The notes below the pieces were generated by a model, which had not been told where the DNA came from, did no database searches, and was given only the letters and a program-made list of their open reading frames with translations. From assembly GCA_017609985.1 (NCBI GenBank), contig JAFCCW010000008.1:1-47036 (forward strand): a DNA stretch of 47,036 nt. The letters are read 5' to 3'. A program made the translations under genes and the position numbers. How positions within the stretch are numbered: the stretch's first letter is position 1; each line of letters opens with the position of its first letter. Below, piece by piece: positions 1 to 47,036 of the stretch. This DNA is from Candidatus Iainarchaeum sp. Its GTDB lineage: Archaea > Iainarchaeota > Iainarchaeia > Iainarchaeales > JAFCCW01.

Positions 1-1737
1 ATAAAGACTACTACAAACAGCACTTCAATTGAGGACATAAAGCTTCACAAATCTCTTACAATCACTCCTCAGTCTCTTGGAGAAAAAGTTTCCATGCCTG
101 CTGGTACTGACGGCTTTGTAACATATTGTGTTGGAATTGATTCTGCAGAAAAAGGAAACTTGCTCGTAAGCCATGTTCTTGGTTCTGTAGAGCCCTGGGG
201 CAAGATTAGGTTTTACTTAAAGGATGGAAAAATTGGCGAAGTTGAAGACCAACCAGTCCAGCCAACTCAACCGCCCACAACAGGAATAACCACTACTGTG
301 CCTGAACAGCCAACTGTTACTGCTCAACAAAGTTATAGCCCGATAAAATTTACTAACATTATAAAGTTTGATTCAGAAGCAAGTGTCTGGAAAAGCCTTG
401 GTCTTGTCGGAAACAGCTTCCATTTTGAAGCACCTGACAAATTCAGGCTGGAAGTAGAGGATGTCTTGACTGGCGGAAAGAACCAGGTTTATGTTTCAAT
501 TGACAGGGATTGCAGGGAAGAGGGAGAATCTCTTCCAGATTCATCTAATCAGCCTTCTGGTCCAATAGACATAACCACTACAACTGGTGCTTCTCCCGCA
601 GGGTTAATGCCTGGTCCTTCAACTGGGTCTGGAATAACTACTGAAACAGGGCCTCCTTCCACTGGAACTCCTCCAACTACTGTTCCTCCAACAACCACGG
701 TTCCAACTCCAACAGAACCTGTTGTTGACAGTACTGGGGAGCCAGTAAAGGCAACAAGTAGAGAGGAAACTTGTCTTCCAGTTAATCCTATTGTTAATGT
801 CATTGGACCTCCAAAGGGGGGTAATGCCTGCATGTGGGGTTGCTATGAAATGGGCAAGGCGACTGGGTGGGTTCTTTTCGGTTCTTACAGAAGTGGATTT
901 GGGTGCTTTAATATTGGGCTGAACAATGGTTTAGGTCCTTACAATAACTTGAACAAGTGGAAATGGGAAAAGCTTTCAGGAACAAGCTATGATGAAAAAG
1001 CAAACTCTCAGGCTTGCATGGGAAACACAGAGTGCTGGTGCAGGTTTGCAGTAAAGCTTGAGTCAAAGGCAAACCTTGCTGAAGAAGAATTTCCTGAAGA
1101 TGCTGTCTTGTTTGCAGAAGAGTCTCTTTCTATTGGAAAAGTGCTTGGTGCAACATTTGGCTGGATTGCTAGAGAGGCAAAGGAAATTCCGCCTGCATTT
1201 AAGTCAGCTTACAAGGCTGTTAAAGGCTGGTCTAGCACGCAGTATGAAGAGGCAAAAAAAGGTTATTATAATGAATTAAAGGGTGTTGAGTCAGAGGAGT
1301 CACTTCCTGAAGAGAGCAGAGACCTTGATCCAAGCCCGCACACAACTTATGTTGGGACAACGAAAAGTAGTCCTGGACAGCCAGAGTACACGGTTTTCTT
1401 TAAAGAAAATGGCTTTCAGTCTGGAAAGCTTTATCCTGTTCCAATAGAGTCAGAATCAACCAAAGAGTTTTATTGGGAGATTCAAAGTATTGACGAAATT
1501 GAAGCAAAAGAGCTTTATGGCTCTAATACTTTTTATGTCTGCCAGAGGAACGAGGCAGGCCAATTAATTGGATATGACAAGACAACTATTAATTTCAAGT
1601 CTCTTTCACAAAACTGCGAATCCTGCCGTTCTGTTACCCAGTGCCTTGCTTGCATTGACTTGCAGAAATTCATTCCAGGGGTCTATAAGAGTTCTGACTC
1701 ACTGCCAGAGCCTTCTGATTCTGAAGTCAGAAACTGA
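1..1737 (+). CDS. C-terminal part of a large, probably extracellular protein with Pro/Thr-rich linkers and Cys-rich segments (5' truncated)
   Basis: Frame is open from base 1 (IKTTTNSTSIED...) to the TGA ending at 1737. Contains P/T-rich tracts (PPSTGTPPTTVPPTTTVPTPT) and a C-terminal CESCRSVTQCLAC. No family recognised. Confidence 0.75.
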   Translation: MKTTTNSTSIEDIKLHKSLTITPQSLGEKVSMPAGTDGFVTYCVGIDSAEKGNLLVSHVLGSVEPWGKIRFYLKDGKIGEVEDQPVQPTQPPTTGITTTVPEQPTVTAQQSYSPIKFTNIIKFDSEASVWKSLGLVGNSFHFEAPDKFRLEVEDVLTGGKNQVYVSIDRDCREEGESLPDSSNQPSGPIDITTTTGASPAGLMPGPSTGSGITTETGPPSTGTPPTTVPPTTTVPTPTEPVVDSTGEPVKATSREETCLPVNPIVNVIGPPKGGNACMWGCYEMGKATGWVLFGSYRSGFGCFNIGLNNGLGPYNNLNKWKWEKLSGTSYDEKANSQACMGNTECWCRFAVKLESKANLAEEEFPEDAVLFAEESLSIGKVLGATFGWIAREAKEIPPAFKSAYKAVKGWSSTQYEEAKKGYYNELKGVESEESLPEESRDLDPSPHTTYVGTTKSSPGQPEYTVFFKENGFQSGKLYPVPIESESTKEFYWEIQSIDEIEAKELYGSNTFYVCQRNEAGQLIGYDKTTINFKSLSQNCESCRSVTQCLACIDLQKFIPGVYKSSDSLPEPSDSEVRN

Positions 1738-1847
1738 TTTTCTTGGTTTGACTGCCTTAACTTCTTTCAGTTAAGTTTAAATACTCTGAGCACACCATTA
1801 TGTACGCAATTCACATTAAAGAGTTAATTGCGAAGGGGTTTTTGGTT

Positions 1848-2414
1848 ATGCATTTGAACAAGCTATGTGCATTGTTTGCAGGGTTTCTGTTTGTATTCAG
1901 CTTTGCGTCTGCAGCTTCTGTAGAGGTTCCTTCTGATGTTTATTTTTTTGAGAAGCCAACTGCTTTTCCTGTTGAAATAGTGAATGATTCTCCTGTGAGA
2001 AAAAGTCTTTCAGTTGAGTTTTTTGCTCCAGTTGACTTTGAGTATATTGACTCTCCATCCTCACTTCCTGGTGACAGTGAACAGCGCGTTGCCCTTGTTC
2101 TTTATCCAAAGAGTTCTTTTACTGGAAGTTCTTATCTTTCAACTCTTGTTGTTAAGCTTGGAGACAAGACTTTTGTTAAGTCTGTAAAGCTTCATTTCAA
2201 TGAAAAGAAGGAACAGGAACAAGGTAATGAAGGCACTGAAGGCAATGGGGATGAAGAAGATGAAGAAGACAGCTTGCTTACAGGCTTTTTCTCGTTTTTT
2301 GCATTTGATTTTCTTGGATTTGAACTATTGCTTGACATTTTGCTTGTCATTCTGGCTTCAATCCTGTTAATAGCTTTTATTTCTAGATACTCTAAGAGGG
2401 TGGTTCAAAGATGA
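1848..2414 (+). CDS. Small membrane-anchored surface protein with one Ig-like (NEW3/CARDB-like) domain
   Basis: ATG 1848 follows GAAGGGG. Signal peptide (MHLNKLCALFAGFLFVFSFASA), beta-rich domain (V.I.N...SL.G), acidic linker, LLTGFF, TM helix, basic tail. Confidence 0.75.
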   Translation: MHLNKLCALFAGFLFVFSFASAASVEVPSDVYFFEKPTAFPVEIVNDSPVRKSLSVEFFAPVDFEYIDSPSSLPGDSEQRVALVLYPKSSFTGSSYLSTLVVKLGDKTFVKSVKLHFNEKKEQEQGNEGTEGNGDEEDEEDSLLTGFFSFFAFDFLGFELLLDILLVILASILLIAFISRYSKRVVQR

Positions 2415-4429
2415 AGCGATTTTTAATGATTTTTTTAGCAGTTTTCCTGCTTTCAACAGCTTTTGCTCAGAGCTTTGACTTGCTTTCCTATCCTGAGTCA
2501 GTTGATGTTTATCCCGGCGAATACAGCCTTTTTGCTGTTGGAGCTTACAATAATACTTCGAACACAGGCATTGTTTCCATTGATTCAGTTTCTGGGGATT
2601 CACGCTTTACTGTGGTTCCTTTTCCTGAATCAGCCAGCCTTGCAGCACACGGAGACGCAGTTTTCTTTATTGGTTTCAATGTTCCTTCTGACATGCCTGA
2701 GGGGCAGTACACTATTTCAGTTGATTTTTCTTTCAATAGTGAGTCAAAGTCAATTTCTCTCCCTGTTCATGTCCTAAAACCAGATATTGTAATCGAGTCT
2801 GAAACAGATGATGTTTCACTGTTGAGAAATGGTTCTGTTGGAATCCCGTTCACTGTTGAGAACAAGTCTGATTCTGTTCAGTGCATTGATTTTTCTTCTT
2901 TTTCTGACGAGTACTCTATTTCAACAAATGTTTCAAGGGAACAGCTTTGTTTGAACAAGGGAGAAAAAACAACTGTTACTCTCGCAATCGTGACTTATTT
3001 TTCTCCGGTTGGAATTTTTGATGTTTCTCTCACAGCAAACTATGCTGGAGAGCAGGTTTCAAAGAATATTGTTGTAAAGGTAACCGGCAAAGAAGTTGAG
3101 TTTGTTCCGTCTGGACCGCTTGTCTGCGCTGGTTCAACTCACACAACCGATATTCTTGTAAAAAACAATACTAACAGGGCAAAGCATGTTCTTCTAAGAG
3201 CTGACAACGAGCTTTTTCTGCCTTCTTTTACTCAGACAACTGTTGAATTAGCTCCTTTCAGTGAGCGATATGTTCAACTAGAATTTTATGTTCCAAGCAA
3301 AATTGAAGCAGGAAATTATGCTATTTCAATTTTTGCTGATTCAGGTTCTTCAACCTATGCGGATGAATTAGATGTTGAAGTAGAGCACTGCGGTGTTTCT
3401 CCAGCTAATTCATTTTCTCTCTCACTGTCTTCAGCTGGGTGCATTTCAATTGACAAAAATCATTCTTCAAAAATTTATTTCCAAATTTCAAACAATCTTG
3501 ACGAAGTGCAGGAAGTTCATGTTTCCGTTGACTCTGATTTGCCAACCACTGTTCCTGGAAGCTTTTCACTTCAGCCAAATGAAACAAAATACTGCAGTTT
3601 TGATGTTAATGCAAGACTTGACGATGATGTCGGCAATCATTCCGTAAGTGTTTATGCTTGGAATGAGCGAAAGTCTGTTGTTGCAGACCAGTGCATTATT
3701 GTAAGAAAGCTAAGACAATCCAATGCAAGCCTTGTTTCAGATAATTTTATTGAAATTGAACAGGGTTCTATGGGAATTTATATTTTCAGAATTGAGAACC
3801 ACGGAGACTATGATGATGACTTCAATCTCTCTGTGTCAAAAAGACCAAGAAAGGGAGAGTCTGTAAGGTTCTCAAGGTCTGATTTTGAAGTCGAACAGGA
3901 TGAGACAGCTGACGTGTATGTGAGTGTTTCAATTCCTTGCGATATGAACATCGGAGACTATGATTTAAATATTCTTGTCAAGAGAAACAATCGCGTAATC
4001 TTGAGAAAGAATCTTTCATTCACAAACAATTCTGGTGAAGAGATTAATGGTTTAAGGCTTGCGCTTCTTTATCTTCCCAGTGGAGTAAAGATTTCTCCTA
4101 ACAGGTTTGATCTTGGAGCAGGGGAAATAGTCAATATTTCCGGGAAGATTTCAGCAGAGCACGATGTTCTTGAAGGAGAGTACTCTGGAAAAATCGAGCT
4201 TTTTGCTGGAGATGTCAGGACAATTTCTGACATCAGTGTTTACGTTAACTATCCTGAATCAGGGAAAGAAAATGAACAAGATGAAGAACAAGGCTTTTTC
4301 GGAATCGCGGGCTTGTTTTCTTTGGGAACAGGCTTTCTAATCGGGCTTGTTGTGCTTCTTTTGATTGCATTGCTTCTTGTGGGTTCAGGAAATAATTCAA
4401 AAAATGAAATAGAATGGCTGGGACGGTGA
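2411..4429 (+). CDS. Multi-Ig-domain (NEW3/CARDB-like) cell-surface protein
   Basis: ATGA overlap with the previous gene. Signal peptide, repeated 'V.N...L.P.E...V' beta-sandwich units, many N-x-S/T sequons, acidic linker and C-terminal TM. Confidence 0.8.
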   Translation: MKRFLMIFLAVFLLSTAFAQSFDLLSYPESVDVYPGEYSLFAVGAYNNTSNTGIVSIDSVSGDSRFTVVPFPESASLAAHGDAVFFIGFNVPSDMPEGQYTISVDFSFNSESKSISLPVHVLKPDIVIESETDDVSLLRNGSVGIPFTVENKSDSVQCIDFSSFSDEYSISTNVSREQLCLNKGEKTTVTLAIVTYFSPVGIFDVSLTANYAGEQVSKNIVVKVTGKEVEFVPSGPLVCAGSTHTTDILVKNNTNRAKHVLLRADNELFLPSFTQTTVELAPFSERYVQLEFYVPSKIEAGNYAISIFADSGSSTYADELDVEVEHCGVSPANSFSLSLSSAGCISIDKNHSSKIYFQISNNLDEVQEVHVSVDSDLPTTVPGSFSLQPNETKYCSFDVNARLDDDVGNHSVSVYAWNERKSVVADQCIIVRKLRQSNASLVSDNFIEIEQGSMGIYIFRIENHGDYDDDFNLSVSKRPRKGESVRFSRSDFEVEQDETADVYVSVSIPCDMNIGDYDLNILVKRNNRVILRKNLSFTNNSGEEINGLRLALLYLPSGVKISPNRFDLGAGEIVNISGKISAEHDVLEGEYSGKIELFAGDVRTISDISVYVNYPESGKENEQDEEQGFFGIAGLFSLGTGFLIGLVVLLLIALLLVGSGNNSKNEIEWLGR

Positions 4430-6564
4430 TGGTTTTGAAGAAAATAGTTTTTGTATTGTTTGCCCTGCTTCTTGCAGGAGCTAGTTTTGCTGTTGAATTC
4501 AACGGCTCTTTTGAGGTGGAGTGTAGCTGCCTTGGGCCAAAGCAAGAAACATATGCTTTGGTTAACGATTCTGATAAAACACAAACATTTTTCATTTCCG
4601 CAGAGGGAGAGAACTCTGAATGGATTAACATGAATGGACAGTGGATTAGTGAAGATCCAATAATCGTTACACTCTCTGCTGGAGAATCAGAAAACTTTTA
4701 TGCATTTATTCGTCCAAAAGGATGCTATGTTGTTCCAGGCATGTATGAGTTTACAATAAATGTAAAAAATGGAGAAACTCTTTCAAAGACAATGAAGGTA
4801 AGGGTTCTTGAAACAAGAGCTTTGAGTCTTAAAATCTCAAAAGACGATAATGTTTCAGGGCAGTGCCTGCCACAGAGTTTTGAATTAGAGGTTTCAAACA
4901 ACAGTGTGCAGGATGAGTATGTTTCTCTTGACATTGACGGGCTTCCAAAGGAATGGATAAAGCTCAGTAGCGAAAGATTTATGGTAAACAAAAATTCTTC
5001 AAGAACTGCTGTTTTACAGGTTCAGGCCCCGTGCGGACAGGAAGCTGGCGCTTACAGATTTGAAGTAACTGCTTCAATGGAGGGAACACCCTACACTGTA
5101 ACTAAAAGCTCTGAATTTGAAATTCTCGATGTTCAGGAAATTTCCTTAACTGTTGCTGACGTTGAAGCTTGCAGAGAAGAAAATATTTCTTACGAGTTTG
5201 AACTCACTAACTCTGGCGGGCTTTCAGACGAGCTTGAGATAAAATTGTTTGGCCCAAGCTGGATTTCAATTGAAGAAAACAAGATTTCAATTTCAGGAAA
5301 TTCTTCTGAAAAGTTTGTTTTGAATATTGCTGAAAACATTTCTGCACAGGAAGAAATTCCTGTAAAGATTGTTGTTTCTTCAAAAAAATACAACAAAGAA
5401 TATGAAGAAGACCTCATAGTCTTCCTGAAAGACTGTTACAATCTTGTTGCTGAGGGAATTCAGACGCCTGAAAAAGGATGTGTTGAAGAAAATCCTGTTT
5501 TCAAGGTCAAGTTTTCAAATGACTCTCTTAAAGAGGTTTCAGCAGATTTGAAGGTTGAGGGAATTCTCGCAGACCTTTCAAAGCAGTCAATTTCTCTTGC
5601 TCCAAATTCAGAGCAGATAGTTGACGTAACTGTTGATTTTGAAGGGGAAATTGGAAACAAAAGATTCAATCTTTTGGTTGACGGAGAATTTTTTGACGCT
5701 CTTTACGGTTTCAATATTTCTTCAGAAAACTGCTATGATATTTCAGTGGATTATGCAAAACTTGTGAATTCAATTGACCTTAACGCTGGAGAGTCAAAGA
5801 GTTTCAGTATCTCTGTTCTTAACTCTGGAACAAGAGAACAGACTGCTAGTGTAACTTTCACAGGTCTTGACTGGGTTTATGCTTCTCCAAGGTCTCTTTC
5901 ATTAGTTCCTGGGGAAATAAAGCAGGTTTATGTTTTTGTGAACCCGCTTTGTGACCTTGAAGAAGGAAACTATCAGGCTCTCGCAAGCGTGTTCGGAAGA
6001 GACCATGAAAGTTCTCAGCTTGTAAACTTCAATGTCTACAGCTCTCTTCCATATCTTCTTGAAGGAATAGAGATTGGCGCTGACTCTGAAGCAGAATCTT
6101 TGCTTAGCGAAACAGAGCATTCAGCTGAAGTAAGCATTTTCCTGAGCAATGACTCAAACTCTTTTGTGAGAGTAAACAATGTTCAGGCTGTTGACTTCAA
6201 TGCAGTTGTTGTTCTTGACAAAAAGCTTCTTGCTCCTGGCGAGTCAACTTCTGGAAAAGTAACACTTTATCTTGGAACAGATGTTTCAGAAAAGCGTTTC
6301 CCCGTCACTCTTGAAATAAATACTGACAAGGGAACTCTGAACAAGATTGTAATTGTTGACCTTTCAGAAGCAGAGGCAAAATCTCCTTTAACAGGATATG
6401 CGCTTCTTGAAACAGGAAAAACAATTGCTATTGTTCTTTTAGTAATCCTATTGCTTGCTCTTCTAGCCTATCTTAACAAGGACAAGATAGCAGAAAAAGA
6501 TTTAAAGAAAACAATAGAGACTAAAAAGGCAAGCACAAAAAAGAAAACTAGGGGCAAGAAATAG
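4429..6564 (+). CDS. Multi-Ig-domain (NEW3/CARDB-like) cell-surface protein
   Basis: TGATG stop/start overlap at 4427-4431. Signal peptide, ~6 Ig-like repeats (e.g. LSAGES, LAPNSE, LVPGEI, LAPGES), SPLTGY, TM and Lys-rich tail. Confidence 0.8.
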   Translation: MVLKKIVFVLFALLLAGASFAVEFNGSFEVECSCLGPKQETYALVNDSDKTQTFFISAEGENSEWINMNGQWISEDPIIVTLSAGESENFYAFIRPKGCYVVPGMYEFTINVKNGETLSKTMKVRVLETRALSLKISKDDNVSGQCLPQSFELEVSNNSVQDEYVSLDIDGLPKEWIKLSSERFMVNKNSSRTAVLQVQAPCGQEAGAYRFEVTASMEGTPYTVTKSSEFEILDVQEISLTVADVEACREENISYEFELTNSGGLSDELEIKLFGPSWISIEENKISISGNSSEKFVLNIAENISAQEEIPVKIVVSSKKYNKEYEEDLIVFLKDCYNLVAEGIQTPEKGCVEENPVFKVKFSNDSLKEVSADLKVEGILADLSKQSISLAPNSEQIVDVTVDFEGEIGNKRFNLLVDGEFFDALYGFNISSENCYDISVDYAKLVNSIDLNAGESKSFSISVLNSGTREQTASVTFTGLDWVYASPRSLSLVPGEIKQVYVFVNPLCDLEEGNYQALASVFGRDHESSQLVNFNVYSSLPYLLEGIEIGADSEAESLLSETEHSAEVSIFLSNDSNSFVRVNNVQAVDFNAVVVLDKKLLAPGESTSGKVTLYLGTDVSEKRFPVTLEINTDKGTLNKIVIVDLSEAEAKSPLTGYALLETGKTIAIVLLVILLLALLAYLNKDKIAEKDLKKTIETKKASTKKKTRGKK

Positions 6565-6567
6565 CTC

Positions 6568-6640
6568 CTTTTTCTTTCATATTTTTTTCTTTTTTTAATT
6601 TTATTTTTTTTTTGGATTTTTTTATTTTTTCTATTTGTTT
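6568..6640 (+). terminator. Long oligo-T tract, probable archaeal terminator
   Basis: ~70 nt of mostly T directly after the stop of the surface-protein operon, between convergent genes. Confidence 0.6.
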
Positions 6641-6651
6641 CTAGACTTTCT

Positions 6652-7209
6652 TCATCTCTTTTTTGCTACTGCTTCCAGCAGGTCTGACTTGGAAATTATT
6701 CCGCAGATTTTTCCATTTTCAGTCACAAGAACTGCTTGGCTGTAGTTCAGCATCTGGCTTAAAAGTGTAATTGGTGTGTTGCCTGGGAGAGTCGGCAGTG
6801 CTTCGTCCATGACATTCGCTACTTTAGTGTCTGAAATATCTTCAAAAGAGATTATTTTTTCCAGAAGACTTTTTTCACTCACGTTTCCAACGCATGATTT
6901 GTTTTCAATTACTGGGAGTTGTGAAACACTGTTTTTTCCCATTAACGTGATTGCTTTTTTTACTGGGTCTTCTCTCTTAACGGAAATAATTTTTCTGCTT
7001 TGAATATCTGATGCCTTGACAACATTTTCTTGCTCGAGCTTGTTAAGTGTATCAAAAAGCTTTTTTGCATTAAGATAGCTTGGGATAGTCTGTTGGCTTT
7101 CGATTTTTGCTATTAGGCTCTGGGAAACTCCTGTTATTGAAGCAAGGTCGCTTTGCGTTAAGTTAAATCTTTTTCTTCTAAGTCTTATTTCTTTTAGGTC
7201 TGGAAGCAT
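6652..7209 (-). CDS. XRE-type HTH transcriptional regulator with a C-terminal CBS pair (COG3620-like)
   Basis: N-terminal IRLRRKRFNLTQSDLASITGVSQSLIAKIE helix-turn-helix and two CBS motifs (SQLPV...GNVSEKSL; AVLV...GIISKSDL). Start taken at MLPDL. Confidence 0.9.
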   Translation of the reverse strand: MLPDLKEIRLRRKRFNLTQSDLASITGVSQSLIAKIESQQTIPSYLNAKKLFDTLNKLEQENVVKASDIQSRKIISVKREDPVKKAITLMGKNSVSQLPVIENKSCVGNVSEKSLLEKIISFEDISDTKVANVMDEALPTLPGNTPITLLSQMLNYSQAVLVTENGKICGIISKSDLLEAVAKKR

Positions 7210-7303
7210 ATTATAAAGAAACATAAAAAAGCTTTTATTCTTTATTCTTATCTGAATATTTCTTTCACAAATTATTAATAAATTGTCTTGATTCTTTTAC
7301 TTA

Positions 7304-8494
7304 ATGCGTCGCACTTTTGAAGAGGTTAACAAGAAAATTTCCGAGAAAAAAGCAGTAGTTGTTACTGCTGAGGAAGTCATTGAACGCGTTAAAAAAGACG
7401 GCAAGGAAAAGGTTCTTGAAGAGGTTGATGTTGTTACAACAGCCACGTTTGGAAGCATGTGTTCTTCCGGAGCCTTCATTAACACTGGGCATTTTGCTCC
7501 AAAGATGAGAATTCAGAAAGCCTGGCTTAATGGTGTTCAGGCTTATGCTGGAATTGCCGCAGTAGATCTTTTTATTGGGGCAACTGAGCTCAGGGAAAAC
7601 GATCCTCTTAATTCTTCTTATCCTGGAAATTTTTCTTATGGCGGGGGGCACGTAATTGAAGATCTTGTTGCAGGAAAGGAGGTTGAAATGAATGCTGTTT
7701 CTTACGGAACTGATTGTTATCCTTGTAAGGAGCTTTCAAAGAAAATTTCTCTCAAAAATTTAAGGAATGCTGTGCTGTGCAATCCGCGTAATGCTTATCA
7801 AAACTACAATGTTGCAGTGAACAAGAGCAAGAAAACAATTTACACTTATATGGGAAAGCTTCTTCCAAACCTGGGCAATGCAAACTATAGTTCTGCGGGG
7901 CAGCTATCTCCCCTGCTAAATGATCCGCTCTATGAAGTTATTGGAATCGGAACAAGAGTCTGGCTTGCTGGTGCGCAGGGCCATGTGTTCTGGCAGGGCA
8001 CTCAGCATGCGCCTGATGCTGAACGCACCCCTAACAGTGTTCCAAAAGAGGGCGCTGGGACTCTTGCTCTTGTCGGGAACTTGAAGGAAATGAATTCAAG
8101 ATATATTCGCGGAACATCTTTCACTGGCTATGGTGCAAGCATGGCTCTTGGCATCGGAGTTCCAATCCCGCTCCTTAACGAGCGCGTTCTTGACTTTGTC
8201 TCTGTTTCTAATAGTGAAATTTTTGCTCCAGTTATTGACTACAGTTCTGATTATCCTTCTGCTAATGAGAAATCTCTCGCAAGCGTTAGCTATGCTGAAC
8301 TAAGAAGTGGCGAAATAGAAGTATGCGGAAAAAAGATTTCAACTGGGAGTCTTTCATCTTATTCAATGGCGAGGGAAATTGCCAGCCTGCTGAAGCAGGA
8401 TATTGAAGAAGGAAAATTTCTTCTCGCAGAAGCAGTTCAAAAACTTCCCTCTGCTAGCAATCAAAAAAAACCAGGAAGTGAAAAAGATGCCTAA
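7304..8494 (+). CDS. L-aspartate semialdehyde sulfurtransferase (DUF39/COG1900 homocysteine biosynthesis protein, MA1821/MJ0100 family), no fused CBS domains
   Basis: Family motifs VDVVTTATFGSMCSSG, YGGGHVIEDL, TDCYP, NPRNAYQNY, YTYMG, GQLSPLLNDP, IGIGTR. Confidence 0.9.
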   Translation: MRRTFEEVNKKISEKKAVVVTAEEVIERVKKDGKEKVLEEVDVVTTATFGSMCSSGAFINTGHFAPKMRIQKAWLNGVQAYAGIAAVDLFIGATELRENDPLNSSYPGNFSYGGGHVIEDLVAGKEVEMNAVSYGTDCYPCKELSKKISLKNLRNAVLCNPRNAYQNYNVAVNKSKKTIYTYMGKLLPNLGNANYSSAGQLSPLLNDPLYEVIGIGTRVWLAGAQGHVFWQGTQHAPDAERTPNSVPKEGAGTLALVGNLKEMNSRYIRGTSFTGYGASMALGIGVPIPLLNERVLDFVSVSNSEIFAPVIDYSSDYPSANEKSLASVSYAELRSGEIEVCGKKISTGSLSSYSMAREIASLLKQDIEEGKFLLAEAVQKLPSASNQKKPGSEKDA

Positions 8495-8894
8495 TCCCAG
8501 CAAAAAAATAATTCTTTATTTTCCATCAGAATTTGTAGAGCGTCCGCTTACAAACGAGATAATTCAAAAATTTGGATTGATTGTTAACATTTTTAGTGCA
8601 AGCATTTCTTCGGACGAGCGCGGATTTCTTGGCATAGAACTTTCAGGTAATGCTGACAAAATTTCTGAAGCTGTTGATTTTATTAAAAGCCAGGGCATTG
8701 AAGTAAAGCCTCTTGGAAGCAGAATTTCAAGGGATGAAAAAAAATGTGTTAACTGCGGAGTATGCATTTCAATCTGCCCTGTCAATGCAATTTATCAAAA
8801 AGATTTTGAAATATTTTTTGACTCGGAAAAGTGCATTGCCTGCGGTTCCTGCATTGAGTCATGCCCTTTTAAAGCAATCTTTTCAGGTGAGTAA
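8487..8894 (+). CDS. NIL domain plus 2x[4Fe-4S] ferredoxin (sulfurtransferase Fe-S partner, MA1822-like)
   Basis: NIL-like N-terminus (PLTNEIIQKFGLIVNIFSA), CVNCGVCISICP and CIACGSCIESCP. ATG 8487 overlaps the upstream stop. Confidence 0.9.
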   Translation: MPNPSKKIILYFPSEFVERPLTNEIIQKFGLIVNIFSASISSDERGFLGIELSGNADKISEAVDFIKSQGIEVKPLGSRISRDEKKCVNCGVCISICPVNAIYQKDFEIFFDSEKCIACGSCIESCPFKAIFSGE

Positions 8895-8895
8895 A

Positions 8896-9666
8896 ATGCA
8901 TTCTTCTTTTTTTGAATTAAAGGGAACAAGTGTCAAGGTTTTGTCTGAAGGTAAAAAATTCTGTGAAGCAGGAATTGATGAATTCATCAAACAAAGAAAT
9001 ATTCTTGAAGAATTTGTTTCTGTTCACCCTCTCTTTGCAGAATCTCTTCTCCCTGTTACCCAGTCATCCGGGGCTCCTGAGTCTGCAAAGCGAATGCACT
9101 CTGCTTCTGTTTTAGCGGGAGTCGGGCCAATGGCTGCTGTTGCTGGAACAATTGCTCAGATTGTTGCTGAGAAAATGGTTTCTCTTGGGGCAGAGACAGC
9201 AATAGTTGACAACGGAGGAGATGTTTTTGCAGTTTCCAAAAAATCAGTTAATACAGGAATTTTTTCTGGTTTCTCTGAAAAAAGTTATTCTTTGGAATTG
9301 CCTGTTTCCTTGCTTCCGAGTTCAATCTGTTCTTCGTCCTCCTGTTTTGGACATTCTTTCTCTTTTGGAAATTGCAGTCTTGCGACTGTTCTTGCCAGCA
9401 ATGCTTCTGTGGCAGATGCTTTTGCTACTGGATTATGTAACAAAATTTGTTCGGAGTCTGACATCAGCAAGTCTCTTGAATGGGCTTGCTCTTTCCCTGA
9501 AGTCACGGGTGCAATAGTTGTTTTTGAAAAAAAGCTTTTTACTCAGGGGAATGTTCCAAAAATAAGTTCTTCCAATTCCAAATTAGTTGCTTCAAAGATT
9601 ACAAAACCAAGCTATTCTGATTGGAATATTTCTTTCAACCCCAATTACTATTTAACCTTTTGCTGA
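8896..9666 (+). CDS. UPF0280/ApbE-like protein (COG2122, sulfide assimilation)
   Basis: VGPMAAVAGTIA, DNGGD, SS..GHSFSFG, ADAFAT..CN motifs. AGGTGA RBS upstream of ATG 8896. Confidence 0.9.
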   Translation: MHSSFFELKGTSVKVLSEGKKFCEAGIDEFIKQRNILEEFVSVHPLFAESLLPVTQSSGAPESAKRMHSASVLAGVGPMAAVAGTIAQIVAEKMVSLGAETAIVDNGGDVFAVSKKSVNTGIFSGFSEKSYSLELPVSLLPSSICSSSSCFGHSFSFGNCSLATVLASNASVADAFATGLCNKICSESDISKSLEWACSFPEVTGAIVVFEKKLFTQGNVPKISSSNSKLVASKITKPSYSDWNISFNPNYYLTFC

Positions 9667-9733
9667 AACAATTTTCTAGAATATCAGAAACTATCTGAAT
9701 ATATTTCAAAAAAACAAATCTAAAAACAATTTA

Positions 9734-9781
9734 AAAATTAAAACTAAAAATAAAACGAAAACAAAAACGAAAACAAAAACT
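9734..9781 (+). repeat. Hexamer tandem repeat (AAAACN)x8
   Basis: aaaatt aaaact aaaaat aaaacg aaaaca aaaacg aaaaca aaaact, immediately before the AAGGAG RBS of metK. Confidence 0.8.
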
Positions 9782-9794
9782 AAGGAGTGGTTCG

Positions 9795-11000
9795 ATGAAA
9801 AAAGGAAAATTCTTTTTTACTTCTGAGAGTGTTACTGCAGGTCATCCAGATAAGGTTTGTGACCAGATTAGTGATGCTGTTCTAGATGCAATATATGCAA
9901 AAGACCCAGAGGCAAGGGTTGCAGTAGAGTGTCTCACAAAAACAGGATTTGTTGTTGTTGCCGGAGAGGTAACCACTAACACTTATGTGGATATCCAGAA
10001 AGTTGCAAGGGACACAATCCGGGAAATAGGCTATGATGATCCTTCTTATGGATTTGACTGTGATGGCTGCGGTGTTCTTGTTTCAATTTCTGAGCAGAGC
10101 CCTGATATATCTCAAGGGGTTACTGAATCAGAAGAGCACGAGCAGGGAGCTGGAGATCAGGGAATGATGTTTGGTTATGCAACCAATGAAACCCCAGAAC
10201 TTATGCCTTTGCCGATGGTTTTAGCGCACAAGCTCACAAAGAAACTTTCTGATGTGCGAAGTTCCAAAGAGCTTTCATATCTTAGGCCTGATGGAAAAAG
10301 CCAGGTAACTGTTGAGTATGACAGCGGAAAACCTGTGAGAGTTGAAACTGTTGTAATTGCTGCACAGCATTCTGAGGCTGTGACTCTTGAGAAACTCAGA
10401 GAAGACATCATGGAAAAAGTAATAATGCCTGTCTGCAAGGACTTGGTTGATGAGAACACAAAGTATCACATCAACGGAACAGGAAAGTTTGTTTTAGGCG
10501 GTCCTGTTGCTGATGCTGGAGTAACTGGCAGAAAAATAATTGCTGACACCTATGGTGGGCACGGAGCTCATGGTGGAGGGGCTTTCTCTGGAAAAGACCC
10601 AAGCAAGGTTGACAGATCAGGAGCTTACGCAGCACGCTATATTGCAAAAAACATTGTTGCTGCTGGTCTGGCTGACAAGTGCGAGGTTCAGCTTGCATAT
10701 GTAATCGGAGTCGCAGACCCGGTTTCTGTTCTGGTTCGAACATTTGGCACAAACAATGTTCCGGAGGAAAAAATAGAGGGGCTCGTGAAAAAACACTTTC
10801 CTCTCAAGCCTGCTGAAATAATAAAACATCTTGACTTGAGAAGACCAATCTACAGAAAGACTGCGGCTTATGGTCACTTTGGAAGAGATGACCCAGACTT
10901 TACCTGGGAAAAGACTGACAAGGCTGATGTTCTTAAGTTAGAAGCAGGCCAGACAGAAGAGTCTAAAAAAGAGGGAACAGAAGTTCCTCTTGATGGCTAG
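9795..11000 (+). CDS. metK: S-adenosylmethionine synthetase, bacterial/eukaryotic type
   Basis: [60 protein letters not shown]. Confidence 0.98.
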
Positions 11001-11019
11001 CAATTTAGCAATAAATTCA

Positions 11020-11057
11020 GGCAAGGGATTGAACCAAAAACATTAATATCCCTTGCC
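11020..11057. promoter_or_regulatory. 10-bp inverted repeat (terminator hairpin of metK or operator)
   Basis: GGCAAGGGAT-N18-ATCCCTTGCC; the loop contains an A-rich/TTAATA promoter-like segment for the next gene. Confidence 0.4.
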
Positions 11058-11071
11058 ATCTTATTCTTTTT

Positions 11072-11743
11072 ATGAAACTTGATCTTCACGTTCACTCTGT
11101 TTACTCGGGCCACGCGCTTGGTTCAGGAAAGCAAATAATAAAAGCAGCTTCTGACAAGGGAATAGGTTTTGCAATCACTGACCATGACTGTTGCAAGGCG
11201 TGGAAGAGCTTTTCAGCAGAGGCAAAAAAGCAGTCTGTTCCATTAGTTCTTGGAGAAGAAATAAAGGTTTTTAGATGCGGTGACCTTGTCGGAGAACTAA
11301 TTGGTTTGTTCATGAACGAGCCTGTTCAGCCTGGTGAGATTTATGAAGTAATTGATTGCCTTAGAAAGCAGGATGCATTAATCTCTATTGCTCATCCTTT
11401 TGATATATTGCGGGCTCCGCTTTTAACAGGGTTTAGGCTAAAAAAAGAAATTCTTGGTTTAGTTGATGCAGTTGAGGTTTTTAATGGAAGAAGTTGGCTT
11501 TCAAGATTTAACAAGCAGGCTCAAGAGTTCGCAGGAAAGAATTCAAAGCCTTTTACTGCTGGAAGCGATGCTCATTTTCCAAGCGAGGTTGGAAATGCTG
11601 GTCTGGAACTTGATTGTTCTTCTCTTGAAAAGGCAAGAAAGCTTATAAAGAATGGAAACGCAAAAGTGTTTGGCAAGCGAACTCCAATCACAACCCATTT
11701 CAAGGTTCAGCTAGTAAAAGCTGGTTTACTAAAACAGGAATAA
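11072..11743 (+). CDS. PHP-family metal-dependent phosphoesterase
   Basis: DLHVHS, AITDHD, GEEI, AHPF, VEVFN, GSDAH motifs. Confidence 0.92.
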   Translation: MKLDLHVHSVYSGHALGSGKQIIKAASDKGIGFAITDHDCCKAWKSFSAEAKKQSVPLVLGEEIKVFRCGDLVGELIGLFMNEPVQPGEIYEVIDCLRKQDALISIAHPFDILRAPLLTGFRLKKEILGLVDAVEVFNGRSWLSRFNKQAQEFAGKNSKPFTAGSDAHFPSEVGNAGLELDCSSLEKARKLIKNGNAKVFGKRTPITTHFKVQLVKAGLLKQE

Positions 11744-11761
11744 TTGGAAAAGATTGACAAT

Positions 11762-12436
11762 ATGCAAGTGCAGGTGTTTGATTTGATTGGCCAGTTAAGA
11801 GAAAAAGTAAGCAATTTATTTGCTATTCCCGCAAAACCTTTTGCTGTTCTCGGAATTCATCCGAATATTGTTTCTTTAATGGCTATTCCTTTTTCTCTTG
11901 TCTCTGCTTTCTTTATTTTTTCAGGGGAATTTCCTCTTGCGCTTTTGTTTGCTGTTCTTGCTGTTTCAATGGACCTGCTTGATGGCGCAGTTGCGAGGCT
12001 GATTAACAAGAGCTCTTTGTTTGGAAATTATTTTGAAACAATGATTGACAAGTATGTTGAGTTTATTCTTTTTGGAGGGTGTGCTCTTCTTTATCCCCTT
12101 CCTGCATTTCTTGCTTTTGGATTTTCCTTGATTGAAAGTTATGCAAAGCCAAGAGTTGCTCTTGTAATAATTACTGACAACAGGGACTGGCCAGCAATAG
12201 GAGAGCATGGTGACAGGCTATTGATTCTTCTTGCAGGAATTGCTTTGTCTTTTTTCCAGCTTTCTTTTTTCGGATTTTCAGTTCTGGAGATAGCGCTTTA
12301 TCTTATTGCAGCACTTACTTTGGTTGGCGGAGTGCAGAGAATGTTTTTTGCAAAAAATCTTATTGATGAAGCAGCAAAAAACGGAAATATTCTTCCTTAT
12401 CTAGAAAAATCTGCTTCTGGAAGAGACCAAAAATAG
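11762..12436 (+). CDS. CDP-alcohol phosphatidyltransferase family protein
   Basis: HPN and DLLDGAVAR-x7-GNYFETMID signature, multiple TM helices. Start uncertain (11744, 11762 or 11774). Confidence 0.88.
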   Translation: MQVQVFDLIGQLREKVSNLFAIPAKPFAVLGIHPNIVSLMAIPFSLVSAFFIFSGEFPLALLFAVLAVSMDLLDGAVARLINKSSLFGNYFETMIDKYVEFILFGGCALLYPLPAFLAFGFSLIESYAKPRVALVIITDNRDWPAIGEHGDRLLILLAGIALSFFQLSFFGFSVLEIALYLIAALTLVGGVQRMFFAKNLIDEAAKNGNILPYLEKSASGRDQK

Positions 12437-12492
12437 CTATGTGTAAAAAATATTTATTTCTAAAAAATACTTGTTTGTAAAAAATAGCTGTC

Positions 12493-14040
12493 CTAATTGT
12501 TTGTGTAAACAAATGCTTTGCTTCCGTTGCTTGAAGCAAAAACTCTGTTGAAGCCTTCGCAAGAAAATTCGTTTCTGCTGAATACAATTTCTGCTCCCTG
12601 TGATTCAGCAAATTTTTTCTTTGACTCACAGTCTGAATTAAAAAAGTTTACAATTTCTTCTTCCAGTTCTGGATTTAACCAGAGGTGAGCCCGCGAAACA
12701 CTAAGCACTTTTCTGTTAGAAAGATAAGATGCCATTCTTGAATGCCATGGCAGTGAAATTATTTTCTCTGTTGCTTCAGTATTTTTTTCAATCCATTCAA
12801 AAGCTCCTAAATCACTTAGTTCGAGCGTGTGGGAAAGTTTTTGTCCATCGTCTGGAGTAAATGGTTGCCAGCTTACATTGAATGCAAGAAATACTGCAAT
12901 TGCCACAAGCACAAGCCTCTTAATAGTTCTGTCGTCTTTCACAAGATTGTTTTTCATGACCATTTGGAATAGATAAAATATTCCAATTCCTGCAAGCATC
13001 AGCATCACAAGATTTAGTGTCATGAACAATCGCAGAAACGGTGAAAAGAAACTTATCTTTGCAGAGTAATGTGACAGCAGGGACGGTAGTAAGGCTATTA
13101 TAAAAATTGGCAGGATTTTCATTTTTCTGTCGAATTCAATTCCATTAAATGTTTTTCCGCCAAGGCTTAGGAAATATAAAACAAGAACTGCAACTATTCC
13201 TATCGCGCTTGCTGAAAACAAAAAGCTTCCAAGAAAACTAGCGATTTGAAAGTCTGGTTGATTTTCATTCATTGGTTCCCAGACTATTTTTTCCATAATG
13301 CTTGCAATTATTTCATTTGTTCCCTGTCCGTCTTCTATTCCAATGAACGAGCTGAATGCAAACATGAGGACTGCGAGAAGAACTATTGCTGGCGCAATAA
13401 CTGCAAGATTTTTCTTTAGTGAACTGGGACTCAACAGCAGGTATAATCCAAAAACTAGAATAAGAACAATTGTGAATGCTGGGTGCACGATTGTAGTAAA
13501 CACAAAGCTCAGGCCAAGCACCGGCCAGAATTTTTTATTTTCAAGCGCTTTGAGAAACAGGAACAGATTAATTGGTGTCAGAGCTGTTGCAAGAGCCATG
13601 GGCACAAGAAATTGGGGCCCGAGCAAAGCAATGTTTGTTCTCATTGAAAGCACAATCATTGCAGTTATTAGTCCAGCGATTCTGCTTTTCAAAAAATACC
13701 TGGTAAGCACAAAAACAGTTAGCCCAAGCAGGAATGTAAACAATGCTGGCAAAATTGCTGCAAGCTGTATTTCTTCCAGTCCGCTAAAAATTGAAAGTTC
13801 TGCTAGAAGAACATTGAATCCAAATTCATAGTTTTGGCTGAATGGAAAAATTGTTGGATTTTCTTGGTATGGGTTGCTGAATTCAATTCCTCCAGTATCT
13901 TTCATTTGTTTGGATATTGAAATATGGTCCCAGGTGTCGCTGTGGTATGGTGCAGGATATTCAAAGTAGATGAATCCGCTTGTCAGGACAGCCGCGACAA
14001 ATAATGTTATTACAATGATTGCTGGATTTCGAACAGACAT
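12493..14040 (-). CDS. Polytopic GT-C-fold-like membrane protein with an STT3/AglB-like C-terminal region
   Basis: First TM followed by an SDTWDH loop, ~10 TMs, C-terminal AFEWIEKNTEATEKIISLPW. Lacks WWDYG. Confidence 0.55.
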   Translation of the reverse strand: MSVRNPAIIVITLFVAAVLTSGFIYFEYPAPYHSDTWDHISISKQMKDTGGIEFSNPYQENPTIFPFSQNYEFGFNVLLAELSIFSGLEEIQLAAILPALFTFLLGLTVFVLTRYFLKSRIAGLITAMIVLSMRTNIALLGPQFLVPMALATALTPINLFLFLKALENKKFWPVLGLSFVFTTIVHPAFTIVLILVFGLYLLLSPSSLKKNLAVIAPAIVLLAVLMFAFSSFIGIEDGQGTNEIIASIMEKIVWEPMNENQPDFQIASFLGSFLFSASAIGIVAVLVLYFLSLGGKTFNGIEFDRKMKILPIFIIALLPSLLSHYSAKISFFSPFLRLFMTLNLVMLMLAGIGIFYLFQMVMKNNLVKDDRTIKRLVLVAIAVFLAFNVSWQPFTPDDGQKLSHTLELSDLGAFEWIEKNTEATEKIISLPWHSRMASYLSNRKVLSVSRAHLWLNPELEEEIVNFFNSDCESKKKFAESQGAEIVFSRNEFSCEGFNRVFASSNGSKAFVYTNN

Positions 14041-14128
14041 TGCATATTATTTAGTTTAACTGATTTAAAATGCTTTCCAAAACCAGCTTTTTTAAATTTT
14101 TTCAAGCAAGAATTAATCAGGTGGTTTA

Positions 14129-14452
14129 ATGATTAGTTTTGACGATTTCAAGAAAACAGAACTGAAGGTTGCTGATGTGCTTGAAGTAAGTGAGGTTGAA
14201 GGAAAAGACAAACTTTTTCTCATAAAAATAAACCTTGGAAGTGAGGAAAGGCAGATTGTAGCAGGCTTGAGACAGTTTTATTCAAAGGAAGAACTCGAGG
14301 GAAAAAAAATAATTGTTGTTTCCAATCTTGAACCTGCAAACATAGGTGGAATAAAAAGCGAGGCAATGCTTTTAGCTGTAAAAAATGAGTCAGGAGAATA
14401 CAAGGTTCTTGAAGCTCCCGAGGGAAGTCCAGCTGGCGCAATGCTTGAATGA
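14129..14452 (+). CDS. Stand-alone tRNA-binding OB-fold protein (Trbp111/CsaA/MetRS C-terminal domain-like)
   Basis: MISFDDFKKTELKVA, DKL, RQIVAGL, NLEP..IGGIKSEAMLL. AGGTGG RBS. Confidence 0.92.
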   Translation: MISFDDFKKTELKVADVLEVSEVEGKDKLFLIKINLGSEERQIVAGLRQFYSKEELEGKKIIVVSNLEPANIGGIKSEAMLLAVKNESGEYKVLEAPEGSPAGAMLE

Positions 14453-14509
14453 TTGTGCTAAAGATTTGTGGTCTTATTCAAAGCAAAGAGAATTTAAAGC
14501 AAGGCAAAT

Positions 14510-15658
14510 TCAAAGCAGTGAGAGAACAAACGGAATCGCAATAACAGTTCCTATTGCTGAACCAAGATTTGCAAAAGCAGTCACAAGAATAATCCTTGTA
14601 ACCCTGTTCTTGTAAAAGTCTCCAACAGAACCAATCTTGTCAAGTGTTTCAAAGTCTTTTACTTTTGGTGGATTAATCTTTGTTTCAACCATTCCTGCAA
14701 ACCAGCCTGCTGCCAGAGCAGGGTGAAGTGATGTGAGCGGTGCTGCAAGAAAAGCAGCAATTATTGAGAAAGGGTGGGCAAGAGCAAGCAAGGCACCCAA
14801 TGCGCTTAGCAATCCATTAATCAAAATCCATAACCCAATAACTGAAGCAGTTGCTTCAATTCCCTTTGTGGAAAAAGTCCAGATTAATACTGCTGCAAGA
14901 AAAACCGGGACCAAGAGCATTGCATACTGCATTATTCCTTTTTTTTGAGAAATTTCCTCCAAACAGGAGACATCTATTTTTTTGCCAAGTTTTTCTTTCA
15001 CTCCTTTAAGATGTCCGGCTCCAATAATTGCAACAACTTTTTTTCCCTTCATTTTGTTTATTTTGCTTGCAATATACTCATCCCGCTCATCCACTAGCAC
15101 TTTTTTAATTCCTGGCAACTCTTTTCCAAGCTCGTTCATTAATTCGCTCATGACATCTGCTTGTTTGAGTTCTTCAATTTTTTCTTCTGAAATTTCTTCC
15201 CCTTCACTAAAAATCCCTGTTATTAGCGAGTAAAAGAATTTTGCTTTTTCTCCAAGGCTCATTCCAGCAAAAGCTCTCTTCAATGTAATCTTTACGTTTC
15301 TGTCAAGCATGCTTACAGGAATATTTTTTTCTTCCGCTGTCTTTATTGCCTGTAGCATTTCTTCCCCTGGCTTTGTTCCAATTTTTTCCCCCCATTTCTT
15401 TTGCATATTTGAAAGAAGCAGGTTTAAGAGAAAATGATGAGTTTTTCCCTGTTTGAGAATGGAAAAAATACTTGTTTCCTTCCATTTTTTTTCATGCTTT
15501 AACTGCAGGTATCTCTCTTTGTCAAGTTCTACTCCGACAGAATCAGGATTTTCTTTTTCAATAATTTTCTTCACAAGTTCAGCACTCTGCTTAGAAATAT
15601 GGGCGGTTCCGACAAGAAAAATTGTTTTTTCTCCAATCTTAATTTTTTCCACTGGCAA
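14510..15658 (-). CDS. TraB/GumN (pheromone shutdown TraB-like) family membrane protein
   Basis: LVGTAHIS, VGVELD..R, PGEEM, DR...TLKR, LVDERD, GAGH, APLTSLHP..AAGW. Confidence 0.93.
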   Translation of the reverse strand: MPVEKIKIGEKTIFLVGTAHISKQSAELVKKIIEKENPDSVGVELDKERYLQLKHEKKWKETSIFSILKQGKTHHFLLNLLLSNMQKKWGEKIGTKPGEEMLQAIKTAEEKNIPVSMLDRNVKITLKRAFAGMSLGEKAKFFYSLITGIFSEGEEISEEKIEELKQADVMSELMNELGKELPGIKKVLVDERDEYIASKINKMKGKKVVAIIGAGHLKGVKEKLGKKIDVSCLEEISQKKGIMQYAMLLVPVFLAAVLIWTFSTKGIEATASVIGLWILINGLLSALGALLALAHPFSIIAAFLAAPLTSLHPALAAGWFAGMVETKINPPKVKDFETLDKIGSVGDFYKNRVTRIILVTAFANLGSAIGTVIAIPFVLSLL

Positions 15659-15734
15659 CAGAACACCTGATAAAAAAAAGAAAAAGCAAAACTATTATAT
15701 ATGGAAAGCTATTATTATTCTAGGAAGTGCAGTT

Positions 15735-18700
15735 ATGGCTGGACAAAAATCTTTTTATCTATTTATCTGTCTAATTTTCTTATTCATTTCCACTGCTTTT
15801 TCAGCAGAGCTTGATGGTGATTGTGCGCCTGACTATAATTCCCTTCGCTCTTGCTCATCCAACTCTGACTGCTCGTTCAATAGCTCTCTTGGAATAAATG
15901 AAGAGCTTTGTGATGAAGGTCTTGGCAGATGTGTTGATTGTCAGTGCAGTCAGTGCAGTTTTTATGGTGCTTACACTGGCTGGCTGTGCATTGAATGCTG
16001 TGGAGACGGATTCTGCAATCCTGTTTCAGAGTCTTCAGTGAATTGCCCTGCTGACTGCGGTCTTGACCTGGAACTTGTTTCAGGCTCTGTTTACATAGTG
16101 TCTGAACAGTTGGCAAAAGTTGATGCTATTCTGTTCAACAACAGCACTCAGGGAGTCAAAACAGATGCTATTCTTTACCGAAAACTCAAGGACTCGGCAA
16201 GCTTTGCTGTTGAAGACCCTGTTAAATCAGGCTGGATTTACACTGTTGAAACAGAGGAATTCTTTCCAGGTGCAGAGGAAAAAGTTATTTCTTTTCAAAT
16301 AACTAGTGAAGTCGCAAAAAACAATCGTTTTCTCATATGGGTTAATTCACAGCAAAAGATTGTTGAAACAAACTATGAAAACAATCAGATTGAAGTAGGG
16401 GAAGAAGTTTGCGGAAACGGAATCGATGACGATCTTGACGGTTGCATTGATGAAGAATGTCAAATAGTTTCATGCGAAGTTGAAAGAAATCCCTTCACAG
16501 TTGGTTATCAAAAAAGTGGAAATCTTAAAGTAACAGTCAAGTCAAAAAACTCCTGCGACAACTATTCAATTGCTCTTGAAAATCCTAACGGAAATATTCC
16601 TTCTTTTCTCTCCGCTCCAAAGTCAGTGGACACTTGCACAGGAAACTGTTCCTCTACAAGTTATTCTTCTGGCTGCATTGGCGCAGGTGAATCAATACAG
16701 TTTTATCCTGGGTCCAAAGAAAAATGCTGTCCTGGCTTAAAGGAAATTCCAATTATTTATGGCTCTGGAGGGCTATGTGGACCTTCAGTTAACGGTGCCA
16801 TGCTTTGCTCTGACTGTGGAAACAACTTCTGTGAGGGCTGGGAGAACGAGTGCAATTGCGCAGAAGATTGCTCTATTAATGTGGCGCCAGCCAGTGAACT
16901 GCCAAGTCTTCTTTTCTCAAAAGAAAAAGCTCTTTTCAGCACCTGTGGAAATGGCTACTGTGAAGAAGGGGAAGATGGTAGGGAAATTCCCTGGGATTCA
17001 AGAGTTTACTGCCCTGAAGACTGTGAGAATGAAGAGACAGATGGTCAGTATTATGGCTCTGACAAATTCCAGGTCCTAGTGGAGGAAGAGCCGTGCAACG
17101 GAGGAACAGTCTCTGTTTCTGCCGGCTCTGCACCATTTACTTCAAGAGGAGAAGACTGCGGAAGGACTTCACAGGTTGCCCCAAGCACTTCCCACCAGAT
17201 TATGGCTGTTCCTGCTGCAGGTTATGAATTTGTTCGCTGGGAGCATGGCCTGCCCTCAAACCCGCATTGTTATATCTACGGCTCTGAAAGTGAAAATGCA
17301 ATAATCAAAATGAAGCCATATGAACTATACCATAATGCTTGTACAGTTAAAGCAATTTTCTCCCTGTCAGCCCCAAGCACTTATTCATTGTCAGTAAATG
17401 CGTCACCTTCTGCAGGGGGAAACGTTTCCGGCTCGGGAAGTGTTGTTGAGGGAGAGAGAAAGCAAATTGTTGCAATTCCTAAATCAGGTTACAGCTTTGC
17501 AGGGTGGACTTTGTCAGGCAGTTGCACTATCCTAAACGCTTCCAGCTCCAGAACAAGCGTTACTGTGAACGGCGACTGTACTGCCACAGCAAAATTTTCA
17601 GAAAACACTTATTCCTTGTCTGTTTCAGCATCGCCTTCTGCTGGAGGAACTGTTGAGGGCGAGTCTTCTGATGTTTTGCTTCGCAGCACAATGCCAATCA
17701 GCGCTTCCCCAAGCCCTGGGTACTCTTTTGTTGAATGGACAGATTTCGGAGGCTGCCTTGTTTCTGACAAGGATTCTGCTTCAACCACTGTTTTAGTCAA
17801 CGGAAACTGCATAGTTATAGCAAACTTTGAAAAAAAGTACAAGTTTACGATTTATCCGCATCCTTCTGGAACAGGAACTGTTTCCGGAACAGGTTTTTCC
17901 GGCTCTGGCGAGGCAAAGGTCTTGAATGATGCTCCTGAAAACCAGTGGGTTCAGATTTCAGCAAGCCCTTCTTCAGGCTACAAGTTTTTGTATTGGCAAC
18001 CAGGCTATAGCGAAATGGGTACAGTTTGTTCCCTAGAGAACGAATACAATTCTAATTTCTCCACTAACCGCGTAAAGGCTAGTGGCGAGCCAGGAAGCTG
18101 TACTTACAGAGCAGTGTTTGAAGAGTCCTGTTCTGAAAACTGTTCTGCAAATGGACAGTGCAACATTAACTGTGCTTCAAATCCTGGCTGTGAAACAGAT
18201 CCTGATTGCAGTGCAAGATATTCTTTGACTGTTCTCAAAACTCCTTCTGCAGGGGGGAGTGTCACGGGCACAGTTTCAAGTGTTTCTTTGGGTTCAACAC
18301 ATAATATTTCTGCGTCCCCTGATTCCAGTTTTTTGTTTGTGAGGTGGTCTTTGGATGGTGACTGCAGGCTTAATTCTGGCGCCACAATTGCTTCAAACAG
18401 TGTTACTGTGAACGGAGACTGTACTGCAACAGCTGAGTTTTCACGATGCGGGAGTATCTTCCTTCAAACAAGCCCAATAAGAACAGGAAGTGTTGTTTTT
18501 AACAATTCCAATGTTTCACAAATTTCCTGTCCCATCACTGTAGGTCAGCACAAGATTAACATTAGTCCAGATGAAGGATATTCAATTGTTGAGTTGACTG
18601 CGAATTCAAACACGGCTTCTGGAGATGGTTGTGTATTCTATGGCGGGGCAAGAGCAGGTGACCCAGATGTTTGCAGGTATTATAAACGTATTTATCTAAC

Positions 18701-21700
18701 TGACGATGGGAGGATTGCCTGGGAGCATGCTAACTACTTACAGAATTCATCTCTCTGCGGATGGAATAGTCCTGTCAAATATTCTGGCAGTGATTTTCCA
18801 AAAGACTCAACAGTTGGTTATTATGTGTGGATTCAAAAAACAAAGACAGAAGCTGATTGCACTTTTATAGCTTATCTTTCTAAGCCAGAAGAATACAGCC
18901 TTGAAGTTGTCGCATCACCCTCTGCAGGAGGAAGTGTTTCAGGCTCTGGAACTGTTGTTGAAGGAGCGCAAACTGCGATTGTAGCAGTTCCATCTTCAAA
19001 CTACTCATTCACTGGGTGGACTACTGAGGGAGACTGTTCTGTTCAGAATTCTTCTTTAACCAGAACAAGCGTTACTGTGAACGGAGACTGTACTGCTACT
19101 GCAAACTTTTCTGAAGATATCTCTGAAGTAAACCTTGTTCTTAGTGCATCACCATCAAACAGGGGAACTGTTGAGGGCGCAGGAGAATATGCTGTTAACT
19201 CAAGGCAATACATTGAAGTTTCTCCAGTTGAAGGCTTTGCTTTAGAACAATGGACTTGCTACGGCGACTGTTCTCTTGTTTCTGCAAATAATATTGCAAG
19301 AAACAATATTGACTTGGGTGAAACTGACTGCACCTGCATTGCTTATCTTGAAGAAATTGAACCAAGCTATAATTTCTCCGCAAGACCTAATCCGCAGGCA
19401 GGAGGAAATGCTTCAGTTTCAAATCCAGACCCTTCTGAATACGAACGCGTAATAGTTTCTGCTTCTTCAAACAGCGGATATAGTTTCGCAGGATGGAGCG
19501 AGCAGACAGGAAACTATGGTTGCTCTGTTTCACAATATGCTTCTTCGGACACAACAATAACAATTACTGCAAGAAGCGATTGTGAGTTTGTTGCAAACTT
19601 TGTCATGCAGTCATTGGATGATTGCTCTCTTGACTGCTCTGCAGACAACCAGTGCAATCGTGACTGCTACAATATGCCTCTCTGTTCACCAGACCCTGAC
19701 TGCTCTGAATGGTGCGACTTTGGACAGAATGAAATAGTTGAAGCTGGTCAAGCTTCTGACCTTGAAACAGATGAAGTTTATTGTTCCGGCCTTGGGTGTG
19801 AAATGTATCTCGAGGATGGAAGCAAGGGAATTGAAATTGAACCTGAACAGCTTTCAGGCTCTAATACAAGATATCATGTTTATCATGTTAATGCTTTCAC
19901 TGGAGAGAGAACTGAAATACAGAATTTTGTCAGCAGAAGTTATGGCCTTTCTTGTTTCCCAAGCGGAGACTATGCTTATTGTGGTTATATTTACAACATA
20001 AGAACTGGTGAAGTAATGGACAGAAGCCTTCCTTCAAACAGTGGTTCAGCAAATGATATCTCTGGCTCAAAGCTTTTGCTTGGTCCAATATTCAGTTATA
20101 ATGCTGGCTTTTCCGTGTACGATATTGAATCAATGGAATCAATTAACCTTGATGACTTGTTTGGCTCTCAAATCGATGAGTATATTGATGGCAGGTTTGG
20201 TTTTGGTGCTTCTTACATGTTTGTCCTGAGAGCCTGGACTTCAATTTCAGGAAAGTATGTTGTTGGATATGGAGACCATGGCGTAATTTTGGTCAAGGGA
20301 GATAATCTTCCTGAAAGTGAAGATACTGCATTTTTTGCAGGCTATGCAGGAAATGCTTCTTTCTTTATTTTGGTTGGAAATCTTGAAACAGGGGAAGTAA
20401 GGCTTGTTGAAACAAATCCTCTTCAGGTTTTCCTTATGTCCAGAGACGAATTTCCAGTCAGGTTTGATGGAGAAACAGTTTTCTTTAGGGCATCTGACAC
20501 AGCCAATTTCAATTCTCGTTATGACAAGTTTTACACTCTTGACATTTTCAACTGTTCTGATGACCCTGATCCAGATCCAGACCCGGACAAATCTCCCGGC
20601 ACTCCAAAGAATCTAACAACAAGCGCGGGCAGTATTGTTGTGAGCTGGGAGGCGCCAACAGAGTATACTGATGGCTCTCTTCTTAACATTGAAGACATTA
20701 ACAACTTTGATGTGTTTCGTTCAATCAAGGCAGGAGGCCCTTATACTCAAATAGGAATAACTTCCGGAGCTTCAGAAACAAGCTTTGTTGACTCTTCTGC
20801 TAAGTCAAACCAGACCTACTGCTATGTTGTCACAGCAATTGATGTGCTGGGTAAGGAAAGTGCTTACTCTGAAGAAGTCTGCACTGCAATCTGCGAGGAG
20901 GAAGAATGCGATAAAACATTTTTTGTTTCTGCAAACAATGTCAGAGCAATTGACAACCAGACTGAATGGAATGACCTTAAAATAAAAATTCAGGGAGACA
21001 ATGGAGTTGTTGCAGAATGTAGTTTTGATTTTCTGATTGGAGATGGTCCTGTTTGCATTCAGGAAATTTGTGGAAACGGACTGGATGATGATTGTGACGG
21101 TCTGATTGACTGGGCTGATTCTGATTGTGAAAACTGTGGAAATGGAGAGGATGATGAAGGAGAAACTTGCTTTAATTGTCCGCAGGACATGCCATTTGGG
21201 GAGTGTGAGGAACTATGCGGTGACGGAGTTGACAATGACGGTGACGGCTTTATTGATGAAGAATGCGAAATTTGTTTCAATCTCGTTGATGATGATGGGG
21301 ATGGCTTGATTGATGAGGGCTGCGGAGAACCAGATTGTTCAAATGGACTTGATGATGATGGTGACGGAGAAATAGATAATTGTCCTGACCTTGTGGTTGA
21401 GAATGTTTATCTTCATTCAACTGGTGTAAGACAGAATTCTTTCAATCTTGGATTTACTATTTCAAACAAGGGAAGAGCAATAGCAACAATTTTCAAGAAC
21501 TCTGTGTTTCGGGGAAATCCTGCTTTCGGAGATGAGCTTCAGTCAGAGGTTCTTTCGCTTGGAATCGGAGAATCAAAAACAATTACTCTTCCAATTACTC
21601 TTTTCTCTTTAAAGAACGATTTCAATGTTGTAGTCTTTGCTGATTCCACAGAATCTATTTCAGAACTTGACGAAGAAAATAACAAAAAAATATTTATTGT

Positions 21701-21965
21701 TAATGTTGGACAGGGCCCTGATCTTACTGTTGACAGATTTACTTCAGAAGAGGAGTGTGTTAATGAAACTGAAACATATACTTTGTTTGCAATTGTCAGA
21801 AACATTGGCACGAAAGGAATATTAGAAAGCTTTTACACTTCTTTATACAAGGATTCAATTCAGTCAACTCCTATTGCGGAGAGGTTAACTAATATGGGGG
21901 GTTTGGAAACTCAGACTCCTGGTGGCGGCGGGTTTGCAAATCCTGATTTGGGTGATGGTCAATGA
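15735..21965 (+). CDS. Giant secreted Cys-rich surface protein (~2076 aa): CARDB, ~9 divergent InlB-B-like repeats, FN3, MopE-like DDDCDG motifs; no C-terminal anchor
   Basis: ATG 15735 gives a signal peptide (MAGQKSFYLFICLIFLFISTAFS), with TTATATA ~35 nt upstream. Y.L.V.ASPSAGG.V...A.P..GY.F..W repeats, FN3 (PGTPKNL...SWEAP...YCYVVTAID), EICGNGLDDDCDGLID. Confidence 0.85.
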   Translation: MAGQKSFYLFICLIFLFISTAFSAELDGDCAPDYNSLRSCSSNSDCSFNSSLGINEELCDEGLGRCVDCQCSQCSFYGAYTGWLCIECCGDGFCNPVSESSVNCPADCGLDLELVSGSVYIVSEQLAKVDAILFNNSTQGVKTDAILYRKLKDSASFAVEDPVKSGWIYTVETEEFFPGAEEKVISFQITSEVAKNNRFLIWVNSQQKIVETNYENNQIEVGEEVCGNGIDDDLDGCIDEECQIVSCEVERNPFTVGYQKSGNLKVTVKSKNSCDNYSIALENPNGNIPSFLSAPKSVDTCTGNCSSTSYSSGCIGAGESIQFYPGSKEKCCPGLKEIPIIYGSGGLCGPSVNGAMLCSDCGNNFCEGWENECNCAEDCSINVAPASELPSLLFSKEKALFSTCGNGYCEEGEDGREIPWDSRVYCPEDCENEETDGQYYGSDKFQVLVEEEPCNGGTVSVSAGSAPFTSRGEDCGRTSQVAPSTSHQIMAVPAAGYEFVRWEHGLPSNPHCYIYGSESENAIIKMKPYELYHNACTVKAIFSLSAPSTYSLSVNASPSAGGNVSGSGSVVEGERKQIVAIPKSGYSFAGWTLSGSCTILNASSSRTSVTVNGDCTATAKFSENTYSLSVSASPSAGGTVEGESSDVLLRSTMPISASPSPGYSFVEWTDFGGCLVSDKDSASTTVLVNGNCIVIANFEKKYKFTIYPHPSGTGTVSGTGFSGSGEAKVLNDAPENQWVQISASPSSGYKFLYWQPGYSEMGTVCSLENEYNSNFSTNRVKASGEPGSCTYRAVFEESCSENCSANGQCNINCASNPGCETDPDCSARYSLTVLKTPSAGGSVTGTVSSVSLGSTHNISASPDSSFLFVRWSLDGDCRLNSGATIASNSVTVNGDCTATAEFSRCGSIFLQTSPIRTGSVVFNNSNVSQISCPITVGQHKINISPDEGYSIVELTANSNTASGDGCVFYGGARAGDPDVCRYYKRIYLTDDGRIAWEHANYLQNSSLCGWNSPVKYSGSDFPKDSTVGYYVWIQKTKTEADCTFIAYLSKPEEYSLEVVASPSAGGSVSGSGTVVEGAQTAIVAVPSSNYSFTGWTTEGDCSVQNSSLTRTSVTVNGDCTATANFSEDISEVNLVLSASPSNRGTVEGAGEYAVNSRQYIEVSPVEGFALEQWTCYGDCSLVSANNIARNNIDLGETDCTCIAYLEEIEPSYNFSARPNPQAGGNASVSNPDPSEYERVIVSASSNSGYSFAGWSEQTGNYGCSVSQYASSDTTITITARSDCEFVANFVMQSLDDCSLDCSADNQCNRDCYNMPLCSPDPDCSEWCDFGQNEIVEAGQASDLETDEVYCSGLGCEMYLEDGSKGIEIEPEQLSGSNTRYHVYHVNAFTGERTEIQNFVSRSYGLSCFPSGDYAYCGYIYNIRTGEVMDRSLPSNSGSANDISGSKLLLGPIFSYNAGFSVYDIESMESINLDDLFGSQIDEYIDGRFGFGASYMFVLRAWTSISGKYVVGYGDHGVILVKGDNLPESEDTAFFAGYAGNASFFILVGNLETGEVRLVETNPLQVFLMSRDEFPVRFDGETVFFRASDTANFNSRYDKFYTLDIFNCSDDPDPDPDPDKSPGTPKNLTTSAGSIVVSWEAPTEYTDGSLLNIEDINNFDVFRSIKAGGPYTQIGITSGASETSFVDSSAKSNQTYCYVVTAIDVLGKESAYSEEVCTAICEEEECDKTFFVSANNVRAIDNQTEWNDLKIKIQGDNGVVAECSFDFLIGDGPVCIQEICGNGLDDDCDGLIDWADSDCENCGNGEDDEGETCFNCPQDMPFGECEELCGDGVDNDGDGFIDEECEICFNLVDDDGDGLIDEGCGEPDCSNGLDDDGDGEIDNCPDLVVENVYLHSTGVRQNSFNLGFTISNKGRAIATIFKNSVFRGNPAFGDELQSEVLSLGIGESKTITLPITLFSLKNDFNVVVFADSTESISELDEENNKKIFIVNVGQGPDLTVDRFTSEEECVNETETYTLFAIVRNIGTKGILESFYTSLYKDSIQSTPIAERLTNMGGLETQTPGGGGFANPDLGDGQ
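17064..19605 (+). repeat. Array of ~9 disulfide-containing InlB-B-like (beta-grasp) repeats inside the giant protein
   Basis: Repeating ...GG.V.G...I.A.P..GY.F..W...C......V.GDCT.TA.F. Nucleotides 17548-17603 and 19060-19115 are nearly identical. Confidence 0.75.
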
Positions 21966-24900
21966 ATAAAAATCTTGTTTTGTTGTTTGTAGCGACCCTG
22001 TTGTTCTCTTCAATAGCCTATGCTGGTTGCATTGGAGGTGTGTGTGGAGAAATTTCCAACGCAAAAGTTTACTGGACTAATTCGCATGACCTTGATTCTT
22101 CTCTTCCTGAAAACATGCTTATTTATGATTCTACAACCCATGTTGACCCTGTTTCAATCCTGCCTGGTGCGAATGTTGTTGCAGACATTACTTATACAAA
22201 CACGGGAAACACAGTTATTTCTGGAAGAGCTCTTGCATACACTTCTGCAGGAGCTGGTTCTTTCTTGCCAGGGGAATCAAAAACTATTCGGAAGAGAATA
22301 AAAGTTGCTGGGCTTGGTTCTCTTTCAGAGCACACGCCTCCAGGAACATATAGATATGCTATTTATTTTTCTGTTGTCATAAATCAGCATCTTGACATCT
22401 TGTATATTCCTGTCAAGCTAGAAGAGAATGGGCGGGAATGGGCTAGTGTTTCTTCAAAACTTGAACTCGTGTCTTCTCCTGATGCAGAGGGATATTTCTC
22501 TATAGGGGATGAAGTCTGTTACAAGGCTTATTATAAAAACTCAGATTCCTCAACTGCAACAGTTGATGTAATGGATGGTTACTATAGCAATGGAGTGTTA
22601 AGGGGTTCATCTATCATAATTAACAACAGGCTTCTTAGGACTGAACGAGTCAGAAACAAAGACACTTCAATAATTGTTGAGCTTTCTCCTGGAGAAGAAG
22701 TCTGGCTTGAAAACGGAGATAGATGTTTTTCTCCCCAAGTCCCGGGCAATTACGTTCTTTCTGAATATCATAATGTTAGATACTCTGACGGGCAGTTTGG
22801 GCAGAGGGTGTCTCAATGGAAGCCTTTCACAACTTTTAAAGTGCGCGGTCCAATGGTGGTTCTGGAAGCAGGCTCTTCAAAGCTCAGATGGTTTTCAACT
22901 GGAATGCCTCTTGAAACAGTTGTCGGGATTAATGCAACTCACAGCACTGTTGACTTTGACGAATCTTTTCCGTTAATTCTTGAAGAGTATTTCTTTGACA
23001 GCAAAAACAATCTAAAGACTACGAGGCGTCACACTTTAACAGATATTCCTGCTGGAGAAAAAGTTCTTAGAACAATCACTGACAGTTTTGATCCCTCGGA
23101 AATAATTGGAATTCACCATGTTGTTATAATCGCAAAATATGATTCGGAGAGCAGTTTGTTTGACAACACTACTCTGGAGTCTGTTCAAGCAGATGTTTAT
23201 GGGGAAAGACACCGTGGTTCTTTTGACTATGTTTCAATGGATATCGGGGCTCCCAAAATACTTGAACTACAGGAAGATGGAACAATTGAGCTAAGAACAG
23301 GCCAGTCAAAGACAATCGGGATAACCTTAAGAAATGTTTTTACTGAAAATCATTCTTTTGCAGTTTCTGCTGACACTGATTTGATTTCTGTTGATTCTCC
23401 AAGGATTTCTCTCTCCGCTTCAACAAGCAGTAACTGGGTTGAGGATTCGTCTCATAAGATTACTGTTAGAGCTCCTGAAAATCCAGGGGATTATTCATTT
23501 ATTTTAACAGCCCAGTCAGAGGAAAATCCTGAAGTAAAGGATACTGAAATAATAAATGTAAGAGTAAGACCTGAAACATGTGAGTCTATAGGCGGCTTAG
23601 TGTGTGATGGAGACACTGTTTGTATTGGTCAGACAGTAATGTCTTACGGAAACGAGATTTGCTGTGTTGACGAAGGAGACCTTAAAGCAGCTTGCCAACC
23701 AAGAGAGGTTGTGGTTTCACTCCCTTTTCCAGCAAGTGTTGTTGATGACTTAACACAGTTCTGGGTTTGGGCTGATTCAACTGATGTGGTTAAGGAAATT
23801 TTGGAAATAAACAACACAAAGCAGTTTGCTTTAGAAAATAACAATGGAGAGATTTGCCCAAGGCCAATTCCTCTGGAAATTTGTGGAAACAATGTTGATG
23901 ATGATGGAGATGAATTGATTGATGAGAATCCGCCGTGCGGAACAGAGACCTGTGGGAATGGTTTGGTTGATGCTGGGGAAGACTGTGTTTCTTGTCCGCA
24001 GGACATGCCTTTTGGTTACTGCAAGGGCGGGCCATGCAATTATGAACTCTGCGGAAACAATATTGATGATGATTGTGATGGTCTGATTGACGAGGGGTGT
24101 GAACCAGAGTGCGGCAATGGAGCAGTTGATGTTGGTGAAAACTGTGAGACTTGTCCGCAGGACATGCCACCTGGCTACTGCGATGATGGCTGTGATGATG
24201 GCTGTTGTGACTACGAGCTTTGCGGAAACGAGTTAGATGATGATTGTGATGGTCTGATTGATGAGGGTTGTGGACTTTCCACTTGCGGTAACGGAGTAGT
24301 GGATCATGGAGAAGACTGTGATTTCTGTCCGCAGGATATGCCTTATGGCTTTTGTGACGAGTGCATTGGAGACTGCTGTTCAAGAGAGCTTTGCAGAAAC
24401 GGGATTGATGATGATTGTGATGGCTTGATAGATCCTGACCCGCCATGCTCTCTTGAGTGTGGAAATGGAATAGTTGATGAGGGGGAAACATGCGAGACCT
24501 GCCGGCAGGATATGCCTCCAGGATATTGTGAAGAGGAGCAGGAAATTTGCGGAGACCATGTTGATAACAATGACAATGGTTTCATTGATGAGGGTTGTGA
24601 ACCAAACCTGTTTGTTGACTCTGTTTCAGTTAATAGTACATTTTTTGAATCAGGCGACTTAAAGCTTGGAAGCTTTGATGTTGTTGTTTTGAATGATGGG
24701 GAAAATCTTTCAGGAGAATTCTCTCTTTCGCTTGAGCGTTCCGAGGGCAATGAAACTTTTTTGTATTTGAATGAAACTCTTCATCTTGGAAAAGTAGTTA
24801 TTCCTGCAGAGCAGAATGTAAGAAACTGGCTTGTGAAGCACAAAAATCTCAGAGTTCACAAGGACTCTCCTTATTCAACTTCTGAAACTGAGTGTGCTGA

Positions 24901-26281
24901 AATTGTTCTCAGAAAAACAACAGCTAACGGTCTTGAAACAGTCAGGGAAATTAATGGCTGTGATGATAATTCTGAAAATCCTTATGTTCCCGAGCGAAGA
25001 ATCAAATCGCGTGGAAAATATTCTGGAAAAGAGGAGGGCAATTCAAACAGTAATTCTGATCGAACCTATTCTGATTCTGGCGCTGATACTGATAACTTAA
25101 ATAATACCAATCTTGTGATTGGGGACCTTGAAGCTGGTTCCCTGCCTGGTTTTTCTCTCCTGTTTGCGCCTGTTAAAGAAGAGAAAGTTATTGCCCTTTT
25201 TGAGGAGGAGAATTCTTCAGACCAGGAAATTGTTTCATTGTTTTTCTGTGCTGATTCTGATAACTTGATTCCTGAGTCCAACGAGCTTGATAACTGCAAG
25301 CAGATTATTTTCAATACTGTGACTGGCGAAATTTGTGGAAACTGCATTGATGATGATGGTGATGGAGAAATAGAAGAAGGCTGTTCTGAAATTTGCGGAA
25401 ACAGCGTGGACGATGACTGTGATGGTTTGCTTGATGAAGGATGTGAAGAAGAATGCAATGGAGTGGATGATGACGGAGACGGTTTAGCTGATGAGAATCT
25501 GAAAAGACAGTGTGGTTCTTCAACTGTTGGTGTCTGTAGGTTTGGTTTTGAGAACTGTAAAATGGGTAACTGGGTTGATTGCAGTGCAGTGGAATCTGGA
25601 ATAGAATATTGTGATGGATTAGACGATGATTGTGATGGAGAAGTTGACAATGACTGTGAAGTGCTGGAACAATTGATTCTAGAGTATAAGGAGAAAGTTT
25701 ATGTCAATGAAAATCAGCTGGTTTCGGTTAAGAGTGCGATAACCGGTGAAAGACTTTCAGGAGTTGAAGTCCGCTTGGTGTCTCCATCCGGAGAATCATA
25801 TGCTGATGTTTCAAAAAAAGATGGTTTTGTGAAATTTAAGGTAAAGGAGTCTGGTGATTATCGCATTGTTGCAAGACTGAGCAATGAAATTGCAGAGGGT
25901 AACTTTGAAGGTCTTGCTCTAAGCACTACTGTACTGAACTTTTTCTCTTCTTCTGTGAAGAGTTTGTTTGGAGCTGGTGGTTTGGACTCGCCTTGGCTGT
26001 TTTTACTTTTAATACTGTTATCTGCAATAGCTGGAATCCTTGCTTACAAGCGTTCAAAAAAGTCTCTTGAAAAAGCAGGAATTGCGAGCACGAAGATTGA
26101 ACAAAGGAGAATCATTGCGGCTATATTTTCAGGAGCTATTTTCTTTTTTGTTCCAATTGCTGTTTTCAGGTTTTATGGAATTTCAGGAGGAATTTTTGTT
26201 GCTTTGCTTGAGATAGCGCTTGTTTTCTCTGTTGTTGCTTATTACAACAAGCGCAAGAGTTCCAGAAAAATTAAAATCTAA
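21962..26281 (+). CDS. Giant membrane-anchored Cys/Asp-rich surface protein (1439 aa): Ig-like domains, MopE-like and CPQDMP repeats, CARDB, C-terminal TMs
   Basis: GGTGA RBS and ATGA overlap. Signal peptide MNKNLVLLFVATLLFSSIAYA, many E.CGN..DDDCDG.IDEGC motifs, three C-terminal hydrophobic helices. Confidence 0.88.
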   Translation: MNKNLVLLFVATLLFSSIAYAGCIGGVCGEISNAKVYWTNSHDLDSSLPENMLIYDSTTHVDPVSILPGANVVADITYTNTGNTVISGRALAYTSAGAGSFLPGESKTIRKRIKVAGLGSLSEHTPPGTYRYAIYFSVVINQHLDILYIPVKLEENGREWASVSSKLELVSSPDAEGYFSIGDEVCYKAYYKNSDSSTATVDVMDGYYSNGVLRGSSIIINNRLLRTERVRNKDTSIIVELSPGEEVWLENGDRCFSPQVPGNYVLSEYHNVRYSDGQFGQRVSQWKPFTTFKVRGPMVVLEAGSSKLRWFSTGMPLETVVGINATHSTVDFDESFPLILEEYFFDSKNNLKTTRRHTLTDIPAGEKVLRTITDSFDPSEIIGIHHVVIIAKYDSESSLFDNTTLESVQADVYGERHRGSFDYVSMDIGAPKILELQEDGTIELRTGQSKTIGITLRNVFTENHSFAVSADTDLISVDSPRISLSASTSSNWVEDSSHKITVRAPENPGDYSFILTAQSEENPEVKDTEIINVRVRPETCESIGGLVCDGDTVCIGQTVMSYGNEICCVDEGDLKAACQPREVVVSLPFPASVVDDLTQFWVWADSTDVVKEILEINNTKQFALENNNGEICPRPIPLEICGNNVDDDGDELIDENPPCGTETCGNGLVDAGEDCVSCPQDMPFGYCKGGPCNYELCGNNIDDDCDGLIDEGCEPECGNGAVDVGENCETCPQDMPPGYCDDGCDDGCCDYELCGNELDDDCDGLIDEGCGLSTCGNGVVDHGEDCDFCPQDMPYGFCDECIGDCCSRELCRNGIDDDCDGLIDPDPPCSLECGNGIVDEGETCETCRQDMPPGYCEEEQEICGDHVDNNDNGFIDEGCEPNLFVDSVSVNSTFFESGDLKLGSFDVVVLNDGENLSGEFSLSLERSEGNETFLYLNETLHLGKVVIPAEQNVRNWLVKHKNLRVHKDSPYSTSETECAEIVLRKTTANGLETVREINGCDDNSENPYVPERRIKSRGKYSGKEEGNSNSNSDRTYSDSGADTDNLNNTNLVIGDLEAGSLPGFSLLFAPVKEEKVIALFEEENSSDQEIVSLFFCADSDNLIPESNELDNCKQIIFNTVTGEICGNCIDDDGDGEIEEGCSEICGNSVDDDCDGLLDEGCEEECNGVDDDGDGLADENLKRQCGSSTVGVCRFGFENCKMGNWVDCSAVESGIEYCDGLDDDCDGEVDNDCEVLEQLILEYKEKVYVNENQLVSVKSAITGERLSGVEVRLVSPSGESYADVSKKDGFVKFKVKESGDYRIVARLSNEIAEGNFEGLALSTTVLNFFSSSVKSLFGAGGLDSPWLFLLLILLSAIAGILAYKRSKKSLEKAGIASTKIEQRRIIAAIFSGAIFFFVPIAVFRFYGISGGIFVALLEIALVFSVVAYYNKRKSSRKIKI
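23876..24600 (+). repeat. Intragenic tandem array of ~160-180 bp units (MopE-like motif alternating with CGNG..D.GE.C..CPQDMP.G.C)
   Basis: Four CPQDMP/CRQDMP units with a conserved nucleotide core tgtccgcagga(c/t)atgcc; one further copy at ~21135-21207. Confidence 0.8.
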
Positions 26282-26535
26282 TTTTAAATTCAAAGAACTC
26301 ATTGTCTTGCCATCGTTGAATTTTGTTGCATTAGGCAGTAATATTTTGAAGGGAGAGTCCTTAAGTCCTTTTTTAAAAGGCTCTTTGGACAATTTTAGCG
26401 CATCGTTGATTGAAGACAAACAATGTTTCTTTGAAATAGGTGGGGGGCGGTGGTGGACGCAATTGGAATGTACTATGGGAATCGACTGCTAAATCATGTT
26501 TTTAAGGATTGCATTTCTATATTGTATTGGTTTCG

Positions 26536-27105
26536 ATGATTAAGCATGTTTTTGACTTTTTCTTCTCGCTTTTTTTAATAATTCTACTTTTTCCTGTTTT
26601 GGTTATAATCTCTTTGATTGTTTGGGTTGATTTTGGAGCGTTCCCAGTCTATGTTCAAAAAAGAATTGGAAAAAATGGACACGAATTCAATTTTCTGAAA
26701 TTCAGGACAATGCCTGCTGACTCTGAAAAAGAAGGTCCTGTGATTTCTTCAGAGCAGGATTCAAGACCGTCTCTTTTTGGAAGATTTTTAAGAAAAACTT
26801 TTCTTGATGAAATCCTTCAGTTGTTCAATGTTTTGTTTGGAGAAATGAGTGTTGTTGGTCCAAGACCTGAACGATTGTTTTTTCACAACAGGTTTTGTGA
26901 GGACATACCTGGTTGGGAAAAGCGTCTTTCAGTAAAGCCTGGAATGACTGGTCTTGCGCAGTTAAAAGGAATCGGGAGTCTTAAGCCGAAAGAAAAGCTT
27001 GCTCTTGACCTGAAATATATTCGCGAGCATTCTTTCTTCCTTGACTTGAAAATTATTTTAAAGACAGTATTTCTTTTCATTGGAAAATTTGTTGGAGGAA
27101 AATAA
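26536..27105 (+). CDS. Monotopic phosphoglycosyl transferase (bacterial sugar transferase, PglC/WcaJ C-terminal type)
   Basis: KHVFD, QKRIG..G, KFRTM, GRFLRKTFLDE, GEMSVVGPRPE, VKPGMTGLAQ, D..YI. Confidence 0.93.
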   Translation: MIKHVFDFFFSLFLIILLFPVLVIISLIVWVDFGAFPVYVQKRIGKNGHEFNFLKFRTMPADSEKEGPVISSEQDSRPSLFGRFLRKTFLDEILQLFNVLFGEMSVVGPRPERLFFHNRFCEDIPGWEKRLSVKPGMTGLAQLKGIGSLKPKEKLALDLKYIREHSFFLDLKIILKTVFLFIGKFVGGK

Positions 27106-27106
27106 G

Positions 27107-27868
27107 ATGTCTTCAGACAAACTATCTTCAATGGAAACAAATTCAAATGAAGTCTCTCCAACGGAAATATTTCCTGAGGTCTCAGTTATCTTTCCCTGTC
27201 TCAATGAACAGGGGTCTATTGCTGACTGTGTGGCTGACGCAAAAAAGTTTTTGTCTGAAATGAAACTTGAACACGAAGTAATTGTTGTTGATAATAATTC
27301 TATTGACAATTCTGCAACTCTTGCCGAGGCTGCAGGAGCAAAAGTTGTTCTTGAAGAAAATCGAGGCTATGGCAATGCTTATCTTGCGGGTTTGAAACAA
27401 GCCCGGGGAAAATTTATCATAATGGCTGACCCTGACAGAACATATGATTTTGCAGATATTCCTCTGTTTTTGGAGAAACTTCTGGGTGGTTCAAGCTTTG
27501 TTATTGGAAACAGGTTTTCCAAATGCAGTGAAAATATTCCTTTGCTGAGGCGTGCAGGGAATGTTTCTCTTAATGCTGTTTTTGACAGCTTGTTTGATGC
27601 TGGAATTATTGATCCTCACTGTGGATTCAGGGGAATAAAAAGAGAAGCTCTTAACAAGCTTGAGTTAAGTGAACAAGGTTTTCCATTTGCACTGGAGTTT
27701 TTGCTTGAATGCATTGACAAAAACATTTCAATTTCACAGATTGAAATAAACTATTCTGAAAGGATTGGCTCTTCAAAGCTTCATGCTCTTTTTGACGGTT
27801 TTCGGCATCTAAGGTTTATGGTGCTGAGAAAAGCAGGGCAAGCAGGAAAAGCTATTAAGCTTGGATAG
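27107..27868 (+). CDS. GT2 glycosyltransferase, polyprenol-phosphate mannose synthase-like
   Basis: VSVIFPCLNE, VVDNNSID, RGYGNA, MADPD.TY, GNRF, D.HCGFR. Confidence 0.92.
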   Translation: MSSDKLSSMETNSNEVSPTEIFPEVSVIFPCLNEQGSIADCVADAKKFLSEMKLEHEVIVVDNNSIDNSATLAEAAGAKVVLEENRGYGNAYLAGLKQARGKFIIMADPDRTYDFADIPLFLEKLLGGSSFVIGNRFSKCSENIPLLRRAGNVSLNAVFDSLFDAGIIDPHCGFRGIKREALNKLELSEQGFPFALEFLLECIDKNISISQIEINYSERIGSSKLHALFDGFRHLRFMVLRKAGQAGKAIKLG

Positions 27869-27880
27869 TAGTTCATATTT

Positions 27881-28828
27881 ATGGCTGTAACTGAATTTGA
27901 ATTTAGTGTTGTTGTTCCAACTTTAAACAATTGTTCAACTATTGGGCAGTGTGTTTCTTCTGTCAAGAAAGCACTTCTTTCTGATAATGCAGAAATAATT
28001 ATTGCGGACAGCGGAAGCTCTGATAACACAGTGGGGATTGCAAGAGAGCTTGGAGCACGAATAGTTTTTGCAAACAAGGGTGTTTCCGCAGGAAGAAATG
28101 CTGGCATCAAAGCAGCAGCTGGAAAAATAATTGTGCTTGTTGACTCTGATTGTTTTGTTAAAAAAAATCATTTTGTTTTGCTCAAGAAATTCTTTTCAGA
28201 AAATGAAGGAATTGTCGGAGGCAGTTACAATAATCTTCCGGAAAATAGGGTTTCTTTTGTTTGGAAAAAACTTTTTGAGGCAGTTCATCATCAAAAAACA
28301 CAAATTATTGGAAAAAATGCAGTTTACCGCATGCACGGCGGCAACCTCGCAATGAAGGGAAAACTTGCTTTATTCGATGAAAGCATTAACTGGGGTGCTG
28401 AAGACAGAGAATTTTTTCTTTCAGTTGCTCTGAATAATATCCCTATTTGTTTTGTTCCCTGGCTTGTGGTTAATCATAAAGTAAACGAGTCAGTTAGTTC
28501 AATTGCCAGAAAAAGGCTTTTGCTTACTTCGGGAGAACTTTTCTCGATTTCAAAGCACAGGGTTTTTCGGGATGTTCTTCGCTATGCGTTCTTTGCATTT
28601 GTTCCTTTGTTTCCGTTTGCTCTTTCACTTGCTTCTTCTTTGAGTATTCTGAATTCTTTTATTTTATTTTTCTCTTTTTTCCTGTTTTTTGCTCTTGCAT
28701 TCTTTATTCGAATTAGGGGAATTTCTTTTCCTGAATTTTTTGCTTTCTTTTCATTCAATGCTTTCTTGCTTGTCTTTTCAACTTATTTTGCTTTAGGTAA
28801 ACGAATTGTTTTTGGAAGGTGGTTTTAG
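27881..28828 (+). CDS. GT2 glycosyltransferase with C-terminal TM helices
   Basis: SVVVPTLN, IIADSGSSD, GRNAG, VDSD, GAED motifs. Confidence 0.9.
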   Translation: MAVTEFEFSVVVPTLNNCSTIGQCVSSVKKALLSDNAEIIIADSGSSDNTVGIARELGARIVFANKGVSAGRNAGIKAAAGKIIVLVDSDCFVKKNHFVLLKKFFSENEGIVGGSYNNLPENRVSFVWKKLFEAVHHQKTQIIGKNAVYRMHGGNLAMKGKLALFDESINWGAEDREFFLSVALNNIPICFVPWLVVNHKVNESVSSIARKRLLLTSGELFSISKHRVFRDVLRYAFFAFVPLFPFALSLASSLSILNSFILFFSFFLFFALAFFIRIRGISFPEFFAFFSFNAFLLVFSTYFALGKRIVFGRWF

Positions 28829-29832
28829 TGCCTGAAGTTTTTCTTTCTTTTTATGGGGTGAACCTGCATATTTCTGCTCCTTTAAAATTAATTCAGTGGA
28901 TAAAGCATGATTTTAGCTATTTTTTGTCAGACTCGCTGGATTCTTGTTCACTGGAATTCAAGCTCTTCAAAAAAGTTCCACCCTATAATATAATGAGTGG
29001 AGCAAGAGCAATCATTTACAGAGATGACTATATTGCTTATGAAAAAGAAGGCAAGTGTTTCATGGACTTTTTTGGTAAAGCTCTTTCTATTCAAAGCAGT
29101 GACAAGAGCAGAGTTGACATCTTTTCTCTTGACGAAGATTTTTTGTACGAGCGTTTTTATCTTGCCTTAATTGTGCTTGTAGGAGAACGTTTGGAGCGAA
29201 GAGGTTTGCACAGAATCCATGCTCTTGCAGTTTCAAAAAATCAGAAAGCAATGCTTTTAATGCTTCCAAGCGGTGGGGGAAAAACTACTTTAATGCTTGA
29301 ACTTCTCAATCAAGACCCTGGTGTCAAAATTCTTTCCGAGGACATGCCTCTTTTATCTGTCAATGGAACAGTGCATTCTTTTCCTCTTCGCATAGGTGTC
29401 AGAGCAAGTGCTTACAGTCTTAAGCTTCGTGGACGATTTTTAAGGCGTTTTAAGCGCTCGAACGAAGAGGACAAGATGCTTATTGACGTGTCTGCTTTTC
29501 GGAAAAGAATTTCAAGCCCTGTTCCCTCTGGCTCGATTGTCCTTGGAGAGCGAGTTTTCTCCACTCAAAGCTCTATTGCTCCAGTCTCGCGTCTGCGTGT
29601 TTTCTGGTCCCTTTTCAAGAACATTGTTTTTGGATTTGAAACACCCATGATTATTGCTTATTTTATGGAAGGAAATGCAAGAGACTTTATGCGCAAGCTA
29701 GCAATGTTTTTTTCACGCCTTGCGGTTTTTCTGGCTCTGCTCGCTAGCTCGAAATGCTTTGTTTTCAGGATGGGTAGAAATCAGAAGAAGAATTCAAAAA
29801 CGCTTGCTCGTTTCCTAGACAAGGTTCCATAG
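28819..29832 (+). CDS. HPr-kinase-related P-loop protein
   Basis: IHALAV...LLMLPSGGGKTT (Walker A preceded by the HprK-type HA motif) and LSED. Confidence 0.7.
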   Translation: MVLVPEVFLSFYGVNLHISAPLKLIQWIKHDFSYFLSDSLDSCSLEFKLFKKVPPYNIMSGARAIIYRDDYIAYEKEGKCFMDFFGKALSIQSSDKSRVDIFSLDEDFLYERFYLALIVLVGERLERRGLHRIHALAVSKNQKAMLLMLPSGGGKTTLMLELLNQDPGVKILSEDMPLLSVNGTVHSFPLRIGVRASAYSLKLRGRFLRRFKRSNEEDKMLIDVSAFRKRISSPVPSGSIVLGERVFSTQSSIAPVSRLRVFWSLFKNIVFGFETPMIIAYFMEGNARDFMRKLAMFFSRLAVFLALLASSKCFVFRMGRNQKKNSKTLARFLDKVP

Positions 29833-30345
29833 CCTTTTAACCTGCCGAACAAAGAAGCTTTCTTTAATTTCTTTCTTTTCAGCAAGCTTCCTATGAACTG
29901 CAATTGCTACAACTTCAATTATGAGCAGGTTTGCAACACCAAAAAAGGTCAGTCCGTTTCCAAAAGCAATTGCTGCAATAGCATATCCTACAATTGCAAT
30001 GCTTGTCGTTGCAAGAAAAAGGTTTGTTTTCTTTTGCCAGCTTGCCCTTGCCTTCTTTCTTAAATTTTTCATCAAATTAGAGCTTTTGTTGGATTGTACA
30101 AATCCATATCCTGTGTCTTCCCATATTCTGCTTGTGTAGTTTACAATCCTACTTTCTTTGAAGTAAGGCTTTTCCAGGACAGAAACCTTTTCAAGTTCTA
30201 GTTTTCCCTTTTCCATCAGCCTACTTGTTGCCTTTTTGGGAATGCTGTTCCTCACAGTCCTTTTTGCTGCTTCAAACAGGCTGCTGCTGCACAGGTTTTT
30301 AGTAATCCTTTTATAGATTCTGAGAAAAAAGCTGTTCTCATCCAT
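29815..30345 (-). CDS. Hypothetical membrane protein
   Basis: 176-aa ORF coupled to the upstream gene, two TM helices, basic, short ES.(I/F) repeats. Confidence 0.7.
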   Translation of the reverse strand: MDENSFFLRIYKRITKNLCSSSLFEAAKRTVRNSIPKKATSRLMEKGKLELEKVSVLEKPYFKESRIVNYTSRIWEDTGYGFVQSNKSSNLMKNLRKKARASWQKKTNLFLATTSIAIVGYAIAAIAFGNGLTFFGVANLLIIEVVAIAVHRKLAEKKEIKESFFVRQVKRLWNLV

Positions 30346-31804
30346 TCAAATCATTTATCCCATTGATTTCATGAATTCTTGCCCAAAAGTTTACTCCATT
30401 CATTTCAAGCAGAATTCTTGAATTCACTTTGACCCAGTTGCCCTTGAAGTAAAGCCTTCCCTGCTTGTCCTCTTCCATCCGGAGTATGAGATTCATTTTC
30501 ACATCCTTATTTCTTGGGTGGCTCTTTTTCAGGATGTTTCCTTCTTCTGTTGTCACTATAATCTCTGCATTCTCGACTGTTTCTGAAAGAATTTCTGCGA
30601 TAACTTCTTCTGTTTCAGGGTCTATTTCTTTGTCTCCCTCTGCAAACTTGTCCTCAATCCAAGGATATATGTTCTCTGCCACAGCAATAACTTTTTTTGA
30701 AATATCTGTTCTCGGATAAGCGTTCTCTGCAGAAAAAATGCTGTTTATCGATTCAATAGTGCCGCTTATGGCTGTGTTAGTAGTGCTGATGGTTATTGAA
30801 GACCCGCTTTTTATGAGCGAGCCCTTGTAAAACAGGTAACCTGCTTTTTGCTCTGCCCTGACTTTGACTGTGAGGTAAACTCTTCTGCTGTATTCAGAGT
30901 TGTATTCTTTTCTCACTCCGACAAGCTCTGCAATGACTTGTCCGTCAAAACCCATTTCAGTGTCGCCCTCTGAAATATTTTCAAGATATTCTGTAGAAAT
31001 GTTTCCCGCATCAATCAGAAGAACAAGCTCAACAGTATTTCTCTCAATCGCCCTGTTTTTTTCTTCCGAATTCTGAATTTCTAAAACTTCTGCTTTTAGG
31101 AATGTTGAGTCTAGGGGAATGAATACTTGGGAGCCAATGTTTGCGAGTTCGCTCCCAAAATAGTATTTTCCTCCTCTTTTTTCCAAGGGAACATCTGCTT
31201 TCAGGATAATATTGTATCTTGTCTGGGTAACCGGAACAAGTTCATAGTCTGTGATTTCCACTATTGCTCCTCCTAGTGTTTTTATTTTCCCATCTCTGAC
31301 CTGTCCAGTCAGCTTGTAGCTTATGTTATCCGCTTCAAGAAAGAGTATTTTTCTTTCAATGCTTGATTGATATCCTTCAATTTCTGAATCACTAATTGCA
31401 ATAACCTTTCCTTGGAACATAACGTTTTCAGTTTCAATTTCAATCTGGGAATTAATCTTGAGCTTTGACTCTTTGTAGATAATGTCGCCGAAAACCTGTT
31501 TTGCCAAAAGCTTCATGGTCACAATAACATCGCTTGAAGAAGACACAGAAGGCATGACATCAACTGCAACTATCTCGCCGATTTTTCTTCCCGAAATATT
31601 TCCGTGCTCTGCGTCTCCAACAGCAAGGTTTTCAATCACAAGAGTCGGCTGGTCCTCTGCTCTTATCTGTATATATGTCCAGTCTTCGGTGCCAAAAACA
31701 GTATAATATGTGAAAAGGCCTATCATCACAACTATTGCTATTATAAGCAGGTCAACAGCGTTCACTATTCCTAAAAATTTTCCCTTTTCATCCACAATTT
31801 CCAT
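30338..31804 (-). CDS. DUF4330-family membrane-anchored protein with four tandem domains
   Basis: MEIVDEKGKFLGIVNAVDLLII N-terminus followed by a TM and four ~100-aa repeats (..GD.E....IGEI...Y(Y/F)KG...K.(N/G)S.I...G.I..I). Confidence 0.75.
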   Translation of the reverse strand: MEIVDEKGKFLGIVNAVDLLIIAIVVMIGLFTYYTVFGTEDWTYIQIRAEDQPTLVIENLAVGDAEHGNISGRKIGEIVAVDVMPSVSSSSDVIVTMKLLAKQVFGDIIYKESKLKINSQIEIETENVMFQGKVIAISDSEIEGYQSSIERKILFLEADNISYKLTGQVRDGKIKTLGGAIVEITDYELVPVTQTRYNIILKADVPLEKRGGKYYFGSELANIGSQVFIPLDSTFLKAEVLEIQNSEEKNRAIERNTVELVLLIDAGNISTEYLENISEGDTEMGFDGQVIAELVGVRKEYNSEYSRRVYLTVKVRAEQKAGYLFYKGSLIKSGSSITISTTNTAISGTIESINSIFSAENAYPRTDISKKVIAVAENIYPWIEDKFAEGDKEIDPETEEVIAEILSETVENAEIIVTTEEGNILKKSHPRNKDVKMNLILRMEEDKQGRLYFKGNWVKVNSRILLEMNGVNFWARIHEINGINDLNG

Positions 31805-31915
31805 TTTTTCACTTCCATAATCCTGTTAAAAGTAGTTCATTTTCTTTAATAATCTTTTCCTTTTCTTTTTCACCAATATTTAAATAGCCCAAAAGCTTAT
31901 AGTTATTGGTTGAAA

Positions 31916-33385
31916 ATGGCATTAATGGGTTTCAGTAAAAAGAGCTGTTTGTTTGAGAAACCCTTCTTCTTTTTTTATCTAGTCGCTGTATTATTCGGCA
32001 TTCTGGCTTATTTTAATACATTCCTTGCAGTGGGGTTTTTACTGGGCTTGATTGCCTTGTTTGCAGTTCTCAGGAAACCTTTTTTTGGGTTGCTTGCAAT
32101 TGTCTTTTTTATCCCTCTTGACTTCATAAACGCGTTTGGGGCTGGTTCTGTTTCTGGAACCCCTTTTGCTTCGCTTGTCAAGATTTTTGCCTTGATGACC
32201 CTGTTTTCGCTTTTCGTTAACCGTGTCCCGATTTTTAGGAGACTAAGGCACGAGCATTTTATGGCAGGAATCTTCCTTTTTCTGGCAGCCCTCTCGTTTC
32301 TATGGGCTTTTGATCAAGCAATAGCTGTCTCAAGGCTCTCCTCGCTTGTCTTGGCTCTCGCGTTCTTCTTTCTTGTCACAGTGATTGTCAGGACAGAAAA
32401 GCAGGTTAAGGTTGTGCTACTTGTTCTGATTGCTGCCTGTGTCTTTGGCTCGCTTTTCACAATTCCTCAGTATTTCTTTGGCTTGGCTGATTCTGGAAGA
32501 TTGTCTGGATTTGCTGCTGAGCCAAACCATTTTGCACTCTATCTTGTCGCACTGCTTCCGATTGCAAATTATTTTTTCTCGATAAGTGAAACAATAAGGA
32601 AAAAGCTTCTTTCTGCCTTTTCATTCCTTGTACTACTTTTTGGACAAGTTCTGAGCTTTTCAAGAGGGGCTTTTGTTGCCTTCTTTGCTACTGTTGCACT
32701 CATTCTTTTCTCAAACCAAAAAAAGATTCTTCTGGCACTCATAATACTGCTTCTTTTCATGTTTCCGCTTACATTTTACAAGTATTATTCAAGGATTTCA
32801 ACGCTTGAGCAGGTTACGAGCGGAATTGGTGGCGACTATGCTGGCGTTGAAGATACTTCAATCAGGGAGAGGTCAAAGCTTTTTGGAACAGCCTTTGAAA
32901 TAGTCCTGATGAAACCTTTTGGTATTGGGCTCGGAAACTTCAGAAAAGTATATCTCACCTATTATGGCGAAGAGCAGGAGCAAATAGGGCTTGAGGCAGA
33001 GGAAAAGGTTGTGCACAATGCTTATCTTGAAATCATTACTGAGCTTGGCATACAAGGGTTTGCTGTTTTTTTTGTCCTGATTCTAATGGGCTTTCACAAT
33101 CTTTGGAAGTCTGTGAAAGCTGAAAAGCCGAAAGAATTTACCCTGCTTTCCGAGTCCTTGCTAATTTCATTGGTTGCTCTTTTGGTCGGCGTGTTTTTTC
33201 TGGGTGTAATCAACGAAAAGCTTTTCTGGCTCTTTCTTGGACTCTCCATAACCATGTCCTCGCTCTCTAGAGAGGAATATTGTGGCGGAGACTATTCCCA
33301 AAAAGCACCAGAACAGGACACTGATTTTTTCGAAGAACAAAAGGTCTTCAAACAACCCGTGCACAAGGAAAACAGTAAGGAATGA
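31916..33385 (+). CDS. O-antigen ligase/polymerase-like (Wzy_C) membrane protein
   Basis: RLSG...EPN, SFSRGA, S..ER, PFGIGLGNF, VHNAYLEI..ELGI.G. Start 31910, 31916 or 31925. Confidence 0.9.
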   Translation: MALMGFSKKSCLFEKPFFFFYLVAVLFGILAYFNTFLAVGFLLGLIALFAVLRKPFFGLLAIVFFIPLDFINAFGAGSVSGTPFASLVKIFALMTLFSLFVNRVPIFRRLRHEHFMAGIFLFLAALSFLWAFDQAIAVSRLSSLVLALAFFFLVTVIVRTEKQVKVVLLVLIAACVFGSLFTIPQYFFGLADSGRLSGFAAEPNHFALYLVALLPIANYFFSISETIRKKLLSAFSFLVLLFGQVLSFSRGAFVAFFATVALILFSNQKKILLALIILLLFMFPLTFYKYYSRISTLEQVTSGIGGDYAGVEDTSIRERSKLFGTAFEIVLMKPFGIGLGNFRKVYLTYYGEEQEQIGLEAEEKVVHNAYLEIITELGIQGFAVFFVLILMGFHNLWKSVKAEKPKEFTLLSESLLISLVALLVGVFFLGVINEKLFWLFLGLSITMSSLSREEYCGGDYSQKAPEQDTDFFEEQKVFKQPVHKENSKE

Positions 33386-35197
33386 AACAGAAGCCGCAAG
33401 GGCTATTTGATAAATCTTTTTTTCTTGTCCTGTGAATCGGATTGCTGAAAGCAACAGTGCAGTTACTGACAGGATAAAGAGAACAGTTGCTGTGGGAATT
33501 CCTCTTTCTGCAGATGTCTGAAGAAATGTGTTGTGTGCGTTTTTTGGAATGCTATCATTTTCTTCAATTTCCGCAAAACTTTTAGAAAAGCTTCCAATTC
33601 CTTTTCCCAGCCAGGGGGATTCAAGTGTCATCTGCCCTGCAAGTTCCCAAATCTCAAGCCTTTTAAGGTCTGAAGCCCTGGTTTCCCTGAAAATCCTCTG
33701 GAAGAATGAGTTGAAAAGCAGGGTTGAGTCAAGAGGCTCTGTTTCTTCTTCACTGTAAACTTCAATCTCCCTTACTGCAGCAAAAGGTTCTTTTCTTTCT
33801 CCCTCTGTTTCCACTGATATTCTGACAAACCTTGCTTCCCTGCATCCAACTCCCACTTTCTCAAAAGAAAGGGATGGAACGTTCAAAGTCCGCTTTGCTG
33901 CTGCTTCAAATTTTTTTCCGTCTGTTGAAAGCCAGACCGACAGGCTGTTAACTTTGCTGAGCCTGCCGCTTGAAAAAATCACAAAAACCTTGCTAATGCT
34001 GTGGACAGAGCCAAGGTCTATTGTAAGTTTTTCTCCTGACGACAGCCACGCCCATTCGTCTGAAACAATTTTGCCGTCTGTTACATAAACATTGTCTGTA
34101 TCGTATCCCTGTGAAGTCTCAAAGCTGTACTCTTTTCCAAGTGCGAGGTTCTTCATCTTGGCAGGGATTATCCCGTTGAATGAAATCTTTTCCCCTGCAA
34201 GCGGATCTATCCCTCTTTCATAGAGGTCGCTGCTTTCAGGAACAGAGTTCTTCTCAACAAGCCCCTGAAATCCAAGAAAGAGCCCTGTGCCGAGCAAAAC
34301 CATTACCACAAGCCCTGCTGCAAGCACTACTCTCCTTAGCTTCCTACTGGTGAAAAAAGAGCTTGCCTTGAGTGCGGCAAGTACAATAAGCGAGAATGCA
34401 AGTGCAATCAGTGCAGCCCTTGAATAAGTGTAAAGCAGAGCAAGCAAAACAAACAACAAAGGAAATGCAAGCGCAATCCTTTCCTTTTTTTCAGCAAACA
34501 TCATTGCCGAAATAATCATTGAAGCTCCTGCAGCAAGACAGAACGCAAGCGAGTTAACATATTCAAAGAGCATTGATTCCCTTATTATTTCAGAAAAGCC
34601 AAGTGCTGCGGAGAGCCCGCCACCTGAATAGGAAAGATTGTGCCCCAGCACTTCAAAGAACGCCACTGAAAAAACCATTAAAATCACTGCCATGATTGCT
34701 TTTTTCAGTCTCTGCACAGAATTAATAGTGTCTGCTGCCATAAAGAAGGCAAGGACGCCAGCTGAAATGTTTGCAAATAAAAGAAGCTGCTGCACGGCAA
34801 GCTCCTGCCTGAATGAAAATACAAAGGCTGCCAGTGAGAAAAAGAAGTAAAGCAAAACAAGCGTTCCAAACCTTATTTCTTCCCCCTGCTTTTTTTCTCT
34901 GATATTCGCGGCAATCCAGCCAATAGTACTGGAAAAAACAACAAGCACAATTCCTGAAATTTTTGCCATTGCTGATGGAAACCCTATTTCCGGAAAGAAA
35001 GGAGCCAAAACTATTATTGAAAGAAGCCCGTAAAATGGTTTTTTGTAGGAGAGAACTATAAACGCTATTGCTGCCGTGCCAAACAGTACAGGGCTGTTGG
35101 AAAAAGCAACTGCTGCTGCAACAGCTCCTGAGAGCAGGACTATGAAGGCAACCAGCAAAAAATTTTCCAAAACACGGAACGCGCCTGATTTGACCAT
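33167..35197 (-). CDS. O-antigen ligase-like membrane protein with an inserted F5/8 type C (discoidin/CBM32-like) domain
   Basis: TYSRAA, R..IW, PWLGKGIGSF, AHNTFLQ..AERG. Insert NLALGK...TDG...W...LTIDLG...STDG...ARFVRI...EIEVY at ~33752-34150. Confidence 0.88.
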   Translation of the reverse strand: MVKSGAFRVLENFLLVAFIVLLSGAVAAAVAFSNSPVLFGTAAIAFIVLSYKKPFYGLLSIIVLAPFFPEIGFPSAMAKISGIVLVVFSSTIGWIAANIREKKQGEEIRFGTLVLLYFFFSLAAFVFSFRQELAVQQLLLFANISAGVLAFFMAADTINSVQRLKKAIMAVILMVFSVAFFEVLGHNLSYSGGGLSAALGFSEIIRESMLFEYVNSLAFCLAAGASMIISAMMFAEKKERIALAFPLLFVLLALLYTYSRAALIALAFSLIVLAALKASSFFTSRKLRRVVLAAGLVVMVLLGTGLFLGFQGLVEKNSVPESSDLYERGIDPLAGEKISFNGIIPAKMKNLALGKEYSFETSQGYDTDNVYVTDGKIVSDEWAWLSSGEKLTIDLGSVHSISKVFVIFSSGRLSKVNSLSVWLSTDGKKFEAAAKRTLNVPSLSFEKVGVGCREARFVRISVETEGERKEPFAAVREIEVYSEEETEPLDSTLLFNSFFQRIFRETRASDLKRLEIWELAGQMTLESPWLGKGIGSFSKSFAEIEENDSIPKNAHNTFLQTSAERGIPTATVLFILSVTALLLSAIRFTGQEKKIYQIALAASVSFLTVFLVHGLFEDLLFFEKISVLFWCFLGIVSATIFLSRERGHGYGESKKEPEKLFVDYTQKKHADQKSNQ

Positions 35198-35222
35198 ACT
35201 GCTATAACGCAATTGTTATTTA

Positions 35223-35759
35223 TTAAATTTCTTGTTTTTCCTTTTCTTGTTTTTTTCGCCCAATCTTTTTTCTTTTTCTCGCAGGATTTCCTGCAAAAAG
35301 AGTATCCTGCGGAACATCTTTTGTCACCACCGCTCCTGCCCCGATCACTGCGCCAGATCCAACCCTGACGCCGGGAAGGATTATTGCTCTTGCCCCAATC
35401 CAGACATTGTCGCCAATCACAACCTTGTTTGTCCTGCTGTTCTGATAGTCGGGATAGCAATGGTTTTCAGTGATAACCATTACATCCGGCCCCATTATCA
35501 CATTCTTTCCAATCCTTATTTTTCTTCCAATTCGCGCATTTCTTCCGATTCCTGAAAAATCCCCTATCTTAAGAGAGAATGGAATGACTGCTCCCTTCTC
35601 AATGTTCACGCCTTTGCCAACCTTTTCTGCAAACCCTCTTGCAGTGTTTCTCCTGAACCATCCTGAACCGAACGAGTAAGGCTTTGATGAGCTGGGAAGG
35701 TGCCTTGCAAAAAGATTGTAGGCTAACCAGAAAAAATATCTCTTCAGCGAATGCTTCAT
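35223..35759 (-). CDS. Hexapeptide-repeat (LbH) O-acetyltransferase
   Basis: [48 protein letters not shown]...AGNPA. Confidence 0.93.
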
Positions 35760-36827
35760 TGCCTTTTCCCATCCTTCAAATTCCTTTCATAGATAGCTTC
35801 ACTGTAAACCTTTGCAATCCTTTCCGCATTCTCTTTCCAGTAAAGTCTTTTCTCTTTAATCTTTTCCTCAGCATTTTTTCCAAGCCTTTCAGCAAGCTTT
35901 TTGTTCCCGAGAATCATTAAAATCTTTTCACTCATCTCTGCATTGTTTCCCGCTTCAAACAACAGTCCCTCTTTTTTGTCTTTAATCATTTCCCTATTGC
36001 TTTCAATTCCGCTTGCTGCAATCGGACATCTGCAGGCCATTGCCTCCAACAGAGCGACAGAGTTTCCCTCTGAATAGCTTGGCAGGACAAAAACATCTGC
36101 AGACCTCATCCACTCACCTATTTCTTTGTGTGACTTTTTCCCGACAGCGTTAACTCCCTCCACACCTTTAGCAATATTTCTGTTTCCCCTTCCAACAAGC
36201 CATATTTCTGTTTTTTTAGGAAGGCTTTGTGCGAATTCCAAAAGGTCAAGAACTCCCTTTTCCTTAAGCAGGTTTCCCACAAAAACCACTGCTTTGCTTT
36301 CCCGCGGAATCCCTGTTTTCTCTCTTGCCTTCTCTTTGCTTCCTGCTCTGAAAACAGATTTGTCAACACCGTTCCTGGTTTGCGCATGACAGGGATTTTT
36401 TCACAACAATCCTTTCTCCAAAACCTTTTTTTGGAAGAACAAGCAGGTCGCTTCCAAGGCACTGCAACACAACCGGAACACCGGCAAGTCCAGCAATCCA
36501 TTCCACTGCAAGGCTTAATGGTCCTGCCATGTTGACATGAATAACATCAGCATTGGTTTTATTTACTGCTCTGAGCACGGGCTTGAAAAGAAAGACAAAG
36601 CAGTTTACAGCCTTTGCCAACCCACTGCCAGGAAGTGGAAAATATTTTGGGAAAGCAACCCTGATGCTTTCATGCTCCAGCACCTGTTGTTTTCCGTTTA
36701 AGGGCCTTGGGCTGAGCACAACAACTTTGTGCTTTTTCGCAAGCTCTTCAACCTGCCTTAATGCAAAAATGCTTCCAGAAAGATTCTCGCTGTCCGGAAA
36801 GCCGTATGAAACAAACAGAACGTTCAA
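35756..36827 (-). pseudogene. GT4 glycosyltransferase disrupted by an apparent deletion/frameshift near 36378
   Basis: The N-half (MNVLFVSYGFP...GSD...KKSLSCAN) stops at 36363. A second frame begins RNGVDKSVF...VFVGNL..KG...PSYSEG...EAMA. The usual 'vi.vS......gi...ki.vi' stretch between the halves is absent. Confidence 0.75.
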
Positions 36828-37990
36828 GAAACCACCTTTTTTTCCAAAACAGCTTCAACTATTTCTGCAAACTCTTTTGCCTTTTCAGACTTTGAAAAAT
36901 TTTTCATAACATGCTCTGCACTGTTTCTTCCCAGTCTCTCCATTTGTTTTCTGTCTGAAAGCATTTTGAGTATTGCTTTTGATATCTTTATCGGGGTCTT
37001 TTCCGCGACCACAATTCCAGCTCCAGCCTCTTTAACAAGCTCTGCTGTTTCACCTTTTCCAGCGAAAATCACAGGAAGACCGCTTGCCATGTAGTCAAGA
37101 ACCTTTACTGCAAGAATTGCCTTTTCTGATTTTCTCTCTTTTAGAACGTCAATGCCAATGTCTGCTTTCCAAAATATTTTTCTGAGTTTTTCATGGTTAA
37201 TCTGGTCCAAGAGCAGGGTGTTCTCTATATTCATTCCCTTAATTTTTTTAGACAACCTTGCTTTTTTGAATCCTTTTCCAACAAGCAAAAATCTGGCTTT
37301 TCCCTTAAGCAGTTTCGCGGTTTCAACAATAGTATCAGGGTCATGAATCAACCCCATTGCTCCTGCATAAATAATCACTGCCTCTTCTGGTTTTTTGTGC
37401 CAGGTTTTGGATTTTTTATTTTCGGGATAGAAACTTTCTGTATCAGAGCCATTGTATACAACTCTTATTTTTTCGGCTTCCGCTCCAGCCTCTGTTAGAA
37501 TCTTTTTGAATGCATTTGTCACTGTGACTGTTTTCTCAGATTCTCTGATAAAAAAGTTTCTTGCTTTCTTCAAAAATGAAGCAGTTCTCTTCCCAATCTT
37601 TTTCTCTTCTTCAAGATATTCAATCTGCGTGTCAGCAATCACAAGAACATATTTTTTTCCAAAAAGCTTTTTCATTGCCAAGCCGAGAAATCCCATTCCC
37701 GGAAAAGATGATTCCACCACAAGCAAGTCCTGTTCAAAAAAAAGCACTGAAAGAAATGCCCTCACAAGAAAAACAGTTTGACAGGCAATATTTGAAAAGA
37801 GCGATTTGCTTTCCAGAAAGCAGTCCAGCCTTTCAATTTTTATATTTCCAAGCCTATCCTCTCCAGGCACTCCTGTGAAAACAGTTACTTCATAGCCTCT
37901 TTCAGAAAGCTCTTTTGAATAGGAAAAAATTCTTGAGGCTGCCGCGCCTGAAGCCGGCGGGTAATATCTGCTCACAATCGCTATTTTCAC
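36824..37990 (-). CDS. GT4 glycosyltransferase, WbuB-like
   Basis: KIAIVSRYYPP, VYNG.D, YAG.MG, K..DYMASGLPV. Start probably GTG 37990 (ORF extends to 38035). Confidence 0.9.
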   Translation of the reverse strand: MKIAIVSRYYPPASGAAASRIFSYSKELSERGYEVTVFTGVPGEDRLGNIKIERLDCFLESKSLFSNIACQTVFLVRAFLSVLFFEQDLLVVESSFPGMGFLGLAMKKLFGKKYVLVIADTQIEYLEEEKKIGKRTASFLKKARNFFIRESEKTVTVTNAFKKILTEAGAEAEKIRVVYNGSDTESFYPENKKSKTWHKKPEEAVIIYAGAMGLIHDPDTIVETAKLLKGKARFLLVGKGFKKARLSKKIKGMNIENTLLLDQINHEKLRKIFWKADIGIDVLKERKSEKAILAVKVLDYMASGLPVIFAGKGETAELVKEAGAGIVVAEKTPIKISKAILKMLSDRKQMERLGRNSAEHVMKNFSKSEKAKEFAEIVEAVLEKKVVS

Positions 37991-38207
37991 TCTAATCCAA
38001 TACATCAAAGCAGGAAGTGGTTTAAATACATTCATGTGCCTTGTTTTTACTGGATGCTGGGCATCAGCTTAGTTGTGGAAAAGAGGGTTGCATTAGCCAT
38101 AAAAAAAGCAGCCTTGCAGACTGCAAAGGCTCTTCTTTTGAATAAATCACTTTTTCTCACAGGCAAGCTGTTTAAAAAATCTTTATGGCATTTTCTAATT
38201 GGTTTGA

Positions 38208-39323
38208 ATGAAAATAGCAATGCTCTTGGCAAAGCAGCTCTGCTATGATGGCAGGGTAACAAAAGAGGCAAAGAGCCTTTTGCGCAATGGCTTTGAAGTC
38301 AAGGTTCTTGAATGGAATCGCTCTGGTTTAATCAGCCCCCTATCCCAGATTAAAACAAAAACATTTTTGCTTCGCACACTGCACAGGAAATGGAAAAGGA
38401 ATTCTTTTGCATTTCTTGCCTTCTGGTTCTGGTGTTTTTTCTCACTTCTGCGCGAAGACTTTGATGCTGTTCACTGTCATGACCTTGACACTCTTTTCCC
38501 TGGATTGCTTGCTGCAAAGATTAAGCGCAGAAAGCTTGTTTTTGATGCTCATGAGCATTATCCAAGCATGATTTCAGGGCAGAGCAGGCTTGCGGGAAAG
38601 CTTGCGCTTTATTTTGAAAAGCTTTTAATTGGGAGGGCTGACATTGTCATATCTGCATCTGAAGACAGGAAGGCACTTTTCAAAGAAGAGGGTGCAAAAA
38701 AACTTGTAGTTATTGACAATCGTGCTATAGTTGAAGACTTTTCAGCTCCGATTGGAATTCTTGCAAATTTCAAAAGAAAAATTTCCAGCACTAATTTTTT
38801 AGTACTTTACATCGGCGGCTTGAATCCGGGGCGTTCTCTGGAAGAGCTTGTTGATGCAGTTGGAAACATGAAGAGGGTTTCACTTTTTATTGCAGGCCCA
38901 GGCTCTATGAGTAAGCTCTTGGCAAAAAAAGCAAAAGCCATGCCTAATGTAAAAGTTTCAGGCCCAATCCCGTTTGAAAAGATTCCTGAATATTATGCAG
39001 TTGCAGATGTAATTCCGTTCATTCTTGAATTTAGCAACCTGAATAATGTGTTGTGTGCGCCGAACAAGGTTTTTGAGGCAGCTGTTGCTGGCAAACCGCT
39101 TATTGTTTCGCAAGGTTCCAAGGCAGAGAAGCTTGCAGAAGGTTTTTGTGTTGCCGTTGATTATGGAAACAAAATGCAGATTAAGCAAGTTCTTGAAAAA
39201 TTATCCGTGAACAAGAAATTTTATAATCGATTGAGTGCAAATGCTGTTCAGGCACGCGAAAAATTTAGCTGGAAAAATAAGAACGAGAAAACACTCTGTT
39301 CCCTGTATAGTTCCCTGCAATAG
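38208..39323 (+). CDS. GT4 glycosyltransferase
   Basis: DGRVTKEA, HCHDLD, FDAHE, YIGGL...R, PNKVFE...GKP. Confidence 0.92.
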   Translation: MKIAMLLAKQLCYDGRVTKEAKSLLRNGFEVKVLEWNRSGLISPLSQIKTKTFLLRTLHRKWKRNSFAFLAFWFWCFFSLLREDFDAVHCHDLDTLFPGLLAAKIKRRKLVFDAHEHYPSMISGQSRLAGKLALYFEKLLIGRADIVISASEDRKALFKEEGAKKLVVIDNRAIVEDFSAPIGILANFKRKISSTNFLVLYIGGLNPGRSLEELVDAVGNMKRVSLFIAGPGSMSKLLAKKAKAMPNVKVSGPIPFEKIPEYYAVADVIPFILEFSNLNNVLCAPNKVFEAAVAGKPLIVSQGSKAEKLAEGFCVAVDYGNKMQIKQVLEKLSVNKKFYNRLSANAVQAREKFSWKNKNEKTLCSLYSSLQ

Positions 39324-39375
39324 CAGAGTCTGATTTTGCAAGCAATATTTATTGTTTTTCCATCTTATTTCTTGT

Positions 39376-40458
39376 ATGAAAATAGTGAGTATAGTTGGTG
39401 CAAGGCCGCATTTTATGAAATTGTTTCCTGTTTCTCAGGCACTGAAAAAAAGTGCTTTTGAACATGTTGTAGTTCATACTGGACAGCATTATAACAGAAA
39501 CCTTTCACAGTTTTTTTTTGAAGACCTTGGGCTTGATTTGCCAGAGTACAATCTTGGAGTAGGAAGTATGCCTCGCAATGACCAAATTAATATAGCAAGC
39601 AAAGCGATTCACCAGGTTCTCAAAAAAGAAAAGCCGGATTTAGTGCTTGTTTACGGGGATACAAATTCAACTCTTGCAGGCGCGCTTGCTGCCAGACACC
39701 AAAACATTTTCCTGGCTCATATTGAGGCAGGCTTAAGGAGTTTTGATCATTCTATGCCTGAAGAAATTAACCGGATTGAAACAGACAGGATTTCAACCCT
39801 TCTTTTTGCATCGGAAAAGTCAGGAATAGACAATATAATGTCAGAGCAACTTCTTGGAAACTCCTTTCTTGTAGGCGACCTTATGGTTGAATGTCTCATA
39901 AAAAACATTAAGAAGGCAAGCAATTCAGGAGTCATTGAAAATCTTGGTCTCGAAAAAAACAGTTTTGTCCTGTCTACTCTTCATCGCCCTTCAAATGTTG
40001 ATTCAAAACAGGTGCTTTCAGGAATAATTTCAGCGCTCTTGGAAATTTCGCAGGAACTGCCTGTTGTTCTTCCTGCGCACCCGAGGCTTGTTAAACATCT
40101 GAATGATTTCGGGCTTGGTAATTTTTCTTCACGCCTGAAACTAATTGAACCGCTTGGTTATCTTGATTTTATAAAACTTTTGTCTGAAACAGCTCTTGTA
40201 ATAACAGACTCAGGAAGTCTGCAGTCTGAATCAGCTTTTCTTGAAAAAAAATGTATAACTCTTCGCTATAATACTGAAAGACCGCTTAGTGTTGAAACAG
40301 GGTTTAACATTCTTGCAGGTAACAAGTCTGAGGCAATAAAACAGATTGTTGTCGAAGCTCTTAATTCAGAGTCAGAAAGCCTCAGAAAAATTCCGGAAGA
40401 ATGGGATGGCAAAGCAGCAAAAAGGATTGTTTCAGTTTTGGAGAAATTTGAAAAATGA
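39376..40458 (+). CDS. wecB: UDP-N-acetylglucosamine 2-epimerase (non-hydrolysing)
   Basis: IVGARP, HTGQHY, VYGDTNST, HIEAGLRS, MPEEINR, TLHRPSN, HPR, TDSG, TERP. Confidence 0.95.
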   Translation: MKIVSIVGARPHFMKLFPVSQALKKSAFEHVVVHTGQHYNRNLSQFFFEDLGLDLPEYNLGVGSMPRNDQINIASKAIHQVLKKEKPDLVLVYGDTNSTLAGALAARHQNIFLAHIEAGLRSFDHSMPEEINRIETDRISTLLFASEKSGIDNIMSEQLLGNSFLVGDLMVECLIKNIKKASNSGVIENLGLEKNSFVLSTLHRPSNVDSKQVLSGIISALLEISQELPVVLPAHPRLVKHLNDFGLGNFSSRLKLIEPLGYLDFIKLLSETALVITDSGSLQSESAFLEKKCITLRYNTERPLSVETGFNILAGNKSEAIKQIVVEALNSESESLRKIPEEWDGKAAKRIVSVLEKFEK

Positions 40459-40461
40459 ACA

Positions 40462-40534
40462 TGGGGCTGCCGAGAATCGAACTCGGGTCTGCACCCCCCG
40501 AAGGTGCGATGCTACCAGGCTACACCACAGTCCC
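40462..40534 (-). tRNA. tRNA-Pro(CGG), intronless, CCA not encoded
   Basis: Minus strand GGGACTG TG GTGTAGCCTGGTAGCAT C GCACC-TTCGGGG-GGTGC AGAC CCGAG-TTCGATT-CTCGG CAGCCCC A. Archaeal G1:C72 and A73; A4-C69 mismatch. Confidence 0.95.
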
Positions 40535-40620
40535 AACTGTTTCGTCAGTCCCGATTCGAGCTTGCTCGAATGGGCGCATTCAAACTTTGTTCGAACAGCG
40601 TGACACCGGAATACGTCAGC
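40535..40620 (-). ncRNA. Candidate structured RNA (three-way junction) directly upstream of tRNA-Pro
   Basis: GC-richer than background. Two abutting hairpins (40575-40600, 40550-40574) closed by UGUCA/UGACG. G-U pairs favour the minus strand. Confidence 0.45.
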
Positions 40621-40640
40621 CTGCTCTTGATAGAACAGGC

Positions 40641-40654
40641 TATAAATATTTGCG
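40641..40654 (-). promoter_or_regulatory. BRE/TATA promoter for the leader plus tRNA transcript
   Basis: Minus strand CGCAAA-TA-TTTATA. Confidence 0.5.
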
Positions 40655-40796
40655 GAGTCGTGATTTTTTGTAAAGTGTGCCGTTAATATTTAATCCGTTG
40701 AGAACAGTTTATAATTGTTTTTTTCAGAATTTCAGCGATGCATTTAAATATTTGAAGCTCCTAATATAGGTCTATTTGTGTGGGAGTTAGGGAGTT

Positions 40797-42491
40797 ATGG
40801 ACGAGAATATTTTAGGGGATATTGCGAACGCAAGCACTGACGAGTTTTATACGCCTATTCCAGACGGCTACAAGCCAGGAAAAACAAAATATGTTTTTGT
40901 TACTGGCTCTGTTATCAGCGGAATCGGCAAGGGAATCTTTACTTCCTGTCTTGCAAAGCTTCTCAAAGACCGTGGCCTGAAGATTGCGCCAATGAAAATT
41001 GAAGCTTATATGAATGTTGACGCAGGAACACTTAATCCTTACAGGCATGGGGAAGTCTTTGTTCTTGATGACGGCACTGAAACTGATATGGATCTTGGTT
41101 CTTATGAACGATTCCTTGAACAGAATCTTGACAAGAATTCTTTTGTTACTTCTGGAAGAATTTACAGTAGCATTATTGAAAAAGAGAGAAAAGGACTTTA
41201 TCTTGGACGCGATGTTCAGTTCATTCCCCATGTAACTGGTGAAACAAAAAAGATTTTTCGAGATCTTGCAGTAGGAAGCAAGGCTGATGTTGTAATTATT
41301 GAGGTTGGCGGAACAGTTGGGGACTATGAAAACCTGTTTGCTCTTGAGTCTGCTCGAGAGCTTATGTATGAAGAAGGTGTTGGAAATGCCTGTTTTGTTA
41401 ATTTGACTTATATTCTTGAGCCTCATTCTCTTGGAGAACACAAGAGTAAGGCTGCACAGCTTGGAATAAAGAGATTGCTAGAACTTGGAATTCAGCCAGA
41501 CATTGTTGTTTGCAGGAGCGAGACTCCGATTCCTGAAAAAATCAAGGAAAAAATCAGCATGAATGTAAATGTTCCAGTAAAGCAGGTTATTGGCTTGCAC
41601 GATACTGATGATATTTATACTCTTCCATTGTTTCTCAGAGAGCTTGGTGTTGATGAGCAGGTTCTTAATGTTCTTGGATTAGCAAAAAAATTTCCAGTTA
41701 ACGGAAACAAGAAGCTGAAGGCTTGGACTGAAGAAGTTTCTACAAAACCAACTTCAAAAGAAATTACTGTTGGTATTGCTGGAAAATACACTGGTTTGCG
41801 TGATTCTTATATTAGCATAATCAAGTCTCTTGAACACTGTCAGAATCCAGTTGGAGCAAAAATTAATTTCAGATGGATTGAAACAACTGATGTTGAGAAG
41901 GGAAAGATAACTGCATTAAAGGCTCTTGACGGAATAGACGGCTTGATTGTTCCCGGCGGATTTGGTTCAAGGGGAACTGAGGGAAAAATTTCCTGCATTA
42001 AGCATGCTCGTGAAAACAATATTCCTTTCCTTGGATTGTGCTTTGGTTTTCAAATGGCGGTTATTGAATATGCAAGAAACATGTGCAATCTTGAAAATGC
42101 AAACACAACTGAAATTGACCCAAAAACTAACTATCCTGTTATCTGTATTCTTCCAGAGCAAGAAGAGGTTGATGGTCTTGGCGGGACAATGCGCCTTGGC
42201 GGTTACGATGTTTTCATTAAAAAGAATTCAATTGCCCATAAATTATATGGTTCCGAAAAAGTCAGGGAAAGATTCAGGCACAGATTCAATGTTAACACAA
42301 ATTACATTGACCAGCTTGAAGAAAAAGGTCTTGTCTTTTCAGGAAACGCGGGCAAAAAAAGAATAATGCAGATTCTAGAGCTTCCGGGGCACAAATTCTT
42401 TTTTGGAACCCAGTTCCATCCAGAGTTTACTTCCCGTCCAACAAAACCAAATCCTGCTTATCTCGGTTTTGTCAAGGCTTGTGCAGAATAG
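40797..42491 (+). CDS. pyrG: CTP synthase
   Basis: TKYVFVTGSVISGIGKG, NVDAGTLNP..HGEVFV, QFIPHVT, EVGGTVGD, GLCFGFQ, ERFRHR, QFHPEF; ~28-aa N-terminal extension. Confidence 0.98.
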   Translation: MDENILGDIANASTDEFYTPIPDGYKPGKTKYVFVTGSVISGIGKGIFTSCLAKLLKDRGLKIAPMKIEAYMNVDAGTLNPYRHGEVFVLDDGTETDMDLGSYERFLEQNLDKNSFVTSGRIYSSIIEKERKGLYLGRDVQFIPHVTGETKKIFRDLAVGSKADVVIIEVGGTVGDYENLFALESARELMYEEGVGNACFVNLTYILEPHSLGEHKSKAAQLGIKRLLELGIQPDIVVCRSETPIPEKIKEKISMNVNVPVKQVIGLHDTDDIYTLPLFLRELGVDEQVLNVLGLAKKFPVNGNKKLKAWTEEVSTKPTSKEITVGIAGKYTGLRDSYISIIKSLEHCQNPVGAKINFRWIETTDVEKGKITALKALDGIDGLIVPGGFGSRGTEGKISCIKHARENNIPFLGLCFGFQMAVIEYARNMCNLENANTTEIDPKTNYPVICILPEQEEVDGLGGTMRLGGYDVFIKKNSIAHKLYGSEKVRERFRHRFNVNTNYIDQLEEKGLVFSGNAGKKRIMQILELPGHKFFFGTQFHPEFTSRPTKPNPAYLGFVKACAE

Positions 42492-42545
42492 TTTTTTTTC
42501 TTCTAAAAATGCTTATAAATAAGTTAGTATTATTCATATCAAACG

Positions 42546-43520
42546 GTGTTTTTCTTGGATCCGGCTATTGAAGTAAAGAATCTTTCAAAAATATTTAGAC
42601 TTAAACAGCACTCAACGAGCAGTCTTAGAAATACTTTTTTTCCAAATTTTCAGTCTTTTAAAGCGATTGACAATGTTTCCTTCAAGGTTAAGAAAAACGA
42701 AACATTTGGTTTGCTTGGGCCTAATGGAGCAGGCAAAACAACTCTTGTAAGATGTCTTACAAATTTGCTGTTGCCGACAGAGGGAACAGTTCTTATTGAA
42801 GGAAGACCTGTTTCTGACTCGGTTTACAAAATAGGGGGGATGTTCAGTTATTCAATGATTTACAGGAGAATGACTGGCTATGACAATCTCAAGTTTTTTG
42901 CAAAAATTTATGGAGTAAAAGATTACAAGGCAAGAATTGCTGAATTAGATTCCTTGTTTGAGCTTGGCTCCTGGCTTGACAATCTTGTTGAAAATTATTC
43001 TTTGGGAATGAAGTCAAAGCTTGCTTTTGCCCGGGCTCTTATTCATAATCCAGAAATTGTTTTTCTTGACGAACCAACTCTCGGTCTTGACCCAAATATT
43101 GCTTTGAAGCTCAGAAAAGAAATTTTGAAAATGAACAAGACAATTTTTCTCACAACTCATTACATGGAAGAGGCTAACGAGCTTTGTGACAAAATTGCGA
43201 TAATGAATGAAGGAAAGATTATTGTCAAGGGCTCTCCGGAGGAATTAAAAGAGCTTGTAAAGCAAAACCAGGTTGTTCTTATTTCTGTTTCAAAGCAGGC
43301 TGATGAACTCAAAAAGATTTTGTATGAGTCTGAAATCGTGCATGCAGTTTCTCCCACGCACGACGGCTTCAAAATTCTTCTTAGGCAAAAGTCAGACATA
43401 TCTGAGCTTTTGCTGATTCTTTCAAAATTTAAGATAGACAAGATTGTGGAGGAAGAACCCAAGCTTGTTGATGTGTTTGTAAAACTTACTGGTGGTAAAA
43501 TTGAGAAAGTTTGTGAATGA
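42546..43520 (+). CDS. ABC-2-type exporter ATP-binding subunit
   Basis: GPNGAGKTT, YSLGM signature, FLDEPT.GLD, TTHYMEEA. Start 42546 (GTG) or 42555 (TTG). Confidence 0.95.
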   Translation: MFFLDPAIEVKNLSKIFRLKQHSTSSLRNTFFPNFQSFKAIDNVSFKVKKNETFGLLGPNGAGKTTLVRCLTNLLLPTEGTVLIEGRPVSDSVYKIGGMFSYSMIYRRMTGYDNLKFFAKIYGVKDYKARIAELDSLFELGSWLDNLVENYSLGMKSKLAFARALIHNPEIVFLDEPTLGLDPNIALKLRKEILKMNKTIFLTTHYMEEANELCDKIAIMNEGKIIVKGSPEELKELVKQNQVVLISVSKQADELKKILYESEIVHAVSPTHDGFKILLRQKSDISELLLILSKFKIDKIVEEEPKLVDVFVKLTGGKIEKVCE

Positions 43521-44331
43521 ATCACTTGCCCTTGCTGAAAAAGAATTAAAGCTTGCTCTGCGATTCAAGTTTTCGTTTTTTACATCCGGCTTTGTTCAAC
43601 CTCTGCTTAAGATTGTTCCATTTGCGCTTGTTTACTATGGTTTCTTTGCGTTTGGAGGTGGACAAGACATCGGAGTTGTGACAGGAGCAAATTTTTTCAT
43701 TTTTCTTGTGCTTGGGCTGATTGCGGACATGTTTTTTGAAATGGGGTTTAGTGCTTTTACTACTCGTTTTCTAAATGAAAAATACTGGGATACTATTGAA
43801 GGAATTCTCATGGCTCCTCTTAATAAGATTTCTTTGATTTCCGGAGTTGGTTTAGCTGAACTAATTGCTTTTGCTCCAGCACTTGCATTGTTTTTTTCAA
43901 TTGTTTTCATTATTCATGCAGTTTCCATAAACATTATTGTTTTTGTTTTATGTGTTCTGTTGCTTGCTTTGTTTATTTCTCTTTCGCTGGGTCTTATTGC
44001 AAGCTGTGCTGTTTTGTTCAATGAAAATTTTGTTCCTTTCTTTAGTTATCTTCGAATGGGCTTAGTGTTTATTTCCTGCTTTTATTATCCTATTGATGTT
44101 CTTCTTTTCGAAACAATGGGTTACACTGTTGATCTTCGAATTCTTGCACTGCTTAATCCATTTTATCAGGCAAATTTTTTGATAAAGGAAGCTTGGTTAA
44201 ATCCAGGTTTTGTTTTAGCTGATGGAATTTTTCCTTTTGCATATTTAATTCTTTTTGCACTGATTACTCCACTTTTTGCAATATTTATGTTTAACAAGCT
44301 CTGGAGAATTCTTGGAATTCAGGGATACTAA
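43501..44331 (+). CDS. ABC-2-type exporter permease
   Basis: KELKL..R, EK..DTIE..LMAP, S..YYP, NP; six TMs. TTG 43501 follows a GGTGGT RBS. Confidence 0.9.
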   Translation: MRKFVNESLALAEKELKLALRFKFSFFTSGFVQPLLKIVPFALVYYGFFAFGGGQDIGVVTGANFFIFLVLGLIADMFFEMGFSAFTTRFLNEKYWDTIEGILMAPLNKISLISGVGLAELIAFAPALALFFSIVFIIHAVSINIIVFVLCVLLLALFISLSLGLIASCAVLFNENFVPFFSYLRMGLVFISCFYYPIDVLLFETMGYTVDLRILALLNPFYQANFLIKEAWLNPGFVLADGIFPFAYLILFALITPLFAIFMFNKLWRILGIQGY

Positions 44332-44370
44332 TTTCCAAGGATATTATAATTCAAGGATACCATAATCCAA
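44316..44370 (+). repeat. Short imperfect tandem repeat (AATTCAAGGATAC-like x3.5) spanning the permease stop
   Basis: aattcagggatact / aatttccaaggatattat / aattcaaggataccat / aatccaa. Confidence 0.55.
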
Positions 44371-44403
44371 ATCTGCCATTCTTGAAGCACTTTTTCTTGA
44401 ATT

Positions 44404-44518
44404 AAAAAAAAGAAATAGAGATGAGGAAGCACAGTGGGAACAAAAAATAACTCCTTTTCGCGGAGTGAGCTTTTCCCAAAAGCTTCCGGCTTTAACTGGT
44501 GCTAGTTGCCATCTCCAT
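44404..44518 (-). ncRNA. Candidate stand-alone structured small RNA (~110 nt)
   Basis: TTTTAAA box at 44545-44539, ~29 nt before GGAGATG. Nested stems AUGGAGAUG/CAUCUCUAU, GGAAGC/GCUUCC, UGGGAA/UUCCCA, ACUCC/GGAGU. Ends in an oligo-U run. Confidence 0.55.
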
Positions 44519-44651
44519 TAGACTCTATGTTCTGATTGTTTAAAAGTGTTTCTGAAACTTGAACTAGTTAAGAAATTAATCCTGTTTCGCTTATTGCCGG
44601 TTAAGCCTTTGGCGCAAGTCAATCTTGTGTGTTCTCATGCTTTTATTATAA

Positions 44652-45065
44652 TCAGTGTTTTTTCATTACAGTAAAAGATTCTGTTTCTTTTACTCCTTGC
44701 AATTTGCCTATATCGTCAATTAAGTTGTTCATGTCCTCTGCATTCTGCATCTGAGCATGCATTATGATGTCAAAGGGCCCTGTAACTTCAAAAATAAAGC
44801 TCTTGTTTCCTCTTGTTTTTGAAATCTTTTCAATTATTTCCTGTGTTTTTTTTGGATCGCATTTGATGCAAATCACGGTGTCGAACTGAAGTTTGCTTGA
44901 GAGTTCTGTGGAAAATTTCAGAATCGTTCCATTTTCTTTCATTGACTTTACTCTTTTTCTAACAGTTCCCTCTGAAATTCCCAACTCTTTTGCTATTCTC
45001 AAATAAGGGGTTCTGCTGTTTTCTTTGAGTGCTTCAAGTATTGCTCTGTCAGTCTCATCCAGCAT
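44652..45065 (-). CDS. Lrp/AsnC family transcriptional regulator
   Basis: MLDETDRAILEALKENSRTPY..IAKELGISEGTVRKRV...G.I and EVTGPFD RAM domain. Confidence 0.95.
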   Translation of the reverse strand: MLDETDRAILEALKENSRTPYLRIAKELGISEGTVRKRVKSMKENGTILKFSTELSSKLQFDTVICIKCDPKKTQEIIEKISKTRGNKSFIFEVTGPFDIIMHAQMQNAEDMNNLIDDIGKLQGVKETESFTVMKKH

Positions 45066-45140
45066 GCAAACAATAAATTCGAAATATATTATAAACATTA
45101 CTTTTTTCTTACGAAATGCGTTTGTCGGGATTTTGCTCGC

Positions 45141-45270
45141 TTTTGTCTTATTTTGTTTGCTTTGTCTTGTCTTGCTTTGTTTGTTTTGTTTTGTCTTGTT
45201 TTGTCTTGTCTTGTTTTGTCTTGTCTTGCTTTGTTTGTTTTGTTTTTTGTTTTGTTTTCCTTGTTTTTTT
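45141..45270. repeat. (TTGTY)n-type microsatellite/low-complexity tract
   Basis: 120 nt with no A (45151-45270); a 32-nt exact duplicate at 45161-45192 and 45215-45246. Confidence 0.9.
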
Positions 45271-45325
45271 ATCTGATTTTCTCAATTATTATTTAATGTT
45301 TTCTCTATCCAGTTTTATTGATTGT

Positions 45326-45730
45326 ATGCGAAAAAAAATAATTATATCTTCCGGAAGCTTGAAAGTCTATGCTGAACTTTTTTCTGATAAAAGTCCTGAA
45401 ACTTTTAAGGAAATTGTTTCAGCTCTTCCTTTTTCTTCAGTTGCAAGCACTTGGGGCGACGAGATTTATTTTGAAATTCCTGTGAATCCTGTTAATTCTC
45501 AGGAAGAGAACTTAACTTCGAGTCTGGAAGTTGGTGACATTGCTTTCTGGCCACAGGGAAATTGCTTTTGCATTTTTTTTGGAAAAACCCCTGCTTCCTC
45601 CTCTGACAAACCAGCTCCTGCTTCTCCGGTTAACTTGGTTGGCACGATTTTAGAAATTGACTCATTGAAGATTAATTCTTTAAAAAAGGTTTCAAACAAT
45701 GACAAAATAACTGTTGAGGTGATTGAATAA
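45326..45730 (+). CDS. Cyclophilin-like fold protein (DUF369/TM1367 type)
   Basis: SPET...ALPF.S.ASTWGDEIYF, GDIAFWPQG..FCIFFG.TP, PASPVN.VG. True start ATG 45326. Confidence 0.9.
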   Translation: MRKKIIISSGSLKVYAELFSDKSPETFKEIVSALPFSSVASTWGDEIYFEIPVNPVNSQEENLTSSLEVGDIAFWPQGNCFCIFFGKTPASSSDKPAPASPVNLVGTILEIDSLKINSLKKVSNNDKITVEVIE

Positions 45731-46152
45731 TGCAGTCATTGGAAAAAAATGGATTAGTATTTATTAGAATGTTTCCTGGCGAGAACTTTTACACGTCTCT
45801 TGAAGAAGCATGCAAAAAGCATTCTGTTCAGTCCGCGGTTGTGCTTTCTTCTCTTGGTCAGCTTAAAGATTTCAAGCTCGGGTACTTTGTTGAAAAAGGA
45901 GACTATTCTCCTCAGGAATTCTCTGAACCACACGAACTGATTTCTGTTTCAGGAGTAATTCATGCACAGGATGAAAAGCATGAATTTCATCTTCATGCTG
46001 CTCTTGGAAACAGGGGCAAGCAGACTGTTTCAGGGCACTTGATTGAAGGAATTGTTGAAATAACAAATGAAACAGTTCTTTTGAAATCAGATGCTGTTCT
46101 TAACCGTAAAGAAGAAGAGGAAACAGGTTTACGCGGTTTGTTTCTTGACTAA
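45730..46152 (+). CDS. PPC/DUF296 domain protein
   Basis: R..PGE, S.LG.L, ELISVSG, HLHAALG, SGHL...V..TNE. Confidence 0.9.
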   Translation: MQSLEKNGLVFIRMFPGENFYTSLEEACKKHSVQSAVVLSSLGQLKDFKLGYFVEKGDYSPQEFSEPHELISVSGVIHAQDEKHEFHLHAALGNRGKQTVSGHLIEGIVEITNETVLLKSDAVLNRKEEEETGLRGLFLD

Positions 46153-47036
46153 ATTTGTTTTGCTCAGCCACAGTCCTGAATAAAACAGTCCAAGTGCAAG
46201 CAGTAGAGCAATAAAGTTTCCTGCTGGAAAGCCCCACCATATTCCTTCAAGTCCCATCTGAGTTGACAGGAAGGCAGCTGAAATAATAATAAATATCCAT
46301 CTTCCAAGATTTACTCCTAACTGAAGATCTGTTCTTCCGGCTCCCTGGAATGCTGCTCCAAGCACTAATTCTATTCCCATGAACAGGTAGCCCCACACAA
46401 CTATTCTAAGATAGCTTGACCCTGCAGTGATAACTCCAATGCTTTTTGTGAACACTGAAAAAATTGCTTCTGGAAAAACAAACCATATAATGCTGACTGC
46501 AAAAAGTATTGCTGAAATAATTCCTGCTGAATAGTAGGTTGCTTTTTTTGTTCTTTCAAGAGACCCTGCTCCGAGATTTTGCCCAACCACTGGGATTAGT
46601 GCAGAGGTAATTCCAAGAACAGGAAGAAGAACAAGTGTTTCAATTCTCATCGCAACTCCGAAGGAAGCTATTGCGACTGTTCCAAAACCGCCGACAAGCG
46701 CAGTCATCATAATCAATCCAATGCTGTTTACTCCCTGGCTAATTGAACTCGGAAAACCTATCTTGAAAATCTTTTTAACTATTCCAAAGTCAAGAGAAAA
46801 ATCTCTTGGTGCAAGTTTAATGCTTGTTTTTCCCCTGAACAAGTGAATTAACACAAGACCTGTTCCAATGCTTCTTGAAACAACTGTTGCTATTGCTGCA
46901 CCGCTTAGACCCATTCCAGGAATTAACCAGAATCCAAAAATAAGTATTGGGTCAAGAATTATGTTAATCCCTATTCCAATTCCCTGATAAATCGTTGGAG
47001 TCAATGCATCTCCGTCTGCCATGATTATTCCTCTTG
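46129..47036 (-). CDS. MATE family transporter (5' truncated)
   Basis: GD..TP, NIILDPILIFG, G..GAAIAT, IG.P, GQNLGAG, FQGAG, G..GIW. Frame is open to the window edge. Confidence 0.93.
   Translation of the reverse strand, partial: RGIIMADGDALTPTIYQGIGIGINIILDPILIFGFWLIPGMGLSGAAIATVVSRSIGTGLVLIHLFRGKTSIKLAPRDFSLDFGIVKKIFKIGFPSSISQGVNSIGLIMMTALVGGFGTVAIASFGVAMRIETLVLLPVLGITSALIPVVGQNLGAGSLERTKKATYYSAGIISAILFAVSIIWFVFPEAIFSVFTKSIGVITAGSSYLRIVVWGYLFMGIELVLGAAFQGAGRTDLQLGVNLGRWIFIIISAAFLSTQMGLEGIWWGFPAGNFIALLLALGLFYSGLWLSKTNLVKKQTA

Follow-up and report, generated by a model that had tools for sequence, protein, structure and literature searches.

Complementary halves of one CARDB domain in two adjacent archaeal genes: a possible tether between two exported proteins

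The window, by which we mean the whole stretch of 47,036 nucleotides analysed here, contains two consecutive genes on its forward strand between which the two halves of a CARDB domain are divided. Gene 1 closes shortly after a first half, and gene 2 carries an orphan second half far into its coding sequence. The features are as follows.

15735..21965, plus strand: gene 1, 2076 aa from the likely start at 15735 (the ORF opens at 15453)
21381..21707, plus strand: intact CARDB of gene 1, residues 1977-2085, Pfam 43.3 bits
21714..21911, plus strand: residues 2088-2153 of gene 1, the split CARDB's first half, with 24.3 bits against positions 1-53 of the lineage profile
21756..21758, plus strand: Cys 2102, located in the first half's A-B loop, candidate inter-chain disulfide partner
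21912..21965, plus strand: Gly-rich 17-residue tail and stop, closing gene 1 after the first half
21962..26281, plus strand: gene 2, membrane-anchored, 1439 aa, collinear with its homologue in genome G015 at 28-30% identity
21962..23566, plus strand: signal peptide and Ig-like module, residues 1-535, kin of stand-alone membrane proteins
23567..23695, plus strand: six-cysteine knot, residues 536-578, all six cysteines invariant between the window's genome (G000) and G015
23702..23839, plus strand: residues 581-626 of gene 2, the split CARDB's orphan second half, with 22.1 bits against positions 69-108 of the lineage profile
23855..23857, plus strand: Cys 632, an extra cysteine past strand G, candidate partner of Cys 2102
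24602..25315, plus strand: second CARDB of gene 2, split in cis, first half at residues 881-932 and second half at residues 1080-1118
25964..26248, plus strand: C-terminal membrane segments of gene 2, residues 1335-1429, from a hydropathy scan, conserved in G015 and G021

A hydropathy scan of the whole gene 1 protein found the N-terminal signal peptide as its sole hydrophobic segment and no membrane anchor. The Pfam matches of this protein comprise six Flg_new_2 stretches and one CARDB, the intact domain, which scores 80.1 bits over positions 1-110 of a lineage profile that has 111 positions and was built from 37 intact CARDB domains. The first half that follows ends at a Gly turn ahead of strand E and matches the Pfam CARDB model (PF07705) over positions 2-48 with 18.4 bits, under the gathering score of 22.7 bits. 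A Shine-Dalgarno-like GGTGA for gene 2 lies at 21951-21955 inside the codons of the gene 1 tail, and in the ATGA at 21962-21965 the gene 1 stop (21963-21965) overlaps the gene 2 ATG. Pfam, profile and hydropathy thus agree with an earlier note on this DNA, which had described gene 1 as ending in the N-terminal half of a CARDB plus a 17-aa tail without an anchor; the stop, GGTGA, ATGA overlap, new signal peptide and Ig-like domains that it had placed between the halves were all found.

According to the hydropathy scan, the gene 2 protein has a signal peptide, and three or four membrane segments towards its C-terminus. By sequence, its first 575 residues group with stand-alone membrane proteins of a separate family (P0005, P0006, P0008; L017, L019, L032). 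The orphan second half comes after a complete Ig-like domain and the six-cysteine knot, and begins at residue 581, where the earlier note had put it at about 580. The knot also occurs ahead of a membrane helix in P0017 and ahead of an intact CARDB in G020. In the second CARDB of gene 2, about 147 low-complexity residues are inserted in the same loop in which the trans split falls, and the G015 homologue likewise has a cis-split second CARDB (residues 967-1016 and 1174-1207).

We compared the three first-half tails and three orphan second halves at hand with the lineage profile. The tails cover positions 1-53, 2-46 and 3-43, and the orphan second halves positions 69-108, 66-108 and 71-108, so that first halves reach no further than 53 and second halves begin at 66-71, without overlap. 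Against the 101 positions of Pfam CARDB, the cover is 2-48 for the first half and 72-99 for the second. Scored alone with that model, the window's first half reaches the 18.4 bits given above, another tail 14.1 bits and the tail on contig C23 of the window's genome nothing; among the second halves, the one on contig C18 of the same genome scores 24.2 bits, and those of the window and G015 have no match. In all three tails the stop lies 0-17 residues past the same Gly turn, and the second halves keep the CARDB end motif. The complementary profile cover, together with the same cut in a second genome, exceeds chance. The in-frame join of base 21910 to base 23701, to which the earlier note had pointed, is indeed open and in frame, but it carries no evidential weight, because a suitable choice of cut will bring any two frames into register.

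The second genome, G015, is a separately assembled member of the same order (two contigs, 97% complete) and has the same gene pair cut in the same loop. Its gene 1 ends with an intact CARDB and then a first half, its gene 2 has the orphan second half at residue 580, and its junction has GGAGG where the window has GGTGA, with stop and start overlapping by 1 nt. The two pairs are about 30% identical, and an adjacent ORF common to both genomes is 40% identical. As judged from sequence divergence, the split is old, because the CTP synthases of G015 and the window's genome are only 48% identical; those of other genomes of the order reach 72%. The gene pair is present in 2 of 215 genomes of the class. 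In G015, a single strong tail and a single strong orphan half exist, and the genes that carry them are adjacent.

The window's genome contains further half-domains. On C23, the gene with a first half at its end is broken further upstream by a TAA in frame, within a 17-nt tandem repeat, and by a frameshift, and therefore a second pair may be decaying. The orphan second half on C18 stands directly behind a signal peptide without a knot, and so its missing strands cannot come from a knot. The two upstream Ig-like genes of the window (2411-4429 and 4414-6564) each end in a membrane helix of their own, with no half-domain at the boundary.

Cysteines distinguish the split domains from intact ones. 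A cysteine at the column of Cys 2102 is present in all three first-half tails and in none of the 37 intact domains, while a second cysteine ahead of the DDD-motif cysteine is found in all three orphan second halves and in none of 11 intact CARDB-to-DDD junctions. On the basis of these columns, an inter-chain disulfide between Cys 2102 and Cys 632 possibly locks the joint. The mature split-system proteins all have an odd cysteine count (99, 65, 79, 75 and 11; five of five), but this parity argument is weak, because the two unsplit proteins of G021 are also odd in raw counts (61 and 29) and turn even only after exclusion of one membrane-helix cysteine, an adjustment made post hoc.

As suggested in the earlier note, the two halves were co-folded. 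The score was 0.76 in each of three runs, from input alignments of only two rows, compared with 0.01 for the best of three controls; 116 of 157 solved complexes attain such a score, as do 2 of 215 mismatched pairs. The pLDDT with the partner is 72-73, and at least 90% of the contacts agree between runs. With unrelated partners, pLDDT falls to 37 for the first-half tail and to 48-52 for the second-half chain. The tightest predicted contacts, with low expected error, are those between strands B and E and between strands C and F, and the interface also includes knot residues 18-23, 39 and 42. The pass may reflect just two parts of a familiar fold, as split-domain halves tend to pass by their likeness to solved beta-sandwiches; a sequence search found no solved relative. 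A single-chain model of gene 2 residues 428-660 had a mean pLDDT of 41.8 from a two-row alignment and is uninformative, because pLDDT is poor even across the complete Ig domain.

Building on the observed anatomy of the locus, its conservation and the sequence-level complementarity of the halves, we infer with a probability of roughly 60% that the two products bind through a half-domain joint, possibly locked by a disulfide, which tethers the gene 1 product to the gene 2 product. The gene 1 product would be exported by its own signal peptide, without an anchor and with strands A to C'/D as its last folded element. The gene 2 product would be exported separately and held in the membrane by its C-terminal helices, offering strands E to G after an N-terminal Ig-like arm and the cysteine knot. 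Outside the cell, the halves would complete one CARDB beta-sandwich by B-E and C-F strand pairing, and a disulfide between one cysteine of each half would then probably lock the joint. Together, the two chains would make up a branched, adhesin-like assembly of about 3500 residues, with the N-terminal arm of gene 2 projecting from the joint. The reassembly in trans and tethering that the earlier note had proposed gain support from the halves and cut site conserved at about 30% identity, the correlated cysteines, the predicted co-fold and the orphan half on C18.

Regarding the origin, the 5' part of a separate surface-protein gene may have entered an insertion-tolerant loop of a once-continuous giant gene. 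Relatives in G021 have unsplit CARDB arrays, followed by DDD-type cysteine motifs and then a C-terminal anchor as in gene 2. The ancestral gene broken in two that the earlier note had envisaged fits these unsplit arrays with the same anchor, as well as the membership of the N-terminal part of gene 2 in a separate family.

Could the half-domains instead be an inert scar, left when an old insertion broke a giant gene whose two pieces now work separately, the halves being leftovers that never meet? The rarity of the pair and the upstream disruption of the C23 paralogue are in keeping with such a history. However, at the divergence seen between the CTP synthases an unselected C-terminal tail would be expected to be shortened or scrambled, and yet all three tails keep profile-matching strands and the same end turn, the second halves retain the CARDB end motif and each half has gained a cysteine absent from intact relatives; we therefore consider a scar unlikely. 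The halves might also be functional with other partners, for instance tail with tail, a tail with the C18 protein, or the second half of gene 2 on its own cysteine knot, and both the C18 protein, as another orphan second half of the window's genome, and the knot residues in the co-fold interface could be read in this way. Such pairings appear quite unlikely, given that the one strong tail and one strong orphan half of G015 are in adjacent genes, that P0017 and G020 have the knot without a second half, and C18 a second half without the knot, and that the second-half chain loses confidence with unrelated partners.

Removal of the 1790 bases between the halves at the DNA or RNA level, or their bypass by recoding, would give one continuous protein. 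The open join described above would allow it, although such a join can always be arranged. The two boundaries share no direct or inverted repeat, GC is flat (0.385-0.415), the signal peptide and Ig-like domains encoded between them are conserved in G015, and tail lengths vary between genomes. Excision, which the earlier note had offered as an alternative, is therefore highly improbable. No intein-type family is among the Pfam matches; a split intein with protein trans-splicing was considered and rejected, as no Hint/intein family matches either protein at E up to 0.1. A chimeric join of repeated CARDB-containing genes could be suspected in a metagenome-assembled genome that is a 37-contig draft, the more so as the exact proteins lie on one contig only in a large collection. 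The independently assembled G015, however, has the same pair with both break points at the same residues, and thus the two-gene split is real and a misassembly hardly credible.

Known systems share parts of this arrangement. Split Ig-like stalk domains are described for the RTX adhesins FrhA and MpIBP, in which loop-inserted domains project sideways from the adhesin axis (accessible parts of PMC10865825 and PMC12077191). At the sequence level, the second CARDB of gene 2 is a cis-split domain like those in the accessible accounts. By the same accounts RTX adhesins are continuous chains; the trans-split CARDB, in contrast, is interrupted by a stop, a new start and a new signal peptide, and the domain must therefore be rebuilt from two polypeptides if it is to be complete. 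With the stop at 21963-21965 and the new start intervening, we rejected the RTX-type cis split for this domain, and only the second CARDB of gene 2 belongs to that type.

In chaperone-usher pili, donor-strand complementation completes an incomplete Ig-like fold. Donor-strand complementation is also described for archaeal threads and cannulae (PMC9715654; bioRxiv 10.1101/2024.12.30.630787, in their accessible parts). As in the systems portrayed there, an incomplete Ig-like fold would be completed outside the cell by strands of another chain. In those systems a single strand is donated, identical or similar subunits polymerise and a chaperone is often needed, whereas the proposed CARDB joint would have three or four strands per side in a one-to-one heterodimer, with no filament implied. 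Assignment to the donor-strand pilus type was rejected, since each side contributes about half a domain, and free first and second halves do not occur together in the gene 1 protein or in the gene 2 protein.

Ig-like domains that complement from fragments have been engineered, such as SpyTag/SpyCatcher and split FN3, where the pieces reassemble and a covalent lock is possible. These tags are man-made and have an isopeptide lock, whereas the CARDB split occurs in nature and would be locked by a disulfide. Split protein genes are known from Nanoarchaeota (PMC3655853, accessible part). On the basis of that part, the window presents a similar case of a small-genome archaeon in which a gene is broken in two and both parts are retained. 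The known split proteins of Nanoarchaeota are cytoplasmic enzymes, unlike the domain of about 100 residues in a surface protein that is here cut in one loop. In the literature searched, we found no cellular surface protein described as having an Ig-like domain naturally split in trans.

Could a domain shared by two exported proteins be a simple way of anchoring one of them without an enzyme? To our knowledge, how the giant surface proteins of such small-genome archaea attach to the cell is mostly unexplained. If the proposed joint between gene 1 and gene 2 products forms, it would provide such an anchor and would be a natural counterpart of engineered split-domain tags. A broader idea, which we put forward tentatively and regard as doubtful, is that the half-CARDB is a reusable, disulfide-locked snap fastener, with first-half plugs on anchorless giant adhesins and second-half sockets on varied anchor proteins (gene 2, and the small C18 protein with its socket directly past a signal or anchor segment). 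A cell with such fasteners could hang, exchange or release surface proteins without a sorting enzyme.

Searches with gene 2 returned little beyond the window. A word-indexed protein search gave 5400 candidates with the query itself as sole match, and a profile search across 1.84 billion representatives found, at E<=0.001, 14 proteins, of which only the query spans knot and second half. None of 609 pattern matches was confirmed in a genome contig scan, nor any of 78 in one metagenome scan; five of 566 were confirmed in another. By matched query residues, these five lie at the end of the second half and the DDD motif, or at the DDD motif alone; one of them, L060, proved unrelated on inspection. 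For the C18 protein, 12 proteins at E<=0.001 were found among 1266 candidates of 152-485 aa, and all except itself cover just 26-37% of the query; 10 of these 11 have the PF11617 metal-binding motif, while PF18998 is found in P0020. Genes 1 and 2 also have lineage-specific Cys-rich repeats in common, which within a genome are 51-54% identical in G000 and 37-42% identical over 235-334 aa in G015, and across genomes about 30% identical.

The two genes lie head to tail, and the ATG of gene 2 overlaps the stop codon of gene 1 (ATGA), with a GGTGA 7 bases upstream of this ATG, within the glycine codons of the gene 1 tail. The relevant features are:

15453-21965, forward strand: open reading frame of gene 1; its probable start is at 15735, and a signal peptide comes next
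21962-26281, forward strand: gene 2
Gene 2 residues 22-535: Ig-like domains
Gene 2 residues 536-578: six-cysteine knot
Gene 2 from residue 581: stretch resembling the second half of a CARDB domain, with DDD-type cysteine motifs next

The Pfam matches of gene 1 comprise six Flg_new_2 stretches and one CARDB domain (residues 1978-2079, 43.3 bits). This intact domain is followed by about 66 residues resembling the first half of a CARDB, by 17 further residues and by the stop. Gene 2 has no Pfam match above the cut-off. According to a hydropathy scan, the signal is the sole hydrophobic segment of gene 1, while gene 2 has, besides its signal peptide, three or four membrane segments at the C-terminal end. 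The coordinates and details of the earlier note (half-CARDB end, 17-residue tail, ATGA, GGTGA and orphan C-half) are confirmed. The frame is indeed open when base 21910 is joined to 23701, as the note had observed, but this is worthless as evidence because a frame-keeping cut can always be chosen. The window is the entire contig C15; the draft genome to which it belongs comprises 1.16 Mb in 37 contigs, is 86.6% complete and contains a full-length archaeal SSU rRNA (1398 bits).

Among 60 related genomes searched, G015 alone, a genome of the same order (2 contigs, 97% complete), matches both genes, and there too they are adjacent. Its gene 1 homologue (885 aa) has a C-terminal intact CARDB plus a first half, with the stop a few residues past the same glycine turn. 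The gene 2 homologue (1535 aa) has a 1-nt stop/start overlap with GGAGG ahead, a signal peptide, Ig-like domains, the same six-cysteine knot and an orphan second half at residue 580; it is collinear with gene 2 at 28-30% identity. This separately found pair excludes a misassembly of the window pair. The full N-terminal part of gene 2 and strong tail matches occur in the window's genome and G015 only (196 genomes of the order, 215 of the class). The knot only, or the CARDB-end/DDD portion only, is matched in a further 32 of the 196; of these, G021 and five genomes from a single genus were inspected, and their CARDBs are intact at that place. G015 is not a close relative, since its CTP synthase, a single marker matched in 52 of 61 genomes, is 48% identical to that of the window, compared to up to 72% elsewhere in the order. 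A homologue of the neighbouring ORF at 12493-14040 adjoins the G015 pair in the same relative orientation (40% identity). The split therefore either is older than a deep divergence or was transferred as a unit, both halves having been retained together either way.

The window's genome holds a second set. Contig C23 encodes a shorter gene 1 paralogue that ends with an intact CARDB and a first-half tail, which also has the A-B loop cysteine of the other tails; the next gene is unrelated. Contig C18 encodes a protein with an orphan second half:

C18:17739-18572 (L046:1740-2573 in the fetched stretch): C18 protein, 277 aa
C23:89466-89533 (L045:1467-1534 in the fetched stretch): 17-nt unit in four copies, 98% matches, in the 5' part of the gene 1 paralogue
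Near C23:90480: further frameshift in a GGGAAATGGG run

The C18 protein consists of an N-terminal hydrophobic segment and, immediately after it, the second half with an extra cysteine and DDD motifs. The hydropathy scan showed no C-terminal helix, and no relative of this layout was found among the proteins of 152-485 aa searched. Because this second half stands without a knot, it is independent of it. In total, tails and orphan second halves number two each in the window's genome and one each in G015. The upstream part of the C23 gene is disrupted by an in-frame TAA in the 17-nt repeat and, about 1 kb beyond it, by the frameshift. This may reflect a pseudogene or an assembly error, and the repeat could also be a contingency-type switch.

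The Pfam CARDB model matched two of the three first-half tails below the cut-off (positions 2-48, 18.4 bits; 2-34, 14.1 bits) and the third not at all. One of the three second halves scored above the cut-off (positions 72-99, 24.2 bits), and those of the window and G015 had no match. As Pfam alone was equivocal, we built a dedicated profile of 111 positions from 37 intact domains, taken from the fetched loci of related genomes and the window's own genome. The first halves cover positions 1-53 (24.3 bits), 2-46 (18.5 bits) and, weakly, 3-43 (4.3 bits), and the second halves 69-108 (22.1 bits), 66-108 (23.7 bits) and 71-108 (38.2 bits). The pieces are therefore complementary, without overlap, and on this profile the split site is the loop and turn preceding strand E.

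All three tails end 0-17 residues past the same turn, which we count as a sign of selection because a functionless C-terminal tail could be truncated anywhere. In the A-B loop each carries a cysteine; none of the 37 intact domains has one within three columns of this position. An extra cysteine follows each orphan second half, a few residues ahead of the first cysteine of the DDD motif; at intact CARDB-to-DDD junctions the motif cysteine stands alone in 11/11 of the set. As the number of cysteines is even both in the knot (6) and in the DDD motif (2), the tail cysteine and the extra one have no local partner. In each of the five mature proteins that belong to the system, the cysteine count is odd (99, 65, 79, 75 and 11, with guessed signal cleavage sites). 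Odd parity would be a weak sign of selection: the raw counts of the two unsplit G021 relatives are also odd (61, 29), and even only with one membrane-helix cysteine set aside.

We then consider the co-folding of the two halves, a check proposed in the earlier note. The modelled chains were a 105-aa piece of gene 2 (knot and second half) and the 85-aa first-half tail, with a 2-row alignment for each. The score was 0.76 in 3/3 runs, versus 0.01 for the best of three controls. This mark is attained by 116/157 solved complexes and 2/215 mismatched pairs, but split-domain halves tend to pass through resemblance to known folds, and the model therefore shows fit as one domain, not binding. The partner pLDDT was 72-73, with at least 90% of contacts common between runs; with unrelated partners it was 37 for the tail and 48-52 for the gene 2 piece. 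The lowest-error contacts join tail strand B with gene 2 strand E and tail strand C with gene 2 strand F, as in an Ig-like sandwich, and both candidate cysteines are among the predicted interface residues. In the model, the tail and the gene 2 piece thus fit together as one domain.

Could the intervening DNA instead be excised, as the earlier note had also suggested, or bypassed? This finds no support: the boundaries lack paired repeats, composition is flat across the region, and the DNA between the halves encodes a conserved secreted module. The halves may also be functionless leftovers, an inert scar, but the conserved position of the stop and the cysteines apparently paired across the halves make this less likely. 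Pairing of the halves with other partners, for example the C18 protein, is possible.

For the domain divided between two chains, the earlier note had proposed a once-continuous gene split by an inserted 'end plus new start' cassette. Two G021 proteins combine, in a single chain, CARDB arrays, DDD motifs and the gene 2-type C-terminal module with membrane helices:

L058 (G021:C1): unsplit giant protein, 1756 aa
L059 (G021:C6): unsplit giant protein, 2150 aa

Their C-terminal anchors are near-identical. Both proteins contain four strong CARDBs, of which the third is lengthened by a loop insert. One G021 CARDB has an insert of about 24 residues with two cysteines in the split-site loop, and of the intact domains it is this one that matches the tail profile best. 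The second CARDB of gene 2 (window 24602-25315) is split in cis in the same loop by about 150 low-complexity, charged, Gly/Asn-rich residues, as is that of the G015 homologue (L014, residues 967-1207), so that this feature is conserved in both genomes. The N-terminal part of gene 2 resembles stand-alone membrane proteins, each with a CARDB-like domain and a helix of its own at the end; elsewhere the knot precedes a helix (in the protein P0017) or an intact CARDB (in the genome G020). The simplest history, as we infer it, starts from a continuous giant gene whose CARDB loop tolerated insertions and received the 5' part of a gene of this stand-alone kind, including its start and signal peptide; nested insertion with later fission is another possible route.

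Cys-rich repeats specific to each lineage are common to genes 1 and 2, with 51-54% identity over 107-115 aa in the window's genome and 37-42% over 235-334 aa in G015; matches across genomes are at about 30%. The arrays on either side of the split (window 20950-21380 and 23880-24600) are of one type within the genome, and the type differs between the window's genome and G015 (both genes of L014). The two genes therefore seem to have kept evolving as one array, which suggests exchange or parallel expansion between them.

In donor-strand complementation, an Ig-like fold is completed by another chain; there one strand is donated and polymers form, whereas the window pair would share the fold half-and-half between two proteins. 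The cis counterpart is known from RTX adhesins, where inserted domains project to the side from a split Ig-like domain (PMC10865825); the window split lies between two chains. In the literature searched, we found no such domain that is naturally divided half-and-half between two exported proteins of a cell. The principle is known, and the variant seen in the sequences of these two genomes appears new.

Downstream, window 26509-39323 is a series of genes for glycan synthesis. They encode a sugar transferase, several glycosyltransferases of families 1, 2 and 4, and two Wzy/O-antigen-ligase-like proteins, and their products may glycosylate the surface proteins. At 7304-8494 and 9795-11000, a homocysteine-biosynthesis enzyme (PF01837, 501.7 bits) is encoded near an S-adenosylmethionine synthetase. 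The synthetase matches all three S-AdoMet_synt Pfam domains, a type generally found in bacteria, not archaea.
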